Source: Lysobacterales bacterium
GTDB lineage: Bacteria; Pseudomonadota; Gammaproteobacteria; Xanthomonadales; S139-57
NCBI GenBank assembly: GCA_015485125.1
Contig: WFUE01000130.1
Coordinates: 1-51,768 of the forward strand
Length of the DNA stretch: 51,768 bases
Reading direction: 5' to 3'
Part shown: piece by piece, positions 1 through 51,768 of the stretch
Position numbering within the stretch: the stretch's first letter is position 1
How the letters are laid out: the number at the start of each line of letters is the position of its first letter
Notes under the pieces: model-generated
What the model was told of the DNA's origin: nothing
The model's database searches: none
The model's input: only the letters and a program-made list of their open reading frames with translations
Made by a program: the position numbers and the translations under genes

Positions 1-110
1 CCCAGGCCTCCGGGCGCCGCTGCGGGTCGGGCAGGGCGGGGGCATTTCCCCCGGATGGGGAAATGAGTGCCGTTGAGGCAGGAAGCCGAATCGGCACGAC
101 CCCGGCCTTC

Positions 111-234
111 ACGACGGAAAGCAGCGGAAACAAGCCCGGAAAGCCGAGGTTTTTTGCGGCCCTTTTTTCTGAAAAAAGGGCCTTGCGGGCCTGTTCATAT
201 GCTTGTTGAAGCGATCCGTGTAAAGGCCCGCAAC
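111..234. repeat. Copy A of a dispersed ~120-nt palindrome-bearing repeat (homologous core at 32286-32406, same orientation)
   Basis: By-eye alignment shows shared blocks: aaagcagcg, ccggaaagccgagg, cggccctttt..aaaagggccttgcgg, aaaggcccgcaac. It contains the hairpin GGCCCTTTTTT/AAAAAAGGGCC at 158-182. The ORF at 67-270 across it shares only the repeat-encoded peptide GFLRPF with the ORF at 32261-32449, so it is judged non-coding. Confidence 0.6.
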
Positions 235-437
235 CCATCCCGCTCGTTTTTTCTGAAATCAGTGGACTAAACAACCACTTCTATCATTAACTCTACTCTA
301 GCCTACCGTAGTCCGTACTGGTCCAGAGCTGATTGCTTACCTTTGCACTATGGTTTTGCAATGGCACGGACCAAAAAACGGCATCCGTCATTAAACTGCC
401 CGTACAATTTCGCTTTTGCCGTACCCTGCAAGCAACC

Positions 438-1025
438 ATGAAAACCCTGCTACAACAAATCCATGCCTGCCGCCTGTGTGCGCAACACCTGCCCCACACA
501 CCCCGGCCGGTGGTCATTGCCCGTCCGCAGGCCCGGCTGCTGATCGTGGGCCAGGCACCCGGTCGCAAGGTGCACGAAACCGGCCTGCCATGGAACGACC
601 CCAGCGGTGACCAGCTGCGCCAGTGGCTGGAGATGGATCGGGAAAGCTTCTACCACGACCCGCGCATCGCCATCATGCCCATGGGCCTGTGCTATCCGGG
701 CAAGGGCAAGAGCGGTGACCTGCCACCCAGGCCGGAATGCGCGCCCCGCTGGCACCCGCCGCTGCTGGCCGCCATGCCGAACATCCGGCTGGTTCTGCTG
801 ATCGGCCAGTACGCGCAGAAAGGCTTTCTTGGCATGCAATGCCGGGCCACCCTCGGAGAAACCGTACGCCACTATCAAGACTACCTGCCACGATACTTCC
901 CCCTGCCCCATCCCTCACCGCGCAATCGCCGCTGGTTGCGTGAGCGGCCCTGGTTCGAAACGGAAGTCTTGCCCGCCTTGCGCCAGCAGCTCCAGCAGGC
1001 ACTTTGCACGGAACTTGATAAATGA
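438..1025 (+). CDS. Uracil-DNA glycosylase superfamily protein
   Basis: The translation carries UDG-superfamily motifs: GQAPG (motif A-like), HPSPRN near the C-terminus and an N-terminal CRLC. I trimmed the start to the ATG at 438 (MKTLLQQIHACRLC); the tracked ORF starts at 333. Confidence 0.7.
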   Translation: MKTLLQQIHACRLCAQHLPHTPRPVVIARPQARLLIVGQAPGRKVHETGLPWNDPSGDQLRQWLEMDRESFYHDPRIAIMPMGLCYPGKGKSGDLPPRPECAPRWHPPLLAAMPNIRLVLLIGQYAQKGFLGMQCRATLGETVRHYQDYLPRYFPLPHPSPRNRRWLRERPWFETEVLPALRQQLQQALCTELDK

Positions 1026-1073
1026 TATCAAAATGATATTATATTCGTACTGCAATCGCGTGGAGGACCCCTC

Positions 1074-1949
1074 ATGCTGAAGGAAATCCGTTACAACACC
1101 TACTCCGGCCTACTCATGCTGTTCATCTTGCTGGCGGCGCTGGCTTTGACCATCTGGAGCATCATCCTGGCCGCTGGTGGCCAGAACATTCCCATGCTGA
1201 TTACCAGCATTGTGCTGCTGGTGGTGGAATTCTTCCTGCTGGGCGGGCTGTACATGGTGCAACCCAACGAAGGCAAGGTGCTGCAATTGTTCGGCGAATA
1301 TCGCGGCACCGACCGCCAGCCCGGTCTGCGCTGGGCCAACCCCTTTTTCAGCAAGAAGGGGGTTTCCCTGCGGGTACGCAATTTCGAATCCGACAAGCTC
1401 AAGGTCAACGATCTGGACGGTAACCCCATCGAAATCGCCGCCGTGGTGGTCTGGCGGGTGGTGGATACCGCCGAAGCCGTGTTTCAGGTGGATGACTACG
1501 AGGATTTCGTCAACATCCAGAGTGAATCGGCCCTGCGCGGGCTGGCCAGCCGCTTTCCCTACGATCACAACGAAGAAGACGAAAGTGGCACCATCAGCCT
1601 GCGCGCCCACCCGGTGGAAGTGGCCGAGCAGCTGCAGAAGGATATTCAGGCCCGGCTGGACAACGCCGGCGTGGAAGTGGTGGAAGCCCGCATCAGCCAC
1701 CTGGCCTATGCTCCGGAGATCGCCAACGCCATGCTGCAGCGGCAACAGGCGGCGGCCATCATTTCCGCCCGCACCCGCATCGTCGAAGGGGCGGTGAGCA
1801 TGGTGGAAATGGCCCTGTCCAAGCTGTCGGAGCGGGAAATCGTCGAACTGGACGAGGAACGCAAGGCGGCCATGGTCAGCAACCTGCTGGTGGTGCTGAC
1901 GGCGGACAAGGCCACCCAGCCGGTGGTCAATACCGGTTCCCTGTACTGA
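1074..1949 (+). CDS. SPFH/Band 7 (stomatin-like) domain membrane protein
   Basis: Two N-terminal hydrophobic helices are followed by an SPFH-like core ([15 protein letters not shown]..., [21 protein letters not shown]) and a C-terminal coiled region rich in Q and A. Confidence 0.75.
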
Positions 1950-1959
1950 GGATTACGCC

Positions 1960-2169
1960 ATGAACATGCTTACCCTCTACATCGGCGCCGGCCTCTTCCT
2001 GCTGGCGGAAGCCGCCGCCTCTCTCCTGCTGCTGAAAACCCTGAGCCGCAAGGCGGAACAGCAGGGCGGCCCCAATCTGGGGCCGCTGGTGGCCGCCGCC
2101 AACCTGTTGTTTGCCATCGTGATCGTTGCCGTGGCCATCTACCTGCTCGCTGACGGCAGCCCTCCATGA
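1960..2169 (+). CDS. Small hydrophobic membrane protein (hypothetical)
   Basis: This 69-aa ORF has two predicted TM stretches ([20 protein letters not shown]; [21 protein letters not shown]). It lies 10 nt after the SPFH gene, and its stop overlaps the next start (ATGA at 2166-2169). Confidence 0.5.
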
Positions 2170-2369
2170 GCCGGAAAAAAGCCTTTGCCCTGCGCATCTC
2201 CGCGCCCGTGCTGGAAGCCATGCAGGCCTGGGCCGATGACGAACTGCGCAGCCTGAACGCGCAGATCGAATATGTACTGCGGCAGGCACTGGTGAAAGAG
2301 GGGCGGCTGAAAATCACTCGCCCGGCGGTGGTGGAAACACCTGAGCCCTCCACCCCCGAAAACCACTGA
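2166..2369 (+). CDS. Ribbon-helix-helix (Arc-like) DNA-binding protein
   Basis: The N-terminal pattern FALRISAPVLEAMQAWADDELRSLNAQIEYVLRQAL fits a beta-strand/helix/helix RHH fold as seen in Arc/MetJ-type proteins. Confidence 0.55.
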   Translation: MSRKKAFALRISAPVLEAMQAWADDELRSLNAQIEYVLRQALVKEGRLKITRPAVVETPEPSTPENH

Positions 2370-2441
2370 CCCCCGCAACCGGGGGGATGGCGGCCTGGAA
2401 CGCCTGCCGGTACACTCGCCGGAAAACAGCGGGAAAAACCG

Positions 2442-2870
2442 ATGAAAATCACCCTGGAGCAGGTCAACGACAAGGTACATTTCCGCGCCCGCGACGAACA
2501 GGGCGCGACGGTGGAGTTTGACGGCGCGGCCGGCACGGAACTGGGCGAAGGCCGGGGCATACGCCCCATGCACGCGGTGCTGTCGGCCATGGCGGCCTGC
2601 TCCGCCTTTGATCTGGTGATGATGCTGAAAAAATCCCGCCAGCCGCTGGAGAAGCTGGAAGCAGTGGTGGAAGCCGAACGGGTGGAGGACATTCCCGCCG
2701 TGTTCAAGCGCATTCACATCCATTTCCGCCTGCACGGGCAACTGGACGAAAAACGCACCGCCCGGCTGGTGCACATGAGCGTGCAGCAATACTGTTCGGT
2801 GGTGGCCATGCTGGAGAAAACCGCCGAGATCACCCACGGTTTCGAAATCGTGCAGGAGACACCGGCATGA
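2442..2870 (+). CDS. OsmC/Ohr family protein
   Basis: At 142 aa it has OsmC-like length and pattern (RPMHAVLSAMAACSAFDLVMMLKK ... VQQYCSVVAML), with the two conserved Cys positions. Confidence 0.7.
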   Translation: MKITLEQVNDKVHFRARDEQGATVEFDGAAGTELGEGRGIRPMHAVLSAMAACSAFDLVMMLKKSRQPLEKLEAVVEAERVEDIPAVFKRIHIHFRLHGQLDEKRTARLVHMSVQQYCSVVAMLEKTAEITHGFEIVQETPA

Positions 2871-4045
2871 GCAAGCACTGGCACCCGGAAACCCGCGCCA
2901 TTCGCGAGCAGATCCCGCGCAGCGGCCAGCAGGAACACAGCGCGCCGCTGTATTTGACCTCCAGCTTCGTCTTCGACGATACCGAACAGGCCCGCGCCCT
3001 GTTTGCCGACGAGATCAGCGGCAACCTCTACAGCCGCTTCACCAACCCCAACCCGGACGAGTTCGTGCGCAAGCTCTGCCTGCTGGAGGGCGCGGAAAGC
3101 GGCGTGGCCTGCGCCACCGGCATGGCCGCCATCACCCTGAGCCTGCTGGGCGTGCTCAAGGCGGGCGACCATCTCATCGCCGCCCGCGACCTGTTCGGCT
3201 CCACCCATCAGATTCTCACCCGTCTGCTGCCGCGCTTCGGCATCGAGCACAGCTATGTGCCCATCGACGATGTGGCCGCCTACGAGCGCGCCATTCGCCC
3301 CAACACCCGCATGATCCTGGTGGAAACCCCGTCCAATCCGGGGTTGAAGCTGGCTGATCTGGAAAGCCTGGGCAAGCTGGCACAGGCACATGACCTGCTG
3401 CTGAACGTGGACAACACCTTCGCCACACCCTGGCTGCAGAACCCGCTGGCACTGGGTGCCCATCTGGTCACCCATTCCGCCACCAAGTTCATCGACGGCC
3501 AGGGCCGGGTCATGGGCGGAGCCGTGCTGGGCCAGGGGCCGGTGATGGATGAGATCCGCTGGTTCGCCCGCCAGACCGGCCCGTCGCTGTCACCGTTCAA
3601 TGCCTGGGTGCTGAGCAAGTCGCTGGAAACCCTGCATGTGCGCATGGATCGCCACTGCGACAACGCCCTGCACATTGCCCAGGCGCTGGAAGACCTGCCG
3701 GGCCTGTCCTTTGTCCGCCATCCGGAACGGCCCTCCCACCCGCAGCATGAACTGGCCCGGCGGCAAATGCGCCGGGGCGGGGCCATGGTCTGCTTTGAAC
3801 TGGCAGGCGGGCTGGAAGCGGGCCGGCGTTTTCTCGACCGGCTGCAATTGTGTTCCCTGAGCGCCAACCTGGGTGACAGCCGCACCATTGCCACCCACCC
3901 GGCCTCCACCACCCACGCCAAGCTGAGCGAGGAAGACCGGCAGGCCGTGGGTATCACGCCGGGGCTGATCCGCCTTTCGGTGGGGCTGGAACATCCGGAC
4001 GATATTCTCGAAGACTTGCAGCAGGCGCTGGAGCAGACAGGCTAG
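2867..4045 (+). CDS. metZ: O-succinylhomoserine sulfhydrylase-like Cys/Met-metabolism PLP enzyme
   Basis: Motifs: YSRFTNPN, the PLP-lysine region HSATKFIDGQGRVMGG, and C-terminal LIRLSVGLEH. The start overlaps the OsmC stop (ATGA). Confidence 0.75.
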   Translation: MSKHWHPETRAIREQIPRSGQQEHSAPLYLTSSFVFDDTEQARALFADEISGNLYSRFTNPNPDEFVRKLCLLEGAESGVACATGMAAITLSLLGVLKAGDHLIAARDLFGSTHQILTRLLPRFGIEHSYVPIDDVAAYERAIRPNTRMILVETPSNPGLKLADLESLGKLAQAHDLLLNVDNTFATPWLQNPLALGAHLVTHSATKFIDGQGRVMGGAVLGQGPVMDEIRWFARQTGPSLSPFNAWVLSKSLETLHVRMDRHCDNALHIAQALEDLPGLSFVRHPERPSHPQHELARRQMRRGGAMVCFELAGGLEAGRRFLDRLQLCSLSANLGDSRTIATHPASTTHAKLSEEDRQAVGITPGLIRLSVGLEHPDDILEDLQQALEQTG

Positions 4046-4048
4046 CCT

Positions 4049-4882
4049 TCAGTCGTCCGCCGGCACCCCGCGATAGCGGCCCTTTTCATCCTGCTCCACC
4101 CGGGCCAGGGCGGTGTCCGGGTCGTGGGTGAAGAAGAAGCGCCAGCCCTGTGCCAGCGCCTGTTCCAGCACCCGCGCCTTCTCGTCGATGACGGTTTCGG
4201 CGCAGCGGTCATAGCCCATGGTGATGGGCAGGTGCACCCAGGGCAGGCCGGGAATGAGGTCGGCGGTGAACAGTACCTGCTCTTCAATCAGGGAAAGCAT
4301 CAGGCCGGGAGTGTGGCCTTCGGAGTAGAGAAAGCGCACCGCATCACCCAGCAGGGGATGATGGGCACCCTGTACCCGTTCCAGCTGCCCGCTTTCTTCC
4401 AGCAGGGCCGGCATCCACGGCAGGTAGGAGGCGCGATCGCGCGGGTGCGGATTGCAGGCCCGTTGCCACTGGGCCTCGGAGACCAGAATGCGGGCATTGG
4501 GGAAAGCCAGCGTCGGGGGCCGGTCTTCCCGCCAGGGCAGCACCAGCCCGCCGGCATGGTCGAAATGCAGGTGGGAAAGCACGACCAGGTCGATGTCCGC
4601 CGGTTCCACGCCCAGCGCATGCAGATGATCCAGCAGGCAATGGCGGCTTTCCTGCACGCCATAGCGCTGTTGCAGCGCTGGCGGCATGGAAACGCCCACG
4701 CCGGTCTCGAACAGCACCCGCCGGCCATTCAGCTCCACCAGCAGGCTGCGACAGGCCAGCGGAATGGTGTTGTGCTCGTCCACGGCCACCCAGCGCTGCC
4801 ACAGGGCCTTGGGCGCGTTGCCGAACATGGCCCCGCCATCCAGCCGCTGGGTATTGCCCTCCACCGGCTGAAAACGCTTCAT
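4049..4882 (-). CDS. MBL-fold metallo-hydrolase
   Basis: It carries the HLHFDHAGG (HxHxDH) zinc motif. I trimmed the start to MKRFQPVEGN (ATG at 4882), which overlaps the ggt stop (ATGA). Confidence 0.75.
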   Translation of the reverse strand: MKRFQPVEGNTQRLDGGAMFGNAPKALWQRWVAVDEHNTIPLACRSLLVELNGRRVLFETGVGVSMPPALQQRYGVQESRHCLLDHLHALGVEPADIDLVVLSHLHFDHAGGLVLPWREDRPPTLAFPNARILVSEAQWQRACNPHPRDRASYLPWMPALLEESGQLERVQGAHHPLLGDAVRFLYSEGHTPGLMLSLIEEQVLFTADLIPGLPWVHLPITMGYDRCAETVIDEKARVLEQALAQGWRFFFTHDPDTALARVEQDEKGRYRGVPADD

Positions 4883-6554
4883 GGCGCGGATTTCACCGCG
4901 GCCTTGCCCGATGGCCAGCGCGGGTCGGTCGCCGCTTCCAGATGCTGGCCGGCCTTGTCCCACATCACCCCGTGCATATAGCCCCAGGTATGTTTCTTGC
5001 GCACCACCGTGTGGCCCATGGCTTCCAGCGCCTGCACCGTCTCCCGCGACAGGGCGTCGGGTTCCAGGTAGATCTTGTCCGGCACATACTGGTGGTGGTA
5101 GCGCGGCAGGCTGACCCAGGAGGCCGGCCCGTGGCCTTCGAAGAAATCCAGCATGCCCAGCAACACCATGGTGATGATGCGGCTGCCGCCGGGCGTGCCC
5201 AGCACCGCCACCCGATCATCGCCAAAGACCATGCTCGGGCTCATGGAGGACAGCATGCGCTTGTAAGGCTCGATGGCGTTTGCGTGGTTGCCGATCAGGC
5301 CATAGGCGTTGGGGCTGCCCGGCTTGCTGGAGAAGTCATCCATCTCGTTGTTGAGCAGCACGCCCGTGCCCGGCGGAATGAAGCAGGAACCATAGGACGT
5401 ATTCACGCTCATGGTGGCCGACACCATGTTGCCTTCGGCATCCATCAGCGAGAAATGGGTGGTGTGCCCGCCCTCGGGCTTGGCGGCCGGGCCGGGCAGC
5501 ATGCTGCTGGGGGTAGCCTTGTCCAGGCGAATGGAAGCGCGCAGGCCGGCGGCGTAATCCTTGCTGGTCAGAAAGGAGGGTACTTGCACGAAATCCGGAT
5601 CACCCAGATAGATGGCCCGGTCCCGGTAGGCCCGGCGCATGGCTTCCACCACCAGATGCACGCGTGTGGCCTCGCTCATGGCTTCCAGGTCGAAAGGTTC
5701 GAGGATGTTGAGCATGGTGGCCAGGGCAATGCCGCCGGAGGATGGCAGGCTGGCGGTCACCACCTGCCACTGCTTGTAGCGGAATTTCACCGGCTCGCGC
5801 TCGATCACCCGGTAGCGAGCCAGGTCGTCCAGGGTCCAGATGCCACCGGCAGCCTGTACGCCCGCCACCAGTTTCTTCGCCACCTCGCCCTTGTAGAAGC
5901 CGTCATGACCCTTTTCCGCCAGCAGGCGCAGGGTATGGGCCAGATCCGGCTGGCGGATCAACTCGCCTTCCCTGGGCAGGCGGCCATCGATGGTCAGCTG
6001 TTTCACCGAGGCTGGATAGCGCCGGATCACCTTCATCCGGTGTTTCATCAGGGCGATGTATTTGGGATAGGCGGGGAAGCCTTCCTCGGCAATGCGGATG
6101 GCCGGTGCCAAAGACTGTTTCAGCGGCAGGCGGCCATAGTGCTCGGCCATCCAGGCCAGCGCCGCCGGCTCGCCGGGAATGCCCGCGGCCAGGGGCCCGT
6201 TCAGCGCCTTGTCCCGGTTCACGCTGCCGTCCGGGTTCTGAAACAGCTTTTCATGGGCCTTGCCGGGGGCGAACTCGCGCCCGTCGATCATGACCTCGCG
6301 GTTTTCATCGGCCAGATGCAGCAGCCAGAAACCGCCACCACCGATGCCCGAGGAGCTGGATTCCACCACCGCCAGCACCGAGCTGACGGCAATGGCGGCA
6401 TCAAAGGCGTTACCCCCCTGTTGCAGAATCTCCAGACCGGCCTCGGTGGCCAGATAGTGGCCGGAAGCAACCGCCACCCCCGGTGGCTGTTTGCTTTCCG
6501 CACCCGCCTGCGCCGTGGCCCCGAGGCACAGCAGTACCAGCAGCCAAACGCGCA

Positions 6555-6555
<1 letters not shown>
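4879..6555 (-). CDS. ggt: Gamma-glutamyltransferase
   Basis: The signal peptide MRVWLLVLLCLGATAQAGA is followed by GGT motifs (GGNAFDAAIA, GIGGGGF, the autoprocessing-site region GGHTTHFS, and GTPGGSRI). I trimmed the start to the ATG at 6555. Confidence 0.9.
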
Positions 6556-6803
<248 letters not shown>

Positions 6804-6887
6804 CTATCTCCAGCTTCGATGTTCAACAAAATCAGCAGACAAGTATATCAGCAAGCCTGCAAGGATACGTTGACAGATGACAAGCCT

Positions 6888-7963
<1,076 letters not shown>

Positions 7964-8053
7964 ATTTTATTCATAGAAATAATGGTATCAAAGAATTATA
8001 TGCATAAAAACCGGCGCTAAGATAACTGTATCCACTACCCGAGGGTCTGAAGC
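7964..8053. promoter_or_regulatory. AT-rich divergent Lrp/ald control region
   Basis: This 90-nt intergenic stretch is much more AT-rich than its surroundings (aaattttattcatagaaataatggtatcaaagaattatatgcataaaaa). An Lrp-family regulator divergent from alanine dehydrogenase is a known arrangement. Confidence 0.35.
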
Positions 8054-9178
8054 ATGAAAATTGGCGTTCCAACCGAGATCAAGAACAACGAATTCCGCGT
8101 GGGCATGGTGCCGGCCAGCGTGCATGAGGCCGTGCATCATGGTCACGAAGTGCTGGTGCAGGCGGGGGCCGGCCTGGGCATTGGCGTCAGCGATGAGGAT
8201 TACCGCAGCGCCGGGGCGCAGATTCTGCCCGATGCCGCCAGTGTGTTCGCACAGGCGGAGATGATCGTCAAGGTCAAGGAGCCCCAGGCCGTGGAACGCC
8301 AGATGCTGCGCGAGGGCCAACTCTTGTTCACTTATCTGCACCTGGCACCCGACCCGGAACAGACTCGCGACCTGGTGGAATCCGGCGCGGTCTGCATCGC
8401 CTATGAAACCGTCACCGCCGACGATGGCAGCCTGCCCCTGCTGGCCCCCATGTCGGAAGTGGCCGGGCGGCTGTCCATTCAGGCCGGCGCCCGTTCACTG
8501 GAGAAAATCCATGGTGGACGTGGCGTGCTGCTGGGCGGCGTGGCCGGCGTGCAAGCCGCGCGCGTGGTGATCATCGGCGGCGGCGTGGTGGGCCGCAACG
8601 CCACCGCCATGGCCGTGGGCCTGGGCGCGGATGTGGTGGTGCTGGATCGCAACATCCAGGTACTGCGCTGGTTCGACAGCCATTACGGCAACCGGGTGCA
8701 GACGCTGTACTCCAGCCGGCACGCACTGGAAGAGCAGGTGCTGCAGGCCGATCTGGTCATCGGCGGCGTGCTCATACCGGGCGCGCGCGCACCGCATCTG
8801 GTCAGCGCCGACATGGTGCGGCGCATGCGTGAGGGCAGCGTGCTGGTGGATGTCTCCATCGATCAGGGCGGCTGTTTCGAGACTTCTCACCCCACCACCC
8901 ATGCCGAGCCCACCTATCTGGTGGATGGCGTGGTGCATTACTGTGTGGCCAACATGCCTGGCGCGGTGCCGCGGACTTCGGCTTTCGCGCTGAACAACGC
9001 CACCCTGCCCTATATCCTGCAACTGGCCGACCAGGGCTGGCGGCAGGCCCTGCTGGCCGATCCACATCTGCGCAACGGTCTCAATGTGGCTCATGGCAAG
9101 GTCTGCTACGCCCCCGTGGCGCGGGATCTGGGGTATGATTACACCCCCGTTGAACAATTGCTGGAACAGGCTGCTTGA
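8054..9178 (+). CDS. ald: Alanine dehydrogenase
   Basis: N-terminal [17 protein letters not shown], the Rossmann motif [12 protein letters not shown], and [10 protein letters not shown]. Confidence 0.9.
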
Positions 9179-9765
9179 ACCCGCCCATCCCCGAACCGGT
9201 ACTGACACAATTCGAGGCCTGGCTGGCGGAAGCCCGCCAGGCCATGGTGCCCGAGTTCAACGCCATGAACCTGGCCACGGTCAAGCCCGATGGCCGCCCG
9301 GCCAACCGCATGGTCTTGCTCAAGTTTGTCGATGCCGACGGCTTTGTGTTCTTCACCAATACCCAAAGCCGCAAGGGCCGCCACCTGGCAGAAAACCCGG
9401 CGGTGGCACTGACCTTTTTCTGGATGCCACTGTACCGGCAGGTATTGGTGGAAGGGCTGGCCGAGCCGGTGCGCCCGGAAGAGGCCGATGCCTACTGGGA
9501 AACCCGTGACCGGGTCAGTCAGATCGGTGCCTGGGCCTCGCAGCAGTCCCGGCCACTGGACAGCCGGGAAACCCTGCTCCAGCGGGTGGCCGAATACGAA
9601 CGGCAATTCGAGGGCCAGCCCGTGCCCCGGCCCGATTACTGGAGCGGCTACCGCATCCGCCCCGATCGCATCGAGTTCTGGCAGGGGCAGGATCACCGTC
9701 TGCATGACCGTGACTGTTATTTCGTGGCAGACGGCCAGTGGAAGCAGGAGAAACTCTACCCATGA
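9175..9765 (+). CDS. pdxH: Pyridoxamine 5'-phosphate oxidase
   Basis: RMVLLK, FVFFTN..SRKG, and C-terminal IEFWQGQDHRLHDR..Y. The apparent TTG start overlaps the ald stop. Confidence 0.85.
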   Translation: MNPPIPEPVLTQFEAWLAEARQAMVPEFNAMNLATVKPDGRPANRMVLLKFVDADGFVFFTNTQSRKGRHLAENPAVALTFFWMPLYRQVLVEGLAEPVRPEEADAYWETRDRVSQIGAWASQQSRPLDSRETLLQRVAEYERQFEGQPVPRPDYWSGYRIRPDRIEFWQGQDHRLHDRDCYFVADGQWKQEKLYP

Positions 9766-10181
9766 GCTGCCGCCATCACAGCCTGGAAATCACCACCGAA
9801 GGCCGGGGTTTTACCCGTATCGACGCGCCCTTGCAGGACTGGCTTCACCAGATCGAAGCCGGCGACGGGCTGGCCCATGTCTTCGTGCACCATTCCAGCT
9901 GCTCGCTGATCATCAATGAAAACGCCGACCCGGACGTGCGCGCCGATCTGGAAACCCTGATCCGTGATCTGGCCCCGGACGGCGACCCCCGCTACCGGCA
10001 CAACAACGAGGGGCCGGATGACATGTCCGCCCATTTCCGTTCGGTGCTGACCAGCACCAGCCTGAGCATTCCGGTGGCACAAGGCCGGTTGATGCTGGGT
10101 ACCTGGCAGGGTGTGTTTCTCTGGGAGCACCGCGATCTGCGCCGCTTGCGCCGCCGTTTGACCTTTTCCTTTCTCGACTGA
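9762..10181 (+). CDS. YjbQ/UPF0047 family protein (secondary thiamine-phosphate synthase-like)
   Basis: Typical pattern: ITTEGRGFTRID...VHHSSCSLIINENADPDV..D...H....GPDDMSAH..S.L...SL.IPV..G.L.LGTWQG. I trimmed the start to the ATG at 9762, which overlaps the pdxH stop. Confidence 0.8.
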   Translation: MSCRHHSLEITTEGRGFTRIDAPLQDWLHQIEAGDGLAHVFVHHSSCSLIINENADPDVRADLETLIRDLAPDGDPRYRHNNEGPDDMSAHFRSVLTSTSLSIPVAQGRLMLGTWQGVFLWEHRDLRRLRRRLTFSFLD

Positions 10182-10187
10182 ACCGTC

Positions 10188-10508
10188 TCAGTAGTCGAAT
10201 TCGGTCAGCTGCATCTCACCCTGCATGTCGATGGCCACCCGCTTGACGCCGGGCATGCGCGAGAGAATGTAGCCGGCCATCATCTGCTGCATGGGCGGGT
10301 CTTCATTTTCCAGCGCGGTGGCCAGCCGGTTGGCCACGTACTGGCAGCGTTGCAGGGTATCGGGCATGTCGATCCAGTAGCGCCCGGCCTGAATGCCCTG
10401 ATTCATGTCGGCATCCATCTGCGAGAACACATCACCGGCCCCCTGCACCACCTCATCCCGCACCTCGACGGGAATCACCTGTTCGCCTAAGATGACTTCT
10501 AGTTTCAT
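10188..10508 (-). CDS. Hypothetical acidic, Met-rich 106-aa protein
   Basis: This is the only ORF filling the 320-nt gap. I recognised no family. Confidence 0.45.
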   Translation of the reverse strand: MKLEVILGEQVIPVEVRDEVVQGAGDVFSQMDADMNQGIQAGRYWIDMPDTLQRCQYVANRLATALENEDPPMQQMMAGYILSRMPGVKRVAIDMQGEMQLTEFDY

Positions 10509-10525
10509 GGTTGAGGGTTCTCCTG

Positions 10526-11194
10526 ATGCAAATGGTGATTGAAGATGTATTGGGGCCAGAGCAACTGGCGCTGGCCCGGGAAATGCTGCAACGCGCGCCC
10601 TTTCAGGACGGCACGCTGACCGCCGGCGACTGGGCGGCCCGGGTAAAGCACAACCAGGAAGTGCCCACGGATGCCCAAATGGTACAGCAGTTGAACAACC
10701 TGATCATGAACCCGCTGGTGCGACATCCGCGCTTTCAGGCCGCCGTGCTGCCCCAGCGCATCGCCGCACCCATCTACGCCCGCTACGAAGCAGGCATGGA
10801 ATACGGCTTTCATGTGGACGACCCCATCATGGGCGGGCCACAAAAATACCGTACCGATATTTCCTTTACCCTGTTTCTCAGCGCGCCGGAAGAATATGAA
10901 GGTGGCGAACTGGAGATTGCCGGCGAGTTCGGCACCCTGCAACACAAGCTGCCGGCCGGGCACGCAGTCATCTACCCGTCCTCCAGCCTGCACCGGGTAC
11001 GGCCGGTGACCGCCGGCCAGCGGCTGGTGGCCATCAGCTGGATCCAGAGCCTGATTCGCGAACCGGCCCGGCGGCAGGTACTGTTCCAGATGAATCAGGC
11101 GCGGGAAAAACTGATGGCGCTGGAGGCCACTGACGAGGCCATGCAACTGGATACCGCCTACGCCAATCTGTTTCGCATGTGGGCCGAGCCCTGA
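10526..11194 (+). CDS. Fe(II)/2-oxoglutarate-dependent PKHD-type hydroxylase (PiuC/YbiX-like)
   Basis: It carries the HxD...H facial triad (FHVDDP ... SSSLHRV) and C-terminal WIQSLIR. I chose the start at ATG 10526, 8 nt after GAGGG. Confidence 0.8.
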   Translation: MQMVIEDVLGPEQLALAREMLQRAPFQDGTLTAGDWAARVKHNQEVPTDAQMVQQLNNLIMNPLVRHPRFQAAVLPQRIAAPIYARYEAGMEYGFHVDDPIMGGPQKYRTDISFTLFLSAPEEYEGGELEIAGEFGTLQHKLPAGHAVIYPSSSLHRVRPVTAGQRLVAISWIQSLIREPARRQVLFQMNQAREKLMALEATDEAMQLDTAYANLFRMWAEP

Positions 11195-11206
11195 GCGCCA
11201 GAAAAG

Positions 11207-11236
11207 AAAAAAGCCCGGCGATGCGGGCTTTTTTCA
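11207..11236. terminator. Bidirectional rho-independent terminator
   Basis: aaaaaagcccg-gcgatg-cgggctttttt is a GC stem flanked by an A-run and a T-run. It lies between the convergent genes ending at 11194 (+) and 11254 (-). Confidence 0.8.
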
Positions 11237-11253
11237 CGCGTTCCGTGGGCGGC

Positions 11254-11493
11254 TCAGCGCTGGGAACCGTGCTCCTCGTGGGCGATTTCCATCACTTTCA
11301 TCGCCAGGTCACGGTATTTTTCCGCATAGCCCTGCAGGGGGTGGCCGTCCTGTGCGGCATAGTACTCCACCGGCTGCACACCATTTTCGTGTTCATATTC
11401 CATGAACTTTTTCTGCATTGCCAGCATTTCCTGGATCATTTCTTGTTTCGTTGCCATGAGCTTTGATCTCCGGGTCATTGACGTTTTCGCCAT
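11254..11493 (-). CDS. Hypothetical small protein (67-79 aa)
   Basis: This ORF is the last gene before the terminator. An internal ATG at 11457 (MATKQEM) has a GGAG about 10 nt upstream and may be the true start. Confidence 0.45.
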   Translation of the reverse strand: MAKTSMTRRSKLMATKQEMIQEMLAMQKKFMEYEHENGVQPVEYYAAQDGHPLQGYAEKYRDLAMKVMEIAHEEHGSQR

Positions 11494-11575
11494 GGTAGTG
11501 CAGGGGCCGGAACCGCTCCATATCCCAATGGATAAAGAGACAGAAGCGCCTCTATTACTGTCGGTCAGGCAAGCA

Positions 11576-12244
11576 TCAGGTATTGATGGAAGCTATGCCC
11601 TTGTGGGGTACAAACACGCCCAGGCCCAGCTTCTGCCAGTCGCCCAGCCCGTGGGTCTGCACCCGGATGGATTCGTCCGGCTTGAGGTCGGCCAGCATCA
11701 ACCTGCGGGTGAAGATGGGCCCTGACGGCCCCTGCACGAATTCGGTCTTGCCGCACAGGGCCTTTTTCACCGGCACATCCATCTCCGCCAGCGCCGCGAC
11801 CATGCGCTGCAAAAACTGTTCTTCACTTTCCGCCTCCTCACCGGGCACATGGCGGGAAAACACCACCGCGTAAGGGTTGATCTCCCGCTCGTGCGCCTTG
11901 CCGATGCGCATTTCACGGCCGCCAATCTGCAACTGCTGACCGGCCAGCGCCTGCACATCATCCAGCCGTTCCCGGGGCACGCGCAATTCCAGGCGGGAGC
12001 GGCGCGAGAGCAGAATCTCACCCTGTTCCTCATCCGGGCGTTCCCAGCCATTCTGGCTGGCGGCACCATAGATCAGGTGCAGGGCGGCCTGCGGTTCCTG
12101 CTCGAACCAGGGCAGCGCCCGGCAGATTTCCGCCGAAAGCTCGGCGGCATGATCCAGGGGCACGGCCCGGCACTGCAACTGGAACAGTACATCCACCACC
12201 GGCGCCTGTTCCGCCTTCTTTTCTTCCTCTTCCTGCCAGAACAT
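11576..12244 (-). CDS. Solo Cas6/Cmx6-like RAMP protein (putative RNA-binding protein or endoribonuclease)
   Basis: The C-terminal glycine-rich loop GLGDWQKLGLGVFVPH fits the Cas6 GhGxxxxxGhG hallmark. The N-terminal VDVLFQLQCRAVPLDHA and the central RLELRVPRE...LAGQQLQIGG..MRIG match my recollection of the Cas6/Cmx6 (type I-MYXAN) consensus. I trimmed the start to MFWQ (ATG at 12244), 1 nt after the upstream stop. Confidence 0.6.
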   Translation of the reverse strand: MFWQEEEEKKAEQAPVVDVLFQLQCRAVPLDHAAELSAEICRALPWFEQEPQAALHLIYGAASQNGWERPDEEQGEILLSRRSRLELRVPRERLDDVQALAGQQLQIGGREMRIGKAHEREINPYAVVFSRHVPGEEAESEEQFLQRMVAALAEMDVPVKKALCGKTEFVQGPSGPIFTRRLMLADLKPDESIRVQTHGLGDWQKLGLGVFVPHKGIASINT

Positions 12245-12245
12245 G

Positions 12246-12449
12246 TCAGTCACCAAAACCGGGGATGAGATTAAAGGCGTTTTCCAGTTGCATTTCCCAG
12301 TTGTCCGGGGTGTCCTCGAAGGGTGGCTTCACATCCATTTGCAGTTGCATGGCACCTTCCTGCGCCTTCTGCCGGATCAGCTGCTGCAGGCCCTTGAAGG
12401 TTTCAATCTGTCGGTTCTGCATCAGCAATTCACTCAACCAGATGGTCAT
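12246..12449 (-). CDS. Hypothetical 67-aa Gln/Glu-rich protein
   Basis: The ATG at 12449 is preceded by GGAGAG with 5-nt spacing. Its stop lies 1 nt before the Cas6-like start. I recognised no family. Confidence 0.5.
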   Translation of the reverse strand: MTIWLSELLMQNRQIETFKGLQQLIRQKAQEGAMQLQMDVKPPFEDTPDNWEMQLENAFNLIPGFGD

Positions 12450-12504
12450 GGCGTTCTCTCCCGCACCCTTGCCGGGTGTCTGTGTTTTGCCTTGGCTGGA
12501 GGTT

Positions 12505-13386
12505 TCAGGCCGCTGCCGGTTGCGCGGGGTAGCGATCAAAGAACCGCGCCCGGTACATCAGCCGGCCGGCTTGCGGATCATCGCGAAAGCCCTTGCGGCC
12601 ATGCAGCACATTATTGCAGATCAGCCCTTCGCCGGCTTTCAGCCTGTAGTGATAGATGGGGATGGTTTCTCCCTGCAGCAAGTCCATCAGTGCCGCGCGC
12701 GCTGCGCGATGCAGGGGTTCGTCCTTCCAGATCACATTGTGCTTGCGGATGGTGAAGCGCATATGCAGCTGGCCGTGATCGTCCAGCGAGAATACAGGGC
12801 CACAGCGCGGTTCTTCTCCACCCTCTTCCCGATTGGGCGGGATGCAGAGCATGTCCGGCGCCATCAACGCGCGGATGTAGTCCGGGTTTTCATCCCGCAG
12901 ATGAATATAGAGCAGCTCCGGGTCCATGAGAAAATTTTCCCCGCCTTCCGCGGCCGGGCGCACACAGTGCAGCACCATGCCGCGAATCCACTCCTCCGGG
13001 CGGTTGTAATAACCGTCGGTATGCCAGTTGATGGGCTTGTCGGTGTAGGGAATGTAGCGTTCGCGCTTGCCACTGGGATCACAGCTCAAGGCGGTAATGC
13101 CGCTGGGGTCGCTGCACAGATGGTAATCCAGCCGGGTCAGGCCGAAGTGCGCGGCCAGCTGGCGAACCAGTGTCCGGTCTTCGCCATCGTCGTCCAGAAA
13201 ACGGTAGATGGCCATGTTGCAGCGTTGCAGCCGGTGGGCGATGGCCTCCAGCGCCGCCGGTTCCGGATTGGCCGCCTGCGGAATTTCCACCAGCAACGCG
13301 CTCGCGTCAGCCGGCACCTGTGCCAGCTTCCACGCCCGCCAGCGCCGGTAGTCGTCTTCGTGCGCCAGGGAAAAGGGTTGCGCCAT
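12505..13386 (-). CDS. TauD/TfdA-family Fe(II)/2-oxoglutarate dioxygenase
   Basis: WHTDGYY (HxD) and a distal NNVLHGRKGF (H..R) match the TauD/TfdA facial triad and 2OG-binding Arg pattern. The start codon overlaps the response-regulator stop (TGATG). Confidence 0.7.
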   Translation of the reverse strand: MAQPFSLAHEDDYRRWRAWKLAQVPADASALLVEIPQAANPEPAALEAIAHRLQRCNMAIYRFLDDDGEDRTLVRQLAAHFGLTRLDYHLCSDPSGITALSCDPSGKRERYIPYTDKPINWHTDGYYNRPEEWIRGMVLHCVRPAAEGGENFLMDPELLYIHLRDENPDYIRALMAPDMLCIPPNREEGGEEPRCGPVFSLDDHGQLHMRFTIRKHNVIWKDEPLHRAARAALMDLLQGETIPIYHYRLKAGEGLICNNVLHGRKGFRDDPQAGRLMYRARFFDRYPAQPAAA

Positions 13387-14054
13387 CAGCCTTCGTTGCG
13401 ATTGGCGCGCAGCCCCTGCTCGACGGCGATCACGGCCGCTTCCACCCGCGAGTGCACATCCAGCTTGCGCAGAATGGCTTTCACATGCAGCTTGACGGTA
13501 CCGTCGGAAATGCCCAGGTTGCGGGCAATGACCTTGTTGCTCTGCCCTTCAGCCAGCAGGGAGAGGATTTCCAGCTCTCGCGGGGTGAGGTTGGCAAAGG
13601 GGCTGGGGATGGGCGGAATGACGCCGTCGTCCTGCACCACCCGGGCCAGTACCGGGGCCAGATCGGGCGAGACTTCGGTCTTGCCCTGCATGATGTTGCG
13701 CAAGGCCGTGACCAGTGCGTCCGGGTCCATGTCCTTGAGCAGATAGCCTTGTGCGCCGGAGCGCAGGGATTCCACCAGATCCCGTTCGTCCGAGCTGGTG
13801 GTCAGCATCACCACCGGCATTTCCAGGCCCTGCTTGCGCAGCTCCCGCAGCACACTGATACCACTCATTTCCGGCATGCGCATGTCCAGCAGAATGATGT
13901 CCGGCTGGTGTTCCCTGGCCATCTTGATGCCTTCACGACCACCGCTCTGGGATTCCAGTACTTCGATGCCCCGTTGCTTGAGCAGTTTGGCCAACCCGAG
14001 TCGAAACAGGGTGTGGTCATCGATCATCAACACCTTCAGCTCACTCATATTCAC
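13386..14054 (-). CDS. NarL/FixJ (LuxR-type HTH) response regulator
   Basis: The receiver domain has VLMIDDH and IILLDMRMPEMSG (phospho-Asp). The C-terminal GerE/LuxR HTH reads LTPRELEILSLLAEGQSNKVIARNLGISDGTVKLHVKAILRKL. Confidence 0.9.
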   Translation of the reverse strand: MNMSELKVLMIDDHTLFRLGLAKLLKQRGIEVLESQSGGREGIKMAREHQPDIILLDMRMPEMSGISVLRELRKQGLEMPVVMLTTSSDERDLVESLRSGAQGYLLKDMDPDALVTALRNIMQGKTEVSPDLAPVLARVVQDDGVIPPIPSPFANLTPRELEILSLLAEGQSNKVIARNLGISDGTVKLHVKAILRKLDVHSRVEAAVIAVEQGLRANRNEG

Positions 14055-14072
14055 CTCTCTTGGTTTCCCGCG

Positions 14073-15404
14073 CTATATGGTTGTCTTTCGCCCGGCATCG
14101 GGGTCATTGTATTCGTCATGCTCGAAATCGAGAATAATCCGCGTACCTTCATCCGGCTCGCTTTCAATCCGTAGTGTACCACCCAGCTTGCTGGCGCGTT
14201 CCTGCATGATTTTCATGCCGAAATGCTCGGAGAAATCATCCATTTCCCGAAAACGTATGCCCACGCCATCGTCCTCGATCATCATGTGAATATGGCCGGC
14301 GGCATCGGAACGCATCAAAATGCGTACCATGTTGGCCTGCGCATGCTTGCGGATATTGCTCAGTGCTTCCTGGGCAATACGGTACATCTGGATTTCCTTC
14401 TCCCGGGGCAACAGCACCGGATGCCATTCCTTCTGCAGAAAAACCTGAATGCCGTTGATGGTGTGGAATCGATCCAGCAGCTCCTGAATGGCGGAAACGA
14501 TATTGCGTTTGTGGCTGGCGCCGCGAAAATGGGCGATCAGCTCGCGCAGTTCCTGGTTGGCGGTTTCAATGCTTTCCTCGATGCGCTCCATTTCCTGCCA
14601 GATGCCCGGCTCGTCTCCAATTTGCAGGGTCTGGTCCAGCACACGGATCTGAAAACGCAGGCTGGCGATGCTCTGGGCCAGTGAATCATGCAGCTCATGC
14701 GCCAGTTGCAGGCGTTCTTCCTGAATCACCTTCTGCATGCGGATGTCCATGATACGGGCGTTTTCCACCCCGATGGCCAGATGGCGGGTCACGCCTTCCA
14801 GCAAGTCATTCAGGTTGCGGTCTTCTTCCACCGAGCCCTTGAGCACGAACAGGTTGAACACACCCAAGGCCTTGCCCCGCACTTTCAGCGGGATGCACAT
14901 CATGCTGTAGTCCGCGCCACGGCTTTCGTTCAGAACCTGATCCAGCAGTTGCGCATCATCCACAATCTGGATTTTCTCCGAACGCAGGGCCGGGTCGGTC
15001 AGCGCCCGGCGCAGCGGTTCAGCCCGCTGGCCCATCAGTCTTTCCTCGCGGATGCCGGATGCGGCGGCCACACGCAGTTTTTCCTCGTGGTCCACCAGCC
15101 AGACCAGGCCGGCATCGGCCTGGGCCACGTTGCGCAGAATATGCAGGGAGCGCGTGAGCAAATCATCCAGATCACGAAAATCCATCGCCCGTGCCGCCAC
15201 TTCATAGCGGATATTCAGCGCATGGCCTTTCTTCAGCCGCTCCTGGGTATCCCGCATGCGGTCGGCAACGAGATTCATTTCTCCCGCGATGGGCTGCAAC
15301 AGCGGATCCCCAGTCAGCAGCGTGGCCGAGGCAAAGTCGTTGGCGGCCAGCTTTTCCAGCCAGCGCCGCATCATTTCCAGCTGTTGTTCGCAGGTTTCCG
15401 GCAT
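14073..15404 (-). CDS. Soluble GAF-domain sensor histidine kinase (HisKA_3/NarX-type)
   Basis: No TM segments are apparent. After a central GAF-like region come the H-box LAHELHDSLAQ, the N-box EALSNIRKHAQA, and the G-boxes DDGVGI and HFGMKIMQERA. Confidence 0.85.
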   Translation of the reverse strand: MPETCEQQLEMMRRWLEKLAANDFASATLLTGDPLLQPIAGEMNLVADRMRDTQERLKKGHALNIRYEVAARAMDFRDLDDLLTRSLHILRNVAQADAGLVWLVDHEEKLRVAAASGIREERLMGQRAEPLRRALTDPALRSEKIQIVDDAQLLDQVLNESRGADYSMMCIPLKVRGKALGVFNLFVLKGSVEEDRNLNDLLEGVTRHLAIGVENARIMDIRMQKVIQEERLQLAHELHDSLAQSIASLRFQIRVLDQTLQIGDEPGIWQEMERIEESIETANQELRELIAHFRGASHKRNIVSAIQELLDRFHTINGIQVFLQKEWHPVLLPREKEIQMYRIAQEALSNIRKHAQANMVRILMRSDAAGHIHMMIEDDGVGIRFREMDDFSEHFGMKIMQERASKLGGTLRIESEPDEGTRIILDFEHDEYNDPDAGRKTTI

Positions 15405-15410
15405 GGTCTG

Positions 15411-15731
15411 TTATTGCTCGGGTTTCACGGTACAGTTGGGGTCATTGGGATTGATGAAAACAAACTGCTTTTCATCGGAGCCTTCCAGTTCGACAAAATC
15501 CAGTACGGTTCCTTTCAGCAGGTCTTCACTGAAAGGAGAGATGACCACTTCCACCCCGTTGCTCTGGATGGTCTTGTCCTCTTCCGTAACATTGTCTTCG
15601 AAACCCATGGCATATTGAAAATTGCCCTGTTCGTCGCGCTTGACGGCGATGCGCAAGGGCATGCCCAATAAATTGCTCTCACGTGCCGCGGCCTGTATTT
15701 GCTCGGCGGCGGCCTTGCTGATTTCGATCAT
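15411..15731 (-). CDS. dsrR: DsrR (IscA/HesB-like protein lacking the three cluster cysteines)
   Basis: The protein shows the IscA-fold pattern (I.IS..AA..I, LRIAV...G..Y.M.F, and F.F.NPN) without the conserved Cys triad. It follows dsrN, and its start overlaps the dsrN stop (ATGA). Confidence 0.75.
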   Translation of the reverse strand: MIEISKAAAEQIQAAARESNLLGMPLRIAVKRDEQGNFQYAMGFEDNVTEEDKTIQSNGVEVVISPFSEDLLKGTVLDFVELEGSDEKQFVFINPNDPNCTVKPEQ

Positions 15732-17095
15732 CTGGTTTTCTCCCGTATAAATTGTACAAATGCGTCTACCCAGGGCGATGACTCAGTATGCCGCAAATGG
15801 GCATAGCCGGCGACGGTATTTTTGTACACCAGCCCGTCATGCACCCCATCCAGCCCCGTACCACGCCTTACTTGCCAGGCATAACGCTGGCCATTTTCCA
15901 CTGCCGGCAAGGGGCGCCAGGCGGAGTGATGAAATTCGTGCGCGTGCACGACTTCACTGCCTTGCCATGGCCATGGGTGATCTTGTGCCTGAATGCGCAT
16001 CAGCCCCCGACCCACCGGCCGGGCCTGCATTTCCACATCAAAGGGCAAGAATCCGGCCATGGGCCAGCGTTTGCCATCAACAACAATATGCTGGCCCAGA
16101 TACATCAAGCCACCGCATTCCGCGTAACAGGGCAACCCCTGCTGCAATGCGGCAAGGACGGCTTCTCGCATCCTGTGATTGGCACTGAGCGCCTCGGCCT
16201 TCATTTCAGGAAACCCACCGCCGATAAACAGCGCGTCCATTTCAGGCAAGGTGGTGTCATGAATGCTGTTGATGGAAACGATTTCCGCACCCAGTGTTTC
16301 AAACCGTTCCAGGTCATCGGGATAATAAAAGCCAAATGCCTGATCCTGAAATATTCCGAGACGAAAGGTTTGCTGCCTGGGTGCTGACGCCCCTTGTACT
16401 GGCGTTTCAAACGCATGCTGCGGTAATCGTTGCAGCCATGTATCCACATCCAGTTGTGTATCTAACTGAGTGGCCAGAAGCTGAAGGGTGTCTTCCGTGT
16501 TTTCCGCCTCATTGGCCGGTTGCAGCCCCAAATGCCGTTCCTGCACGGCCGCGTGCCTTTGACGTTCGATCACGCCCAGGATGGGCATGCTCGGATAACG
16601 CGCACAGACCTCCAGCAATCGCTGTCGATGACGGGGCCCGGCACATTGATTCAGCAATGCGCCCTGGAAGCGTAGCCCCGGTTCAAAAGTGGCATAGCCA
16701 TGCAACAAGGGGGCAATGCCACGGGTAAACCCGGTGACATCCACCACCAGCATCACGGGAATATCCAACAAACGAGCCAGGGCGGCATTGCTGTCCTTGC
16801 CGTCCACATCCTGACCATCAAACAGGCCGTGATTGCCCTCCACCAGCACGATATCGGCATCTGCGCTCTTGCGAAAAAACAGATCACGGATTTCGCTGGC
16901 GCTCTGGGTGTTGAAATCCAGATTGTAGGAAGGCCTGCCGCTGGCCTTGCGGTGCCAGATCGGATCGATATAGTCCGGCCCTTTCTTGAACATCTGCACG
17001 CGCAAGCCCCGATCTCGCAAGAGACGCGCCAAAGCCAGTGCAATCATGGTCTTGCCACTGGACTTGTGTGGTGCAGAGATCATCACGGCCTGCAT
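15728..17095 (-). CDS. dsrN: DsrN (cobyrinate a,c-diamide synthase-like siroheme amidase)
   Basis: N-terminal P-loop-like SAPHKSSGKT, a CobB/CbiA architecture with a C-terminal glutamine amidotransferase Cys (YAECGGLMYLG), and a position inside the dsr cluster. Confidence 0.85.
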   Translation of the reverse strand: MQAVMISAPHKSSGKTMIALALARLLRDRGLRVQMFKKGPDYIDPIWHRKASGRPSYNLDFNTQSASEIRDLFFRKSADADIVLVEGNHGLFDGQDVDGKDSNAALARLLDIPVMLVVDVTGFTRGIAPLLHGYATFEPGLRFQGALLNQCAGPRHRQRLLEVCARYPSMPILGVIERQRHAAVQERHLGLQPANEAENTEDTLQLLATQLDTQLDVDTWLQRLPQHAFETPVQGASAPRQQTFRLGIFQDQAFGFYYPDDLERFETLGAEIVSINSIHDTTLPEMDALFIGGGFPEMKAEALSANHRMREAVLAALQQGLPCYAECGGLMYLGQHIVVDGKRWPMAGFLPFDVEMQARPVGRGLMRIQAQDHPWPWQGSEVVHAHEFHHSAWRPLPAVENGQRYAWQVRRGTGLDGVHDGLVYKNTVAGYAHLRHTESSPWVDAFVQFIREKTR

Positions 17096-17195
17096 GGCTG
17101 CTCCCCAATGGGTTGGTCTAGCGAATCCAGCAACTGTTTCGCGGATCCTGTGGTTACGCCTGTTACATTAGCACTTTCTACACTATTGCTGTAAA

Positions 17196-17230
17196 GAAAA
17201 AAAAGGCCCGGCTATGCCAGGCCTTTTTCA
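17196..17230 (-). terminator. Strong rho-independent terminator between dsrP and dsrN
   Basis: The minus strand reads aaaaaGGCCTGGcatagCCGGGCCttttttttt: a 7-bp GC stem with one G-U pair, followed by a 9-T run, 13 nt after the dsrP stop. Confidence 0.75.
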
Positions 17231-17242
17231 GCGGATTGCTAT

Positions 17243-18463
17243 TCAGTCCTTGCTGTGAGCCGGGTCCACTACCTGGTCACTGAGGCTGGAAGGCAGCAGC
17301 CGCAACACCCGCATGCCCACAAAAGTGGCCAGTATGGTCAAGGCAAAGCCCCCCAGACCCAGCAGAAACTCGGGCAGTGAAGGATGATATTCAGCCACCA
17401 CACCGTCATAGAAACTGCTGGAGACAATCTTGTCGGCAAAGAGTGGCATGGGATAGGCCTGCCCGGCAATGATGGTGACATACATCTGCGCCAGACCACC
17501 AATAATCACCAGCAGCGCACCCAGCAGGATCAGGTTGCGGTTCCTGCCCAGTGTGGGGTGGTAGAAGATGGCCAGCGGCAACAGGGTGCCCAGGCCAATC
17601 TGGCCGATCCAGAATACGGCTGTGTAGATACCGCCACTGGTCAGAATCCAGATTTCATAATCATGCGCCTTGGCCCAGTATAGATTGGTCAGGTGATGAA
17701 TGATGGTCATCAACAATACCGCTCCTACAAAGGTTCCCAGCAGGTTCTTCAGACGGAACAGGATTTTCTCCCCCAGTTCGCGACCATCGAAACGGCAGGC
17801 CAGCTTGAGCATGACCATCTTGAAGGCGAGACCATAGCTGAAGGACATGATGATGAACATCGGGGCCAGCAGAGCACTGGCATAGGCGGTACGCGCCACG
17901 ATAAAACCAAAGATGGAACCGGTACCCGTGGTCAGGATCAGTCGCCAGACAAAGGCGGCAAAACCGGCCTTGGGGTAGTGCTTGTACATCTTGTAGTCCA
18001 TCATGAACCACAGATAGATACCGGTGAAGAACAGGAAACCGTTATAGAGGATCATGTTCCAGGCGAAGATGGACCGGAAGTTGTACTTCGTGGCCGCCAC
18101 GATCAACCGATCCGGACGCCCCAGATCCAGTACCAGAATCATCAGGCCACCCACCAGCAGGGCCATGGCGATCCAGGCGGACAAGCGCCCCAGGGGTTTG
18201 TACTGGTACTTGTCAAATACCGTACCAATGGAAGCGATATTCAGGGCACCGGAGGCGGCCACGATGAGAAAGACGGCAAAAACATGTGGCAACCCCCAGA
18301 CAATCTGGTTGCTCATGCCGGTGACCCAGTGACCCTCGTGCTCCATGTAAAGCGCGGCCAGTAGGCCCGCACCCAGCACGGCCGCTACAATAGCCAGAAA
18401 AGTGAGTACGGACTTGTTCAGTTCGATTTCAAGATATTCGACGGGATTTTTCATCTGGCTCAC
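17243..18463 (-). CDS. dsrP: DsrP (NrfD/PsrC-like integral membrane quinone-interacting subunit)
   Basis: A 406-aa polytopic membrane protein with about 10 hydrophobic helices, lying immediately after dsrO. Confidence 0.85.
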   Translation of the reverse strand: MSQMKNPVEYLEIELNKSVLTFLAIVAAVLGAGLLAALYMEHEGHWVTGMSNQIVWGLPHVFAVFLIVAASGALNIASIGTVFDKYQYKPLGRLSAWIAMALLVGGLMILVLDLGRPDRLIVAATKYNFRSIFAWNMILYNGFLFFTGIYLWFMMDYKMYKHYPKAGFAAFVWRLILTTGTGSIFGFIVARTAYASALLAPMFIIMSFSYGLAFKMVMLKLACRFDGRELGEKILFRLKNLLGTFVGAVLLMTIIHHLTNLYWAKAHDYEIWILTSGGIYTAVFWIGQIGLGTLLPLAIFYHPTLGRNRNLILLGALLVIIGGLAQMYVTIIAGQAYPMPLFADKIVSSSFYDGVVAEYHPSLPEFLLGLGGFALTILATFVGMRVLRLLPSSLSDQVVDPAHSKD

Positions 18464-18468
18464 AATCC

Positions 18469-19230
18469 TCAGTTGATGCCCTGATAGCGCACACCGGTGT
18501 TCAGCCCGAGATCCTCGCGAATCTGCTGACCACCCTCACGCAACAGTGCCTGGGAAATCTCGCTCTCGGGATCGTTGAGATCACCAAATATCATTGCCTG
18601 GTGTCCTTCCAGCTTGCAGGCTTCCACACAAGCCGGAATGCCCCCCTTGTCCACGGTGTATACGCACATGTTGCAGGATTCCACCGTTCCCTTGCCCCGG
18701 GGCGTATGCGGCAGTGGATTTTCGGTTTCTTCATGCAGGAAACTCCGTGCCTTGTAGGGGCAGGCCATCATGCAATAGCGACAACCGATACACAGATGGC
18801 GGTCCACCAGTACGATGCCATCCTCGCGCCGGAAAGAAGCGCCTGTCGGGCAAACATCCGCACAAGGCGGGTGTTCGCAATGCTGGCACATGATGGGGAA
18901 GGAACTGACCTTGCGGGTCAGCGGATCTTCCACCTTGAGTTTGCGAATCCACTGCGGGTCCTTGTCAGGACGTCCATGGGTTTCGATGCCATGCTTGTTG
19001 TGGCATGCGGTAACACACGCGTCGCACTCTGTGGTGCATTTGCGCGTATCAATGAGGATGCCCCAGCGATTCTTGTCGGATATTCGCTGATCATCCGGCT
19101 TGGCCTTGACTTCATGCAGCACCAGACCGGGAAGAATGGTCATGGAGGCGATCACGCTGACCGAGCCGCCCAGAAAAGACCGGCGCTCCGGTTGTGCGGG
19201 CTGGTTACAATCGCAGGATTTGCAACTCAT
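18469..19230 (-). CDS. dsrO: DsrO (Tat-exported 4x[4Fe-4S] ferredoxin-like subunit)
   Basis: Twin-arginine signal ERRSFLGGS and multiple CxxCxxCxxxCP-type clusters (CQHCEHPPCADVCP, CIGCRYCMMACP). The start overlaps the dsrJ stop. Confidence 0.9.
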   Translation of the reverse strand: MSCKSCDCNQPAQPERRSFLGGSVSVIASMTILPGLVLHEVKAKPDDQRISDKNRWGILIDTRKCTTECDACVTACHNKHGIETHGRPDKDPQWIRKLKVEDPLTRKVSSFPIMCQHCEHPPCADVCPTGASFRREDGIVLVDRHLCIGCRYCMMACPYKARSFLHEETENPLPHTPRGKGTVESCNMCVYTVDKGGIPACVEACKLEGHQAMIFGDLNDPESEISQALLREGGQQIREDLGLNTGVRYQGIN

Positions 19231-19670
19231 TGGCGAGCCTCCATCAAGGTATTGCGAATGGTGTCTTCCGAAAGCCCTTGCCGCAGCATCACAGGATGGC
19301 GAGCCTGTTCATAGGCCTCCTCCGGTTTATCGGCATGGCATTGGAAACAGTCAATCTTCACGGCTGCATAGGTGTGACAGGAATTACAGAAGTGTTTTTC
19401 CGTTTTCACGGAAACCCACTCACCCTTCTCGTCCTTGGTAGCATGGCAGTTGATGCATTCCACCAGGCTGAACTGCGGGTTGCGATAGCCCTCGTGCACG
19501 GTTTCGTCCCGCTGGTGCAGGATGTATTTCATATGATTTTTCCGCATTTCATCCGTGGGTCGCACGCAGGATTCACCCTTGCGTGCTTCCGGAATCTGCG
19601 GCAATACACCTGACCAGGCTGCCAAGGGCAGCAACAGGCCAATCAGCAATGCAATCAGCCCTTGTCGCAT
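19227..19670 (-). CDS. dsrJ: DsrJ (periplasmic triheme cytochrome c)
   Basis: Three CxxCH motifs (CINCH, CNSCH, CFQCH) follow the signal/anchor MRQGLIALLIGLLLPLAAWSG. I trimmed the start to the ATG at 19670, 1 nt after the dsrL stop. Confidence 0.9.
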   Translation of the reverse strand: MRQGLIALLIGLLLPLAAWSGVLPQIPEARKGESCVRPTDEMRKNHMKYILHQRDETVHEGYRNPQFSLVECINCHATKDEKGEWVSVKTEKHFCNSCHTYAAVKIDCFQCHADKPEEAYEQARHPVMLRQGLSEDTIRNTLMEARQ

Positions 19671-19671
19671 C

Positions 19672-21612
19672 TTAGTGATCTCCCATGCCCATGTCGATGT
19701 AGCCGGTGGGGCAGACATCCGCACAGATGTGACAACCAATACAACGTGTATAGTCGGTAGCCACGTAACGGCCCGTAGTGGACTCGTTTTTGGGCACGCG
19801 GTAGACCGCATCCTGCGGGCAGTAGATCACGCAGTTGTCACACTCGAAGCACAGACCACAGCTCATGCAACGCTCGGCCTCGGCCACGGCCTTTTCTTCT
19901 TCCAGACCCTTGACCCGCTCCTCGAAATGACCCAGTACATGGTCGGAATCCGGCACATCGGTCTCGCGCAGGTTGCGTGGCTCTTCCGGGAAGTGACCCA
20001 GGAACAGGTGGTCGGCAGAAATGATTTCCGCTTCCGAACGGTCGTCGAAATTGTGGATGGCGAACTTCTGTTCGGAAGTGCCCCATACATAATCCGGCTG
20101 ATAATCATCCGGATCCAAACCGGCTTCGTGCAGCTTCTCCATCAGGTTGAAGTGGTGTACATCCACCTTCGGGCGCTTGTGGAATTCCTTGCCGTTAAGG
20201 AATTCATCCACGGTATCCGCCACCACGGAACCCTGACCAATGGCCGTGGTCAGCAGGTGCGGACGCACGATGTCACCGGCCACGAAGTGCTTGGCACGCC
20301 CGGGCACGCAGTAGAACTTGTCGGCGTCCATCAGGCCTCGACCATTGTCAAAGTCTTCCAGGCCCTTGAGGTCACCGGTCTGGCCAATGGCCGCCACGAT
20401 CACATCGCACTCGATTTCAAACTCGGTACCTTCGCGGGCCACCGGGCGACCATCGACCATGTCACACTCGGCCATCTTCAGGGCCACGGCACGACCTTCG
20501 TCATTGAGGATGACTTCCAGCGGCATCACGCTGCACTTGATGTCCACCCCTTCGCGCAGTGCATCTTCCACTTCCTCTTCGGAAGCGGTCATCTCGTCCT
20601 GCGGGAACAGGGAGGTCAGGGTGACGGTCGCCGGACGACGGTCCAGGCCATCCTCATGCACGGCCTTGCCGGCAATCACATCTTCCATGGGCGCCGCACC
20701 ATCGGCGGTGCCCAGGCGACGGGAAACGGACACCACGTCGATGGAGGTATCACCACCACCCACGCAAACCACTTTCTCGGGCACATATTTCAGCTTGCCC
20801 TGGTTGAAGCGTTCCAGCATGCCCACACCGGTCACGCAGTTGGGCGTGCCTTCCCAGCCGGGTACCGGCAGGCCGCGACCCGTCCAGCAGCCGATGGCCC
20901 AGATAATGGCATCGTAGTCTTTTTCCAGCTCCTCGACGCTGACATCCTCGCCCACGCGCACACCGGTACGCACTTCGATGTCACCCATGTCGAGAATCCG
21001 CTGGATTTCATGATCCAGCACATCCCGTGGTGTCCGATAGCCGGGGATACCGTAACGCATCATGCCACCCAGCTCTTCCTGGGCGTCAAAGATGGTGGAG
21101 GCATGGCCTTTCTTGCGCAGCTGGTAGGCTGCGGACATGCCAGCCGGGCCGCCACCGATAATGGCCACTTTCTTTCCGGACAATGCCGCCGGTGCCTGGA
21201 ACTTGTAGCCTTTTTCGAAGGCGGTATCACCGATGAACTGTTCCACGGAATTGATGCCGACGAAGTCATCCACCACATTGCGGTTACAACCTTCCTGACA
21301 GGGTGCCGGGCAGACACGACCCATCATGGAGGGGAAGGGGTTGGCCGTGGTGGAGCGCAAGAAGGCATATTCGTGCTTGTCCACGTCAGCAGGCGGCTTC
21401 TCGATGCCACGGACGATCTGCAACCAGCCACGAATGTCCTCGCCGGAAGGACAACTGCCCTGACAAGGCGGGGTACGGTGCACATATGTCGGGCACTTGT
21501 GCGATGTATCCTGGACAAAGATCTTCTTGGTCAGATCATTCCACTCGTGTTCGCCATCCTCAAATCTTCTAAAGGTATGGCTTTTCTTCATGTCTTCAGC
21601 TGAGGTAGACAT
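19672..21612 (-). CDS. dsrL: DsrL (NAD(P)H-dependent iron-sulfur flavoprotein, GltD-like)
   Basis: N-terminal Fe-S Cys motifs, the dinucleotide fold VAIIGGGPAGMSAAY, a second Rossmann fold VVCVGGGDTSID, and a C-terminal 2x[4Fe-4S] ferredoxin domain (CMSCGLCFECDNCVIYCP, CIGCHICADVCP). Confidence 0.9.
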   Translation of the reverse strand: MSTSAEDMKKSHTFRRFEDGEHEWNDLTKKIFVQDTSHKCPTYVHRTPPCQGSCPSGEDIRGWLQIVRGIEKPPADVDKHEYAFLRSTTANPFPSMMGRVCPAPCQEGCNRNVVDDFVGINSVEQFIGDTAFEKGYKFQAPAALSGKKVAIIGGGPAGMSAAYQLRKKGHASTIFDAQEELGGMMRYGIPGYRTPRDVLDHEIQRILDMGDIEVRTGVRVGEDVSVEELEKDYDAIIWAIGCWTGRGLPVPGWEGTPNCVTGVGMLERFNQGKLKYVPEKVVCVGGGDTSIDVVSVSRRLGTADGAAPMEDVIAGKAVHEDGLDRRPATVTLTSLFPQDEMTASEEEVEDALREGVDIKCSVMPLEVILNDEGRAVALKMAECDMVDGRPVAREGTEFEIECDVIVAAIGQTGDLKGLEDFDNGRGLMDADKFYCVPGRAKHFVAGDIVRPHLLTTAIGQGSVVADTVDEFLNGKEFHKRPKVDVHHFNLMEKLHEAGLDPDDYQPDYVWGTSEQKFAIHNFDDRSEAEIISADHLFLGHFPEEPRNLRETDVPDSDHVLGHFEERVKGLEEEKAVAEAERCMSCGLCFECDNCVIYCPQDAVYRVPKNESTTGRYVATDYTRCIGCHICADVCPTGYIDMGMGDH

Positions 21613-21656
21613 CGCGCCTCTCCTAATTCAATTAAATTTCACCGAACCAGTACGAT

Positions 21657-23147
21657 TTATTCGTGCTGGTCAAAAACCAGAGCATCCCCAACCAGTTGGT
21701 GCAGGCTCAGAATGCTGTCCATCTCGAATCCGTAATACGGCATGACCTTGGTGAACTGGCTCTTGCAGATCGCGCAGATGGCCACCAGGTGATCCACGCC
21801 GTAGTTGTCATGCACATGCTTGAGTGCCTCCATCCGCGGCAGGGCACCCTTGACCCGCAGTTCCATCAGGTCATCGGTCAGCAGGCCGCCGCCACCGCCG
21901 CAACAGAAGGTGCTTTCGCAAATGGTTTCCCGCGGCATGTCGTGGTAGTTGTTGACCACCGACTTGAGAATGGCCCGAGGAATCTTGAACTGGCCACCCG
22001 GCTCGTTGCCCATGCGTGAGCCCCGTGCCACATTGCAGGAATCATGGAAGGTCACATTGAGATGATCATTGGCGGAAGGATCCAGCTTCAATTGCCCTTT
22101 CTGAATGGCATCCCAGGTCACTTCACAAATGTGCTGCGGCACCGGGTAATTGGGGTCGAGAAAATCAAAGGGCCCCGCCAGGGTATTGAGGAAGCTGTAG
22201 GCCACCCGCCAGGCATGGCCACACTCGCCGAACACGATACGCTTGACACCCAATTCCAGTGCCGCCTTGCGGATGCGCAGGGCCAGGCGTTGCATGTTCT
22301 CGTAACTGCCGATGAACATGCCGAAGTTGGCCGCCTCGCTGGCGAAGGAACTCATGGTCCAGCTGATGCCCAGCTGGTGGAAGACCTTGCCATAACCAAT
22401 CAGGCCGTCGATATGCGGCTCGGCAAAGAAGTCGGCGGACGGGGTGATCAACAATACATCAGCGCCCTTCTCATCCAGCGGATAGCGCACGGGCACGCCG
22501 ATATCCTCTTCGACCTCCTCTTCCAGATCCAGCAGCGTATCCTTCAGCGCTGGCTGAGGCAGACCCAGGTTGTTACCCAGCGTCTGCGCCTTGTGGATGA
22601 TCTCGTTGCAGTACTTCTGCCCCACGCCGACAGAGTCCAGAATCTCCCGGGCAGCCATGGAAATCTCTGCGGTATCGATACCATAAGGGCAAAATACAGA
22701 GCAGCGACGACACTGGGAGCATTGGTGGAAATAGCTGTACCACTCGTCCAGCACTTCCTTGTTCAGATCCACCGCGCCAACCAGTTTCGGGAAATACTTG
22801 CCGGCAAAAGTAAAGTAGCGACGATAGACCTTGCGCAGCAGATCCTGACGGGCCACCGGCATGTTTTTCGGGTCCGCCGTGCCCAGGAAGTAATGACACT
22901 TGTCGGTACAGGCACCGCATTTCACACAGGCATCGAGAAAGACCTGGAAGCTGCGATACTTGCCCAGCAGATCGCCCATCTTGTCCAGCGCGGCCTGCTC
23001 CCAGTTTTCCACCAGCTCGCCGGGGTAGCCCAGCGGTTGCTGCCATTGTTCCTTGGAAACAAACGGTTGGCTGTGCGCCATCGCCCCTTCCTGAAGTTCG
23101 GGGATTTCGATATGTTCCTTCAGCTCGGGTACTTCAAAATCTGCCAC
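21657..23147 (-). CDS. dsrK: DsrK (HdrD-like CCG-domain iron-sulfur catalytic subunit)
   Basis: Ferredoxin-like CVKCGACTDKC and CSQCRRCSVFCP, plus CCG-domain signatures (FCCGGGGG, CAICKSQ). Confidence 0.9.
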   Translation of the reverse strand: MADFEVPELKEHIEIPELQEGAMAHSQPFVSKEQWQQPLGYPGELVENWEQAALDKMGDLLGKYRSFQVFLDACVKCGACTDKCHYFLGTADPKNMPVARQDLLRKVYRRYFTFAGKYFPKLVGAVDLNKEVLDEWYSYFHQCSQCRRCSVFCPYGIDTAEISMAAREILDSVGVGQKYCNEIIHKAQTLGNNLGLPQPALKDTLLDLEEEVEEDIGVPVRYPLDEKGADVLLITPSADFFAEPHIDGLIGYGKVFHQLGISWTMSSFASEAANFGMFIGSYENMQRLALRIRKAALELGVKRIVFGECGHAWRVAYSFLNTLAGPFDFLDPNYPVPQHICEVTWDAIQKGQLKLDPSANDHLNVTFHDSCNVARGSRMGNEPGGQFKIPRAILKSVVNNYHDMPRETICESTFCCGGGGGLLTDDLMELRVKGALPRMEALKHVHDNYGVDHLVAICAICKSQFTKVMPYYGFEMDSILSLHQLVGDALVFDQHE

Positions 23148-23173
23148 GATACATCTCCAAAATCAGGTCAGGG

Positions 23174-23920
23174 TCAGGATGACTTGGTGGGTTCGTTGGG
23201 CAATTCAGCCGCCCATGGGGACAAATGGCGCTTTTCACGCGGGTTGTCCACCTGATTGCGGGTCGGACTGAAGAACACCCCTGGCGCATGCAACAGCTTG
23301 CTGATGGGAAATACCATCATCAACAGCGATACCATGGTGATGTGCGCGATCAGTATGGGATCAGCCGGGAATGGTTGAAAATCGAGACGCATCAGGCCCA
23401 TGAAAAAGGCCTTCACCGCGACGATATCAGTATGAGAAACAAAACTCATGCCAATGCCCGTCAAGGTGATACCCAACAGCAGCGCCAGCATCAGATGATC
23501 ACTGGGTGCTGAAATGTAGCGAATGCGCTCAACAAAAATCCGGCGTGCCCACAGGCCAAGCAGACCAATCAGCATGGCAAAGGCACCGTAACGGCCAAAG
23601 GGCTGAATGATCTCCACCCACCACCAGACCGGATCGGTGAAATAGCGCAGATGGCGGGCCAGCACGACAAACAGCGCCATGTGAAACATCCAGCCAAAGA
23701 TCCAGATCCACTTGTTGGACTTGAACAGACTGTTGAACAGAACCACTTCAGAGGCCATTCGCAATACCACGCCACCCTGGGTCACCGGTGCCGGTGTGGT
23801 GGGGATCTTCAACGGGGCTGGTGTCTTCGCATAGGTATAGATCTTTCTGCCCAATCCCACCAGCAAGATGGCGCTGGCCGAATAGAACATGACAGTCATA
23901 ATGACAGTCAGGATACTCAT
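23174..23920 (-). CDS. dsrM: DsrM (NarI-like dihaem cytochrome b membrane subunit)
   Basis: Five hydrophobic helices with conserved His residues. I trimmed the start to MSILTVIMTV (ATG at 23920, preceded by AGAGGA); the tracked ORF runs antisense-free back into dsrC. Confidence 0.85.
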   Translation of the reverse strand: MSILTVIMTVMFYSASAILLVGLGRKIYTYAKTPAPLKIPTTPAPVTQGGVVLRMASEVVLFNSLFKSNKWIWIFGWMFHMALFVVLARHLRYFTDPVWWWVEIIQPFGRYGAFAMLIGLLGLWARRIFVERIRYISAPSDHLMLALLLGITLTGIGMSFVSHTDIVAVKAFFMGLMRLDFQPFPADPILIAHITMVSLLMMVFPISKLLHAPGVFFSPTRNQVDNPREKRHLSPWAAELPNEPTKSS

Positions 23921-23953
23921 ACAAACATCCTCTGAAATCGTTCGATAAACACT

Positions 23954-23981
23954 TCGGGCCCGACCCGGTGGCCGGGCCCGA
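23954..23981 (-). other. Intercistronic stem-loop just downstream of dsrC
   Basis: A 9-bp perfect GC stem, TCGGGCCCG/CGGGCCCGA, with a 10-nt loop lies 6 nt after the dsrC stop. There is no long U-tract. Confidence 0.55.
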
Positions 23982-23987
23982 CAGTTA

Positions 23988-24320
23988 TTACACGCAGCCG
24001 GTCGGCTTGGGCAGACCCGCGTACTTACAAGCCTGCTTGGCAGGACCATACGGGAACAGCTGGTACAGGTACTTGCTGTTACCCTTGTCCTTGCCCAGCT
24101 TCTTGCCAATGGCCTTGGTCAGCACGCGCACGGCGGGAGCAATCTGATACTCCTCGTAGTATTCACGCAGGAAGTTGATCACTTCCCAGTGCGCGTCGGT
24201 CAGTTCGCAATCATCCGCGGCGGCCATGGCGGCACCCACTTCCGGAGTCCAGTCGTTCAGGTTGGCCAGGTAGCCTTCTTCATCAGTTTCGTAGGTTTTG
24301 CCGTTTACTTCGATGCTCAT
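23988..24320 (-). CDS. dsrC: DsrC (sulfur-carrier/substrate protein of DsrAB)
   Basis: A 110-aa TusE/DsrC-fold protein ending in the diagnostic two-cysteine arm CKYAGLPKPTGCV. Confidence 0.95.
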   Translation of the reverse strand: MSIEVNGKTYETDEEGYLANLNDWTPEVGAAMAAADDCELTDAHWEVINFLREYYEEYQIAPAVRVLTKAIGKKLGKDKGNSKYLYQLFPYGPAKQACKYAGLPKPTGCV

Positions 24321-24367
24321 GGTATTTCTCCTCGATAGATGCGTCGCATCCAGTTAAACATTCACGC

Positions 24368-24676
24368 TTACAGCCAGGCGTTGACCTGGTCATACTGCGT
24401 GGTCAAATCAACGAAGCCGTCAAAATCCACCGATTCGACGCCTTCTATCAGAGCCTGGTCTGCCAGGCCTCTTGCCTTGAGGTCCGGCTCCAGTACAAAC
24501 ACCTTCCGGTCTGCCAGGGCAGCCTTGACCAGATCGGCCTTGGCACCACCGGCCAGCGCGGCGTAGACGCCGTCTTCGATCAGCAGAATGGCTGCACCGG
24601 CATCACTGCGTTGCACGCAGGATTCCAGCGACGCCTTCTCGTAAGGTGATTTGTTGACAGTATGCAAAATGGCCAT
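24368..24676 (-). CDS. dsrH: DsrH (sulfur relay protein)
   Basis: A 102-aa DsrH/TusB-like protein (MAILHTVNKSP ... GVYAAL), placed after dsrF. Confidence 0.85.
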   Translation of the reverse strand: MAILHTVNKSPYEKASLESCVQRSDAGAAILLIEDGVYAALAGGAKADLVKAALADRKVFVLEPDLKARGLADQALIEGVESVDFDGFVDLTTQYDQVNAWL

Positions 24677-24689
24677 GTTCTTGTTCTCC

Positions 24690-25106
24690 TCAGAAGCTCA
24701 GCAGGACGTCTTGCTCTTCGATGAGCTTCTTGACCTCATCGCGGCTGACCAGACGAATGGAATCCTTCTCGGCCCAGTCGTCATCCTCGTCTTCCCAGGT
24801 CAGATGCTGCAGATCGTCCAGCGTCAGGCCACGCTCTTCCAGGGACTCCTTTTCCACATACAACTTGGAAACATCGTAGTCACCCAGTGCCGCATAGGCA
24901 GGCGAGAAATTCTTCATGCCCACGCCTTCGGTGTTCTGGCCCTTGGTGAGCTGGAACACGCCGTCATCAATGAACAACAGGCTGACATCCTGCTCAAGGG
25001 CGGCGGCAATCAAAACGACTTCCAGCGACTCCTGGGCATAGATGGTGCCGTAGGGCGCCCGGCGATTGACGAACATGAACTTCTTGCCGTCGTTTTCTTC
25101 ACTCAT
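24690..25106 (-). CDS. dsrF: DsrF (sulfur relay protein)
   Basis: A DsrF/TusC-like protein (KKFMFVNRRAPYG). I chose the start at ATG 25106, which has GGGAGA 7 nt upstream; the tracked ORF begins at a TTG at 25121. Confidence 0.85.
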   Translation of the reverse strand: MSEENDGKKFMFVNRRAPYGTIYAQESLEVVLIAAALEQDVSLLFIDDGVFQLTKGQNTEGVGMKNFSPAYAALGDYDVSKLYVEKESLEERGLTLDDLQHLTWEDEDDDWAEKDSIRLVSRDEVKKLIEEQDVLLSF

Positions 25107-25135
25107 GGATCGTTCTCCCAATCAAAAAACGTGGC

Positions 25136-25528
25136 TTAGTCGCCAAACTCAACCAGACGATCGGCCTGAATACAGGCTTCGACCAATTGCCCCAGGCCGG
25201 TGATGTGAAACACTTCGGCGATGTTGTTCACATCCTTGCCCCAGCGTTGCGCTTCACCTTCATCCAGCAAACCCCGGCGTTGTGCGGCAGCCACACAGAC
25301 GGACAGGTCCAGATCATGTTCCTTGCCCAGTGCCACCCACTTCTCGGTGATGTTGCGATCGTCCTGTGGCGGCACGCCCAGGCGGGTCGCGTTGTTCACA
25401 CCGTCGTGATAGAAGAACACACGGATGATTTCGTGGCCCTTGTCCAGCGCGGCCTTGCAGAAATTGTAGGCCGTGTCGGACGCCTGATGGTTGTAGGGCC
25501 CTTCGTTGATCATGATTGCGTATTTCAT
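25136..25528 (-). CDS. dsrE: DsrE (sulfur relay protein, active-site Cys subunit)
   Basis: A 130-aa DsrE/TusD-like protein (MKYAIMINEGPY ... LSVCVAAAQRRG). Confidence 0.9.
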   Translation of the reverse strand: MKYAIMINEGPYNHQASDTAYNFCKAALDKGHEIIRVFFYHDGVNNATRLGVPPQDDRNITEKWVALGKEHDLDLSVCVAAAQRRGLLDEGEAQRWGKDVNNIAEVFHITGLGQLVEACIQADRLVEFGD

Positions 25529-25551
25529 GAACCAGTTTTCCTCGTCAAAGT

Positions 25552-25576
25552 CGGCAGCAGGGGTTGCCTGCTGCCG
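25552..25576 (-). other. Intercistronic stem-loop between dsrB and dsrE
   Basis: A perfect 10-bp stem, CGGCAGCAGG/CCTGCTGCCG, with a 5-nt loop lies 6 nt after the dsrB stop. The dsrE RBS (GAGGAAA) follows it on the minus strand. Confidence 0.6.
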
Positions 25577-25582
25577 CAGGCA

Positions 25583-26653
25583 TCAGAAGCGGATGTGCGT
25601 AGATGCGTTCAGGTTCTTGCGAGCACCACGCCAGTTATCCACGTGATAACGGGTGAACGGCAAGCCGGTCAGCTCGAAGAAACGCGGCCAACCGATACGC
25701 TCGATCCAGTCGTTGATCCGCTCCCAGTCCTTGGCATCCTCCTTGTAGACCTTGAGGATGTTCTTGACGATAGCGGTTGCTTCGGGCCAGCGCGGCGGGT
25801 TGTTGGGAATGCCGGCAGCCACCAGCTTCTGGAAAGTCGGCTTGCCACGGGCGTTGGAGTGATTGCCACCCACCCAGATGGCCAGCTTGGTGTATTCGGC
25901 ATCGTTGATCTGCATGGGCGGACACGGCGGGAAGCAGGCACCACAGCAGATGCACTTCTTCTCGTCCACTTCCAGGGAGGGCTTGCCGTTGACCATGGCC
26001 GGACGAATGGCGGCCACCGGGCAGCGTGCCACCACGGAAGGACGCTCACAGACATTGGCCACCAGATCGTGGTTGATGCGCGGCGGCTTGGTGTGCTGCA
26101 CGTTGATGGCGATATCACCCTGGCCACCGCAGTTGATTTGGCAGCAGGAGGTGGTGATATGCACACGGTTGGGCATGTTCCAGTTACGGAACTCGTCAAT
26201 CAGCTCGTCCATCATCGCCTTCACCACGCCAGAGGCGTCGGTACCGGGGATGTCGCAGTGCAGCCAGCCCTGGGTGTGGGACAGCGTGGTCACGGAGTTG
26301 CGGGTACCGCCCACGACGAAACCGGCCTCTTCGACGGCCTTGATCAGGGGCTCGACCTTGGATTCGTCAGCCACCTGATACTCGATGTTGGAGCGGATGG
26401 TGAAGTGCACATAGCCGTCACCGTACTTGTCACCGATTTCGGTGAGCTTGCGCAGGGTGTAAAGATCGAGAATCCGCTGGGTGCCCACGCGAATGGTCCA
26501 GATCTTGTCGCCACTGTGCGCCACGTGCAGCAGTACGCCCGGGCGGGGATCTTCATGATAGGCCCAGTTGCCATAGTTCTTGCGCATCACGGGATGCATG
26601 TACTGGAATCCGTCAGGACATCCGGATTCAATAGGTTCGCGCATTTCAGACAT
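25583..26653 (-). CDS. dsrB: Dissimilatory sulfite reductase beta subunit (oxidative type)
   Basis: Siroheme/[4Fe-4S] Cys motif region TTSCCQINCGGQGD, ferredoxin-domain CICCGACFPPCP, and typical length (356 aa). Confidence 0.95.
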   Translation of the reverse strand: MSEMREPIESGCPDGFQYMHPVMRKNYGNWAYHEDPRPGVLLHVAHSGDKIWTIRVGTQRILDLYTLRKLTEIGDKYGDGYVHFTIRSNIEYQVADESKVEPLIKAVEEAGFVVGGTRNSVTTLSHTQGWLHCDIPGTDASGVVKAMMDELIDEFRNWNMPNRVHITTSCCQINCGGQGDIAINVQHTKPPRINHDLVANVCERPSVVARCPVAAIRPAMVNGKPSLEVDEKKCICCGACFPPCPPMQINDAEYTKLAIWVGGNHSNARGKPTFQKLVAAGIPNNPPRWPEATAIVKNILKVYKEDAKDWERINDWIERIGWPRFFELTGLPFTRYHVDNWRGARKNLNASTHIRF

Positions 26654-26725
26654 GATTGTCTCCAGAAAGCTTGATTAATAATGACCGGCGCCGGGCGCAC
26701 TGCCCGGCACCAAAACAGATCTGAA

Positions 26726-27994
26726 TCAGGCTTGAGCCGCCTTCTTCTCGGCTTGCTTGGCAAACCACTCCTTCGCAGCCTCGTCCCAGCCGTCGGTCCG
26801 TACATAGGACACGTTGCGCGGGTTGCTGATCATGTGGGGGTCCACATCGATATCCAGGCCCTCGAGGAAGTTCACCAGACCGATACGCTCGATCATCTCG
26901 CCGCAACGTTCGTGCTCCAGGCCGTTCTCGGCCCAGAAGTCGATCACTTCTTCGGCGAACTCCACCAGCTGCTCGTAATCCTCTTCGGTTTCCAGCTTCA
27001 TGAAGGGCACGATCACGGTACCCATCAGATCACCGATTTTCAGGGTACGCTTGCCACCGATGAGAATGGTCACGCCCTTGTCGTCTCCCGGAGACAGTGC
27101 CTTGGGCATCACATTCAGGCAGTGCATGCAGCGCACGCAGTTGCGGTTGTCCACCTGCAGTTCGTTGTCGTCGGTCAGCGCCAGTGCATTGGTGGGGCAG
27201 CGGCTGATGACATTGTCAATCAGGTACTGACGACCCTTGGTTTCACAGTAGGCCTTGACCTGCTCCTGATCCACCTTCATGTCGTCGCGCCAGGTGCCAA
27301 TGACGGCAAAGTCGGAACGCTCGATGGCGTTCTGGCAGTCATTGGGGCAACCGGAAATCTTGAACTTGAACTTGTATGGCAGTGCCGGACGGTGCACATC
27401 ATCCGTAAAGTTGTTCAGCAGGTGACGGTGGATGACATGCTCATGCGCACAGGACATTTCGCAACGAGCCGCACCCACACAGGACATGCCGGTACGCACA
27501 CAGGGGCCGGCACCACCCAGATCCCAGCCGTATTCGTTGATCTCATCGAAGAAGTGCTGGGTACCCTCGGTGTCGGTACCGATAAACATGATGTTGCCGG
27601 TCTGGCCGTGGAAGGTGATCAAACCGGAACCGTACTTCTCCCAACTGTCGGCCAGCTTGTTCAGCATGTCCGTGGTGTAGAAGTTGCCGGCGGGCGGCTG
27701 AACACGCAGGGTATGGAATTCCTTGGATTCGGGGAAGGATGCCGCCACCTCGGAAAAGCGCGGGATGATGCCGCCGCCATAACCGTAGACGGAAACCGTA
27801 CCGCCCTTCCAGTAACCCTTGCGGGTCTCGTACGAATGCTCAAGCTGGCCCAGCAGACTGTTGGTCACGGAACGAATACGCTCGTTCTCATGGTTGTCTC
27901 TCAGGCGCTTGATTCCACTGATGAAGCTGGGCCATTCGCCATTCTCCAGCTCATCCAGCATCGGGGTATCGTAGATTTTATCAGCCATTGTCAA
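26726..27994 (-). CDS. dsrA: Dissimilatory sulfite reductase alpha subunit (oxidative type)
   Basis: N-terminal YDTPMLDELENGEWPSF, SGCPNDCQNA, and the ferredoxin domain CPTNAL...CVRCMHCLNVMP, in a 422-aa protein. Confidence 0.95.
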   Translation of the reverse strand: MTMADKIYDTPMLDELENGEWPSFISGIKRLRDNHENERIRSVTNSLLGQLEHSYETRKGYWKGGTVSVYGYGGGIIPRFSEVAASFPESKEFHTLRVQPPAGNFYTTDMLNKLADSWEKYGSGLITFHGQTGNIMFIGTDTEGTQHFFDEINEYGWDLGGAGPCVRTGMSCVGAARCEMSCAHEHVIHRHLLNNFTDDVHRPALPYKFKFKISGCPNDCQNAIERSDFAVIGTWRDDMKVDQEQVKAYCETKGRQYLIDNVISRCPTNALALTDDNELQVDNRNCVRCMHCLNVMPKALSPGDDKGVTILIGGKRTLKIGDLMGTVIVPFMKLETEEDYEQLVEFAEEVIDFWAENGLEHERCGEMIERIGLVNFLEGLDIDVDPHMISNPRNVSYVRTDGWDEAAKEWFAKQAEKKAAQA

Positions 27995-28499
27995 ATCCTC
28001 GTTCGCAGGTGCACCACGCGATTATCATGAAAACCTATGGAGCCGGCTCGCGCCCACTCCGGGAAAACAGGAACACGGAAAACAGGTGAGTTCCGTGTCG
28101 TTAGCAGTCTAGTGGGCGCGTGCCCCGAGCAAAATCACACGATGGGGGTAACGGCCATCCAGCGTCTATCTCGATAGGGATAGCGGCCTGTCGAAATCCC
28201 GTTCCCGCGTCCACAACCATGCGAATCATTATGTGGCTCAACCAGCTGAAAAACATATCCTTTCCGAGGGAGAGCCAGCCTCCTACACCCCACCCATCTG
28301 CCTGACAGCCTGCTAAATCAACAAGTTACCCATACCCCAGCCGCTGCTTCAATTTTTTTCAACGACTTCTGTGCATTCATCAGGACTGGCCGTCACGCAG
28401 CAGCCGCTTTCCCACTCCCCCCACAGCGATAGATTGATTCCATCCGCTTGTACTGCTTAGACTTGCCACACCATTGAGGCCATCCTTGTGGAGAAAACG
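27995..28499. promoter_or_regulatory. Long divergent control region upstream of dsrA
   Basis: About 500 nt are free of convincing ORFs. The region contains the direct repeat GGAAAACAGG x2 (28062-28071, 28077-28086), an 8-bp hairpin ACACGGAA/TTCCGTGT (28073-28098) and the inverted repeat CTATC-tc-GATAG (28166-28177). No promoter was mapped. Confidence 0.35.
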
Positions 28500-28739
28500 A
28501 TGCCCTACTATGTCTATCGCGTTGAAAACGCAGCCATGGAGCTGGTCAAGAATCTAGAGCTTCTTGACGAGAAGGAAAAGTTCAAGGAAGCCAAACAAGT
28601 GGCGCGTCAGTACCGCGTTCAACATCCCGACCTGCCCCCGGAAACCTTCAAGGTCATCTTTGCCGCCACACCACTGGAGGCCGAAGAATTGCTGATGGAA
28701 AAACGGGAAAAGCCCATTCTGATGGAACACGAAAAATAG
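28500..28739 (+). CDS. Hypothetical 79-aa protein
   Basis: The ORF has GGAG 6 nt upstream of ATG 28500 (MPYYVYRVEN...). It is charged and helical, and I recognised no family. Confidence 0.5.
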   Translation: MPYYVYRVENAAMELVKNLELLDEKEKFKEAKQVARQYRVQHPDLPPETFKVIFAATPLEAEELLMEKREKPILMEHEK

Positions 28740-28745
28740 CCAGGC

Positions 28746-30581
28746 ATGGAAGCATCCCTCACATTGACCACGGATATGATGCTGGTCCTGGCCGTTCTTG
28801 GCCTGACCATGGCCCTGTTCGTATTCGAAATTGTCCGGGTAGATGTGGCCGCTGTCAGCATCATGGTGCTGCTGGGGTTGTCGGGCATGGTGCCTGGAGA
28901 CCATTTGTTCAACGGTTTTGCTTCCAATGCCGTCATCTCCATCATAGCAGTCATGATTCTTGGCGCGGGTCTCGACCGAACCGGGGTCATGAGCAAGGTC
29001 GCCGGCCTGATCCTCAATATCGGAGGCCGCTCGGAGACCCGCATCATACCGCTGGTATCAGGCACGGTCGGCATCATCTCCGGCTTCATGCAGAATGTGG
29101 GTGCAGCCGCCCTGTTCATTCCGGTGATCTCCCGCATCTCCACCCGCTCGGCCATCCCCATGTCGCGACTGCTGATGCCCATGGGCTTCTGCGCCATCCT
29201 CGGTGGCACACTGACCATGATCGGTTCATCACCGGTGATTCTGCTCAATGATCTCATCGAAACCGCCAACCAGTCCCTGCCCGAGGGTATGGAGCCCATC
29301 CCCACCTTCGGACTGTTCGACATCACCCCCGTGGGCCTGAGTCTGATCGTTGCCGGCATCCTCTATTTCCTGCTGTTGGGGCGCCATCTGCTGCCCAGCG
29401 ACCCCTCGCAGGTGGCCATGCCGGGCGAAACCAAGGACTATTTCTCCGAGGTCTACCAGATCAAGGGTGAATTGGTCGAACTACTGGTCACCGTGGACAG
29501 CCCACTGGTGGGCATGAATGTGCTGGAGGCGGAAAGCCATCCGGGCATGCCGGTACTCATCGCGATGAAGTCTGGCGAGGAAGCCATCATGGCACCGCCT
29601 GCGGACGAGATGATCTGGGTGGGTTGCGTACTGGCTGTACTGGGCAACCGTGAACAGATCCGCCGTTTTGCCGAAGACAACGAACTCAAGGTGCTGCCGG
29701 GATTGAATCATTTCCGCAACCAGCTCAACCCTGCGCGGGCCGGTATCGCGGAAATTCTCATTGCCCCCAATTCCAAGTATGCCGGCAGCACCATTGGTGA
29801 AGAACATTTTCGCCAGCGCTACCAACTCAGCATTCTTGCCGTCAACCGTGGCGGCGAGGTACACCGGGAAAACCTGCGGGACTGGGTACTGGCCCCCGGC
29901 GATACCCTGGTGGTACACAGCAGCTGGAAAAACCTGGCCGAACTGAAAAAGAACCGTGACTTCGTAGTCATTACCGACCTGCCCACCGAGGAAGAACGTC
30001 CCCACAAGGTACTGCACGCGGTCTTCTTCTTCCTCCTGGCCATGAGCATGGTGTTCTTCACCGACTTCAAACTTTCCATTGTGCTGCTGACCGGCGCCAT
30101 GGGCATGGTACTCAGTGGTGTGCTCAGCATGGATGAAGCCTATCAGGCCGTCAGCTGGAAAACCGTTTTCCTGCTGGCCGGACTGATTCCACTGGGCTAC
30201 GCCATGGAACACAGCGGCACCGCTGCCTGGATTGCCCAGCAAACAGTCACCCACCTGGGCCATGTACCGGAATGGGTGCTGCAATCCGCCATTGCCGTGC
30301 TGGCCACCTTTTTCAGTCTGGTCATGTCCAATGTGGGTGCCACCGTCCTGCTGGTACCCCTGGCCATCAACATCGCCATTGCCTCCGGCGGTGATCCGGC
30401 GGCCTTCGCCGTTACCGTCGCCCTGGCCACCTCCAATGCCTTTTTGTTGCCCACCCACCAGGTCAATGCCCTGATCATGGGCCCCGGCGGCTACAGCGTG
30501 AAGGATTTCATGCGGGTCGGCGGCATCATGACCCTGCTATTTCTCGCCGTGATGATGCCGGTGGTGGATTTTCTGTTCTGA
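28746..30581 (+). CDS. SLC13/DASS-family anion permease with two central TrkA-C (RCK_C) domains
   Basis: Polytopic N- and C-terminal transporter halves flank two soluble repeats (ELLVTVDSPLVGMNV..., EILIAPNSKYAGSTIGE...) typical of TrkA-C inserts. Confidence 0.8.
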   Translation: MEASLTLTTDMMLVLAVLGLTMALFVFEIVRVDVAAVSIMVLLGLSGMVPGDHLFNGFASNAVISIIAVMILGAGLDRTGVMSKVAGLILNIGGRSETRIIPLVSGTVGIISGFMQNVGAAALFIPVISRISTRSAIPMSRLLMPMGFCAILGGTLTMIGSSPVILLNDLIETANQSLPEGMEPIPTFGLFDITPVGLSLIVAGILYFLLLGRHLLPSDPSQVAMPGETKDYFSEVYQIKGELVELLVTVDSPLVGMNVLEAESHPGMPVLIAMKSGEEAIMAPPADEMIWVGCVLAVLGNREQIRRFAEDNELKVLPGLNHFRNQLNPARAGIAEILIAPNSKYAGSTIGEEHFRQRYQLSILAVNRGGEVHRENLRDWVLAPGDTLVVHSSWKNLAELKKNRDFVVITDLPTEEERPHKVLHAVFFFLLAMSMVFFTDFKLSIVLLTGAMGMVLSGVLSMDEAYQAVSWKTVFLLAGLIPLGYAMEHSGTAAWIAQQTVTHLGHVPEWVLQSAIAVLATFFSLVMSNVGATVLLVPLAINIAIASGGDPAAFAVTVALATSNAFLLPTHQVNALIMGPGGYSVKDFMRVGGIMTLLFLAVMMPVVDFLF

Positions 30582-30617
30582 CCCACAAGTCCGTGCCGGC
30601 TTTGCTACAATCCGCCG

Positions 30618-31721
30618 ATGAAAAAATTCTTCATCTGGTTGACAGTCATTACCCTCACCATTGCCCTGGTCCTGCCTTTTGTGCTGGGCCGGTTGCTGGC
30701 CGAGGCCTACCCGTCCCTGCTGCAACAGACCCTCGGCCAGCCGGACAGCCCTGCCCGCCTGGACCAGCTCGACTTTTCCGCCGGCTGGTTCAGCAGTGAT
30801 GCCCGCTGGTTGTTGCGCGTCGGCAATCAAACACTGGAACTGAACGACCACCTGCGCCATTTCCCGCTACAGGAAAAAGCCGTGCTGGATGGCAAGCTGC
30901 AAAGCCCTTCCCTGCCACTGGAACTAAGCTACCGTCTCGGACTGGATCGCAACATCCACCTGAACGGGCGCTTGCTTCCCGGTCAACAGGGGCTGGCTAT
31001 CTGGAAAAATGGCCAGTGGCAGGCCGAACTGAACCCGGAAATCTGGACAGGGCACGCCAACGGCAAACTGGAACTGCTACTACTGCCTGGAGCGCAGGCC
31101 AAAAACCTGCACTTTGCCGGCCAATGGCAGGGGCCGCAGTGGCAATGGGCCGTGGGTGCCGATACCTGGGCACAAGGCCCGCTGCAATGGAAAAACGCCC
31201 TGCTGGGCCTGGAACACCATGACCAGCAGCTGCGCTTCAAAGGCAAAAGCGATCAGATGCTGTTCCAACACACCGGCTGCAAGGATGTGAAACTGGCCGG
31301 CATGCTTTTGCCCGGCCAACCGGCCTACTGGGCCAGGCTGCTACCCCTGCTGGGTCCGATGCAACAACTGGACTGGCTGCGCTTTGCCAGCGAAACCCTG
31401 CCCGAACTGCTTATGGCCAACCCCGCCATTCATATCGAATCCGCCACGCTGGATTGCGGTGACAACCAGCCCCTGCGCCTGCAACTGGAACTGCAATTGC
31501 TGCACATGCCCCCCGGCCAGATTCTGCAACCCACGGCCTGGCTCAACCACCTGCAAGCCCGGGGCTGGCTGGAAGCCACGCCCGAACGGTTGCAACGCAT
31601 GGGCCTGCCTGCCGAAATGGCGCAAACCGGCCGGGTGGATTTTCAACTGGCCAACGGCCTGCTCTCCGCCAATGGACAAACCTTGCCCCTGCAAACCCTG
31701 TTACCCGGAGTACAACCATGA
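30618..31721 (+). CDS. Membrane-anchored/exported hypothetical protein, possibly DUF945 (YdgA-like)
   Basis: An N-terminal anchor (FFIWLTVITLTIALVLPFVL), W/Q-rich repeats, and a C-terminal ...FQLANGLLSANGQTL resembling the YdgA-family tail. This is weak recognition from memory. Confidence 0.4.
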   Translation: MKKFFIWLTVITLTIALVLPFVLGRLLAEAYPSLLQQTLGQPDSPARLDQLDFSAGWFSSDARWLLRVGNQTLELNDHLRHFPLQEKAVLDGKLQSPSLPLELSYRLGLDRNIHLNGRLLPGQQGLAIWKNGQWQAELNPEIWTGHANGKLELLLLPGAQAKNLHFAGQWQGPQWQWAVGADTWAQGPLQWKNALLGLEHHDQQLRFKGKSDQMLFQHTGCKDVKLAGMLLPGQPAYWARLLPLLGPMQQLDWLRFASETLPELLMANPAIHIESATLDCGDNQPLRLQLELQLLHMPPGQILQPTAWLNHLQARGWLEATPERLQRMGLPAEMAQTGRVDFQLANGLLSANGQTLPLQTLLPGVQP

Positions 31722-32143
31722 ACTTTCGCAACCTTGCCTGCCTTCTGCTGACCCTCGCCAGCACAGCCCAGGCCACCGACACCCGCACGGCCATCCCACT
31801 ACCCGCCGAGGAACACCAGATGGTGCTCGGTGAAATGCGCGGCTTTCTGGAAACGGTCCAGATCATTACGACTGGCCTGGCCAACAATGACTTCAACACC
31901 GTTGCTCAAGCCGCAAAAAAAGCCGGCATGGCCGAAGCCCGCAAGTCCATGCCACGGCTGCGACCCTATATGCCCGGCGGGTTCCGCCAGCTGGGCCATG
32001 CCACCCACCAGGCCTTCGACCAACTGGCCCTGGACGCCGAGCTGGAAGACACCCAACACAGTCTCAAGCAACTGGGAGATATTCTCACCCGCTGCACCGG
32101 CTGCCATCGGGCCTACCGCTTTGAAGCCGGAACAGAACAATAG
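31718..32143 (+). CDS. Class II (cytochrome c'-like, four-helix-bundle) c-type cytochrome
   Basis: A signal peptide ends in AQA, and a single CxxCH (CTGCH) lies close to the C-terminus of a ~120-aa helical mature protein. The start overlaps the upstream stop (ATGA). Confidence 0.65.
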   Translation: MNFRNLACLLLTLASTAQATDTRTAIPLPAEEHQMVLGEMRGFLETVQIITTGLANNDFNTVAQAAKKAGMAEARKSMPRLRPYMPGGFRQLGHATHQAFDQLALDAELEDTQHSLKQLGDILTRCTGCHRAYRFEAGTEQ

Positions 32144-32260
32144 CCCTGCAACCCCTGAACGCCAGCGCGGGCTTCACTGCCCCTGAAAGCGTGGTAATCC
32201 AATAATCCTGGAAACGGCTTAAGGTATCAGCGCAACGTATTCCTCTGGAACCTTTCATCC

Positions 32261-32469
32261 ATGGCGGAACACGGATTCGTCCTGAACGAAGAAAAGCAGC
32301 GAAAACAGGTCCGGAAAGCCGAGGGCTTTTTACGGCCCTTTTGCAAAAAGGGCCTTGCGGACCTGCCCTGTTGCGTTCAGAAGCCAGTCTCGCAAAGGCC
32401 CGCAACAGCCAGCACCAACTTTCCAAGTCCCGGCCGTAGGGCGGAATAGGCGAAGCCGTATTCCGCCAT
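32261..32469. mobile_element. MITE-like non-coding element with 14-nt terminal inverted repeats
   Basis: Left end ATGGCGGAACACGG (32261-32274) matches the reverse complement of the right end CCGTATTCCGCCAT (32456-32469) at 13/14 positions. Internal hairpins are GGCCCTTTT/AAAAGGGCC (32334-32354) and GGCGGAATA/TATTCCGCC (32440-32467). The core at 32286-32406 is homologous to 111-234. Confidence 0.6.
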
Positions 32470-32530
32470 TGATCCTGAAATCATCTCAGCACCATAACCA
32501 CTCCAGCCTCCCTGCCGGATGCCATTCGTC

Positions 32531-34390
32531 CTAGTCGACGGTACACAAGCAATGTGCATACATGCCCATGGGGTCACGCTGCGGGCCCATGAACAGTTTC
32601 AGGGCGCGGCGCAGTTCTTCCACACGATTGGCGGGCAGATCGGCCAGCGGGTTGGGCAGCTGGATGCCCAGCAGTGCCAGGCCCTGGCCGGTGAGATCCA
32701 TGATGAAGCGGTCGAAATCGCTCAGCTCCGGCTCCACATAGGTGATCTGGTAGGCATCCTCGCCCAGGCCCGCCTTTTCCACCGCGGCGTTGACGGCATC
32801 ACGCAAGGAACCCAGCTTGTCCACCAGGCCACGGTCCAGGGCCTGGCTGCCGGTCCAGACCCGGCCCTGGGCGATGGCGTCGATTTCTTCCGGTGTCTTG
32901 CCGCGGGCCTCAGCCACCTTGCCGATGAAGTTGCGATAACCCCGCTCGATATTGAGCTGCACCAGTTCACCGAATTTGTCGTTGAAAGGCAGATCCGGGC
33001 GGAAGGCGCCAGCCAGCTCGGTGGTGGCCACGCCATCGGTGTGGATGCCCAGCTTGCCCAGGGTTTCCGGATAGTTCATCAGCAGGCCGAAGATGCCGAT
33101 GGAGCCGGTGATGGTGTTCGGCTGGGCCCAGATCTCATCGGCATTCATGGAAATCCAGTAGCCACCGGAGGCGGCCACGGTGCCCATGGAGACAATGACC
33201 GGCTTGCCGGCTTCCTTCAGGCGCACCACCTCCTCACGGATCTGCTCGGAGGCAAACACGCCACCGCCGGGGCTGTCCACCCGCAGCACCACCGCCTTGA
33301 TGTCGTCATCGTAACGGGCGTTGCGCAGCAGGCGGGAGGTGGATTCCCCACCCACGGTGCCGGGGGGCTGGTCGCCGCCGGTGATGGTGCCCTGAGCCAC
33401 CACGATGCCGATCTTGTCGCCGGGCAGCGGCAGACGCGGATGGGCCTTGAGATAGTCCATGAAAAAGACCTGGCGGAAGGTTTCCTGCCGATCGTCATCC
33501 TGGGGCGCGCCCAGGGTTTTCAGCTGCTGGCGCATCTCTTCACGAGTGGCCAGCTTGTCCACCAGCCCCAGATTCAGCGCCAGGGTGGCGAAATTGCCAT
33601 CGGCCTTCTTCAGCTCGGCGATCATGCGATCCAGATCCGGGTTCAGCGCCGCCGGGTCCAGCTTGCGCCGCTGGGCGATGGTGGTCACGGCCTGGCTCCA
33701 CAGGTCACCCATCCAGTACTGATTGGCTTTCCGGGCCGGTTCGGACATGTCGTTGCGAATCCATGGCTCGGCGGCGGACTTGAAAGTACCGACCTTGAAC
33801 AGGTGCACATCCACGCCCAGCTTGTCCAGCCCTTCCTTGAAGTAGTTACGATAGCGGGCAAAGCCCTGCAGCAGCAGGAAGCCTTCCGGATGCAGCCAGA
33901 TCTCGTCGGCCTGCACGGCCAGCATGTACTGGCCCTGGCTCATGGCATTGCCCCAGGCGAAAACCTGCTTGCCGCTTTCGCGGAAATCATCCAGTGCCTG
34001 GGCAATGTCATTGAGCTGGGCCGGACCAATACCGGTCATGTGATCCGGCACGATAACGATGCGCTCGATGTTGTCATCGGTCTTGGCCAGACGAATGGCA
34101 CGGAGGATGTCCCTGAGGCGGGTTTCTTCCACCGGCTGGTCGGACATTTGCGCCATGACGCGGTCTGCCGGGCTGCCGGAGTATTGTTCCACCACCCGCC
34201 CCTGGGGTGCCAGCACCAGCGCGGTGTGTTCCCGTGGCAGGGCGCTCTCGCCACCCTGGATTACCGCGCTGATGATGACAATGATGATCAGCAGCAACAG
34301 CAGGTTGAGAATGGAGCGGCGCAGCAGATCCAGGCCCTGCCAGACCGCCTTGAAAAATCGCACGATGATGTTACCGGAGGATTCAGCCAT
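32531..34390 (-). CDS. sppA: Signal peptide peptidase SppA, 67K type
   Basis: An N-terminal TM segment precedes two tandem S49 peptidase domains (VLRVDSPGGGVFASE; AASGGYWISMNADEIWA). Confidence 0.9.
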   Translation of the reverse strand: MAESSGNIIVRFFKAVWQGLDLLRRSILNLLLLLIIIVIISAVIQGGESALPREHTALVLAPQGRVVEQYSGSPADRVMAQMSDQPVEETRLRDILRAIRLAKTDDNIERIVIVPDHMTGIGPAQLNDIAQALDDFRESGKQVFAWGNAMSQGQYMLAVQADEIWLHPEGFLLLQGFARYRNYFKEGLDKLGVDVHLFKVGTFKSAAEPWIRNDMSEPARKANQYWMGDLWSQAVTTIAQRRKLDPAALNPDLDRMIAELKKADGNFATLALNLGLVDKLATREEMRQQLKTLGAPQDDDRQETFRQVFFMDYLKAHPRLPLPGDKIGIVVAQGTITGGDQPPGTVGGESTSRLLRNARYDDDIKAVVLRVDSPGGGVFASEQIREEVVRLKEAGKPVIVSMGTVAASGGYWISMNADEIWAQPNTITGSIGIFGLLMNYPETLGKLGIHTDGVATTELAGAFRPDLPFNDKFGELVQLNIERGYRNFIGKVAEARGKTPEEIDAIAQGRVWTGSQALDRGLVDKLGSLRDAVNAAVEKAGLGEDAYQITYVEPELSDFDRFIMDLTGQGLALLGIQLPNPLADLPANRVEELRRALKLFMGPQRDPMGMYAHCLCTVD

Positions 34391-34463
34391 GAAAGTACTC
34401 GTCTAGGATTGGGATTCAGGGGCCAGACTAGCGCAGTGGGCGGGCCGCGCCATCTGGCAAAGG

Positions 34464-35243
34464 TCATGTTCTCAGGCCCACGCCCTTTTTCATCAGCCAC
34501 AGGCTGATGGCCGCCAGTACCACGAGGAAGCCCAGAATCACGGTATAGGCGGTGCCGATGGAGAGATCACTCACCCCGTGCATGCCGTAGCGGAAACCGT
34601 TGATCATGTACAGCATGGGGTTGAACAGGGAAACCTTCTGCCAGAAATCCGGCAGCAGGTGAATGGAGTAGAACACGCCACCCAGATAGGTCAGCGGCGT
34701 GAGGATGAAGGTGGGCACAATGGCGATGTCATCGAACTTGCGCGCGAAAATGGCGTTGATGAAGCCGGCCAGGGAGAAGATGACCGAAGTCAGCAGCACG
34801 ATACTGACGGTGATCCACGGGTTGTGTACCTGCAAGTGGGTGAAAAACAGCGCCACCGTGGTGACGATGGCACCCACCATCAAGCCGCGAAAGACCGCGC
34901 CGGTGACATAGCCGGCCAGAATGACGGCGTCCGGCAGGGGCGAGACCAGAATCTCTTCGATATGATGGGCAAACTTGGCGCCGAAGAACGACGACACCAT
35001 GTTGCCGTAGGAGTTGGTGATCACCGACATCATCACCAGCCCCGGTACGATGAAGCTCATGTAGTCCAGCCCGCCCATGGTGCCGATGCGCTTGCCGATG
35101 AGATTGCCGAAGATGATGAAATACAGCGTCATGGTGATGGCCGGCGGCACCAGGGTCTGGCCCCAGATGCGCAGGATGCGCTTCACTTCCTTGATGACAA
35201 TGGTCTGGTAACCGATCCAGGTGGGGTTGGGCGTGGTATTCAT
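34464..35243 (-). CDS. ABC-2 type exporter permease
   Basis: A six-helix ABC-2 membrane protein. Its start overlaps the stop of the upstream ATPase gene. Confidence 0.8.
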   Translation of the reverse strand: MNTTPNPTWIGYQTIVIKEVKRILRIWGQTLVPPAITMTLYFIIFGNLIGKRIGTMGGLDYMSFIVPGLVMMSVITNSYGNMVSSFFGAKFAHHIEEILVSPLPDAVILAGYVTGAVFRGLMVGAIVTTVALFFTHLQVHNPWITVSIVLLTSVIFSLAGFINAIFARKFDDIAIVPTFILTPLTYLGGVFYSIHLLPDFWQKVSLFNPMLYMINGFRYGMHGVSDLSIGTAYTVILGFLVVLAAISLWLMKKGVGLRT

Positions 35244-36157
35244 GCGGCCTCCTGATCGGTCATGCGCAGAAACAGTTCTTCCAGGCGGTTGGCCTTGTTG
35301 CGCATGGACAGTACCCGCAGCTGCTGTTCTTCCAGCTGGCGGAACAGGCCATTGAGGGCGCGGGCCTTGGGCACGTCCACCTCCAGCGTCTGCGCGTCCA
35401 GCCGCCGGTATTCATAACCTTCCAGCTGCAATCCATCCGTAACCGGCCGATCCAGGTCGAGAATGAAGGTCTCCACGTCCAGCTTGCCCAGCAGCTGCTT
35501 GATGGTGGTGTGTTCGATGATTTCCCCGTGATTGATGATGGCCACATTGCGGCACATCTGCTCGGCCTCCTCCAGATAGTGGGTGGTGAGAATGACCGTG
35601 GTGCCATCTTCGTTCAAGCCACGCATGAAACGCCACATGGAGCGGCGAATCTCGATATCCACCCCGGCGGTAGGTTCGTCCAGAATCAGCAAACGCGGGT
35701 GGTGCATCATCGCCCGGGCGATCATCAGCCGGCGCTTCATGCCGCCGGAAAGCCCGCGCGAGGGCTGGTCGCGCTTGTGCCACAGATCCAGCTCAGTGAG
35801 AAAACGCTCGGCCCGTTCATGGGCCAGCTTGCGCGGCACGCCGTAGTAGCCGGCCTGGTTGACCACGATATCCAGCGGGGTTTCGAACTGGTTGAAATTG
35901 ATCTCCTGCGGTACCAGGCCAATGCATTGCTTGGCCTGGCGGCGGGCGGTGCGCAGATCGTGGCCAAACACCTTCACCTCGCCCTCGGTGAGATTGACCA
36001 GCGAACTGATGATGCCGATCAGGGTGGACTTGCCGGCACCGTTGGGGCCCAGCAGGGCGAAGAAATCCCCGGCTTCCACTTGCAGGCTCACGCCCTTGAG
36101 GGCTTCCACCCCGTTCTTGTAGGTCTTGCGCAACTGCTGAATGTCCAGTGCGTGCAT
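35240..36157 (-). CDS. ABC transporter ATP-binding protein
   Basis: Walker A GPNGAGKST, signature LSGGMKRR, and Walker B LLILDEPT. I trimmed the start to MHALDIQQL (ATG at 36157); the tracked 524-aa ORF is an upstream over-extension. Confidence 0.9.
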   Translation of the reverse strand: MHALDIQQLRKTYKNGVEALKGVSLQVEAGDFFALLGPNGAGKSTLIGIISSLVNLTEGEVKVFGHDLRTARRQAKQCIGLVPQEINFNQFETPLDIVVNQAGYYGVPRKLAHERAERFLTELDLWHKRDQPSRGLSGGMKRRLMIARAMMHHPRLLILDEPTAGVDIEIRRSMWRFMRGLNEDGTTVILTTHYLEEAEQMCRNVAIINHGEIIEHTTIKQLLGKLDVETFILDLDRPVTDGLQLEGYEYRRLDAQTLEVDVPKARALNGLFRQLEEQQLRVLSMRNKANRLEELFLRMTDQEAA

Positions 36158-36223
36158 GATGCACTCCCGTACAGGCAAAGCCGCTATTATAGTCCGCAAA
36201 GAACCACGAACGGCGAGAACGAC

Positions 36224-36970
36224 ATGGCAGAGACCTTCACACTGAAACTGGTGGCCCGCAAGCCGCTGGCGGACAACACGGAACATCTGGTATTCGAACG
36301 CGAGGATGGCCAGCCGCTGTGCTACCAGCCCGGCCAGTTCATCCAGCTGCACTTCCCCTGTGGCGAGGCCATGGCCAGGCGCAGCTACTCCATCGCCTCC
36401 ATTCCCTGCGGCGAGCAGCCCTGCTGCCAGCAGGTGGAAATCGCCGTCTCCTGGGTGGAAGGCGGGCTGGCCACCACCTGCCTGCAAAACCTCAAGCCCG
36501 GTGAAACCATACAGGCCAGCGGCCCGCTGGGGCGCTTCTGCCTGCCGGATGAAACGGTGGATCGCTATGTACTGGTGGGTACCGGCACCGGCATCACTCC
36601 CTACCGGGCCATGTGGCCGGAAATCCGCCAGCGCATGACCCGAGGCACCCGCTTTGCCCTGCTCTTTGGCGCGCGCAAGCCGGAAGACCTGATCTACGAA
36701 GCCGACTTTCTCGCCATGCAGGCTGAAAGCGAGGGGCGCTTCCAGTACCTGCCCTGCCTGAGCCGGGAACTGCGCCAACCGCCCCGGCCGGAGGATTTTC
36801 ACGGCTATGTGCAAGACCGCTTCGACAGCCTGAACCCCGACCCGGAAGCCGATGTGTTCTATCTCTGCGGCAACCCGGATATGGTGGATGCGGCCGCGGA
36901 AAAACTGCGGGCGCTGGGCTTTCCTTCCGGCCGCATTCGGCGGGAGAAATATCTCAGCCCCAAGCGCTGA
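36224..36970 (+). CDS. Ferredoxin-NADP(+) reductase-like FAD/NAD(P)-binding oxidoreductase
   Basis: RRSYSIAS (RxYS FAD motif), GPLGRF, and VGTGTGITPYR. I trimmed the start to MAETFTL (ATG at 36224). Confidence 0.8.
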   Translation: MAETFTLKLVARKPLADNTEHLVFEREDGQPLCYQPGQFIQLHFPCGEAMARRSYSIASIPCGEQPCCQQVEIAVSWVEGGLATTCLQNLKPGETIQASGPLGRFCLPDETVDRYVLVGTGTGITPYRAMWPEIRQRMTRGTRFALLFGARKPEDLIYEADFLAMQAESEGRFQYLPCLSRELRQPPRPEDFHGYVQDRFDSLNPDPEADVFYLCGNPDMVDAAAEKLRALGFPSGRIRREKYLSPKR

Positions 36971-36979
36971 GGCAGGCGG

Positions 36980-38245
36980 TCAAGCCTCGTCGTTCGCTTC
37001 CAACTGCGGCATTCCGTGCTGGTCATGGGCCAGGCGGGCGCTTTCCTGGCTGGTTTCCGGCGGTTGACTGGGCCAGGGCGGCAGGGTGCGCAGGGGCTCT
37101 CCGGCTTCCAGCAACAGGGCGTTGCGGTAACAGGCCAGGGCCACATCGTCGGCATGCCAGGCTTCGGCCAGTTCACCCAGCAGCCGCCAGGTTTCCGGCT
37201 GTGGCTTGCGGGCCAGGGCCGCTTCCAGATAATCCCGCGCCTTGCCCCAGAGCTGGGCGCTGAGACATAACCGCCCCAGGGCCTGCAACAGGTCCGGGTC
37301 TTCCGGGTGGTCCTTCAGCCATTGCTCCGCCTGCTGGATGATGCGGCTCAAGTGCGGGCCGCGCAGCCGCCCCCAGGCCTGAATCAACTGCGGGTCGTAG
37401 TGCTGGTCGATGGCCTTTTTCAGGGCCTTTTCCGCTTCTTCGTGCAGGCCGAAGTCAATGGCTTTCTGCGCCCAGGCCAGCAACAGGGCCGGGTTCTGCC
37501 GCTGCTTGCGATCCAGACTGTGCCAGGCCTGTTGCAGGGCCTCCGTCGATTCGGCGGCGTAGAGGTCGGCGGTGAGCAGGCTTTTCTCGATCTGCTCCAG
37601 TTGGCCTGCATCGAGAATGCCGCGCTTGCGCAGGGTGCGGGAAATGTCCTGAATGGCGCGGTAATTGCCCTGTTGCTGGTGAGCTTCCAGCAACAGCTTC
37701 AAGATCTGCGGATGGCCGGGGCGCTTGCGCCGCAGCTGGTTGAGCAAGTCCACCGCTTCCGCGTAACGGCCCTGTTGCACCAGCGCTTCGGCCCGGGCCA
37801 GGTCGGTGGAAAAGCGGTAGCGGCGGCTGTCGTCCACCAGTGCCAGATACTGCTGCGCCTGCTCGTCCCGCTGTTGCAGAAAGGCGGAACGCGCGGCCGC
37901 CAGATAATGGATCTGGTTTCTCTTGCCGGCCTTGGAGAGGAATTTTTCCGCCCGCTGCCAGTCGCCTTCCTGCAGGGCAAGATAGCCTTCCCGCTCCAGT
38001 CGCCGCTGTTGTTGCAGGGCCAGCTTGCGCGCGATGCGCACCGGCGCGAACCACAGGCGCAGCAGCAACCACAGTGCCAGAGCGAACAGCCCCACGGCCA
38101 GCAGGCCGAACAGCAGGCTGGTTTCCAGTTGCCAGCCCTGAAACTGAATCAGTACCGTGCCCGGGTCCTGCCGGAACAACGCCGCCAGCGCCGCGCTGCC
38201 CAGCGCCAGCAGCACCAGCAGCAAGGTCCAGAACAGCCCCCTCAT
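36980..38245 (-). CDS. hemY: HemY-like TPR membrane protein
   Basis: N-terminal HemY_N pattern (two TM helices, VLIQFQGWQLETSL) followed by TPR-like repeats. It lies downstream of hemX. Confidence 0.8.
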   Translation of the reverse strand: MRGLFWTLLLVLLALGSAALAALFRQDPGTVLIQFQGWQLETSLLFGLLAVGLFALALWLLLRLWFAPVRIARKLALQQQRRLEREGYLALQEGDWQRAEKFLSKAGKRNQIHYLAAARSAFLQQRDEQAQQYLALVDDSRRYRFSTDLARAEALVQQGRYAEAVDLLNQLRRKRPGHPQILKLLLEAHQQQGNYRAIQDISRTLRKRGILDAGQLEQIEKSLLTADLYAAESTEALQQAWHSLDRKQRQNPALLLAWAQKAIDFGLHEEAEKALKKAIDQHYDPQLIQAWGRLRGPHLSRIIQQAEQWLKDHPEDPDLLQALGRLCLSAQLWGKARDYLEAALARKPQPETWRLLGELAEAWHADDVALACYRNALLLEAGEPLRTLPPWPSQPPETSQESARLAHDQHGMPQLEANDEA

Positions 38246-39564
38246 GGTTGTGGAGCCTCCGCCTCATCCACGGGACCGGCGCTTTCCTCCGTACCCGACA
38301 GGTGCGCCACCACCTGCCGGAAGCTGTTCAGGCTCTGGCCGATGGGTGGCAGCTCCGGCTGCAACGGCGTCTGTTGTAACAGGGCCAGTTCCGCCAGTGC
38401 CTGTTTGACCTGCGCATCATTGGTATCGAACTGGTTTTCGATCCATGCGCGGGTATCGTTCAGCAGGGCCTGCACCTGATCCGGCTGCTGCCCGGTCAGG
38501 GCGCTTTCCAGCGCGCTCAGTTGCAGCACCAGCGCCTGATGGCTGGCCTGCTGCCAGCTGGCCGGCAGGGGCGGTGCCTCATCCACCCGCCGCAGGCTGA
38601 CCAGTTGGGAAAGCTGGCTCTGCAACCGGCCCCACCAGCCCGCGCCGCCCTCGGTAGTCTTCTTCTCGCCCGATTCGTTTTCGGCAGCCTTCAGCGGCCA
38701 GTGGGCCTGCTGCGCCTTCATTTCAGCCAGCCAGCCCAGCCAGCGGGCGATATCCGGCATGGCCACGGCCTTCAGGGCCTGGATTTCCGCCTCCACCTGC
38801 AAACGCACCCGCGTGTAGGCGGGATTGTCCAGCGCGGCCAGATGCTGGCTGGCCATTTCCAGCGCGCGCAGGGCCAGGTCGCGGTTCTGGAACAGTTCCA
38901 CCCGCAAAATGGCGGTACGCAGCAGGAATTCAATTTCCATCAGTTTCTGCGCCCGGTCGCCACCGGTCTTCAATTGCGCCAGCTGCATCAGCGCATTCTG
39001 GAAACGGTCGTCGGCCCGTTGCAGGGCATCGATCTGCTGCTTGAGCCCGGCCTGCTGCTGACGCAGGGATTCCAGCGTGCCCGCCTGCTGTTGCCGCACC
39101 TGTTCCAGCGCCTGTTGCAGTTGTTCCAGTTGCTGGCGGTGGCGACTCTCACCTTCCTTGAGAAAACGCAGCTGCTGCTGCACCTGTTCCAGCGGACCCT
39201 GCCAGGGCGGGGTCACCGGCGTCGATTGCCGTTGCCATTGCTGCCAGCCCAGCCAGCTGGCCAGTACCAGCGCCAGCAGTGCCAGCAACAGAGCGGCGGC
39301 TCCCAGGCCCCGGCCCGTGCCGTTGCGGGCAGGGGCATCGGCTGACGGTGGGGCCTGATGTATTTCATCATGGGCTTCTTCGGCAGCTTCATCCGCTTCC
39401 AGCGGCTCGGCTGTGCTTTCGGCCTGCAGCACGGGCGGTTCCCGCCCGGCATCGGAGGCGGCTTGCGCCGGTCTTTCTTCCGATACGTTTTCTTCCGCTT
39501 CCAGCGTTTCCGAAGCCGGATTTTCCTGTTCGTGTTCCGGTGTCTTGTCCTGGCTCATCTTCAT
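38242..39564 (-). CDS. hemX: HemX-like protein (often annotated as a uroporphyrinogen-III C-methyltransferase)
   Basis: An acidic low-complexity N-terminus, a single TM segment (LGAAALLLALLALVLASWLGW), then a Q-rich coiled coil. The gene lies before hemY. Confidence 0.7.
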   Translation of the reverse strand: MKMSQDKTPEHEQENPASETLEAEENVSEERPAQAASDAGREPPVLQAESTAEPLEADEAAEEAHDEIHQAPPSADAPARNGTGRGLGAAALLLALLALVLASWLGWQQWQRQSTPVTPPWQGPLEQVQQQLRFLKEGESRHRQQLEQLQQALEQVRQQQAGTLESLRQQQAGLKQQIDALQRADDRFQNALMQLAQLKTGGDRAQKLMEIEFLLRTAILRVELFQNRDLALRALEMASQHLAALDNPAYTRVRLQVEAEIQALKAVAMPDIARWLGWLAEMKAQQAHWPLKAAENESGEKKTTEGGAGWWGRLQSQLSQLVSLRRVDEAPPLPASWQQASHQALVLQLSALESALTGQQPDQVQALLNDTRAWIENQFDTNDAQVKQALAELALLQQTPLQPELPPIGQSLNSFRQVVAHLSGTEESAGPVDEAEAPQP

Positions 39565-42125
39565 TCATCCAGCATGATTTGTCGGGCGGGCTCCCGGTCG
39601 TTGTAGCGGGAGGACATCACGGCGCCATACGCACCCGTATTGGCCACCAGCATCATATCACCTTCCCGGCAGATAGGCAGTTGTCGATCCACGCCGAGAA
39701 TGTCGCCTGTTTCACAGATTGGGCCTACCACCGTGGCCGTCAAGGCCGGCGGCTCGTGCAGGCGCGTCAGATTGACGATGGGGTGGTAGGCGCCATAGAG
39801 CACCGGACGAATCAGGGAGTTCATTCCGGTTTCCACGCCCACATAGTGGGTACTGCCCTTGCGCTTGGTCTGGGTCACCCGGCTGACCAGCACGCCGCTG
39901 TTGGCCACCACAAAGCGGCCCGGCTCCAGCCAGAGTTCCACATCCGGGTGTTGCCGGCGGATTTCCGCCAGGCTTTCATCCAGCGCCTGCATGTTCAGCG
40001 CCGGCTCGCCGGGAGATTCCTGTATGCCCAGACCCCCGCCCAGGTCGATATGGCGCACGTCGGGGAAAGCTTGGCGCACCCGGTGGAGGAAGCGCGCGGT
40101 CTGTTGCCAGTTTTCGTAGTTGAGAATGCCGCTGCCGGTATGGGAGTGCAGCCCTTCCACGGTCACGCCATGCTGTTTCAGCAGCGCGGCCATGGGTTCG
40201 ATTTCTTCCGGCGAGATGCCGAACTTGGAGCCCTCTCCCGCCGTGCGCACATATTTGTGATGACCCTTGCCGTGGCCGGGGTCCATGCGCAGCATGACGG
40301 TCTTGCCGGCAAAGACTTCCGGCCAGGCTTCCAGCGGGTAGCGGTTGTCCAGAGTCACATGCACGCCCAGCTCGAAGGCCCGTTCGTATTCCTCCCGTGG
40401 GGCGAAGTTGGGCGTAAAGAGGATGCGGTCGCGGTCGATGTCCGGGAACAGCCGCAACACTTTTTCCAGCTCGTTGGGTGATACGCACTCCAGCCCTAGC
40501 CCGGCGGCCTCCACAATGCGCAGCACCGGCTCGAAATCGTTGGCCTTCATGGCGTAGAACACCCGATTGACCTGCCGCAGGGATTGCAGCTGCGCCAGCT
40601 GCCGGCGGATGGTGTCGCCGTGGTAGATGTAGGCGGGGGTTTGGTCTTCGGCAAAGGCCAGCAGCCGTTCCCGCTCACGCTCCCACCAGGGCGCTTCGCT
40701 GGGGGCATAGGCCTTGAGGTTTTCCTGCATCAGCTCTTCCCAGGTGGGGCCGAGCACACCGGGGCTGCGCTCGATGCCGATGAGCAAGCGGTGCAGGTTC
40801 TTGGCCAGCCGTTCGGTCTGGTCTTCATCCACCACCACGGTGAGGTTGAGGTCGTTGGAGGACTGGTTGAGCATGTGGATGCGATGTTCGGCAAACACCT
40901 GCATGGCCGGCCCCAGCTTGTGCAGGGTGGCGCGCATGCGCCGGCCCACCAGGGTGACAGCACCGCAGTTTTCGATCAGCTCCACCTGGCAGAGTTCTTC
41001 CAGATCGGCTTTCAGGCCCAGCAAGTCGGCGCGGGTGAATTCGTTTTCGCTCTGGTCCAGCGAGACGGTGACATTGGTCTGCGAGGTGGAAATCAGGTCC
41101 ACCGACAGCCCGTGACTCTTGAACACGGCGAAGGCCTCGGCGAGAAAACCGGCCTGATGCCACATGCGCACGGTGTTCATGGAAACCAGCACCAGCCCCT
41201 TGCGCACCGAGATGGCCTTGACCTGGGTGGGCTGCACCCGTTCGGCCTTGCCGATGCAGGTGCCGCCGGCTTCCGGCTTCTGCAGGGCGTAGACGCACAG
41301 GGGAATGCCCGCCTCGGCCACCGGCTGAATGCAGCGCGGATGCAGCACCTTGCCCCCGGCGGAGGCGATTTCCTGCGCCTCGTCGTAATCCAGTTCCAGC
41401 AGCTGGCGGGCGGTGCTGATCATGCGCGGGTTGGCGGTGAACATGCCGGGCACATCGGTGTAGATTTCCAGCATTTCCGCCTGCAGGCGCACGGCCAGAT
41501 AGGCCGCGCTGGTGTCGGAACCTTCCCGCCCCAGCAGCAGGGTACGCCCGTATTCATCACCGCAGATGAAGCCCTGGGTCAGGCACAGGGGCGCGTGCCG
41601 GGCCAGATCCTCCTGCAGCGCCGGGTCGGGCGCGTGCTGGCAGCGGGCGGAGAGAATGCGGCTGCGCAGGTTGCGCTGGTCGTCTTCCACCGGGCTGAGC
41701 AGCTTGCGGGCATCCAGCCACACCGCCGGCAGGCCCTGCTGTTGCAGCCAGGCGCAGGAAAGGTGCGTGGCCAGCAACTCGCCCTGGGCCATGATTTCCG
41801 CCTCCAGGTACTCGCTGGCATTTTCCTGCTCGAGCCGCCCGGCCAACTGGCGCAGCTGCTCGAAACCTTCCGCCAGCACAGCCAGGTCCACGCCCATTTC
41901 CGTCGCCAGCGCCTCGTGCCGGGCCTGGATGTCGTCCACCAGCGCCCCATCGCGGCTTTCGATCAGCGCCGCCAGCTGGTTGGATACGCCAGCCAGGGCG
42001 GAATGCACCACCAGCACCGGCTGTTGGGCGATTTTCTCTTTCAGCAGGTCACGAATGCGTTGCCAGTTCTGCACGGTGGCCACACTGGTGCCACCGAATT
42101 TCATCACGCGCCATTGCTTGCTCAT
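39561..42125 (-). CDS. Bifunctional aspartate kinase / diaminopimelate decarboxylase fusion
   Basis: The N-terminal half is an aspartokinase (VMKFGGTSVA, ACT-like region). The C-terminal half is a PLP decarboxylase (FYAMKAN, HSHTGSG, CETGD). I trimmed the start to MSKQWRVMKFGG (ATG at 42125). Confidence 0.85.
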   Translation of the reverse strand: MSKQWRVMKFGGTSVATVQNWQRIRDLLKEKIAQQPVLVVHSALAGVSNQLAALIESRDGALVDDIQARHEALATEMGVDLAVLAEGFEQLRQLAGRLEQENASEYLEAEIMAQGELLATHLSCAWLQQQGLPAVWLDARKLLSPVEDDQRNLRSRILSARCQHAPDPALQEDLARHAPLCLTQGFICGDEYGRTLLLGREGSDTSAAYLAVRLQAEMLEIYTDVPGMFTANPRMISTARQLLELDYDEAQEIASAGGKVLHPRCIQPVAEAGIPLCVYALQKPEAGGTCIGKAERVQPTQVKAISVRKGLVLVSMNTVRMWHQAGFLAEAFAVFKSHGLSVDLISTSQTNVTVSLDQSENEFTRADLLGLKADLEELCQVELIENCGAVTLVGRRMRATLHKLGPAMQVFAEHRIHMLNQSSNDLNLTVVVDEDQTERLAKNLHRLLIGIERSPGVLGPTWEELMQENLKAYAPSEAPWWERERERLLAFAEDQTPAYIYHGDTIRRQLAQLQSLRQVNRVFYAMKANDFEPVLRIVEAAGLGLECVSPNELEKVLRLFPDIDRDRILFTPNFAPREEYERAFELGVHVTLDNRYPLEAWPEVFAGKTVMLRMDPGHGKGHHKYVRTAGEGSKFGISPEEIEPMAALLKQHGVTVEGLHSHTGSGILNYENWQQTARFLHRVRQAFPDVRHIDLGGGLGIQESPGEPALNMQALDESLAEIRRQHPDVELWLEPGRFVVANSGVLVSRVTQTKRKGSTHYVGVETGMNSLIRPVLYGAYHPIVNLTRLHEPPALTATVVGPICETGDILGVDRQLPICREGDMMLVANTGAYGAVMSSRYNDREPARQIMLDE

Positions 42126-42216
42126 GCCGCCATCTTTCCTGCTGCCAAAAACCGGCAGTGTATGCATGGGCGGCCCGTGGGGGAATAGTCCATTCGGTAT
42201 TGATGTGTGATGACAA

Positions 42217-43569
42217 TCAGGGCAACAGGTGCAACAGGGCTTCCAGCGTTTTTTTCACCGCGCCTCGATGGGCCATGACATGGTTGCGGGCGGCCATGCC
42301 GCTGCGTTGCAGCCCTTCGCTGTCTTCCAGCAGATTTTCCATGGCCTGGAACAGCTCCAGCGGATCGTCGATGCGAAACAGGCCGCCATCGGCCTGCAGG
42401 GCCTCGACAATGTGGCGAAAGTTGTGCACATGCGGGCCGATGAACACCGGCTTGCCCAGGGCCGCCGGTTCCAGCACATTGTGACCGCCCACCGGCACCA
42501 GTGACCCTCCCATGAAGCAGGCATCACTGGCGGCCAGCCAGAACAGCAGGGCGCCCAGGCGGTCCACCACCAGCACTTGCGTATCCGCCAGCTTCTCCGC
42601 GAGCGGCGCCTCCGGCGGCAGGCCCAGTTCGGACTCCAGCCGGCAAGCCAACCCGCCCTGCTGCAACAACTTGCAGACGGCTGCCGCCCGCTCCGGGTGG
42701 CGTGGCACCACCACCAGCAAGCGTTGTGGCACTTCCGCCAGGGCGCGCAGACAAGGCAGCAGCGCCCGCTCCTCGCCCTCGTGCGTGGAAGCGAATGCCA
42801 GCACCTGCCGCAATGGCTGGGCGCGCCGCCATTGCAGCGCCTGCTGCATCAGCGCCGCATCCACTTCCATGTCGTACTTGAGGTTGCCGGCCACCTGCAC
42901 ATGGGCCGGCTCGACGCCCAGGGCCTGAAAATGACGCAGACTGTCCTCGTTCTGGCAACTGAGCAAGGTGCAGTGGCGGAAGGTATCCCGTACCAGCGGG
43001 GCCAGCAGGGCATAGCCGGCGGCGGATTGCAGCGACAAACGCGCGTTGACCAGCGCCAGCGGCACTTCCGCCAGCCCGCAGGCCCGCCAGGCATTGGGCC
43101 AGATTTCCGTTTCCAGAAACACCGCCAGCCGCGGACGGGTGCGAGCCAGAAAACGCTGCTGCGCCCCGGGCAGATCCTGGGGAAAATGTGCATGGCTCAC
43201 CCGGTCACCGAGGGTGTCGGCTACCCGTTGCAGACCGGTGGGCGTGGTAGTGGTCACCAGGATGCGGTCACGAGGCCGGCGCGCCAGCCACGCCTGGATC
43301 AGCGGCAAGGCGGCGTTGAACTCCCCCACCGACACGGTATGAAACCAGACATCCACATGCACGGGCCGGATGAATCCCAACCGTTCGCCCCAGCGACGGC
43401 GATAGGCCGGCAGGCGCAGACTTTTCCACAACAGCCGCAGGTAGACCAGCGGCTGCGCCAGCGCCAGCAGGCCGGTCCAGCCACAGCGCAGCCAGTGCGG
43501 CCGGCACGCCAGCCAGGCGGGCAGCAGGGGGCGGGGCAGCGGCGGCAAGTCCTCGGGCTTTTCCGGCAT
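42217..43569 (-). CDS. waaA: 3-deoxy-D-manno-octulosonic acid (Kdo) transferase
   Basis: WFHTVSVGE near the N-terminus and the C-terminal GGSLVPVGGHNVLEPAALGKPV motif. Confidence 0.85.
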   Translation of the reverse strand: MPEKPEDLPPLPRPLLPAWLACRPHWLRCGWTGLLALAQPLVYLRLLWKSLRLPAYRRRWGERLGFIRPVHVDVWFHTVSVGEFNAALPLIQAWLARRPRDRILVTTTTPTGLQRVADTLGDRVSHAHFPQDLPGAQQRFLARTRPRLAVFLETEIWPNAWRACGLAEVPLALVNARLSLQSAAGYALLAPLVRDTFRHCTLLSCQNEDSLRHFQALGVEPAHVQVAGNLKYDMEVDAALMQQALQWRRAQPLRQVLAFASTHEGEERALLPCLRALAEVPQRLLVVVPRHPERAAAVCKLLQQGGLACRLESELGLPPEAPLAEKLADTQVLVVDRLGALLFWLAASDACFMGGSLVPVGGHNVLEPAALGKPVFIGPHVHNFRHIVEALQADGGLFRIDDPLELFQAMENLLEDSEGLQRSGMAARNHVMAHRGAVKKTLEALLHLLP

Positions 43570-43617
43570 GGGTATTCCGGCATGGGCAAAAACGAAAGTC
43601 TACCGCATAATACGCGC

Positions 43618-46390
<2,773 letters not shown>

Positions 46391-46397
46391 CCGCCTG

Positions 46398-47537
46398 TCA
46401 GTAAAACGGCTGCTCCCAGGGCATCCCCGCCTGCCAGTGCCCCCACCAGGCCAGTTCCGTCAGGGGCTTGTCGGCCTTGACAAAGCTTTCCTGACACAGA
46501 CTGTTCCACAAAGGCGGATCGGACAGCGCCTTTCTCCAGCGGTCACCCAGATCGCGACCATCCGCCATGAATTGCACCTGCTCCGGCTCCACGCCACCGG
46601 GCATGTATTGCAGGCGTACCAGCACTTCCTCACCCAGCCCCGCGCGCACACCGGCCAGCGCCAGCTTGCGTGCCAACAGGTTGCCGAAACGATCCACCTT
46701 GTAAAAATCCTTGCCTGAAAGCGCACCGCCACCGATGGGTACGGTGGGGCCGTAGAAATCCATCACCAGCTTGCGCCCGGTACTGCCGTTGTCGCCCATC
46801 GGGCCGGCAACCGTGAATGAGCCACCGGGATTGATCCACAAACGTGGCATGCCAAACGACTTGCAGACGCGTTCCACGGTCTCGGTCAGAATTTGCTGCA
46901 TCCAGAACGGATCGGTCTGTTCATGGTGACTGAGGCTGATGACCACGGTCTCCGGCTGCCATTGGGAACCGTTCCGTCGTACCCGAACCAGCACCTTGCC
47001 ATCCGGCCCCAGCCATTGCGGATGATTCTGCCGGCAGGCAAAGAGTGCCTGTGCCAGCGCGCGAGCCAGCCAGTGAGCCGGCGGCAAATGATTCGTTTCT
47101 TCGCATGCGTTGGCATAACCCACACAAAGGGCCTGGTCACAGATCACATGCAGGTTTTGCTTGATCTCGTGCGGCAGGCTGAAACGCCGAATCAGACTGT
47201 GAATATTCAGTCTGGACGGCTGTGGCGGCCATAGATGCCCACCGGTACTGTCCCCATAGCCACACTGGCGCAACACCTGCAGAAACAGATCCTTGTCCAG
47301 GGGCGTTGCTGTACCACCCGTCCAGCCATTGTGCGGCTGGTGCAGGCTGACATGGAGCTGTTCGTGCAACATCTGCACTTCCACACTGCACAGATCCTTG
47401 CGTTGTTTTCTCACACGTGCCCGCCAGCCGTTACCGGCACCGAGGATCTGGTCCACCACCGCGTCAGCCATGGCGTCACACAATTTGTCCGGATGACCGG
47501 GCAAGACATATTCGGCGGTTTCTTCACTTATTTCCAT
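46398..47537 (-). CDS. Divergent MetK-like (S-adenosylmethionine synthetase fold) protein
   Basis: MetK motifs are retained: GHPDKLCDAMADAVVD, CDQALCVGYA, LGPDGKVLV, INPGGSFTVAGPMGDNGSTGRKLVMDFYG, and GGGALSGKDFYKVDR. The start at ATG 47537 has AGGAGAG upstream and overlaps the upstream gene by 10 nt. Confidence 0.7.
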   Translation of the reverse strand: MEISEETAEYVLPGHPDKLCDAMADAVVDQILGAGNGWRARVRKQRKDLCSVEVQMLHEQLHVSLHQPHNGWTGGTATPLDKDLFLQVLRQCGYGDSTGGHLWPPQPSRLNIHSLIRRFSLPHEIKQNLHVICDQALCVGYANACEETNHLPPAHWLARALAQALFACRQNHPQWLGPDGKVLVRVRRNGSQWQPETVVISLSHHEQTDPFWMQQILTETVERVCKSFGMPRLWINPGGSFTVAGPMGDNGSTGRKLVMDFYGPTVPIGGGALSGKDFYKVDRFGNLLARKLALAGVRAGLGEEVLVRLQYMPGGVEPEQVQFMADGRDLGDRWRKALSDPPLWNSLCQESFVKADKPLTELAWWGHWQAGMPWEQPFY

Positions 47538-48883
47538 GACGGTCTCTCCTGGTTTTTCCAGAAAAACGCCCTGGCATTGAAATCCTGCAGAAAAGCCTGT
47601 TGCTCCAACAGCCATTCACCTGCATGGGTAACGAATACATGCACCCGTCGTCCCTGACGCAAACGGGCAACCAGATGCTCCGGGACGCGCCCCACCCAGC
47701 CATCGGTTATGATCAGTGCGTGTTTCACATCATGCTTGAGCATGTGTCTGGCCACACACTCGATCTCCGTCCCCCACCAGGTATCCACCTGCCCCTCGCG
47801 CAAGGCCTGCAGATCGATATCCCGCACGCGCGTACTGAACAGATGCACCTCTGGATACAGGGCCTCGCGTGCTGCCAGCAGCTCTCCGTAACAATGGGGC
47901 AGCCAATGCGCCATGGAACCACTGACATCCAGGTAGATATGCACGCTGCCACCCCGATTGCGCGCCTGCGGGCGGACATGGGTCTGCAGCAACGTCTGCC
48001 AGCCCAGCAAACGCCCCAGCCAGGCACGGCGATCCCGGCTGGACGGCAAGGGCATGATCACCTTTTCTGTTTCCGGCTGGGGCGAACGGGCCACTCCCGC
48101 CTCGTGCAGTAGCGGCCACAAGGCCCGGCGGAACTGCCGCCTGACCTCGTCGGGTGACGCCTTCGGTACGATGGCATGACAAGAAAGGGTTGCCTCCGCG
48201 CCACGCAGTGGTTGCGGGTAACGCTGACCGATCTCATCCAGCGCCTGTTGCAACAGGGGGTCGACTGTGGACTTCTGGCCCAGGACCGGCTCATGACCGC
48301 CCAGCAGCAGGATATCCACACGCGGGCACAGCGACAGGATGGCGTCGATCAGGTCCGTCAACGGTAATTGGGTACTGCTGTACAGGAGCTGGTGGACCTG
48401 CAAAGCCCGGCCTTGCAAGCACCAGCGAACAGACGACTCGCCCCAGCCTGGCGGTGGCCGCAACCAGGCATATGGCAGGGCGTCGGGGCGATACAACCGG
48501 CGAAACAGGCCTGTCCATCGTGGTTCCGGAAAGGCCTGGCACAACTGGGCGTTGATCAGGGCATCGAAGGCCAGATTGTGCACGCTGTCCACCGGTCCGT
48601 TCCAGCGGGTGTGGCCCAGCATGACATGCAGCAATTCATGCATCACCAGCATGGCCAGCGCTTCCCGGGTCGCGCAGTGCCGCATCACGAAATCCGGATT
48701 GATACGCAGGCGGGGCCGGTGTTCCAGGGTGACGGCCGCGGTTTCCACCTCGCGGCATACCTTGATTTCCAGTATTTCAAGCAACTGGTGAAAGGCCGGA
48801 TTTTCCACCGGCAGGGCCTGGAGGATACGTTCCAGCAAACGCTCGCTTTCCTCTGTACGCCGGACCAGTGCATGGGCGCTCAT
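47528..48883 (-). CDS. HExxH metallopeptidase-like N-domain plus VWA-like C-domain protein (DUF2201-type MoxR partner)
   Basis: HELLHVMLGH, followed by NLAFDALINAQ. The C-terminal MIDAS-like motifs are YLDVSGSM ... GTEI ... IITDG. Confidence 0.7.
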   Translation of the reverse strand: MSAHALVRRTEESERLLERILQALPVENPAFHQLLEILEIKVCREVETAAVTLEHRPRLRINPDFVMRHCATREALAMLVMHELLHVMLGHTRWNGPVDSVHNLAFDALINAQLCQAFPEPRWTGLFRRLYRPDALPYAWLRPPPGWGESSVRWCLQGRALQVHQLLYSSTQLPLTDLIDAILSLCPRVDILLLGGHEPVLGQKSTVDPLLQQALDEIGQRYPQPLRGAEATLSCHAIVPKASPDEVRRQFRRALWPLLHEAGVARSPQPETEKVIMPLPSSRDRRAWLGRLLGWQTLLQTHVRPQARNRGGSVHIYLDVSGSMAHWLPHCYGELLAAREALYPEVHLFSTRVRDIDLQALREGQVDTWWGTEIECVARHMLKHDVKHALIITDGWVGRVPEHLVARLRQGRRVHVFVTHAGEWLLEQQAFLQDFNARAFFWKNQERPSWK

Positions 48884-49446
48884 GGTCTGTTCCCCGCCAT
48901 GGCATGGACACGGAGGCCTTTCACCCAGCCGACCTGTGGCGGCAATTGCAACATGCGTTGGCTGCTATACAGAGGTGGTCTGCTACCAGCCAGCAGACAC
49001 AGGGCCCGCGCGGGGTCCATTTCCAGCGATCCTGCCCGGCACATATCCGGTTCCAGTTCCTGAGCCACTGCGAAGGGTGGCAAACCGGGATTCATGGCCT
49101 GTATAGCCTCCAGTGCATCAATCAGGGCCTGTTCCAGCGTCTCGCGCTTGCTGTCGAACCAGACTTCCACCCGCCGGCAACAGGGCGCTTCCGTATCACC
49201 ATCACCGGCGGCCCACCGTGCCAGTTCCAGCCAGCAGGCCCACGGCATCCGGGGTTGTTCATCGATGGTGTACGGTCCCCAGCATTGCTGGATCTCGCCT
49301 TCCCGCTCCATCCAGTGAAAAGGAGGAAAATGACGGGCCAGCAGCTGCAATGGCTGCACTGTGGCCAGCACACGCATGCCCATTGCCCTTGCCAGGGTGG
49401 TGCCGCCGCGTGGTGGAACATAAACCTTGGTTGTGGGCACTTTCAT
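48880..49446 (-). CDS. Orphan 188-aa protein (Trp/Cys/Pro-rich), no recognised family
   Basis: The ORF is bracketed by ATGA stop/start overlaps on both sides (49443-49446 and 48880-48883), which argues that it is translated. Confidence 0.5.
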   Translation of the reverse strand: MKVPTTKVYVPPRGGTTLARAMGMRVLATVQPLQLLARHFPPFHWMEREGEIQQCWGPYTIDEQPRMPWACWLELARWAAGDGDTEAPCCRRVEVWFDSKRETLEQALIDALEAIQAMNPGLPPFAVAQELEPDMCRAGSLEMDPARALCLLAGSRPPLYSSQRMLQLPPQVGWVKGLRVHAMAGNRP

Positions 49447-50876
49447 TCAGCCACCTCCCGTTCCTGTTCATCGATCCGGAACAAGACCCGCCAGTTGAGA
49501 TCCAGCATCACCAGTTGTTCCGGGTCAAACCGGGTCCGACGCTTTTTCAGAAACAGGTATAACAGGATGTTGCCCAGCTGCTCGGCTTCCGGGTGACCGT
49601 TTTGTTCCAGCGCCGTCACCGTCTGACGCAGGCGGCTCCATTGCCGGCCGTTACCCCATTGGTATTCGAAGGTGCGGTCTTTCCTGACGCAGAAGGCGAG
49701 AACCCCACTCAAGGTTTCCGCCAGGATTTCCTGTACGGTGGTGGTGAATGCTTCTGGAGAAACGGCCATCAACAAATTGCGAACCAGAATGAAGCGTTCC
49801 TCCTCGCTGGTTTTTTCCCAGGCATCACTGAACAACTGCGAGCGTTGCAAACGGGTAATCTGTGGCTCACGCAAGGCCAGCGCCAGCCGGCAGACCGGAT
49901 CTTTCTCCCTGCGCAGCTTCTGCCAGAAGTCCATCTGTGGATTACCGGCACATTGCACCGCTTCCTGATGAGCGGCCAACAAGCCATGCGCGGGTATTTC
50001 CTGCCCCTGCGCCGGATGAGGCAAGCTCCATCGCAATGTTTGCAGCGCCAGGCTTTCCAATGGTTGTTCCTGACCAAGAACCCGGCTGGCAACCGTCAGC
50101 GACTCCAGGTTTCGCAGCAACAGCACCAGACGACGGCCACTCAGGTAAATACCGGCCTCGGCCAGGGGCCCTACCAGTGATTGTGCCCAGCGCTGCATCC
50201 AGAGTCGATCGGCTGCCGGCAACTGCGCCGACTCTGCACGGGCTTGCCTGATCATCGGCTCCAGCCGGTGATCCGTCCGTATCGGCGCGTCACCATGCAG
50301 CAGCATGCGTTCGCATTCTTCTTCAGGGAAGCTGGTGAAATCCGGAATGGAGACAATCCAGGCAAACCGGTCTGCCAGCGGAGCTTCCAGCGGCAGCGAG
50401 CCTGCATAGTGATCTGCCTCGTCACCCCATTGCACCGGTGGATTCATGGCCGACCAGCAATAGCGCAGCTTTTCCAGTTTTACTCCCAGCACGCGCCTTT
50501 CGTGAATCATGGAAAACAGCTTGTTCTGGGTTTCGGGCCGGCAACGGGAAATCTCGTCAAAAAATACCGATTCAGCCGCCCAGATGCTGGCCGGTGTCTG
50601 CAGGTATTGCAACTGTTCACCGGCCGCATCCGGTACAGGAAAACCCAGCAGATCATCGAAACTGATCAAGCTGGCATTGTAGTGTCTGTGTTCCAGCCCC
50701 AGAGCCTCGGAAAGCCGGTTGAGCAAGGCCGACTTGGCCGTGCCATGCCTGCCGATGAGCAGTAACGGACGCGCATCGGCCAGTGCGGCCAGCACCATCG
50801 CGTCCAGTTCGTCCAGACCGTAGATATGAAGTTGACGCAACAGCCGCGCCGGTTTGGTGGATGCCTGATTGGACAT
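49443..50876 (-). CDS. MoxR-type AAA+ ATPase with a ~280-aa helical C-terminal extension
   Basis: Walker A GRHGTAKS, Walker B VFFDEISR, sensor-1-like SAMNP, and LADRF. The start at ATG 50876 has GGAAGGAGG 5 nt upstream. Confidence 0.8.
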
Positions 50877-50940
50877 GACGACCTCCTTCCCCGCCCAGAC
50901 CCATCGCTGGTCAGACCCGGGGGAAGCAGGCTCTGCCAAC

Positions 50941-51000
50941 GCTTTAGCTGCATTTGTGAATCGCCCGCAAGTTGTTGCTTAAATCGGCGATGTTTTCCGT
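50941..51000. repeat. Direct repeat unit R1 (~60 nt), proximal to the MoxR operon start
   Basis: gctttagctgcatttgt..cgcccgcaag.tg...c.t.aaatcggcg......gta is shared with 51051-51110. The first 17 nt are identical, and by eye about three quarters of positions match overall. Confidence 0.7.
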
Positions 51001-51012
51001 ACACCGGAAATG

Positions 51013-51047
51013 AAAAAACCCGCTCGGCCACAGCCAACGCGGGTTCT
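51013..51047 (-). terminator. Weak terminator-like hairpin between repeat units R2 and R1
   Basis: The minus strand reads AACCCGC-(15-nt loop)-GCGGGTT followed by TTTTCATTT. The stem is only 7 bp and the loop is large. Confidence 0.35.
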
Positions 51048-51050
51048 TCC

Positions 51051-51110
51051 GCTTTAGCTGCATTTGTTACGCGCCCGCAAGCTGAGCATCAAATCGGCGC
51101 ATCTTCAGTA
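51051..51110. repeat. Direct repeat unit R2 (~60 nt)
   Basis: The second copy of the repeat at 50941-51000, in the same orientation, with a 110-nt period. Confidence 0.7.
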
Positions 51111-51269
51111 TCCACAAGATCAGAATTTTGTCAAATCCCGTTTATCCCCGTACGGATGCGCAAACAGACAGGCACAGCGTTTTTCGCCCCCCTCACAGGA
51201 GCATGGCCATTTTTTGCACAGCACAGGCTTGCTACAATAGCCGGTTCATTGTTTGAAGCAGGCGCGCCC

Positions 51270-51768
51270 ATGCCCCAGTCACAGCAACAGTTCGATGTCA
51301 TCGTGGTCGGTGGCGGTCATGCCGGTACCGAGGCGGCACTGGCGGCCGCGCGCATGGGTTGCCGTACCCTGCTTCTGACCCACAACATCGACACCATCGG
51401 CCAGATGAGTTGCAACCCGGCCATCGGTGGCATCGGCAAGGGGCATCTGGTCAAGGAGGTGGACGCGCTGGGCGGGGCCATGGCGCGAGCGGCGGATCTG
51501 GGCGGCATCCAGTTTCGCATCCTCAACCGGCGCAAGGGCCCGGCGGTACGGGCCACCCGCGCCCAGGCCGACCGGGCCCGCTACAAGGCGGCTATTCGTG
51601 CCATGGTGGAAAACCAGCCGGGGCTGCACCTGTTCCAGCAGGGCGTGGAAGACCTGCTGGTGGAAGGGGAGCGGGTCACCGGCGTGCGCACCAGCATGGG
51701 GCTGGATTTTTACGGCCCGGCGGTGGTGCTGACCGTGGGCACTTTTCTTGGCGGGCGCATCCACATTG
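51270..51768 (+). CDS. mnmG: tRNA uridine 5-carboxymethylaminomethyl modification enzyme MnmG (GidA), 5' part; continues beyond the window
   Basis: Manual translation from ATG 51270 gives [69 protein letters not shown]. This ORF is absent from the track because no stop codon falls in the window. Confidence 0.9.

Follow-up and report, generated by a model that had tools for sequence, protein, structure and literature searches.

The locus studied here raises the question of why a gene for a Cas6-type protein lies with a two-component system, an oxygenase and small proteins behind the genes dsrN and dsrR in a sulfur-oxidizing lineage. A preliminary description of the 51,768-nt stretch of DNA that was analysed (the window) had proposed that these genes fill the position of dsrS, are delimited by terminators and are co-expressed with dsrNR as an accessory system for sulfur oxidation.

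A compact gene order behind dsrN-dsrR

The gene order, domains, gaps and both terminators of the cassette were re-derived from the window sequence, and all agree with that description. The upstream limit is an intrinsic terminator 3' of dsrP (17199..17229, minus strand; 14-bp stem with 7 G-C pairs and a T-run), with a stem and T-tract that 3 related assemblies keep unchanged. Beyond it, all on the minus strand, lie dsrN (15728..17095), a siroheme amidase homologue of the CobB type with GATase_3 and CbiA domains (NF002204, 401.6 bits); the IscA-like dsrR (15411..15731; PF01521, 1.2e-11), which overlaps dsrN by 4 nt; a soluble sensor histidine kinase (HK, 14073..15404) with a partial HAMP remnant, GAF, HisKA_3 and HATPase_c; a NarL/LuxR-type response regulator (RR, 13386..14054; REC and GerE) that likely starts at the ATG at 14048, giving 220 aa; a dsrQ-type Fe(II)/2-oxoglutarate dioxygenase of the TauD/TfdA superfamily (12505..13386; PF02668, 8e-18) whose start overlaps the RR stop; the acidic 67-aa protein s67 (12246..12449); the 222-aa Cas6/Cmx6 family protein Cas6L (11576..12244); and a second small protein, s79. 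Recomputed from dsrN to this last small ORF, the gaps are -4, 6, 18, -1, 55, 1 and 82 nt. The last ORF, first called at 11254-11493, is a conserved gene, but gene calls in five relatives and the family alignment agree on a start at the ATG at 11457, with GGAG 10 nt upstream, so that s79 (11254..11457; motif MxxKQEMIxxMLxMQKKF...AHxEKGSxR) actually has 67 aa, not 79, and the gap to Cas6L becomes 118 rather than 82 nt.

As had been claimed for the region before the hairpin placed at 11207-11236, no minus-strand terminator was predicted between 17229-17199 and 11235-11206. This hairpin (11206..11235, 12-bp stem), called on the minus strand, separates two converging genes, s79 and that of a PKHD hydroxylase; A- and T-runs flank its G+C core on both sides, and we infer from this that it may be used on both strands. 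The cassette was thought to end here, but the conserved set runs on to 10188-11194, with a PKHD/YbiX-type Fe(II)/2-oxoglutarate hydroxylase on the plus strand (10511..11194; NF003974, 247.5 bits, cutoff 143; H101-x-D103...H161 and R171 conserved) and, divergent from it on the minus strand, the 106-aa protein orf106 (10188..10508), which has no match in Pfam or NCBIfam.

Predicted promoters and an operator-like element

A predicted extended -10 (TGcTAATGT, 17165..17173, minus strand; TGCTAATGT) follows the dsrP terminator, is invariant, has a TTTACA -35-like hexamer upstream of it at 17195-17190, and would serve dsrN and the genes after it. The block GTAGAAA(A/G)TGCTAA(T/A)GTA is nearly invariant in 4 assemblies, while its flanks diverge. 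Because the dsrP terminator is conserved, the extended -10 is invariant and most junctions from dsrN to Cas6L overlap or span less than 25 nt, it is plausible that dsrN through Cas6L form one tight transcription unit.

Co-expression with dsrNR is thus plausible as far as Cas6L, whereas s79 has a predicted promoter of its own. Here a TACCAT -10 at 11497-11492 is preceded by the operator-like element TATCCATTGGGATA (11521..11534, minus strand), at a distance of 20 nt if GGGATATGG is the reference point; this element matches TATCCNNNNGGATA exactly, with a chance expectation of 0.45 at up to one mismatch. The element is kept in close relatives, and with the same spacing to a TATAGT-like -10 it precedes the s79 family in most other loci. 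Given this conserved promoter-like element in the Cas6L-s79 gap, s79 is probably not expressed solely by read-through.

The s79 element is related to the operator of the dsrA promoter, TATCCCTATCGAGATA (28167..28182, minus strand), the sole strong weight-matrix match in the window (22 bits). Downstream of this operator come CCCCCATCGTGTGATTTT and a TAGACT -10 at 28111-28106. The underlying 16-bp palindrome, TATCCC-N4-GGGATA, is found with at least 10 of 12 matching positions in 44 of 49 dsrA upstream regions, including that of the window. Its half-sites do not covary, so it behaves as a DNA site rather than an RNA hairpin. Among genomes with the operator, the kinase-regulator pair is documented for a minority, and no pair of this kind lies beside dsrS in A. 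vinosum; both points speak against a link between the regulator and the operator.

The window joins two dsr-associated gene sets

This gene order is found again in five related assemblies, so the cassette is a conserved arrangement and not a product of chance. Three of these (GCA_054032355.1, GCA_054046825.1 and GCA_054026375.1) and a Logan contig show dsrR-HK-RR-TauD-s67-Cas6L-s79, with the convergent PKHD gene next in all four and orf106 in both that reach far enough; the fifth, a metagenome-assembled contig that begins inside s67, shows s67-Cas6L-s79-PKHD-orf106. Adjacency to dsrNR is therefore not unique to this genome, since the five assemblies keep it even where the Cas6-like protein has fallen to 53% identity, and sub-sets of the genes co-occur widely. 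All genes tested are under purifying selection (dN/dS 0.00-0.26), including RR (0.03-0.10), s67 (0.00-0.05), s79 (0.02-0.12) and Cas6L (about 0.17).

The expectation that kinase, regulator, TauD, small and Cas6-like genes travel together as one unit is not supported; outside this lineage they fall into two sets, the sensor pair with dsrNR and the rest with dsrA. Kinase homologues of about 40% identity lie directly 3' of dsrN-dsrR in 4 of 4 distant genomes sampled, where the HK-RR pair is normally followed by a rhodanese gene. RR, which scores 220.7 bits against the NarL model, under its 250-bit cutoff, is 66-67% identical to the regulators 3' of dsrNR-HK in two other loci (L098 and L099). Against orthologues of 540-570 aa that carry a HAMP domain, the alignment of the window HK begins near their residue 96, and inspection of the HK sequence revealed no hydrophobic stretch; on this alignment, the kinase of this lineage has lost its predicted membrane-anchoring N-terminus. 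The kinase gene is absent from all 80 metagenome loci gathered via the Cas6-like protein.

The second set was counted in 90 non-redundant loci from a metagenome scan with Cas6L, with denominators that differ per gene. In other sulfur oxidizers its usual place is upstream of dsrA, in the opposite orientation (divergent dsrA in 28/38 loci), in the order dsrQ, s67, an optional 240-aa protein, Cas6L, a paralogue of DsrC that lacks cysteines and, as another optional member, s79, with the convergent PKHD-type hydroxylase and orf106 after the module. The tightest partner of Cas6L is s67 (motif MDVKPPFxDTPxxWExxLExAF), directly upstream of it in 70 of 79 loci; s67 has no match in Pfam, NCBIfam or a fold search, and 68 small-protein clusters were found among 1.84 billion representatives. 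Upstream of the Cas6-like gene, 36/49 loci carry a dsrQ homologue, and downstream of Cas6L come the DsrC paralogue, ending AGLPxxxRKGGY (49 of 63), s79 (22/53) and, within 7 kb and in the same convergent orientation, the PKHD gene (24/44), which orf106 adjoins in 17 of 44 loci. The 240-aa alternative (p245) and s79 never co-occur (Fisher p = 1.6e-7).

These results show that 10188-17229 is a lineage-specific fusion of two sets that accompany reverse-dsr clusters in Gammaproteobacteria. Only the window lineage joins them; the second set has moved behind the first, and the 240-aa protein and the DsrC paralogue were lost. Each set being conserved beside dsr elsewhere, the cassette is no isolated insertion at the position of dsrS, whose suggested replacement is a conjecture, and the proposed link to sulfur oxidation is borne out, as both sets accompany dsr widely rather than by chance neighbourhood.

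A Cas6-type protein outside CRISPR

Cas6L matches PF09559 at 5e-58, and its AlphaFold2 model (pLDDT 87.9) has the Cas6 of a type I-B CAST Cascade as its top Foldseek match (TM 0.77-0.80); a profile search of PDB sequences gave 8fcj_B at 6.9e-24. We are confident that the modelled protein has a Cas6 fold. Annotation pipelines name the gene type I-MYXAN Cas6/Cmx6, and it exceeds the curated cutoff of that model (TIGR02807, 130 bits against 98.85), as would also be the case if a type I CRISPR-Cas locus had been lost and had left this gene behind, decaying, near dsr by chance. This last reading is contradicted, and we give it almost no credence: the scan returned 546 relatives, the neighbourhood is conserved and non-CRISPR in 90 non-redundant loci, the family keeps 28 invariant columns across 35 sequences under the purifying selection reported above, no CRISPR array was found in 98 loci totalling 970 kb, and the gene lists of the inspected loci hold no other cas genes. 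The window itself (51.7 kb) yielded no tandem repeat or CRISPR array and zero Rfam matches, so the Cas6-like gene is solo.

The G-rich loop, with which Cas6 and RAMP proteins contact RNA, is invariant in the Cas6L family, together with H32, H56, R69, R82, R88 and R180. The family is acidic (median pI 5.8), which is unusual for an RNA-binding protein. An Rfam search and a covariation test of the conserved palindrome revealed no RNA target, the sole conserved palindrome behaving as a DNA site; both observations weigh against a role in RNA-level regulation.

Possible roles of the gene set

The orphan Cas6 gene set probably has a regulatory role. Our best guess, which we rate as less likely than not, is that it controls dsr expression at the RNA level, independently of CRISPR and with inputs from oxygen and redox state; the overall explanation, a fusion of two sets with Cas6L as RNA-level dsr regulator receiving kinase and oxygenase inputs, seems to us as apt to hold as to fail. 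Under this scheme, dsrN through Cas6L would be transcribed from the promoter just 3' of the dsrP terminator, and s79 would also be driven by its own promoter with the element related to that of dsrA. The cytoplasmic kinase would sense an intracellular redox or sulfur signal via its GAF domain and phosphorylate the regulator, which may be the protein that binds TATCCC-N4-GGGATA. Cas6L, recruited from CRISPR, would with the translationally coupled s67 bind or cleave a specific RNA, for which a dsr transcript is the most plausible choice, and would thereby tune dsr expression post-transcriptionally, while the two Fe(II)/2-oxoglutarate oxygenases could provide an oxygen-dependent input, possibly by hydroxylating a protein of the module.

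Alternatively, Cas6L may handle no RNA and, with s67 and the 240-aa protein or s79, form a scaffold or chaperone for sulfur trafficking or for DsrAB/DsrC maturation, with the cysteine-less DsrC paralogue as client or partner and the oxygenases modifying a protein or cofactor. We consider this unlikely, though it deserves serious attention: Cas6L, s67 and the 240-aa protein are all acidic (pI 5.8, 4.6 and 4.5), the DsrC paralogue follows Cas6L at the frequency given above, an RNA target was not found in the searches described, and the CRISPR Cas6 lacks both the loop AGSQNGWERP that is inserted specifically in this family and the family's conserved N-terminal MFWQED. Against it, the G-rich loop is strictly conserved with several invariant arginines and histidines, and the window lineage, which has no DsrC paralogue, still holds Cas6L and s67 under purifying selection.

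A catabolic role, in which dsrQ (and perhaps PKHD) would free sulfite from sulfonates by oxygenolysis to feed Dsr, the two-component system would induce sulfonate breakdown and Cas6L and the small proteins would be unrelated passengers, we judge improbable. The name dsrQ was already given to the tauD-like gene adjoining dsr by Lenk et al. 2012 (cited in PMC7596348), and PMC7596348, in summarising that work, offers such a speculation; the catalytic H-x-D...H triad is intact (H122-x-D124...H262, with R275, in the family), and, by annotation, the anaerobic phototroph A. vinosum has no TauD-like gene listed beside its Cas6-related gene Alvin_1248. However, dsrQ scores far under every characterised equivalog, and it stands closest to TmpA and gamma-butyrobetaine hydroxylase rather than to taurine dioxygenase; the conserved set holds no transporter or sulfonate-pathway gene; s67 is linked to Cas6L more tightly (70/79) than dsrQ is (36/49); and the anaerobic phototroph Thiorhodovibrio has dsrQ.

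Comparison with Allochromatium vinosum

A 'Cas6-related protein' annotated beside A. vinosum dsrA is already known: this gene, Alvin_1248, and two hypothetical genes abut dsrA, and by annotation and position Alvin_1248-1250 are probably the counterpart of the Cas6-like module. Table S2 of PMC11267869 lists under elemental sulfur, as a ratio that is not defined there, 12.5, 6.3 and 17.7 for Alvin_1248-1250 and 0.13-0.29 for dsrA-P, values that suggest regulation in opposite directions. The pyrite experiment counts against the explanation favoured here, as Alvin_1248-1250 are unchanged while dsrA is down 26-fold. The dsrEFH and dsrC transcripts are reported to exceed dsrA (PMC3397948), although the genome paper has the dsr genes transcribed as one element (PMC3368242), a combination compatible with RNA processing. 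Beyond A. vinosum, many bacteria have, in company with their dsr genes for sulfur oxidation, a conserved gene set to which a Cas6-type protein without a CRISPR array belongs.

Gene content and extent of the unit

ORF listing and profile searches bore out the minus-strand gene series of the preliminary description. dsrN (15728-17095) and dsrR (15411-15731) are followed by a GAF-HisKA_3-HATPase histidine kinase (HK, 14073-15404) and a REC-GerE response regulator (RR, 13386-14054), then by dsrQ, a TauD-family dioxygenase (12505-13386), the 67-aa ORF s67 (ORF listing, 12246-12449), Cas6L, a solo Cas6/Cmx6 protein of 222 aa (11576-12244, start at 12244), and a last small ORF, s79 (ORF listing, 11254-11493). 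The intergenic gaps described for this series came out at the same values on recomputation, and minus-strand terminator prediction again placed two bounding terminators (17229-17199 and 11235-11206) with none between them. Two details had to be amended. The family alignment, together with the start called in relatives, showed that the s79 product has 67 aa, starting from the ATG at 11457, and is not the longer ORF first listed. The end point had also been set too early: a PKHD/YbiX-type hydroxylase (PKHD, profile match, 10511-11194), convergent with s79, and orf106, a 106-aa gene of unknown family (10188-10508) divergent from the PKHD gene, recur downstream of Cas6L in 24/44 and 17/44 loci, respectively, so the conserved set runs past that limit.

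Upstream of dsrN come the other genes of the dsr cluster (17243-27988). Profiles verified dsrA, dsrB, dsrH, dsrC and a DsrM-like ORF, while DsrE was placed by position (25136-25528), homologues of that ORF occupying the same position in other loci; the remaining dsr genes were assigned from precomputed Pfam hits on L001 (the same scaffold). G+C content is 60-63% in the cassette against 55-57% in the dsr genes, a difference that is uninformative as a sign of transfer because the flanking housekeeping DNA is also G+C-rich (64%).

Elsewhere in the window, an 868-aa ORF with amino-acid kinase, ACT and Orn/DAP decarboxylase domains (39561-42167) looks like an aspartokinase-diaminopimelate decarboxylase fusion, and an AAA_5 (MoxR/CbbQ-like) ATPase adjoins a DUF2201 putative metallopeptidase (47528-50939); by eye, L062 has a similar ATPase/metallopeptidase-like pair of ORFs (17967-20256) within a few kb of its module. 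Precomputed annotation of L001 also lists a toxin-antitoxin-like HEPN/nucleotidyltransferase pair (19876-20666, about 1579-2369 of the window).

Cas6L is a Cas6-family protein outside a CRISPR context

Cas6L scored above the family cutoffs of both PF09559 (196.6 bits, cutoff 26.7) and TIGR02807 (130 bits, cutoff 98.85), and a profile search of PDB sequences matched it at 6.9e-24 to Cas6 chain B of the type I-B CAST Cascade (8FCJ). Its AlphaFold2 model (pLDDT 87.9, pTM 0.84) found 8fcu_B as best Foldseek match (E = 9e-17, TM 0.77/0.80), and further Cas6 and Cas6e structures ranked next. The protein has two ferredoxin-like domains and a C-terminal G-rich loop, GLGxxxxxGxGxFxPHKGI, which is invariant in the family, as are H32, H56, R69, R82, R88 and R180. 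Among these, H32 and H56 are candidate catalytic residues. The family is acidic, with a median pI of 5.8.

The surroundings of Cas6L are of another kind. The window has no tandem repeat, and no CRISPR array stands beside Cas6L there or in 98 loci (k-mer array search), in which the two array-like signals proved to be false positives, a perfect 55-bp tandem repeat (L010:1-275) and a small dispersed repeat. Neither the window nor the 10 loci with precomputed Pfam hits contain cas3, cas5, cas7, cas8, cas1 or cas2; the neighbours there are dsr, TauD, DsrC, oxygenase and housekeeping genes. We conclude that sequence and fold place Cas6L in the Cas6 family and that, by context, it is not a CRISPR-Cas component. 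For this clade, which would offer a clear and abundant example of a Cas6 protein taking on a non-defence role, the name "type I-MYXAN CRISPR-associated protein Cas6/Cmx6" now given by annotation pipelines is misleading.

A recurrent module around Cas6L in sulfur oxidizers

Scanning metagenomes with the Cas6L alignment returned 546 relatives. We analysed 80 of these loci plus others and counted genes over 90 non-redundant loci, each denominator below being the loci long enough to judge that gene; a scan of a genome collection with a single-sequence query gave 7 loci. Upstream of Cas6L, s67 is found immediately adjacent in 70/79 loci, a TauD homologue in 36 of 49 and a divergent dsrA in 28 of 38. 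Downstream, 49 of 63 loci carry a DsrC paralogue that is devoid of cysteines and ends in AGLPxxxRKGGY (for example L002:10863-11201 and L003:10775-11113), which is absent from the window, and 22 of 53 carry s79. A 240-aa protein of no known family, p245, lies between s67 and Cas6L in 18/49 loci. The named carriers of Cas6L homologues (Thiorhodovibrio, Thiohalocapsa, Thiohalophilus, Parabeggiatoa, Thiothrix and Thiolinea) are all sulfur oxidizers. Six loci from large sulfur bacteria of the Parabeggiatoa/Thiotrichaceae (L007-L010, L013, L014) hold the s67-Cas6L pair with neither TauD nor dsrA within 10 kb, so that the core pair can also occur apart from dsr.

p245 (e.g. L002:9192-9929) and s79 (e.g. 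L070:2875-3078) exclude each other: each is found alone in 19 loci, 6 loci lack the two, and no locus combines them (Fisher p = 1.6e-7). As no homology between them was detectable (hhalign probability 0.1%), this exclusion suggests two alternative forms of the module. Searches of Pfam and PDB found no relative of p245, and a match to Cse2, seen in 1/14 members at E = 0.08, was taken as chance. For s67, a word-indexed homologue search returned only s67 itself, and its single-sequence model (pLDDT 78.7) gave no Foldseek match better than E = 4.5.

Both oxygenases of the module have intact metal sites. dsrQ matches PF02668 (65.7 bits), and its triad H122-x-D124...H262 is kept across 40 homologues; it falls below the cutoffs of the characterised equivalogs TauD, TmpA and gamma-butyrobetaine hydroxylase (best TmpA, 45.2 bits versus 400), and its match to PDB 6npb reaches only 1e-05. 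PKHD scores 247.5 bits with NF003974 (cutoff 143), with an intact triad H101-x-D103...H161.

Four assemblies (GCA_054032355.1, GCA_054046825.1, GCA_054026375.1 and one Logan contig) reproduce the order dsrR-HK-RR-TauD-s67-Cas6L-s79 with the convergent hydroxylase, and orf106 is present in both of those that reach its position. The remaining relative, a "Lysobacterales" MAG contig that begins inside s67, continues with Cas6L, s79, the hydroxylase and orf106. Across these five, Cas6L identity to the window falls from 92% to 53%. Estimates of dN/dS lie at 0.00-0.05 in s67 and 0.02-0.12 in s79, low enough to indicate that both small ORFs are real genes; Cas6L has about 0.17, TauD 0.13-0.19, the regulator 0.03-0.10 and the kinase 0.07-0.10.

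The two-component system belongs to a second dsr-linked set

None of the 80 metagenome loci collected via Cas6L carries the kinase. Its homologues, of about 40% identity, have 540-570 aa and a HAMP domain, and in 4/4 sampled genomes they directly follow dsrN-dsrR and are themselves followed by a regulator, 66-67% identical to that of the window, and then by a rhodanese gene. This rhodanese gene encodes 154-155 aa (L098:10426-10890, L099:10343-10807, L100:8379-8846, L101:8276-8740). HK-RR thus stands directly downstream of dsrN-dsrR in the window, in the four relatives whose assembly covers the kinase, and in all four distant homologues. When aligned to the long forms, the window kinase begins at about their residue 96, so it has lost the membrane-proximal N-terminus; its sequence shows neither a membrane segment nor a periplasmic portion at that end.

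Where a rhodanese gene would normally stand, the window lineage now has the Cas6L module. dsrQ follows RR here and is not at the divergent position upstream of dsrA, which other loci keep; in place of the module, a CitMHS/TrkA_C transporter is divergent from dsrA in the window. The region concerned (28488-30581) comprises an 83-aa ORF (28488-28739), for which the fetched loci contain no relatives, and a 611-aa permease of the CitMHS/TrkA_C/Na_sulph_symp type, which could be an anion (sulfate?) transporter. The cassette does not travel as one unit: each of the two sets is dsr-linked elsewhere, and only the window lineage was seen to join them. We hold with high confidence that the cassette is two conserved dsr-linked sets, fused and linked.

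A candidate operator upstream of dsrA and predicted transcription

A palindrome, TATCCC-N4-GGGATA, is present upstream of dsrA with at least 10/12 matches in 44/49 loci. CCCCAnnGGTAGGAT stands about 20 nt downstream of it; a -10 resembling TAGAAT or TAGACT comes later and is followed by a 5' UTR of about 110-220 nt. The window copy (28167-28182, minus strand) is the only strong weight-matrix match in 51.7 kb, and the architecture from palindrome through -10 spans 28106-28182 on the same strand. Across 954 kb of loci we counted 24 sites at 11/12 and 16 at 12/12, versus about 2 and about 0.06 expected under a uniform base model. We considered whether the palindrome might be an RNA hairpin or Cas6L substrate and rejected this, since the half-sites do not covary: a compensating change accompanies only 1 of 31 deviations from consensus, and the half-sites pair just as often as shuffled ones would. 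Such independent variation argues for a DNA site bound by a protein rather than an RNA stem. The NarL-type regulator and DsrC-family proteins are both candidates for binding it; Grimm et al. (2010) are reported to have found DsrC bound to the dsr promoter region.

In most loci that bear s79, this gene is preceded by a related element, CCATTnGGGATAT, with a TATAGT-like -10 following after 20-22 nt (in the window at 11521-11534, with a TACCAT -10 at 11497-11492); s79 and dsrA would then share a putative regulon. At the other end, the dsrP terminator and an extended -10 (TGCTAATGT, 17173-17165) are kept in relatives and, with the tight junctions, predict a unit from dsrN to Cas6L. s79 is probably transcribed both by read-through and from its own promoter, judging from these signals. 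Candidate RNA structures did not hold: folds in the gap after Cas6L are heterogeneous and share no common structure, the overlap of TauD and s67 in L096 leaves no room for a conserved hairpin between these genes, and the window gave no match to Rfam at gathering thresholds.

An apparent module core in Allochromatium vinosum and a possible role in RNA

Sulfur oxidation by the reverse-Dsr pathway is a central step of the sulfur cycle, and the control of dsr expression is only partly understood, experiments on DsrC, DsrR and DsrS of A. vinosum pointing to regulation. By annotation (a Cas6-related CRISPR-associated protein and two hypothetical proteins) and position, Alvin_1248-1250, beside dsrA (Alvin_1251), fit the s67-p245-Cas6L form of the module, as in L002. 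In Table S2 of PMC11267869, the elemental-sulfur column (Weissgerber et al. 2013) lists 12.5, 6.3 and 17.7 for these three genes versus 0.13-0.29 for dsrA-P; of these ratios, only the opposite sign is used. The same table gives Alvin_1248-1250 as unchanged on pyrite and dsrA as 26-fold down. Alvin_1508, another DsrC-family paralogue, is listed there as about 7-fold down on pyrite with the dsr genes. Full-text literature searches retrieved no study of Alvin_1248-1250 and none on their locus tags, and nothing relevant joining Cas6/Cmx6 with DsrC, TauD, dsrAB or sulfur, or dsrR/dsrN with a kinase and regulator.

Beside the observed linkage, fold, purifying selection, intact oxygenase triads and operator we set a mechanism in which Cas6L, with s67, would act on RNA, most plausibly dsr transcripts, the GAF kinase and regulator would supply transcriptional control, and the two oxygenases would supply an oxygen-dependent input. 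What speaks for an action on RNA is that the RNA-binding hallmarks of Cas6 are kept, that dsrEFH and dsrC transcripts exceed dsrA (PMC3397948) despite the description of the dsr genes as transcribed as one element (PMC3368242), and that the two gene groups are oppositely regulated in A. vinosum. The main rival is a role of Cas6L in protein scaffolding or maturation. We put forward Cas6L as an RNA-level dsr regulator only tentatively, at rather less than an even chance. Taken together, the description of two fused and linked sets and the RNA-regulator mechanism stand about evenly balanced between right and wrong. A fuller scheme is more doubtful still: a CRISPR-derived family of Cas6 endoribonucleases, with a dedicated 60-67-aa partner and either p245 or the 67-aa s79, would form a CRISPR-independent RNA-processing switch for the reverse-dsr operon, gated by two oxygen-dependent hydroxylases and wired to the TATCCC-N4-GGGATA operator and the two-component system. 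If true, it would add an unrecognised post-transcriptional control layer to a major biogeochemical pathway in hundreds of sulfur oxidizers. What is now delimited beside the dsr genes is a widely conserved set of genes, together with a candidate two-component system and a candidate operator, and the apparent presence of the module core, by annotation and position, in the tractable A. vinosum opens the question to experiment.

Comparison with known systems

Cas6L shares its Pfam and NCBIfam families, two-domain fold and G-rich loop with Cas6 of the type I-B/"I-MYXAN" Cascade (PDB 8FCJ/8FCU chain B). It differs in a family insert, AGSQNGWERP, and a conserved N-terminus, MFWQED, both missing from CRISPR Cas6, in H32, where the CAST Cas6 has Asn, and in its acidic pI, its fixed partners s67 and the dsr genes, and the lack of an array or other cas genes. 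In A. vinosum, the annotation places no TauD, PKHD or two-component gene next to Alvin_1248-1250, and the gene after dsrS is ruvB, so that no two-component system adjoins the cluster there either.

Like NarX/NarL, HK-RR pairs a HisKA_3 and HATPase_c kinase with a REC and GerE regulator, but it lacks a periplasmic sensor domain, is tied to dsrNR and not to nitrate genes, and falls below the cutoffs of the NarX/NarQ-NarL equivalogs (NarQ 161 bits versus 553, NarL 220.7 bits versus 250). Comparable systems are the soluble GAF kinases DosS/DosT with DosR, in which GAF is the sensor module. The Gly-Gly close to the C-terminus of the cysteine-less DsrC paralogue presumably resembles that of sulfur-carrier proteins. 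This paralogue may belong with RspA, and its AGLPxxxRKGGY terminus is distinctive; DsrC paralogues lacking both C-terminal cysteines have been described (PMC8477390).

A tauD-like neighbour of dsr has already been named dsrQ (Lenk et al. 2012, in PMC7596348) and was speculated to free sulfite from sulfonates. The window gene, a putative orthologue, is likewise of the TauD family and tied to a reverse-dsr cluster; it sits at the cluster's 3' end, with translational coupling to the response regulator, whereas most relatives are divergent from dsrA. The literature accessible to us treats dsrQ alone, without its companions s67, Cas6L, the DsrC paralogue, s79 and PKHD. Cas6, the TauD-like dsrQ and the NarL-type two-component system are of known kinds, while the module around an orphan Cas6, its p245 and s79 forms, HK-RR at the dsr 3' end and the dsr operator appear to be new in the literature searched. 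Within this comparison, the window is a rearranged member of a dsr-linked system.

Follow-up and report, generated by a model that had tools for sequence, protein, structure and literature searches.

A dsr-linked, CRISPR-independent Cas6-like protein in the accessory gene cluster of sulfur-oxidising Gammaproteobacteria

Gene organization downstream of the dsr operon

The window (the whole stretch of DNA analysed, 51.8 kb) carries an oxidative dsr operon, dsrABEFHCMKLJOP (17243..27988, minus strand), and on the same strand, 4.8 kb after dsrN, a Cas6-like gene (11576..12244; ATG at 12244, stop codon at 11576-11578) encoding a protein of 222 amino acids. The operon is followed by dsrN and dsrR (15411..17095, minus strand), which encode a CobB/CobQ-like amidase of 455 aa and an IscA-like protein of 106 aa and are packed tightly with the genes downstream. 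These comprise, all on the minus strand, a GAF/HisKA_3 sensor histidine kinase recognized by Pfam (14073..15404), its partner NarL/GerE-type response regulator (13386..14054; PF00072 and PF00196), a TauD/TfdA-family 2-oxoglutarate dioxygenase-like protein of 293 aa (12505..13386; PF02668, E=8e-18), a 67-aa protein here termed small67 (12246..12449), the Cas6-like gene itself and a further small gene (11254..11493). The start of the TauD-like gene overlaps the stop of the response regulator gene, and the stop codon of small67 lies 1 nt from the ATG of the Cas6-like gene. The response regulator sits between dsrR and the TauD-like gene in the lineage of the window and is not adjacent in other lineages. 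The TauD-like protein shows weak similarity at most to TmpA and to gamma-butyrobetaine and trimethyllysine dioxygenases.

Terminator-like hairpins occur on both sides of this gene series. One, with a T-run, follows dsrP (17197..17228, minus strand; RNAfold of the dsrP-dsrN spacer) and may separate dsrA-P from the genes running from dsrN to the Cas6-like gene. The other (11206..11234, minus strand) follows the downstream small gene and closes the unit, where it faces a convergent gene encoding a YbiX-like, PKHD-type Fe(II)/2OG hydroxylase (10511..11194, plus strand; PF13640 and PF18331; NF003974, 247 bits). Read from its first ATG, the downstream small protein has 79 aa; the gene caller gives 67 aa and the protein probably starts at ATG 11457, which yields 67 aa as in its homologues. 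The sole dsrC of the window is that of the operon, and the gene for a cysteine-less DsrC-like protein ending in KGGY, described below for related loci, is absent.

Of all neighbours, small67 accompanies the Cas6-like gene most regularly, and its alignment reveals an invariant DxxPxxxDTPxxWE core. Searches of Pfam, NCBIfam and PADLOC gave no match that would place it in a known family, a word-index protein search recovered only the query itself, the best Foldseek match had E=4.5 and the single-sequence AF2 model was unstable across five models. In divergent loci DUF6967 (PF22295) occupies the analogous position, its homology to small67 not being demonstrable.

Family, fold and signatures of the Cas6-like protein

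The product of the gene is a true Cas6-fold protein. The original prediction had taken it for a Cas6/Cmx6-family RAMP and had proposed profile searches and a structural comparison as checks, both of which agree with the assignment. Over its full length the protein matches Pfam PF09559 (Cas6) with E=4.9e-58 and 196.7 bits (threshold 26.7), NCBIfam TIGR02807 (cas6_cmx6) with 130 bits (cutoff 98.85), so that both curated thresholds are exceeded, and the PADLOC Cas6 models with E=3.6e-56. Its AlphaFold2 model (pLDDT 88.1), together with Foldseek, reveals two tandem ferredoxin-like (RRM/RAMP) domains. The top PDB matches are the Cas6 chains of the cyanobacterial type I-B CAST Cascade (8fcu_B and 8fcj_B; E ~1e-16, TM 0.77-0.80), and a profile of the clade to which the protein belongs matches 8fcj_B with E=2.9e-22. 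The canonical Cas6 of P. furiosus (3PKM) and Cse3/Cas6e of T. thermophilus (2Y8W) come next, sharing the RAMP fold with a Foldseek probability of 1.0, but with TM values of only 0.45-0.64. Weak matches of the clade profile to caspase-1 (E ~0.07) were taken as chance.

Residue conservation was scored over about 150 representatives of the clade, clustered at 50% identity. The glycine-rich loop GhGxxxxxGhG that had been claimed for the C-terminus is indeed present (residues 199-214, GLGDWQKLGLGVFVPH), as G199-L-G201-DWQKL-G207-L-G209, each of its glycines being retained by 139-144 of the 151 representatives. Also conserved are W3, D31-H32, N65-G66-W67, R82, R88, E141, K161, G165 and H214-K215. 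The clade has signatures of its own, all found in the window protein, namely an N-terminal M[FY]W[QE][ED], PxDH, S-x-N-G-W-x-R-P and P-H-K; CRISPR-linked cyanobacterial relatives, at ~25% identity, are devoid of them.

The type I-B/I-MYXAN Cas6 (Cmx6) proteins, including that of the type I-B CAST, share with the window protein their Pfam and NCBIfam families, the double-RRM fold and the C-terminal glycine-rich loop. In comparison with the CAST protein, the clade adds an acidic N-terminal tail (MFWQE), an NGWxRP insertion and CGK and PHK motifs, has DH in place of DN and lacks a GTPQRRQL insertion. It is also acidic where the CRISPR-linked Cas6 is basic: the pI is 5.3 for the window protein and 6.1 for the family median, against 9.3 for the CRISPR-linked relative. 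The latter lies in a TniQ-Cas6-DevT-Cas5 context, whereas no array, Cas8b/DevT, Cas7, Cas5 or TniQ accompanies the window gene. His32 of the PxDH signature, a candidate catalytic residue kept in 135 of 151 representatives, is placed at the junction of the strand and helix 1, the region that bears the catalytic His in Cas6e and Cas6f. It aligns with Asn in the CRISPR-linked members of the subfamily, so that none of the catalytic residues known there corresponds to it.

A conserved, CRISPR-free neighbourhood beside dsr

As the original prediction had it, the window is free of CRISPR arrays and of other cas genes. No array was detected in the 51.8 kb by TRF, by Rfam at the gathering threshold (0 hits) or by a direct-repeat scan. 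Pfam annotation of positions 1576-22244 and of the remaining large ORFs recovered dsr, regulatory and housekeeping genes, with no cas8b/devT, cas7, cas5, cas3, cas1 or cas2 among them, and the proteins encoded by the partners of the Cas6-like gene had no match in PADLOC. Nor was any array found across 974 kb around related loci, where CRISPR-like k-mer chains in six loci turned out to be plain tandem repeats with periods of ~55, 68 and 108-109 nt.

About 100 related loci, encoding proteins of 32-92% identity, share the non-CRISPR setting. Carriers include Chromatiaceae, Thiothrix, Parabeggiatoa/Thioploca, Methylococcales and many MAGs, a phyletic spread that tracks sulfur oxidisers. Loci of Halochromatium, Chromatiaceae, Thioploca, Thiothrix and Thiolinea were checked by hand, and 80 metagenome loci were mapped by tblastn as the best matches to a profile of the clade, so that the near-universal context described here holds for this Cas6-like clade only.

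The usual gene order is TauD-like dioxygenase, 62-67-aa protein, in some loci a 238-aa protein, Cas6-like protein, DsrC-like protein, 67-aa protein and a convergent PKHD hydroxylase, the constant core being the 62-67-aa protein followed by the Cas6-like gene. The small67 gene lies upstream of the Cas6-like gene in 79 of the 88 loci with enough flank, the DsrC-like gene is present in 54 of 68 loci other than the window and the TauD-like gene is found upstream in 38 of 59. Downstream, 22 of 57 loci, those of Thiothrix and Methylococcales among them, have a homologue of the second small protein 3' of the Cas6-like gene or of the DsrC-like gene, and 23 of 46 have a PKHD hydroxylase within 6 kb. 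Where at least 4.5 kb of upstream flank is available, dsrA precedes the cluster in 29 of 38 loci, 28 of them in divergent orientation; divergence from dsrA is the usual placement in most lineages, in contrast to the window, where the cluster occupies the distal end of the dsr array. The companion DsrC-like protein is cysteine-less, with a KGGY C-terminal end. Variation occurs at the margins: Parabeggiatoa loci, like the window, have no DsrC-like gene adjacent to the Cas6-like gene, Thiothrix and Thiolinea loci keep the Cas6-like gene and lack small67, and rhodanese or ThiF-like genes lie beside divergent members of the clade. Even the four most divergent representatives tested (32-40% identity) all reside in dsr or DsrC-like contexts.

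The clade is built into a conserved cluster of accessory genes that belongs to oxidative dsr, the system with which sulfur-oxidising Gammaproteobacteria oxidise stored sulfur, and the window gene is very probably a conserved, dsr-linked, non-CRISPR derivative of Cas6. The proposal that it is domesticated, and not displaced, finds support in this recurrence of one neighbourhood in so many lineages and in the lack of arrays over the 974 kb around the loci, and an association with dsr, initially put forward as pure speculation, is strongly supported by synteny. The existence of a large CRISPR-free branch adjoining dsr genes in many sulfur bacteria indicates that a CRISPR part has apparently been reused in core energy metabolism. 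Like dsrN, dsrR and dsrS of Allochromatium vinosum, the Cas6-like gene belongs to the distal or upstream accessory zone of dsr and is apparently co-regulated with it. In A. vinosum, DsrC has been proposed as a DNA-binding regulator. To our knowledge, the described dsrABEFHCMKLJOPNRS set contains no Cas6-like gene, and searches of the literature for a connection of Cas6 to dsr, to DsrC or to Allochromatium returned ordinary CRISPR mentions only.

Possible roles of the Cas6-like protein and of the dsrA-upstream palindrome

The most likely role for the protein would be that of an RNA-binding or RNA-cleaving factor co-regulated with dsr. As modelled here, it would still bind, and perhaps cleave, one specific structured cellular RNA, would act together with small67 as a post-transcriptional factor and would be switched on together with the dsr genes. 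The glycine-rich loop is retained and a group of Arg, Lys and His residues is strictly conserved, which supports action on RNA; the tight gene packing and terminator-like hairpins of the window count in favour of the explanation as a whole. Against action on RNA count the acidic to neutral character of the clade, unlike that of the basic CRISPR-linked Cas6, the Asn with which His32 aligns in the CRISPR-linked relatives and the negative outcome of the searches for a conserved RNA target described below, and the DsrC-like, rhodanese and ThiF neighbours could indicate protein or sulfur chemistry just as well. That the protein acts on a cellular RNA is inferred from its fold, and the specific scheme, with a single structured target, small67 as partner and induction alongside dsr, is put forward tentatively, at somewhat below an even chance. 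The broader explanation, a CRISPR-independent Cas6 built into dsr and acting as an RNA-level factor, is about evenly balanced. In its most explicit form, in which the oxidative dsr regulon permanently took over a Cas6 endoribonuclease of a type I-B-like CRISPR system that, with its small partner, recognises one specific cellular RNA and governs how the sulfur-oxidation machinery is expressed or its stoichiometry, the proposal would be speculative and rather doubtful.

Alternatively, the fold may have been kept for work other than on RNA, the protein being a protein-binding or sulfur-trafficking component that handles, for example, the flexible C-terminal KGGY arm of the adjacent DsrC-like protein, possibly with the two 2OG dioxygenases. 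This is possible, although on balance improbable. The acidity of the clade fits such a role, as do the cysteine-less KGGY DsrC-like protein adjoining the Cas6-like gene in 62 of 64 downstream copies, the rhodanese or ThiF-like genes beside divergent members and the conservation of C164, H32, H214, D31 and E141, which are not classic Cas6 residues; likewise, no RNA target emerged from the dsrA leader or the dsr intercistronic spacers. On the other hand, the clade has preserved the glycine-rich loop and, as is typical of RAMPs that bind RNA, many invariant Arg and Lys residues, C164 is replaced in ~28% of representatives and the window and Parabeggiatoa loci have no DsrC-like gene adjacent to the Cas6-like gene. 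Also, we know of no precedent for a Cas6 fold acting on proteins.

Candidate targets and control sites were sought in the cluster, the dsrA leader and the dsr intercistronic spacers, none of which yielded a conserved RNA hairpin or a target resembling a repeat. A link to the intercistronic hairpins, which the original prediction had offered as pure speculation, finds no support: the spacers share nothing across loci beyond Shine-Dalgarno-like k-mers, and the A-B and B-E hairpins of the window are unrelated GC-rich stems, in keeping with the remark that the hairpins have no sequence in common. Rfam at a relaxed threshold gave only terminator-driven noise for the cluster, and a conserved element 3' of the Cas6-like stop was considered and rejected, the sequences there being heterogeneous (promoter-like boxes, generic terminators).

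The sole conserved inverted repeat is a palindrome, CTATCCC-TATC-GAGATAG, located at 28166..28183 in the window (no strand assigned), ~185 nt upstream of the dsrA ATG, and matched by covariance model R1 at 28161-28187. In a pattern census of 922 kb, 30 of 43 loci have this element ahead of dsrA, at a distance of 150-261 nt. Since the strand favoured by its asymmetric variants changes, it is read as a DNA element and is probably an operator of a putative dsr regulon. An imperfect relative, TATCC-ATTG-GGATA as read on the minus strand, occupies 11520..11537 in the spacer between the Cas6-like gene and the downstream small gene (again with no strand assigned to the feature); it does not reach E<10 against model R1 and is possibly a second operator or a promoter element. 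In other loci, GGGATAT elements of a related kind precede -10-like boxes ahead of either this small gene or the DsrC-like gene. The occurrence of the palindrome before dsrA and of related elements inside the cluster suggests co-regulation.

The element TATCCC-N4-GGGATA upstream of dsrA and its relatives in the cluster could instead be an RNA hairpin bound or cut by the Cas6-like protein, as a CRISPR repeat is by Cas6. Its stem of 6-7 bp and loop of 4 nt have the size of a Cas6 substrate, it is almost exclusive to the region upstream of dsrA (30 of 37 matches in 922 kb) and related copies lie just 3' of the Cas6-like stop in several lineages, including that of the window. However, with the variants GAGATA and GGGGTA one strand would form G-U pairs where the other would have C-A mismatches, the favoured strand flipping between loci and within the window, and internal copies stand ~22-25 nt upstream of -10-like boxes, the spacing of the internal copy of the window being off by 2 nt. 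We also take the layout of the palindrome to fit the 7-2-7 site of NarL-type regulators, and a role as an RNA substrate is considered very unlikely.

Still more improbable is a defence or toxin-antitoxin-like pairing in which small67 would be the antitoxin, encoded upstream, and the Cas6-like protein the RNase encoded after it. Type II toxin-antitoxin modules do show a similar gene order, a small protein of such a size and spacing as close as the 1 nt seen here, yet the chromosomal place beside dsr is fixed across distant lineages instead of mobile and patchy, the partners have no PADLOC match and the loci of Thiothrix and Thiolinea retain the Cas6-like gene but have no small67. Finally, the reading of the gene as a displaced cas6 that serves a type I-B/I-MYXAN CRISPR locus at another place in the genome, in favour of which the passing of the TIGR02807 equivalog cutoff could speak, is largely refuted by the dsr-linked context of ~100 loci down to 32% identity, the absence of arrays near them (974 kb), the clade-specific insertions and motifs missing from CRISPR-linked relatives, with a between-group identity of only 25%, and the distribution among sulfur oxidisers.

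Known exapted CRISPR derivatives include type IV systems, CASTs, the Streptomyces I-E cas5-8 genes with a STAND NTPase and the haloarchaeal HRAMP; these comprise several effector subunits, mostly retain guide RNA logic and occur in defence or mobile-element settings (PMC8730458). The window gene resembles them in being a Cas component outside adaptive immunity, devoid of an adaptation module, and differs from them in being a single Cas6 inside a core energy-metabolism locus. The fixation of one lone Cas6 within a core biogeochemical pathway of many sulfur oxidisers represents a different kind of CRISPR exaptation, and no earlier report of the association between Cas6 and dsr was found in the literature searched. 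Few CRISPR proteins have roles beyond immunity, and most of those that do come as entire effector modules associated with defence or mobile elements. Hundreds of proteins of the clade are labelled "type I-MYXAN CRISPR-associated Cas6/Cmx6" by the equivalog model, which inflates CRISPR counts in sulfur-bacterial genomes and MAGs. Post-transcriptional control of the dsr system has long been suspected, and the gene offers a handle on dsr control, being deletable, encoding a protein suited to CLIP and having a culturable carrier in Thiothrix eikelboomii (ATCC 49788). If the most explicit reading, recruitment of a Cas6 endoribonuclease into the dsr regulon, is true, no earlier Cas6 would have had a housekeeping role in energy metabolism, and a new post-transcriptional layer would be added to the control of dsr.

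A Cas6-fold protein without CRISPR context

The gene at 11576-12244 (minus strand) is an ORF of 222 aa whose translated product starts with MFWQEEEE and ends with GLGDWQKLGLGVFVPHKGIASINT. The original prediction of a solo Cas6/Cmx6-like protein is borne out by profile searches: the Pfam Cas6 family (PF09559) spans the protein end to end (E=4.9e-58), the NCBIfam model TIGR02807 ('type I-MYXAN Cas6/Cmx6') scores 130 bits over a cutoff of 98.85, and several PADLOC Cas6 models also match. An AlphaFold2 model derived from an alignment of 43 homologues (pLDDT 88.1, pTM 0.85) has as its closest solved structures 8fcu_B and 8fcj_B, both Cas6 chains of type I-B CAST Cascade (E ~1e-16, TM 0.77-0.80), with P. 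furiosus Cas6 and Cse3/Cas6e coming next. At the sequence level, 8fcj_B is matched with E=1.3e-5 from the single protein and 2.9e-22 from the clade profile. The window protein is thus a bona fide Cas6-fold protein.

Also as predicted, neither a CRISPR array nor any other cas gene was found in the 51.8-kb window. Positions 1576-22244 were annotated via the identical contig L001 and the remainder separately, and the annotated genes are exclusively dsr, regulatory or housekeeping. No CRISPR array was recovered in 974 kb around related loci; k-mer chains seen in a few of them proved to be ordinary tandem repeats. Among these, near-perfect intergenic repeats of 109-, 108- and 55-nt period (L015 3032-3722, L005 1-441 and L006 1-275, on Parabeggiatoa and Thiotrichaceae contigs) are misread as arrays by a naive k-mer scan. 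Partner proteins of the Cas6-like gene match no cas or defence model. The PKHD-type hydroxylase at 10511-11194 (plus strand) hits the PADLOC entry '2OG, CRISPR-associated' (E=4e-15), a match due to a generic 2OG-Fe(II) domain with no cas link. The Cas6-like gene therefore lacks CRISPR context. Public entries for the dsr-linked proteins carry the name 'type I-MYXAN CRISPR-associated protein Cas6/Cmx6', assigned through the equivalog model. Despite this annotation, CRISPR/cas neighbours occur in none of the dsr-linked loci examined, and CRISPR components are likely to be systematically over-annotated in sulfur oxidisers via this model.

Other features were recorded during annotation. Adjacent nucleotidyltransferase (PF01909) and HEPN (PF05168) genes at ~1579-2369 (plus strand; L001 19876-20666) look like a MNT-HEPN toxin-antitoxin module, and a single 868-aa ORF at 39564-42167 (minus strand) unites aspartokinase-like (AA_kinase plus ACT) with Orn/DAP decarboxylase domains, apparently as a fusion of the LysC-LysA type. 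A 50-nt direct repeat, present in two copies 110 nt apart and 82% identical (50940-50989 and 51050-51099), lies between genes, upstream of one that encodes a MoxR-like AAA+ protein. Two LAGLIDADG-domain inteins lie within a DnaB helicase gene on a Thioploca/Parabeggiatoa contig (L013/L014, 17400-20687).

Linkage to the oxidative dsr cluster

In the window, every gene from dsrA (ATG at 27988) through the small gene past the Cas6-like gene lies on the minus strand, in the order dsrABEFHCMKLJOP, dsrN, dsrR, a GAF/HisKA_3 histidine kinase, a NarL-type response regulator, a TauD-like dioxygenase, a 67-aa protein (small67), the Cas6-like gene and a second small protein. From dsrN on the genes are tightly packed: dsrN overlaps dsrR, the regulator gene shares 1 nt with the TauD-like gene, and the 67-aa gene stops 1 nt short of the Cas6-like ATG. 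Strong terminator-like hairpins with T-runs occur after dsrP (~17197-17228) and after the last small gene (~11206-11234), where the PKHD-type hydroxylase converges, suggesting that the stretch from dsrN to the small gene would form a separate or attenuated transcription unit. The kinase/regulator pair (13386-15404) is translationally coupled on both sides; the other lineages examined do not have it next to the cluster.

Relatives of the Cas6-like protein number 644 among 90%-identity clusters and 821 among 50%-identity representatives (147 of these at E<1e-30). Where carriers are named, they belong to the sulfur oxidisers (Chromatiales, Chromatiaceae, Halochromatium, Thioploca, Parabeggiatoa, Thiothrix, Thiolinea, Thiotrichaceae, a 'Lysobacterales' MAG with 92% identity, and Methylococcales). 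Halochromatium and a Chromatiaceae MAG have the gene divergent from dsrA, in the order [TauD-like], 62-63-aa protein, 238-239-aa protein (U238), Cas6-like and DsrC-like. Eighty further metagenome loci, with neighbours mapped by tblastn, gave the consensus dsrKMCHFEBA on one strand and TauD-like, small67, [U238], Cas6-like, DsrC-like and small protein on the other, closed by a convergent PKHD hydroxylase. Among loci with enough flank, small67 lies upstream in 79/88, the DsrC-like gene downstream in 54/68 and dsrA upstream in 29/38 (28 of them divergent); the TauD-like gene occurs in 38/59, U238 in 27/59, the PKHD hydroxylase in 23/46 and the downstream small protein in 22/57. Exceptions are the Parabeggiatoa/Thioploca loci, reduced to small67 and the Cas6-like gene, and those of Thiothrix/Thiolinea, where small67 is absent and an aminotransferase gene lies between the TauD-like and Cas6-like genes.

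This linkage is kept in all four of the most divergent representatives that could be looked up. In P0173 (Methylococcales, 38% identity) dsrA is divergent from genes for a 62-aa protein, the Cas6-like protein and a 68-aa protein; in P0269 (32% identity) it is divergent from TauD, DUF6967, Cas6-like, a 182-aa protein and ThiF; P0227 and P0266, the most divergent group, show DUF6967, Cas6-like, DsrC-like and rhodanese. In these most divergent members DUF6967 (PF22295, E=3.6e-20) is encoded just upstream of the Cas6-like gene (L097 7783-8001, L099 1748-1987, L100 603-824). The usual small67 has no match in Pfam; both share an 'EG-xRF-x-x-D-V' stretch, but their homology could not be established. 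The clade is large and its neighbourhood fixed to the oxidative dsr cluster.

A palindrome upstream of dsrA

The original prediction had speculated on a link between the Cas6-like protein and the hairpins of the dsr intercistronic spacers. This was not upheld, as spacers across loci have only Shine-Dalgarno-like words in common; the GC-rich stems of the A-B and B-E hairpins in the window are unrelated, and an Rfam search of the cluster found nothing. In k-mer analysis of the divergent dsrA/TauD spacers, CTATCCC was present in 21/42 (null maximum, 9) as part of an inverted repeat, CTATCCC-N4-GGGATAG, an 18-bp palindrome. It lies upstream of dsrA at 28166-28183 in the window and, among other loci, at L009 8484, L011 7940 and L017 7746; a covariance model of the repeat matches most loci (28161-28187 in the window). 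Of 37 matches to the pattern TATC[CT]C-N4-G[AG]G[AG]TA in 922 kb, 30 sit 150-261 nt ahead of the dsrA start (in 30 of the 43 loci whose sequence reaches it) and seven come from contigs on which this start is missing. In several lineages the spacer that follows the Cas6-like gene holds related half-sites (11520-11537 in the window), ~22-25 nt upstream of -10-like boxes.

Were the repeat an RNA hairpin, asymmetric variants would be expected to give G-U wobbles on one constant strand. However, GAGATA variants favour the dsrA-sense strand in nine loci and the opposite strand in the window, and GGGGTA variants favour the antisense strand. Since the favoured strand flips among variants and loci, the repeat was rejected as a Cas6 substrate, and we conclude that it is probably a DNA operator of the dsr regulon, which the Cas6-like cluster appears to share, and a candidate master operator for the oxidative dsr operon. 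Its 7-2-7 layout resembles that of NarL-type regulator sites, and such a regulator is encoded within the window's own cluster.

Residue conservation and possible roles

Over 150 representatives at 50% identity, strongly conserved positions comprise the N-terminal M-[FY]-W-[QE]-[ED], D18, F21, P29-x-D31-H32, S63-x-N65-G66-W67-x-R69-P70, S80-R-R82, R88, E141, K161-x-x-C164-G165, R180, Q196, the G-rich loop and P213-H214-K215, a defined set of residues under strong purifying selection. In contrast, cyanobacterial CRISPR-linked Cas6 proteins, collected with the 8fcj_B sequence (the one locus checked has the order TniQ-Cas6-DevT-?-Cas5 and a type III module close by), are without the N-terminal tail, have D-N in place of D-H, lack the NGWxRP insertion and the CGK and PHK motifs, and bear a GTPQRRQL insertion of their own. 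Identity averages 25% between the two sets (maximum 30%) and 36% within the dsr-linked one. The NGW insertion is also missing from the small divergent DUF6967/rhodanese-linked group, which may be basal to the clade.

The main rival to an RNA-directed role is that the Cas6 fold may have been co-opted to handle proteins or sulfur carriers. In favour of this rival, the clade is acidic to neutral (pI 5.3 in the window, median 6.1), versus 9.3 for CAST Cas6. Furthermore, the adjoining DsrC/TusE-family protein has neither arm cysteine and terminates in [R/K]-K-G-G-Y in 62/64 cases (L007 10777-11136, L009 10864-11202, L011 10935-11279, L099 2665-2997, L100 1538-1870 and ~60 more loci), whereas operon DsrC ends in PTGCV. 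This Gly-Gly-Tyr end, with ThiF or rhodanese genes alongside in some loci, hints at carrier-protein chemistry; the window itself has no such DsrC-like gene. The fixed dsr context makes other readings unlikely, namely a displaced cas gene (an alternative foreseen in the original prediction), a toxin-antitoxin pair and a defence module.

Exaptations of CRISPR components listed in reviews include type IV systems, CASTs, the Streptomyces I-E/STAND module and HRAMP, with no Cas6 in a metabolic locus (PMC8730458). Searches of open-access and bioRxiv literature for Cas6 with dsr, rDsr, DsrC or Allochromatium returned ordinary CRISPR inventory only, and earlier mention elsewhere is possible. Although the family itself is a known one, no description appears to exist of the clade, its conserved partners or its link to dsr. 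Retention of the G-rich loop and of Arg, Lys and His positions suggests that the Cas6-like protein would still bind, and perhaps cleave, a specific RNA. Together with its small partner protein it may act as a post-transcriptional factor co-expressed with dsr.

Follow-up and report, generated by a model that had tools for sequence, protein, structure and literature searches.

The window (the whole 51,768-nt stretch of DNA analyzed here) contains a five-part cassette composed of a SAM-riboswitch leader and four genes (A, B, C, and D). The operon looks like an undescribed emergency module that is on only when SAM runs out. Such a SAM-gated MoxR/vWA/MetK-like cassette, located behind a SAM-sensing RNA in more than 50 diverse bacterial genomes, is apparently undescribed. 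In agreement with the sequence-only reading, which knew of no MoxR/vWA module with a partner of SAM-synthetase fold, none with a MetK-fold partner was found in the searchable literature. The features are as follows.

51107–51134, minus strand: promoter-like site (TTGACA, 16-nt spacer, GATACT) upstream of the leader; consensus match only
51042–51106, minus strand: SAM-II-type aptamer 1 (Rfam SAM_alpha and model R1)
51008–51048, minus strand: intrinsic-terminator-like hairpin and U-run after aptamer 1; transcriptional expression platform
50932–50996, minus strand: SAM-II-type aptamer 2; second copy of a 50-nt direct repeat
50882–50930, minus strand: SD-sequestering helix after aptamer 2; translational expression platform
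49443–50876, minus strand: gene A, MoxR-type AAA+ ATPase with a long helical C-terminal extension (477 aa)
48880–49446, minus strand: gene B, orphan protein (188 aa)
47528–48883, minus strand: gene C, fusion of an HExxH zincin (DUF2201_N) and a vWA domain with a complete MIDAS site (451 aa)
46398–47537, minus strand: gene D, divergent paralogue of the MetK adenosyltransferase family (379 aa)
46374–46386, minus strand: weak terminator-like hairpin, then CCCCTTTTTC, 3′ of the D stop (consensus match, 5 pairs)

Neighboring genes overlap by ATGA at 49443–49446 (A/B), by ATGA at 48880–48883 (B/C), and by 10 nt at 47528–47537 (C/D; ATG at 47537–47535, TAA at 47530–47528), indicating that A, B, C, and D are translationally coupled. 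The coordinates of the four minus-strand ORFs and all three junctions are as first read, and the motifs quoted for them, including ITDG, are all present in the translations. The operon span given earlier (46398–50876), however, ends at the start codon and omits the leader (50877–51134) with its two SAM aptamers. At the other end, the D stop (46398–46400) lies 7 nt from the stop of the convergent parE (46388–46390), as had been noted. The accompanying statement that no terminator lies there has to be qualified: a weak terminator-like hairpin (46386–46374) falls within the 3′ end of parE, although its role as an operon-strand terminator is uncertain, being a consensus match only.

The 5′ leader (51134–50877) holds two SAM-II-type riboswitch aptamers, which the sequence-only reading had missed. 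Aptamer 1 contains the core GAUUU...CUUGC...GCUAAAG and the P1 stem GCGCC/GGCGC. Rfam SAM_alpha (RF00521) matches 51033–51110 with 32.2 bits (E 1.1e-5 to 1.8e-4), below the gathering score of 36, and the family model R1 gives 72.6 bits for aptamer 1 and 80.5 bits for aptamer 2. The two copies of the 50-nt repeat are 82% identical, and the outer P1 pair changes from G-C in copy 1 to U-A in aptamer 2, a compensatory change. The hairpin after aptamer 1 is formed by an inverted repeat (51014–51023 and 51039–51048) followed by TTTTTT. After aptamer 2, an anti-SD segment (50920–50930) pairs with the GGGGAAGGAGG SD region (50882–50892); this helix is an 11-nt inverted repeat (I1, 91% complementary) and appears in both the minimum-free-energy and the centroid fold. 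Between the window and the related locus L001, conservation of the leader far exceeds that of the remaining intergenic region. The promoter-like site is the single sigma-70-like match in 46200–51400, a count that does not surpass that of shuffled sequence (mean 1.6).

SAM aptamers precede gene A in 53 of the 60 loci having upstream sequence, and at least two are present in 16 of the 60. They belong to two unrelated folds, SAM-II on the one hand and SAM-I or SAM-I/IV on the other. In over 40 sources, model R1 matches directly 5′ of gene A; loci without SAM-II carry gathering-level SAM-I/IV and SAM-I aptamers at the same position, and the core motif occurs elsewhere only three times in 1.6 Mb. 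In a 26-sequence alignment, 99% of the cells in P1 and the pseudoknot are standard pairs, with U-A (13), G-C (8), or C-G (5) as the outer P1 pair. The terminator and SD-sequestering platforms are conserved as well: the aptamer-then-terminator layout is common to L001, L005, L013, L014, L019, L022, and L057, and a CUUCCCC...GGGGAAGGAG helix lies 3′ of aptamer 2 in L001, L005, L013, L014, L022, and L057. In SAM-I and SAM-II riboswitches, SAM binding turns expression off. By analogy, SAM binding would shut the operon at both transcription and translation, so that the four proteins would be made only on collapse of the SAM pool. The tandem riboswitches change the interpretation of the operon, tying the module to SAM homeostasis. 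The sequence-only reading, which had offered an activase system or a defense module handling an adenosyl metabolite, is partly supported, its options being narrowed by the aptamers to a response to SAM depletion.

In many phyla, the cassette is passed on as a single block. The order A-(B)-C-D is found by HMM in 72 of 84 loci (A-B-C-D in at least 70 of 80 loci from about ten phyla), and the exceptions are mostly contig ends. Scores of A, C, and D co-vary across loci, and independent look-ups starting from D recover the identical cassette. The four genes first read as one operon are a conserved unit across phyla. L014 and L066 carry A-B-C without D. At least 231 of 185,579 species representatives have the cassette (a lower bound); phage, plasmid, and IMG/VR collections gave no instance, and PADLOC gave no match. 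Neighboring genes vary and include toxin–antitoxin (TA) and defense genes, the enrichment of defense genes being a rough estimate. In two sister genomes, the flanks are 91–97% identical and the operon 51–82%, with a dS of 1.1–1.4 for the operon versus 0.25 for the adjacent parE. The cassette is sporadic and fast-diverging and apparently mobile.

Profile searches uphold the family assignments made earlier (AAA_5, DUF2201_N, and the S-AdoMet_synt domains). Gene A matches Pfam AAA_5 with 37.1 bits (cut-off 22; 3.9e-9), and bpMoxR and AAA_3 more weakly, bpMoxR being its best MoxR-specific profile. Gene C matches Pfam DUF2201_N with 32.8 bits (cut-off 23.2; 7.1e-8), with VWA_CoxE below its cut-off, and at E ≤ 1e-30 its family comprises 196 clusters (50% identity). 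The Walker A/B, HExxH, and MIDAS motifs hardly vary, if at all: among 64 relatives of A, 63 keep the Walker A Lys and all 64 the Walker B Asp-Glu; relatives of C keep HExxH..GH (82/82), DxSxS (82/82), the MIDAS Thr (78/82), and the MIDAS Asp (82/82). Gene B has no match in Pfam, NCBIfam, or PADLOC and is the fastest-evolving member of the cassette. A gene is present at its position in 75 loci, 51 of which align as one family, and a profile search gives at least 241 clusters. The structure model of a representative (P0122) has a disordered N-terminal tail with the motif LHNMSAPP[RK] and a confident alpha/beta domain, for which no PDB match was found. The window copy retains only VYVPPRG of this motif.

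Gene D scores above the cut-off for S-AdoMet_synt_C (71.3) and S-AdoMet_synt_M (50.2) and just under it for S-AdoMet_synt_N (30.7; cut-off 33.1). Against the metK equivalog model TIGR01034 it reaches 151.7 bits (cut-off 309.4), and its identity to E. coli MetK is 31%. Its AF2 model (pLDDT 83) has E. coli MetK (8bb1_A) as the top structural match, with a TM of 0.76. The claim that D keeps essentially all MetK motifs stands for the ligands of ATP, triphosphate (PPPi), Mg, and K but fails at the methionine site. His14, Asp16, Lys17, Glu42, Asp118, Gln119, Asp163, Lys165, Phe230, Asp238, Lys245, Lys265, and Asp271 are kept in 58–60 of 60 relatives, and Lys269 in 57. Glu55, the ligand of the methionine alpha-amino group, is replaced by His in the window and by Arg in 56 of 60 relatives; Gln98 is replaced by Cys (45/60), Arg (6), or His (3), and the gating loop differs from that of MATs. 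In MATs, Glu55 (Glu70 in human MAT2A) and Asp258 hydrogen-bond the methionine amino group (PMC6850014). On sequence and model, D is probably a catalytically competent adenosyltransferase, but the change at Glu55 and in the gating loop means that L-methionine may not be its acceptor, nor SAM its product. A canonical metK (58–66% identical to E. coli MetK) shares the contig with the cassette in L015, L016, and L021, and in L015 and L016 it lies directly 3′ of D in the same transcription unit, indicating that D is not the housekeeping enzyme, a point on which the earlier proposal depended.

We tentatively favor, at somewhat less than even probability, a mobile backup adenosyltransferase that has its own AAA+/vWA-protease partner and is induced by SAM depletion. 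D would cleave ATP at C5′ and then hydrolyze the triphosphate in the manner of MetK. On failure of the housekeeping route, it would thereby rebuild SAM, or a compound very close to it, and the product would close the riboswitches as end-product feedback. A hexameric MoxR ring (A) and the vWA MIDAS site of C would dock onto a partner, for which D, the resident MetK, and the disordered N-terminal peptide of B are candidates. By remodeling or proteolytically processing it, they would activate, assemble, or reset the enzyme, much as CbbQ/CbbO act on Rubisco. Sensor and effector match: the one reports SAM, and the other, the operon's only enzyme, is of the SAM-synthase family. The trigger would be an attack on SAM supply (phage SAM lyase, MetK inhibitor, or antimetabolite) rather than ordinary starvation, and the altered methionine pocket would render D insensitive to it. 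That the module may counter such attacks is suggested by its sporadic, mobile, and fast-diverging distribution. Depletion of SAM and inhibition of MetK are means by which phages overcome BREX and restriction-modification (bioRxiv 10.1101/2023.02.27.530186). The link to phage attack is circumstantial, because of the PADLOC result and the absence from the phage, plasmid, and IMG/VR collections. Also counting against the backup reading are the altered methionine site of D, the two A-B-C loci in which D is missing, and the SAM_alpha score of the window, which falls short of the gathering score. By analogy only, the arrangement resembles T-box-controlled ileS2, in which a resistant aminoacyl-tRNA synthetase paralogue is the backup when the primary enzyme is inhibited: in both, a divergent paralogue of an essential enzyme is controlled by an RNA sensor that lets expression proceed once the product of that enzyme is missing. 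The sensor, the enzyme family, and the partners are all different, and inhibitor resistance of D is hypothetical.

It is possible, though unlikely, that the operon serves suicide or abortive infection: a phage SAM-degrading enzyme would de-repress it by depleting SAM, and A, B, and C would license D to burn ATP (and methionine) unproductively, stopping growth before the phage completes. The tandem gating of transcription and translation suggests that leaky expression is costly; its pervasiveness hints that expression is harmful, which a toxic effector fits better than a backup enzyme. Consistent with suicide are also the defense or TA genes among some neighbors, the divergence-island pattern of the operon, and the fast evolution of B. 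On the other hand, homeostatic feedback is the simpler explanation for a SAM-synthase homologue under the control of a SAM sensor, the canonical metK within the transcription unit of L015 and L016 is odd for a suicide operon, the operon dN/dS of 0.17–0.35 indicates ordinary purifying selection, PADLOC gives no match, and the defense enrichment among neighbors is a rough estimate. A further point in favor is that NTP-dependent conflict systems typically feature MoxR-vWA pairs carrying fused peptidases, and the cassette resembles these systems in its MoxR and vWA core, with A nearest bpMoxR, in its patchy distribution, and in its variable neighborhoods. It differs from them in lacking VMAP, iSTAND, beta-propeller, or any other described third component, and in having SAM aptamers, since they are not described as riboswitch-controlled. 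Peptidases in those systems are fused to the vWA component but are rarely metallopeptidases, and the paper describing them makes no mention of MetK or SAM synthetase (Kaur, Burroughs, Iyer, Aravind 2020, PMC7159879).

A new chemistry, in which D transfers the adenosyl group to an acceptor that is not free L-methionine and the C zincin and A process or release the product, is quite doubtful. The acceptor could be a methionine derivative lacking a free alpha-amine or the conserved Met in the LHNMSAPP[RK] tail of B, and the operon would then encode a pathway, regulated by SAM, that leads to some other adenosyl or sulfonium compound. The replacement of Glu55 and Gln98 beside untouched ATP and PPPi sites argues for it, as Glu70 of MAT2A binds the methionine nitrogen, and so does the conserved, disordered Met-containing peptide of B. 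In addition, the D residue at position 262 (E. coli numbering; W, L, or M) tracks the B motif type, and in the clade of the window and L001 the B motif and D residues 55 and 98 are all altered together. This correlation may, however, be phylogenetic only, and not every B motif contains the Met (HNSGY, HNIGG; VYVPP in the window). The methionine-contacting Lys269 and Asp238 are conserved in D, riboswitches normally report the product of their own pathway, which points to SAM, and MAT2A Gln113Ala retains 75% activity (PMC6850014), making the loop change alone weak evidence.

Improbable, too, is that A, B, and C form a machine that acts on the resident housekeeping MetK by remodeling and proteolysis, for example stripping an inhibitor or dissolving inactive polymers, with D as mainly a MetK-shaped adaptor that would hetero-oligomerize with it. 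T3 SAM lyase traps MetK in complexes (bioRxiv 10.1101/2023.02.27.530186), and 8bb1 is the top structural match of D; a canonical metK adjoins the cassette in L015 and L016 and lies near A-B-C in L066, where D is missing. However, metK adjacency is found in just ~3 of ~80 loci, and a mere adaptor would not need all catalytic residues of D to be invariant. The analogy behind this proposal is with the MoxR/vWA activase pairs CbbQ/CbbO (Rubisco), NorQ/NorD, and CoxD/CoxE. As in these pairs, the MoxR AAA+ gene of the cassette adjoins genes for an intact-MIDAS vWA protein and an enzyme in one operon, a layout that suggests ATP-driven remodeling of a dedicated client. Unlike them, the cassette has an obligatory fourth orphan protein (B), a putative client of MetK fold, and riboswitch gating of the entire operon; they belong to core pathways, whereas it is sporadic and apparently mobile. 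The vWA protein C also bears an N-terminal HExxH zincin domain, which to our knowledge is not part of known activases and counts against A and C acting as an activase.

That D is the housekeeping metK of its genome under the usual SAM riboswitch, with the MoxR/vWA pair an unrelated neighbor, is almost certainly wrong: SAM riboswitches commonly precede metK and no canonical metK lies within the 51.8-kb window, but the co-inheritance of four overlapping genes over about ten phyla, the score of D at half the TIGR01034 cut-off with its low identity to MetK, and the co-occurring canonical metK genes largely refute it, as do the position of the riboswitch before A rather than D and the rarity of the cassette.

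The cassette shares its control with the metK/methionine regulons of SAM-I (S-box), SAM-I/IV, and SAM-II riboswitches, having aptamers 5′ of a MAT-family gene, terminator or SD-sequestering platforms, and an expected logic of repression by SAM. Unlike in those regulons, control falls on four genes as one cassette with an AAA+ ATPase at its head, the MAT member has diverged as a paralogue whose methionine site is altered, and the aptamer class swaps between phyla while the cassette stays constant. Two SAM aptamers in series are also found in the SAM-II/SAM-V tandem of ‘Candidatus Pelagibacter ubique’, in which, as reportedly described by Poiata et al. in 2009, one acts on transcription and one on translation. 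The tandem of the cassette differs in usually being SAM-II with SAM-II, or SAM-I/IV with SAM-II or SAM-I, and it recurs before one gene cassette at no fewer than 16 loci in several phyla.

The four-gene operon between parE and mnmG lies on the minus strand exactly where the sequence-only reading had placed it, and its junctions are also as described.

49443-50876, minus strand: gene A, predicted MoxR-type AAA+ ATPase
48880-49446, minus strand: gene B, orphan 188-aa protein
47528-48883, minus strand: gene C, predicted zincin-vWA protein
46398-47537, minus strand: gene D, divergent MetK paralogue

A and B overlap by ATGA at 49443-49446, B and C by ATGA at 48880-48883, and C and D by 10 nt at 47528-47537; 7 nt separate the stop codon of D from that of the convergent parE. 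Terminator-like sites inside the operon are not commoner than in shuffled sequence, which, together with the gene overlaps, is consistent with one translationally coupled operon. On the operon strand, a weak hairpin resembling a terminator is found at 46386-46374, within the end of parE. On the other side, mnmG is divergent from the operon, with 394 nt between the A start codon and mnmG. The GC content of the operon is 0.58-0.63, compared with 0.65-0.68 in the neighbouring 42-46 kb stretch. An oriC beside mnmG was considered and rejected, as the intergenic region holds one DnaA-box match only (8/9); the DnaA-box count across the whole window is not above that of shuffled sequence. Elsewhere in the window, an 868-aa ORF (39561-42167, minus strand; gene table of locus L085) combines aspartokinase-type AA_kinase and Orn/DAP/Arg decarboxylase domains and appears to encode a fused lysine-pathway enzyme.

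The operon is preceded by a leader (51134-50877) with a 50-nt direct repeat (copies at 51050-99 and 50940-89), and each copy falls within a predicted SAM-II-type riboswitch aptamer with its own expression platform.

51042-51106, operon strand: aptamer 1, followed by a GC-rich hairpin and U-run at 51048-51008
50932-50996, operon strand: aptamer 2, followed by a long helix pairing CCUGCUUCCCC with the GGGGAAGGAGG Shine-Dalgarno region

The Rfam SAM_alpha model (SAM-II, RF00521) matches aptamer 1 at 51033-51110 on the operon strand with 32.2 bits (gathering score 36; E 1.1e-5 in a local 351-nt search), with all core nucleotides in place; SAM_alpha reports no match for aptamer 2. A search with the core pattern finds the same element directly upstream of A in dozens of loci, and only 3 occurrences elsewhere in 1.6 Mb. 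In a 26-sequence alignment the core elements GAUUU, CUUGC, and GCUAAAG are invariant, P1 and the H-type pseudoknot show standard pairs in 99% of cells, compared with 35-45% when the 3' partners are slid, and the outer pair of P1 covaries (U-A 13, G-C 8, C-G 5). A second subtype shares the core and has other P1 stems (GGGGG/CCCCC, CGUCG/CGACG, and CCAC/GUGG). A covariance model, R1, built from the aptamer sequences themselves, gives 72.6 bits for aptamer 1 of the window and 80.5 bits for aptamer 2, and matches just upstream of A in more than 40 sources.

Especially informative are the loci without SAM-II, which carry gathering-level Rfam matches to SAM-I/IV or SAM-I at the same position, often two in series, and mixed loci have SAM-I/IV followed by SAM-II, or SAM-I/IV followed by SAM-I. 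Of 60 non-redundant loci with upstream sequence, 53 carry one or more aptamers, including 16 with a pair. The remainder are mostly from Planctomycetota, and the two that were probed (L071 and L028) give sub-threshold SAM-I-clan matches. The presence of two structurally unrelated aptamer folds before the same cassette points to SAM as the ligand and indicates that SAM control has been selected for in its own right. The predicted binding of SAM by the window leader, and the repression expected from it, are supported indirectly, through the SAM-I and SAM-I/IV aptamers found at the same position elsewhere.

In SAM-I and SAM-II riboswitches, bound SAM favours the terminator and the form in which the Shine-Dalgarno sequence is sequestered. 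By this known behaviour, the operon should be expressed only under SAM scarcity and be doubly blocked otherwise, at the level of the terminator and at that of the Shine-Dalgarno helix. The layout of aptamer-terminator plus aptamer-Shine-Dalgarno helix also occurs in Gammaproteobacteria, Acidobacteriota, Krumholzibacteriia, and others. On the opposite strand to aptamer 1 and its terminator (51013-51132, plus strand), the Rfam 'sRNA' family RF02424 (Burkholderia Bp2_Cand287_SIPHT) gives a match of 29.9 bits (gathering score 70). Its consensus reads as the SAM-II core in reverse complement, and RF02424 may be a SAM-II riboswitch annotated on the antisense strand.

The families proposed earlier for A, C, and D are supported by profile searches, and all the motifs quoted for the operon proteins are present. 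The source record gives the four proteins no names. A has a Walker A motif (GRHGTAKS) and a Walker B motif (VFFDEI) in the pattern of P-loop AAA+ proteins (GxxGxGK[ST], hhhhDE); among 64 relatives, 63 retain the Walker A Lys and all retain the Walker B Asp-Glu. Against the Pfam profile AAA_5 it scores 37.1 bits, above the cut-off of 22. Its scores with the MoxR-specific models are below cut-off in the window (bpMoxR, 23.1 vs 27; AAA_3, 23.5 vs 27), and the A homologues of loci L002 and L003 match bpMoxR without a 'weak' mark. A vWA-domain partner is encoded beside A, in the order A-(B)-C, in at least 72 loci.

That partner, C, has a complete MIDAS in the window (DVSGS, GT, and TDG, in the pattern DxSxS...T...D), with DxSxS kept in 82/82 relatives, the Thr in 78/82, and the Asp in 82/82. 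Its score against VWA_CoxE is 17.9 bits (E 0.0022), below the 26.4 cut-off, and the vWA assignment is based on the MIDAS motifs together with this weak profile match. The N-terminal part of C is a predicted DUF2201_N zincin (32.8 bits, above the 23.2 cut-off) and a putative metallopeptidase, with a HExxHxxxGH zinc site that is invariant in 82/82 relatives.

At E <= 1e-5, 2028 relatives of D are found; apart from one sister at 74%, even the best are no more than 39-47% identical. The Pfam S-AdoMet synthetase M and C domains score above cut-off and the N domain slightly below. An AF2 model of the window protein (pLDDT 83, pTM 0.85) superimposes on MetK and MAT2A structures with TM scores of 0.74-0.77, the best being E. 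coli MetK in complex with the T3 SAM lyase. D is therefore predicted to have the three-domain MAT fold.

The earlier statement that D keeps essentially all MetK active-site motifs holds for the ATP, triphosphate, and metal ligands and fails for two residues of the methionine pocket, Glu55 and Gln98, which are replaced. (Residue numbers are those of E. coli MetK; the reference sequence matches PDB 7ll3 over its full length.) In the D family, His14, Asp16, Lys17, Glu42, Asp118, Gln119, Asp163, Lys165, Phe230, Asp238, Lys245, Lys265, Lys269, Asp271, and Arg272 are kept in 57-60 of 60 relatives. The window protein has the equivalents of His14, Asp16, Lys17, Glu42, Asp118, Lys165, Phe230, Asp238, Lys245, Lys265, Lys269, and Asp271, ligands of ATP, triphosphate, Mg2+, and K+. 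The position of Glu55 is occupied by His in the window and by Arg in 56/60 relatives. It sits exactly 13 residues past Glu42 in both the D and MetK families, indicating that the alignment at this position is secure. In place of Gln98 the D family has Cys, Arg, or His (Cys in 45/60 relatives, Arg in the window), and the gating loop is shorter by three residues. In human MAT2A, Glu70 (corresponding to Glu55) binds the methionine nitrogen together with Asp258, and Gln113 (corresponding to Gln98) binds a methionine oxygen, with Gln113Ala retaining 75% activity (PMC6850014). As the ATP-side residues are kept, Glu55 and the gating loop are changed, and the model is MAT-like, D looks like an active ATP-cleaving adenosyltransferase with a rebuilt acceptor pocket. 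If D makes SAM without the universal Glu in the methionine pocket, the view of what is essential to a MAT changes; if it takes another acceptor, the result would be new adenosyl-transfer chemistry.

The cassette, that is, the SAM-riboswitch leader followed by A-B-C-D, is widespread. A scan with the C alignment, using one genome per species, finds at least 231 species representatives, to which hundreds of metagenomic clusters can be added; an exhaustive search at E <= 1e-30 places the C family in 196 clusters at 50% identity. The best 80 of the 231 belong to Beta-, Gamma-, and Alphaproteobacteria, Acidobacteriota, Planctomycetota, Chloroflexota, Gemmatimonadota, Spirochaetes, Krumholzibacteriia, and Eisenbacteria. 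Co-occurrence across genomes, which the sequence-only reading had left to be checked, is borne out: with HMMs from four seed cassettes, A, C, and D are found in order in 72 of 84 loci, and most of the others are contig ends. Look-ups of D homologues give the same order (AAA_5/bpMoxR, small ORF, DUF2201_N/vWA, MetK-like) in the sister genome, a Krumholzibacteriia MAG, a Burkholderiaceae MAG, and two more contigs. The neighbourhoods of different loci have the cassette alone in common, and the cassette is a conserved, mobile unit. No C relatives are found in GenBank phages, PLSDB plasmids, or IMG/VR viral contigs.

Several loci depart from the standard arrangement. L014 (11502-13422) and L066 (9923-11368) have the riboswitch and A-B-C without D; in L014, the place of D is taken by a 364-aa protein and an N-formylglutamate amidohydrolase homologue (Pfam FGase), and in L066, A appears frameshifted. 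L087 (8652-11182), on a 1.4-Mb contig, has a degraded cassette (a vWA fragment and D, without A) surrounded by an integrase and toxin-antitoxin genes (HicB, NYN, TacA/GNAT, ParE/Phd, BrnA, and HI1420-type). In L011 (979-1512, plus strand) and L012 (3159-3935, plus strand), a gene for an HD_4 protein (a RelA/SpoT-type hydrolase domain, small-alarmone-hydrolase-like) lies between an upstream SAM-II aptamer or tandem and A, and a further aptamer then precedes A. The other ORFs between upstream aptamers and A, and the other D-replacing genes in L014, match no Pfam family. ORFs without a Pfam family beside the cassette have their own SAM-II-type aptamers in L066 (12465-13028 and 11505-12188, minus strand), L010 (3258-3896, plus strand), and L059 (6499-7095 and 7088-7558, plus strand). 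The products in L066 and L010 have similar N termini, and these ORFs may be further members of the SAM regulon.

Each part of the cassette belongs to a known kind, whether MoxR-vWA module, MAT enzyme, or SAM riboswitch. What is new is the combination, the client or effector, and the riboswitch gating. The earlier suggestion that no such module had been described agrees with a search of the full-text literature, which found no MoxR/vWA(/DUF2201) module tied to MetK, SAM synthetase, or a SAM riboswitch; nor does the cassette appear in the main survey of vWA-MoxR conflict systems (PMC7159879). The cassette is a well-defined, widespread addition to the SAM riboswitch regulon that is neither a biosynthesis nor a transport operon, and it offers MoxR-vWA biology a new candidate client or effector in the form of a MetK-fold enzyme amenable to experiment. 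The recruitment of unrelated riboswitch folds in different phyla is unusually strong comparative evidence for a purpose connected with SAM scarcity.

The architecture and the SAM gate are the firm part of the interpretation. Beyond these, the reading we favour, while holding it at a little under an even chance, is that the cassette is a backup adenosyltransferase induced by SAM depletion and served by its own MoxR/vWA-zincin partner. What a riboswitch senses is normally the product of the genes under its control, and here a SAM sensor governs a sole metabolic enzyme, which is of the SAM-synthase family. That the triggering depletion comes from an attack on the SAM supply is suggested by the rebuilt methionine pocket, by the mobile character of the cassette, and by the divergence pattern described below. 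Phage T3 provides a precedent, in that it cleaves SAM and inhibits MetK, and thereby escapes BREX and restriction (bioRxiv 10.1101/2023.02.27.530186).

Comparison of the window with L001, its sister contig, reveals an island of divergence.

Identity between the window and L001
parE flank: amino-acid identity 97%; dS 0.25; nucleotide identity 91-97%
mnmG flank: nucleotide identity 92-95%
A: amino-acid identity 65%
B: amino-acid identity 49%
C: amino-acid identity 59%
D: amino-acid identity 74%

Between A-D of the window (46398-50876) and of L001 (4680-9131), dS is 1.1-1.4, dN/dS is 0.17-0.35, and the nucleotide identity over the whole operon is 51-82%. An operon dS of 1.1-1.4 against a flank dS of 0.25 indicates that the two cassettes long predate the separation of their hosts, even though both lie at one and the same site. 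The leader, from aptamer 1 to just before the Shine-Dalgarno sequence, differs at a handful of positions, whereas the intergenic region outside it is scrambled (in 150-column windows, 93% and 80% identity in the leader and 56% in the adjoining intergenic region). Such divergent cassettes in one position, downstream of a leader that is much better conserved, look like the outcome of allelic replacement or of a long-lived polymorphism, a pattern seen at loci involved in conflicts. A search of metagenome contigs with a 20-mer from the 3' end of parE, for a parE-mnmG site without the cassette, gives 28 loci, among which the sole parE is a distant one (75% identical) on a short contig.

The cassette could also be an immune 'guard' of the SAM pool, with the riboswitch as sensor and a resistant MetK paralogue that restores SAM or kills the cell; we regard this as unlikely on balance. 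In such a system, the tandem riboswitches would detect the SAM collapse that follows when phages disable restriction-modification and BREX by means of SAM lyases or MetK inhibitors. An attack-resistant D would then be deployed by the MoxR/vWA-zincin machine and would either restore SAM and SAM-dependent immunity or kill the cell. PADLOC 2.0 gives no significant match for any of A, B, C, or D. Strong PADLOC matches (mREase_IV, DpdE, PLD_Helicase, MzaB, MzaC, PDC-S01, and MkoA) are found for roughly ten of 278 neighbouring ORFs (raw count), and most neighbours are ordinary genes; DndB, AIPR, HEPN, BrnT/A, WYL-type regulators, and helicases also occur beside individual cassettes. If the trigger is phage SAM depletion, the cassette represents a new immune-sensing logic, and the guard would be a defence system with a metabolite riboswitch as its sensor and the first MoxR-vWA module with a MetK-fold effector. 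In the same conflict-like setting, the cassette could also be read as an ATP-burning abortive-infection effector. We consider this rather improbable; a product-sensing riboswitch before an enzyme of the SAM-synthase family favours the backup adenosyltransferase.

A third alternative turns on B and on the rebuilt pocket of D. B is the fastest-evolving member of the cassette. It has zero matches in Pfam, NCBIfam, and PADLOC, and a single-sequence search recovers the query alone, with no homologues; its homologues were therefore gathered by gene position and later by profile. Between A and C there is always a B-sized gene, and 51 of the products can be aligned as a single family. Most members have a conserved LHNMSAPP[RK] after a variable leader; in the window the motif is degenerate and VYVPPRG alone remains. 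This near-invariant motif lies in a predicted disordered N-terminal tail (for example, L053 9531-10049); in some clades it is replaced by HN[SIT]G.. or HMG... The type of B motif goes with the residue of D (W, L, or M) that corresponds to E. coli position 262, a correlation that may reflect phylogeny only. A structure model of a representative from the main clade shows disorder over the first ~45 residues, where the motif lies, and a confident alpha/beta domain at residues 50-176, which has no significant match in the PDB by Foldseek. A conserved disordered peptide of this kind is as expected of a AAA+ pore handle, a protease site, or an enzyme pocket. D might adenosylate a non-methionine acceptor, possibly the peptide of B, but we think this improbable, and the Met of B is kept as a minor rival substrate only, because it is absent from several clades, including the window.

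Still less probable is an arrangement in which A-B-C is an activase of the resident MetK and D serves as an adaptor; the catalytic residues on the ATP side of D, kept in nearly all relatives, look like those of an enzyme. Finally, that D is the housekeeping MetK, adjacent to the other genes by coincidence, is effectively excluded, since D scores 151.7 bits against the housekeeping equivalog TIGR01034, half the cut-off of 309.4, and in three loci (L015, L016, and L021) the contig that carries D also has a canonical metK, whose identity to E. coli MetK is 58-66%, compared with 31% for D.

No canonical metK lies within the window. Elsewhere, a canonical metK is located directly downstream of D in L015 (~7452-8618) and L016 (~4657-5826), both of the Holophagae/Acidobacteria, and within 5 kb of the cassette in the Burkholderiales-type loci L021 (2019-3164) and L066 (13215-13860, minus strand). 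This is above the chance expectation for ~80 loci, and the proximity may come from a functional link or from membership of one riboswitch regulon.

Follow-up and report, generated by a model that had tools for sequence, protein, structure and literature searches.

The results presented here show that gene D, a MetK-like gene in a 51,768-nucleotide stretch of DNA (the window) from a Lysobacterales bacterium (assembly GCA_015485125.1, contig WFUE01000130.1), forms the last gene of an operon of four genes (A-B-C-D) that is self-contained and horizontally mobile. Judged from its sequences, the family of D proteins is a large, cross-phylum and distinct set of MetK paralogs, in which the contacts to the methionine main chain are systematically replaced, and aptamers of three SAM classes, recognized by sequence searches, precede the operon and differ between phyla. 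The explanation that we favour, to which we give about an even chance, is that the operon constitutes a SAM-starvation-induced adenosyltransferase module, in which enzyme D depends upon a dedicated AAA+/vWA-peptidase machine. The features of the window relevant to this account are listed below.

46374..46386 (-): terminator-like hairpin directly past the stop codon of gene D, lying within the 3' end of parE, which is convergent
46398..47537 (-): gene D, MetK-fold paralog, 379 aa, annotated as "methionine adenosyltransferase domain-containing protein"
47528..48883 (-): gene C, 451 aa (Pfam, alignment)
48880..49446 (-): gene B, 188 aa, fast-evolving (alignment, AF2 model of a relative)
49443..50876 (-): gene A, MoxR-type AAA+ ATPase (AAA_5/bpMoxR), with Walker A GxxGxAKS and Walker B DE
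50940..50990 (-): proximal SAM-II-like aptamer, copy 2 (74.4 bits with our model R1)
51013..51045 (-): hairpin and U-tract between the aptamers (AACCCGCGUUGGCUGUGGCCGAGCGGGUUUUUU), resembling an intrinsic terminator
51033..51110 (-): distal SAM-II aptamer, copy 1, full-length match to RF00521, core at 51050-51100
51107..51134 (-): sigma-70-like promoter (TTGACA, 16 nt, GATACT), upstream of the leader

Gene D and its methionine pocket

The stop-to-stop reading frame of gene D reaches an ATG at 47615; the 379-aa start overlaps the stop of gene C by 10 nt, and the identical arrangement is present in the orthologue of locus L001, which shows 74% identity to the D protein of the window. A first-pass annotation of this gene had described the MetK signatures as recognizable, and all of the motifs that it quoted were located, viz. 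GHPDK (residues 14-18), RARVRKQRKD (39-48), HQPHNGWTGGTATPLD (66-81), VICDQA (131-136), GYA (140-142), PDGK (178-181), GDNGSTGRK (248-256), GGGALSGKD (269-277), KVDR (280-283) and ELAWWGHWQAGMPWEQPFY (361-379). The protein matches the Pfam domains S-AdoMet_synt_M (E = 3.5e-13) and S-AdoMet_synt_C (E = 9.9e-20), while the N-domain match is confined to residues 7-35 and falls below the cut-off. The score with the TIGR01034 equivalog is 151.7 bits, which does not pass the cut-off of 309.4, and the best PDB MetK match (E = 4e-32) covers residues 133-324. In the structure prediction, which that annotation had proposed as a check, the AF2 model (pLDDT 81.6, pTM 0.84) is a three-domain MAT fold, and the top 50 Foldseek matches in PDB are all MATs (TM ~0.70-0.72). 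Due to these Pfam, TIGR01034, PDB and AF2/Foldseek matches, the motif matches are not attributable to chance.

The alignment with MetKs indicates that the essential catalytic residues are not lost, although the protein lies outside normal MetK variation. The ATP/PPPi/Mg/K positions H14, D16, K17, E42, D118, Q119, D163, K165, F230, D238, K245, K265, D266, K269 and D271 are conserved at 95-100% among 117 members of the D family, the same 15 positions are conserved in 90 canonical MetKs, and all 15 are retained in the window, in agreement with the description of the catalytic motifs as intact. In a wider set of about 190 family members the ATP, PPPi, Mg and K residues are invariant. From this conservation D is predicted to be catalytically competent. 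Its comparison with the L001 orthologue gives a dN/dS of 0.17 (0.25 in the divergent segment 35-132), and on this sequence evidence D is a real gene under purifying selection and not a decayed copy, as had been surmised.

The positions that contact methionine show a different pattern. The residue corresponding to E. coli E55 is R in 98% of the D family, that at Q98 is A, L or N, that at I302 is P in 99%, and H257 is replaced by I; further, the gating loop is 7 aa shorter and its Gln-Ser is absent. These counts refer to 117 members; in the wider set of about 190 (191 sequences for this position), G117 is replaced by D in most cases. At the E55, Q98, G117 and I302 positions the window protein has H66, L115, C133 and P313, and its subclade exhibits a correlated switch from R/D/K to H/C/R. 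The methionine main chain is anchored in human MAT2A by Glu70 (equivalent to E55), Gln113 (equivalent to Q98) and Asp258, and gating-loop mutants lose SAM synthesis while keeping PPPase activity (PMC6850014). Since the residues binding free methionine in every MAT studied are gone in D, the synthesis of SAM from methionine by this protein is not assured. An HMM of the D family separates the two groups with a clean gap, its members reaching 296 bits or more and canonical MetKs not exceeding 225 bits. A profile search of genome and viral contigs with the D alignment was dominated by canonical MetKs, as the patterns chosen are common to them, and it recovered 9 family loci.

Based on these results, the remodelling of the N domain noted in the first-pass annotation holds insofar as the methionine-contact positions are replaced; however, it is a shared signature of the family and not a peculiarity of the window gene. 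The basic stretch RARVRKQRKD is likewise present, but it is restricted to the window/L001 lineage, with GQCGLEAACVF..TGRIA in its place elsewhere in the family, and residues 39-47 are modelled with pLDDT < 50. The supposedly unusual Trp-rich tail is, in contrast, the canonical C-terminal motif, which aligns column for column with TAAYGHFGRE..FPWE of E. coli MetK and has the form ELARWGHQ..G.PWE in the paralog family. That annotation lacked the decisive context of the gene, viz. the four-gene MoxR/vWA-peptidase operon and its predicted control by SAM riboswitches.

The four-gene operon and its putative SAM riboswitch leader

The start and stop codons of the four genes overlap, indicating translational coupling. 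The likely start of gene A is the ATG at 50876, which is preceded by a Shine-Dalgarno sequence (AAGGAGG, 50882-50888), whereas the mechanically called frame extends to a TTG at 50939. All 24 A proteins searched against Pfam match AAA_5 and 21 of them match bpMoxR; in PDB sequences (phmmer/HMM), A finds weak similarity to the Midasin AAA domain and nothing else. At its N-terminal end C has a DUF2201_N Zn-metallopeptidase-like domain, whose HExxHxxxGH (H82, E83, H86, G90, H91) is invariant, and at its C-terminal end a vWA domain, in which the MIDAS (D319xS321GS323...T372...D394) is intact and also invariant in the family; 7 of 13 C proteins match VWA_CoxE, and phmmer/HMM searches found no solved homologue of C among PDB sequences.

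Neither B nor C matches NCBIfam, and B is also without a match in Pfam or PADLOC. A word-index search with the window B alone found nothing, and relatives were recovered once an alignment was used. Its N-terminal motif LLHNMSAPPKSVV is conserved, predicted to be disordered and carries a nearly invariant Met; the motif has the form (LLHN)MSAPPR/KS.V in relatives and comprises 10 residues in the window, where B starts exactly at this Met. A motif peptide derived from B reads LLHNMSAPPRSVV, its window counterpart being of 10 residues. The C-terminal part is a compact alpha/beta domain in the AF2 model of a family representative, which is good at residues 50-170. An assignment of B to iSTAND was not supported, as this model gave no significant Foldseek match; the confident 120-aa domain found no match in PDB and BFVD (best E = 0.9-1.4).

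The order A-B-C-D was seen in 15 of the 15 family loci first examined, while none of the canonical MetK loci examined had A or C. In a search seeded on C, A was upstream in 50/50 loci and D was downstream in approximately 60 of 64. There is no conserved fifth gene downstream of D, save a canonical metK in a minority of loci. Canonical-type metK lies within or beside the operon in about 7 loci (L009, L176, L180, L184, L190, L200 and L212), in several of them immediately downstream of D, but in most system loci metK is not adjacent. Locus L176 is arranged as riboswitch, metK, riboswitch and A-D, the second aptamer being SAM-II-like. The cassette is accessory, allele-swapped between close relatives and patchy in its phyletic spread: its dS is 1.1-1.4 in comparison to 0.25 for the adjacent parE, its GC3 is 0.65-0.72 versus 0.855, the close relative L253/L254 lacks the operon, and on one contig there are two copies, of which one is degraded. 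Neither a MetK-like gene with MoxR/vWA nor an operon of this kind was found described in a literature search including the full text of PMC7159879 and PMC12839542.

At the Rfam gathering threshold no match was found in the whole window. The aptamers of the leader were detected by a local E-value search after it was noticed that the leader is approximately 98% conserved. Copy 1 matches RF00521 (SAM_alpha) with 32.2 bits, below the gathering score of 36, and with a local-search E of 8e-6, whereas homologous elements in L012, L167, L169, L170 and L207 pass this gathering score. Copy 2 has a P1 stem of UCGCC/GGCGA and the cores GAUUUAAG, ACUUGC and GCUAAAG. In 21 instances of the SAM-II-like elements GAUUU, CUUGC and GCUAAAG are invariant, and compensatory changes are seen in 5/5 pairs of P1, with the register of the 3' strand picked for best pairing. 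Of the 51 loci, 30 carry a SAM-I, SAM-I/IV or SAM-II element at the gathering level directly upstream of A; with the addition of regex and model R1 SAM-II-like matches this number becomes 42, and a recognizable aptamer was not found at 9. All 44 matches of model R1 lie on the operon strand of system loci, and there are none in 46 control loci and none in L253. Matches in the leader, on the + strand, to Bp2_287 and OrzO-P were dismissed, as they are far below thresholds and are antisense overlaps with the aptamer and terminator. The leader aptamers of the window are putative SAM-binding elements that would repress the operon. The usual targets of SAM riboswitches are metK and methionine genes (PMC2864571).

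Proposed function and alternative explanations

In the reading that we favour, scarcity of SAM would lead the aptamers to switch on the operon, whose role would be the supply of SAM or methionine. Enzyme D would attack the C5' of ATP and then release and cleave the triphosphate, with a sulfur acceptor held by a charge-swapped site of D, in which E55 and G117 give way to R and D, or to H and C in the window. The most likely acceptor would be methionine in a different binding mode, a close methionine precursor or a small thiol, and the reaction would refill the SAM/Met pool. Proteins A, B and C may form a dedicated remodelling or processing machine for D, by analogy with MoxR-vWA pairs that activate an enzyme encoded nearby. 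In such a machine B or D may be gripped by the vWA MIDAS, and the N-terminal motif conserved in B may be a substrate of the peptidase. MoxR-vWA pairs act as activases of neighbouring enzymes, as in CbbQO and NorQD. See also PMC9976466 and PMC4660213 on this subject. If the operon is repressed by SAM, as its leader suggests, a function linked to SAM/methionine supply is likelier than an unrelated new product. However, this reading leaves unexplained the need of an enzyme for an AAA+ ATPase, a metallopeptidase and a hypervariable small protein, and the 9 of 51 loci without a recognizable aptamer, together with the sub-gathering RF00521 score of the window aptamer, count against it. Further, the fast evolution of B, allele swapping, low GC3, patchy spread and frequent TA/restriction neighbours are typical of conflict systems.

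These last features raise a second explanation, rather unlikely in our estimate, viz. that the operon is a conflict (anti-phage) system which responds to SAM depletion. A fall in SAM caused by phage SAM lyases or MetK inhibitors would open the tandem riboswitches, and the MoxR-vWA-peptidase module with its variable sensor B would be deployed, with D serving as an inhibitor-insensitive backup SAM synthetase that sustains methylation-based immunity or as an ATP-consuming effector. The architecture parallels that of the MoxR-vWA ternary conflict systems (PMC7159879; PMC12839542 section 21), from which the bpMoxR family matched by most A proteins was defined. Consistent with it are also the rapid divergence of B (21% mean column identity, dN/dS 0.34), the elevated dS and reduced GC3 of an operon absent from L253/L254, the contig with two copies, and neighbours such as DndB/AIPR/HEPN, BrnT/A, Dpd genes, a WYL-type regulator, GmrSD, C5-MTases and ParE toxins. 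However, PADLOC-DB v2.0.0 matches none of A-D at E <= 0.01, no family-type D was found among the 80 best viral-contig matches, and C has no tblastn match in PLSDB plasmids. The neighbourhoods are also heterogeneous: 140 flanking ORFs, pooled and searched with PADLOC and Pfam, show no dominant neighbour and many metabolic genes, these being descriptive counts and not an enrichment. Further, the fold of B matches neither STAND nor another solved structure, and the cassette of L176, which directly follows a canonical metK with a riboswitch before it and has a further SAM-II-like aptamer of its own, argues against a toxic abortive effector. A narrower form of this explanation, which we regard as unlikely, is that of an immune module whose tandem SAM aptamers sense phage-inflicted SAM depletion and in which the machine is deployed with a D of new acceptor chemistry, acting as an inhibitor-proof SAM source or an ATP-consuming adenosyltransferase. 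We know of no precedent for riboswitch-gated defence, and if the conflict-system explanation is correct, this would be the first such system known to us.

It is quite unlikely, but conceivable from the sequences, that D forms another S- or X-adenosyl compound, e.g. 5'-methylthioadenosine from methanethiol or one from a different small nucleophile, or that it adenosylates the conserved Met in the disordered N-terminal motif of B, with C then processing the product; the SAM aptamers would in this case serve only to keep the consumption of adenosyl or sulfur pools in balance. The loss of the E55 and Q98 contacts for free methionine, the new R/D pair of the pocket with Pro at I302, and the nearly invariant Met of the B motif, at which the window B begins, are in accordance with this, as is the fact that the window/L001 lineage has altered both the pocket of D (R/D/K to H/C/R) and the B motif. 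However, this apparent co-variation comes from a single lineage, and control by SAM riboswitches together with metK linkage is most simply interpreted as a role in SAM/Met supply.

A very unlikely alternative is that D is a MetK mimic and not a stand-alone enzyme. By hetero-oligomerizing with canonical MetK or mimicking it, D would at low SAM deliver MetK to the MoxR-vWA-peptidase machine, which would reactivate, remodel or turn it over. The activase role of MoxR-vWA pairs and the adjacency of metK in about 7 loci, several with metK immediately downstream of D, would fit this, as would the location of MetK active sites at the dimer interface with both subunits contributing (PMC6850014); but the catalytic residues are completely conserved and the gene is under purifying selection, which indicates that D itself is probably catalytic, and most loci are without an adjacent metK. 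Lastly, that D is an ordinary orthologous MetK or a decaying pseudogene is refuted, despite its MAT fold and family motifs, by its scores (about half of the equivalog cut-off and the HMM gap), its co-occurrence with canonical metK in the same loci, its low dN/dS, its intact frame and its conserved operon context, which agrees with the earlier supposition that it is not an ordinary orthologue.

Comparison with known systems

To our knowledge, all characterized MetK-fold proteins produce SAM from methionine. With canonical MetK/MAT2A (TIGR01034, EC 2.5.1.6), D shares the three-domain fold, all of the ATP/triphosphate/Mg2+/K+ ligands and the C-terminal GH..PWE, but it differs at E55, Q98, I302 and H257 and in the Gln-Ser of the gating loop, reaches half of the equivalog cut-off, and is always accompanied by genes for a MoxR AAA+ ATPase, a vWA-peptidase and a small protein, coexisting with canonical metK in several loci. 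As the D family appears to have kept the ATP/triphosphate chemistry and exchanged its recognition of methionine, it may represent either a SAM synthetase with a new mode of substrate binding, which if true would be useful for the biocatalytic synthesis of SAM analogues, or the first MetK-fold enzyme with another acceptor.

The SAM-riboswitch regulon is usually regarded as well mapped. With the SAM-I/S-box, SAM-I/IV and SAM-II regulons (metK, metA/X and methionine genes), the operon has in common the same aptamer classes in the 5' leader, often in tandem, and a MetK homologue, and in some loci the 3' tail holds the Shine-Dalgarno sequence. It differs in adding an AAA+ ATPase, a protease/vWA protein and a B protein that were not found as known members of these regulons. 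Three independent riboswitch classes would thus add uncharacterized genes to the SAM regulon, and SAM limitation provides a direct experimental handle on them.

The MoxR-vWA ternary conflict systems pair a MoxR ATPase with a vWA-peptidase fusion protein and add a third component that evolves rapidly (Kaur, Burroughs, Iyer & Aravind 2020, PMC7159879; PMC12839542). The present operon likewise has a MoxR ATPase, with bpMoxR as its nearest specific Pfam family, a vWA-peptidase, a rapidly diverging third component and a mobile, patchy spread. However, its third component B is of about 190 aa with no detectable relation to VMAP, iSTAND, FtsH or beta-propeller proteins, its peptidase is an N-terminal DUF2201_N zincin, and it has a MetK-like fourth gene and SAM riboswitches. 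On the point of variable effector domains fused to the vWA or third component, C carries one constant N-terminal zincin-like domain, and the effector position is not variable, D being a constant separate gene. A SAM synthetase component is not mentioned in PMC7159879 or PMC12839542.

A further likeness is to CbbQ-CbbO (Rubisco), NorQ-NorD (NO reductase) and CoxD-CoxE (CO dehydrogenase), where a MoxR ATPase and a MIDAS-containing vWA protein are similarly encoded beside an enzyme. These pairs are thought to mature or reactivate the adjacent enzyme. The operon shows no evident step of metal-cofactor insertion, and it is further distinguished by its MetK-fold client, an HExxH domain on the vWA protein that appears from its sequence to be active, and an extra hypervariable protein. 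D is a candidate client that would be added to those of the poorly understood MoxR-vWA machines.

The MetK-like protein and its active site

The MetK-like protein (D) is preceded on the same strand by three genes (A, B and C), the junctions consisting of ATGA or 10-nt overlaps:

49443-50876 (-): A, MoxR-type AAA+ ATPase (AAA_5 and bpMoxR; GxxGxAKS Walker A, DE Walker B)
48880-49446 (-): B, 188-aa protein without a family assignment
47528-48883 (-): C, protein with a zincin-like domain (DUF2201_N) and a vWA domain
46398-47537 (-): D, 379-aa MetK-like protein

The stop-to-stop ORF of D reaches an ATG at 47615; the start giving 379 aa has a 10-nt overlap with the upstream gene's stop, and the arrangement is identical in the closest orthologue. 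D matches the Pfam families S-AdoMet_synt_M (E = 3.5e-13) and S-AdoMet_synt_C (E = 9.9e-20), while the match to the N domain is restricted to residues 7-35 and lies under the cut-off; the alignment with MetK/MAT sequences from the PDB is similarly restricted to residues 133-324 and 7-36. An AlphaFold2 model based on an alignment of 42 family members (pLDDT 81.6, pTM 0.84) was compared with the PDB using Foldseek, and its best 50 matches are all methionine adenosyltransferases (TM ~0.70-0.72). No second MetK-like gene was found in the window by tblastn with E. coli MetK.

Among the 5.8 billion proteins searched, D has one relative at 74% identity (from L001, the closest orthologous locus), followed by more than 100 full-length proteins at 40-47%. 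These derive from metagenomes and MAGs, and some are named 'methionine adenosyltransferase domain-containing protein' by NCBI. A family HMM separates members (at least 296 bits) from canonical MetKs (at most 225 bits) by a clean gap, and D scores 151.7 bits against the NCBIfam metK equivalog, whose cut-off is 309.4. The dN/dS of D versus its L001 orthologue is 0.17 (0.25 within the divergent segment, residues 35-132, and 0.07-0.14 outside it), in agreement with the first-pass annotation that D is not a decayed copy. Based on the equivalog score, the HMM gap and this dN/dS, the possibility that D is an ordinary MetK orthologue or a pseudogene is excluded.

The motifs quoted for D in the first-pass annotation are all found where it placed them. 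The family was aligned with E. coli MetK (whose numbering is used here) and 90 canonical MetKs. Conserved in 95-100% of the family are H14, D16, K17, E42, D118, Q119, D163, K165, F230, D238, K245, K265, D266, K269 and D271. However, E55 is replaced by R in 98% of members, Q98 by variable residues, the loop following Q98 is 7 residues shorter than in canonical enzymes, and the exchanges R229 to M, R244 to K, H257 to I and I302 to P are seen. In human MAT2A, Glu70 (E55), Gln113 (Q98) and Asp258 (D238) hold methionine by its main-chain N and O, and gating-loop mutants lose SAM synthesis but retain tripolyphosphatase activity (PMC6850014). Read against these roles, the pattern indicates an active site with its ATP/PPPi side intact and its methionine side rewired. 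As judged from residue conservation, D represents a distinct family of MetK paralogs with a rewired acceptor site. The equivalents of E55/G117/R244 are R/D/K in ~180 of 191 family sequences and H/C/R only in the lineage of the window and L001, a correlated triple switch. Two other features were remarked upon earlier: the 'unusual Trp-rich tail' corresponds in the alignment to the canonical motif TAAYGHFGRE..FPWE, its family-wide form being ELARWGHQ..G.PWE, and the basic stretch at residues 39-48 is specific to this lineage and falls where model confidence is low.

An obligatory gene association in an accessory, exchanged cassette

The association of D with the MoxR AAA+ ATPase, the vWA-metallopeptidase and the hypervariable small protein is obligatory. 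The order A-B-C-D is present in every D-family locus retrieved, in Proteobacteria, Planctomycetota, Acidobacteriota, Krumholzibacteriia and others, and in a C-based search of 80 metagenome loci, A was upstream in 50/50 with room for it and D downstream in ~60/64. No further conserved gene was found 3' of D across the loci compared. In C, the HExxHxxxGH of the zincin-like domain is invariant and the MIDAS motif (DxSGS...T...D) of the vWA domain is intact. B is the fastest-evolving component (mean column identity 21%). Its leader is variable, and a tail predicted to be disordered carries the conserved motif (LLHN)MSAPPR/KS.V; for its alpha/beta domain of ~120 aa, which is modelled with confidence, no significant match was found among PDB and BFVD structures. 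In the window, the first residue of B is the Met of this motif. An HMM search identified 232 B clusters among 1.84 billion representatives, nearly all small stand-alone proteins, one match among those listed having 339 aa. Two metagenome homologues (P0149 and P0184) have N-terminal leaders of 70-100 aa, putative as protein, with His/Glu/Ala/Thr-rich repeats (…HTEHAAYVEHTERSAPTEQTAH…) preceding LLHNMSAPPK.

The operon occupies 4.9 kb between parE (end 46390) and mnmG (start 51270). Between the window and L001, the flanking proteins are 97-99% identical (parE dS 0.25), whereas the operon proteins are 49-74% identical with dS of 1.1-1.4 and, for A, B and C, dN/dS of 0.21-0.34. GC3 is 0.65-0.72 in the operon versus 0.855 in parE. 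A third relative (L253/L254), with a ParE from the same cluster at 90% identity, is without the operon, and its homology to the window ends at 46395. The contexts of other loci are heterogeneous, often with TA, restriction or Dnd/Dpd genes, and also metabolic genes. The cassette is an accessory and mobile element under purifying selection.

Several other observations concern these sequences. The mechanical ORF of parE in the window (44324-46390, +) has a 61-codon N-terminal extension, the product in the protein collection being 627 aa from 44507. Two cassette copies (L004 10001-11182 and L011 10001-10915) are found on one 1.42-Mb betaproteobacterial contig of a single genome; the former sits in a TA/integrase island with A and C fragmented, and retains a weak SAM-II-like match in its upstream region. 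The window also contains:

14073-23147 (-): dsr-like gene set in a lower-GC stretch (0.555-0.58), viz. a GAF histidine kinase, a CobB/CobQ-type amidase (DsrN-like), NrfD (DsrP-like), a 4Fe-4S protein (DsrO-like), a Pyr_redox/Fer4 protein (DsrL-like) and a Fer4_8 protein (DsrK-like)
25187-26674 (+) and 26681-28030 (+): adjacent long ORFs of 495 and 449 aa, with no Pfam match at E <= 1e-5
39561-42167 (-): 868-aa fusion of an aspartokinase (AA_kinase and ACT) and a PLP-dependent Orn/DAP/Arg decarboxylase, apparently of LysC-LysA type and also kept in L253/L254

The dsr-like set suggests that the window is from a sulfur-oxidising proteobacterium.

SAM aptamers and the neighbouring canonical metK

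SAM aptamers are present in the operon leader. This ~215-nt region, from a sigma-70-like promoter (51134-51107) to the SD sequence of A, shows ~98% identity between the window and its L001 counterpart, a conservation far above that of the coding sequences, and it contains two 50-nt direct repeats with a terminator-like hairpin between them. Searched locally against Rfam, the distal repeat matched the SAM-II riboswitch (RF00521) over its full length with 32.2 bits versus a gathering score of 36 (E = 8e-6), every conserved SAM-II core being present; these cores recur in the proximal repeat, whose P1 helix is compensated. Aptamers at the Rfam gathering level, often in tandem, lie just upstream of A and on its strand in 30 of the 51 non-redundant related loci, and belong to three classes:

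SAM-I: e.g. L009, L014, L189, L228, L234
SAM-I/IV: e.g. L007 (two), L203, L218, L219 (two)
SAM-II: L012, L167, L169, L170, L207

A SAM-II-like covariance model built on 21 instances gave 44 matches, 100% of them in system loci and on the operon strand; 46 control loci with canonical MetK gave none, nor did L253. Combining Rfam, covariance-model and regex matches, at least one aptamer occurs in 42/51 loci. Compensatory changes are seen at 5/5 pairs of the P1 helix, and the 3' tail, including the SD sequence, reads GCUAAAGAGGAG in L005, L011, L176 and L212. As three unrelated aptamer classes have been recruited ahead of one operon, there is strong comparative evidence that this operon would be repressed by SAM. 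In L207, a gathering-level SAM-I/IV aptamer (6182-6295, -) is also found just past the end of D (6150), on the opposite strand.

A canonical-type metK lies directly 3' of D in L009 and L190 and ~0.5 kb downstream in L212 (all sequence-checked). In L180, L184 and L200 one was located by HMM score and position, in the first two at or just past the end of D and in the third ~1 kb downstream. Thus D and the housekeeping enzyme occur together and are linked in the genome. In L009, a gathering-level match to the Acido-Lenti-1 sRNA (12397-12442, +) lies just past this metK. In L176, SAM-II aptamers, canonical metK, a further SAM-II aptamer and A-B-C-D follow one another:

4339-4399 and 4455-4517: SAM-II-like aptamers ahead of canonical-type metK (ORF 4425-5759)
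5775-5838: third SAM-II-like aptamer, between metK and A

This layout places the housekeeping metK and the cassette in one array under putative riboswitch control.

Proposed function and relation to known systems

We propose, with an about even chance of being correct, that shortage of SAM switches the operon on and that D would then transfer an adenosyl group to an acceptor, helping to restore the SAM/Met pool. The acceptor may be methionine bound in a charge-swapped manner, a close methionine precursor or a small thiol. A, B and C together could form a dedicated machine for the maturation, activation or processing of D, analogous to CbbQO, NorQD and CoxDE. As canonical MetK itself depends obligatorily on chaperonin, it would be less surprising for a MetK-fold protein to have a remodeller of its own.

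It is possible, but unlikely, that the operon instead serves in conflict and is triggered when SAM is depleted. The rapid evolution of B, the swapping of alleles, the defence-island neighbours and a parallel in architecture with the MoxR-vWA ternary conflict systems (Kaur et al. 2020, PMC7159879; PMC12839542, section 21) support this view. However, A-D have no PADLOC hit, no family member is present among the best viral-contig matches, and in L176 the cassette lies directly downstream of canonical metK. That D makes a non-SAM adenosyl product, including by adenosylation of the conserved Met of B, is distinctly improbable, and it is very improbable that D is a MetK mimic delivering MetK to an AAA+/peptidase machine.

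A full-text literature search and targeted reading turned up no account of the operon and none of MoxR/vWA proteins with a MetK-like partner; the building blocks are all of known kinds, and both their combination and the rewired MetK family appear to be undescribed.
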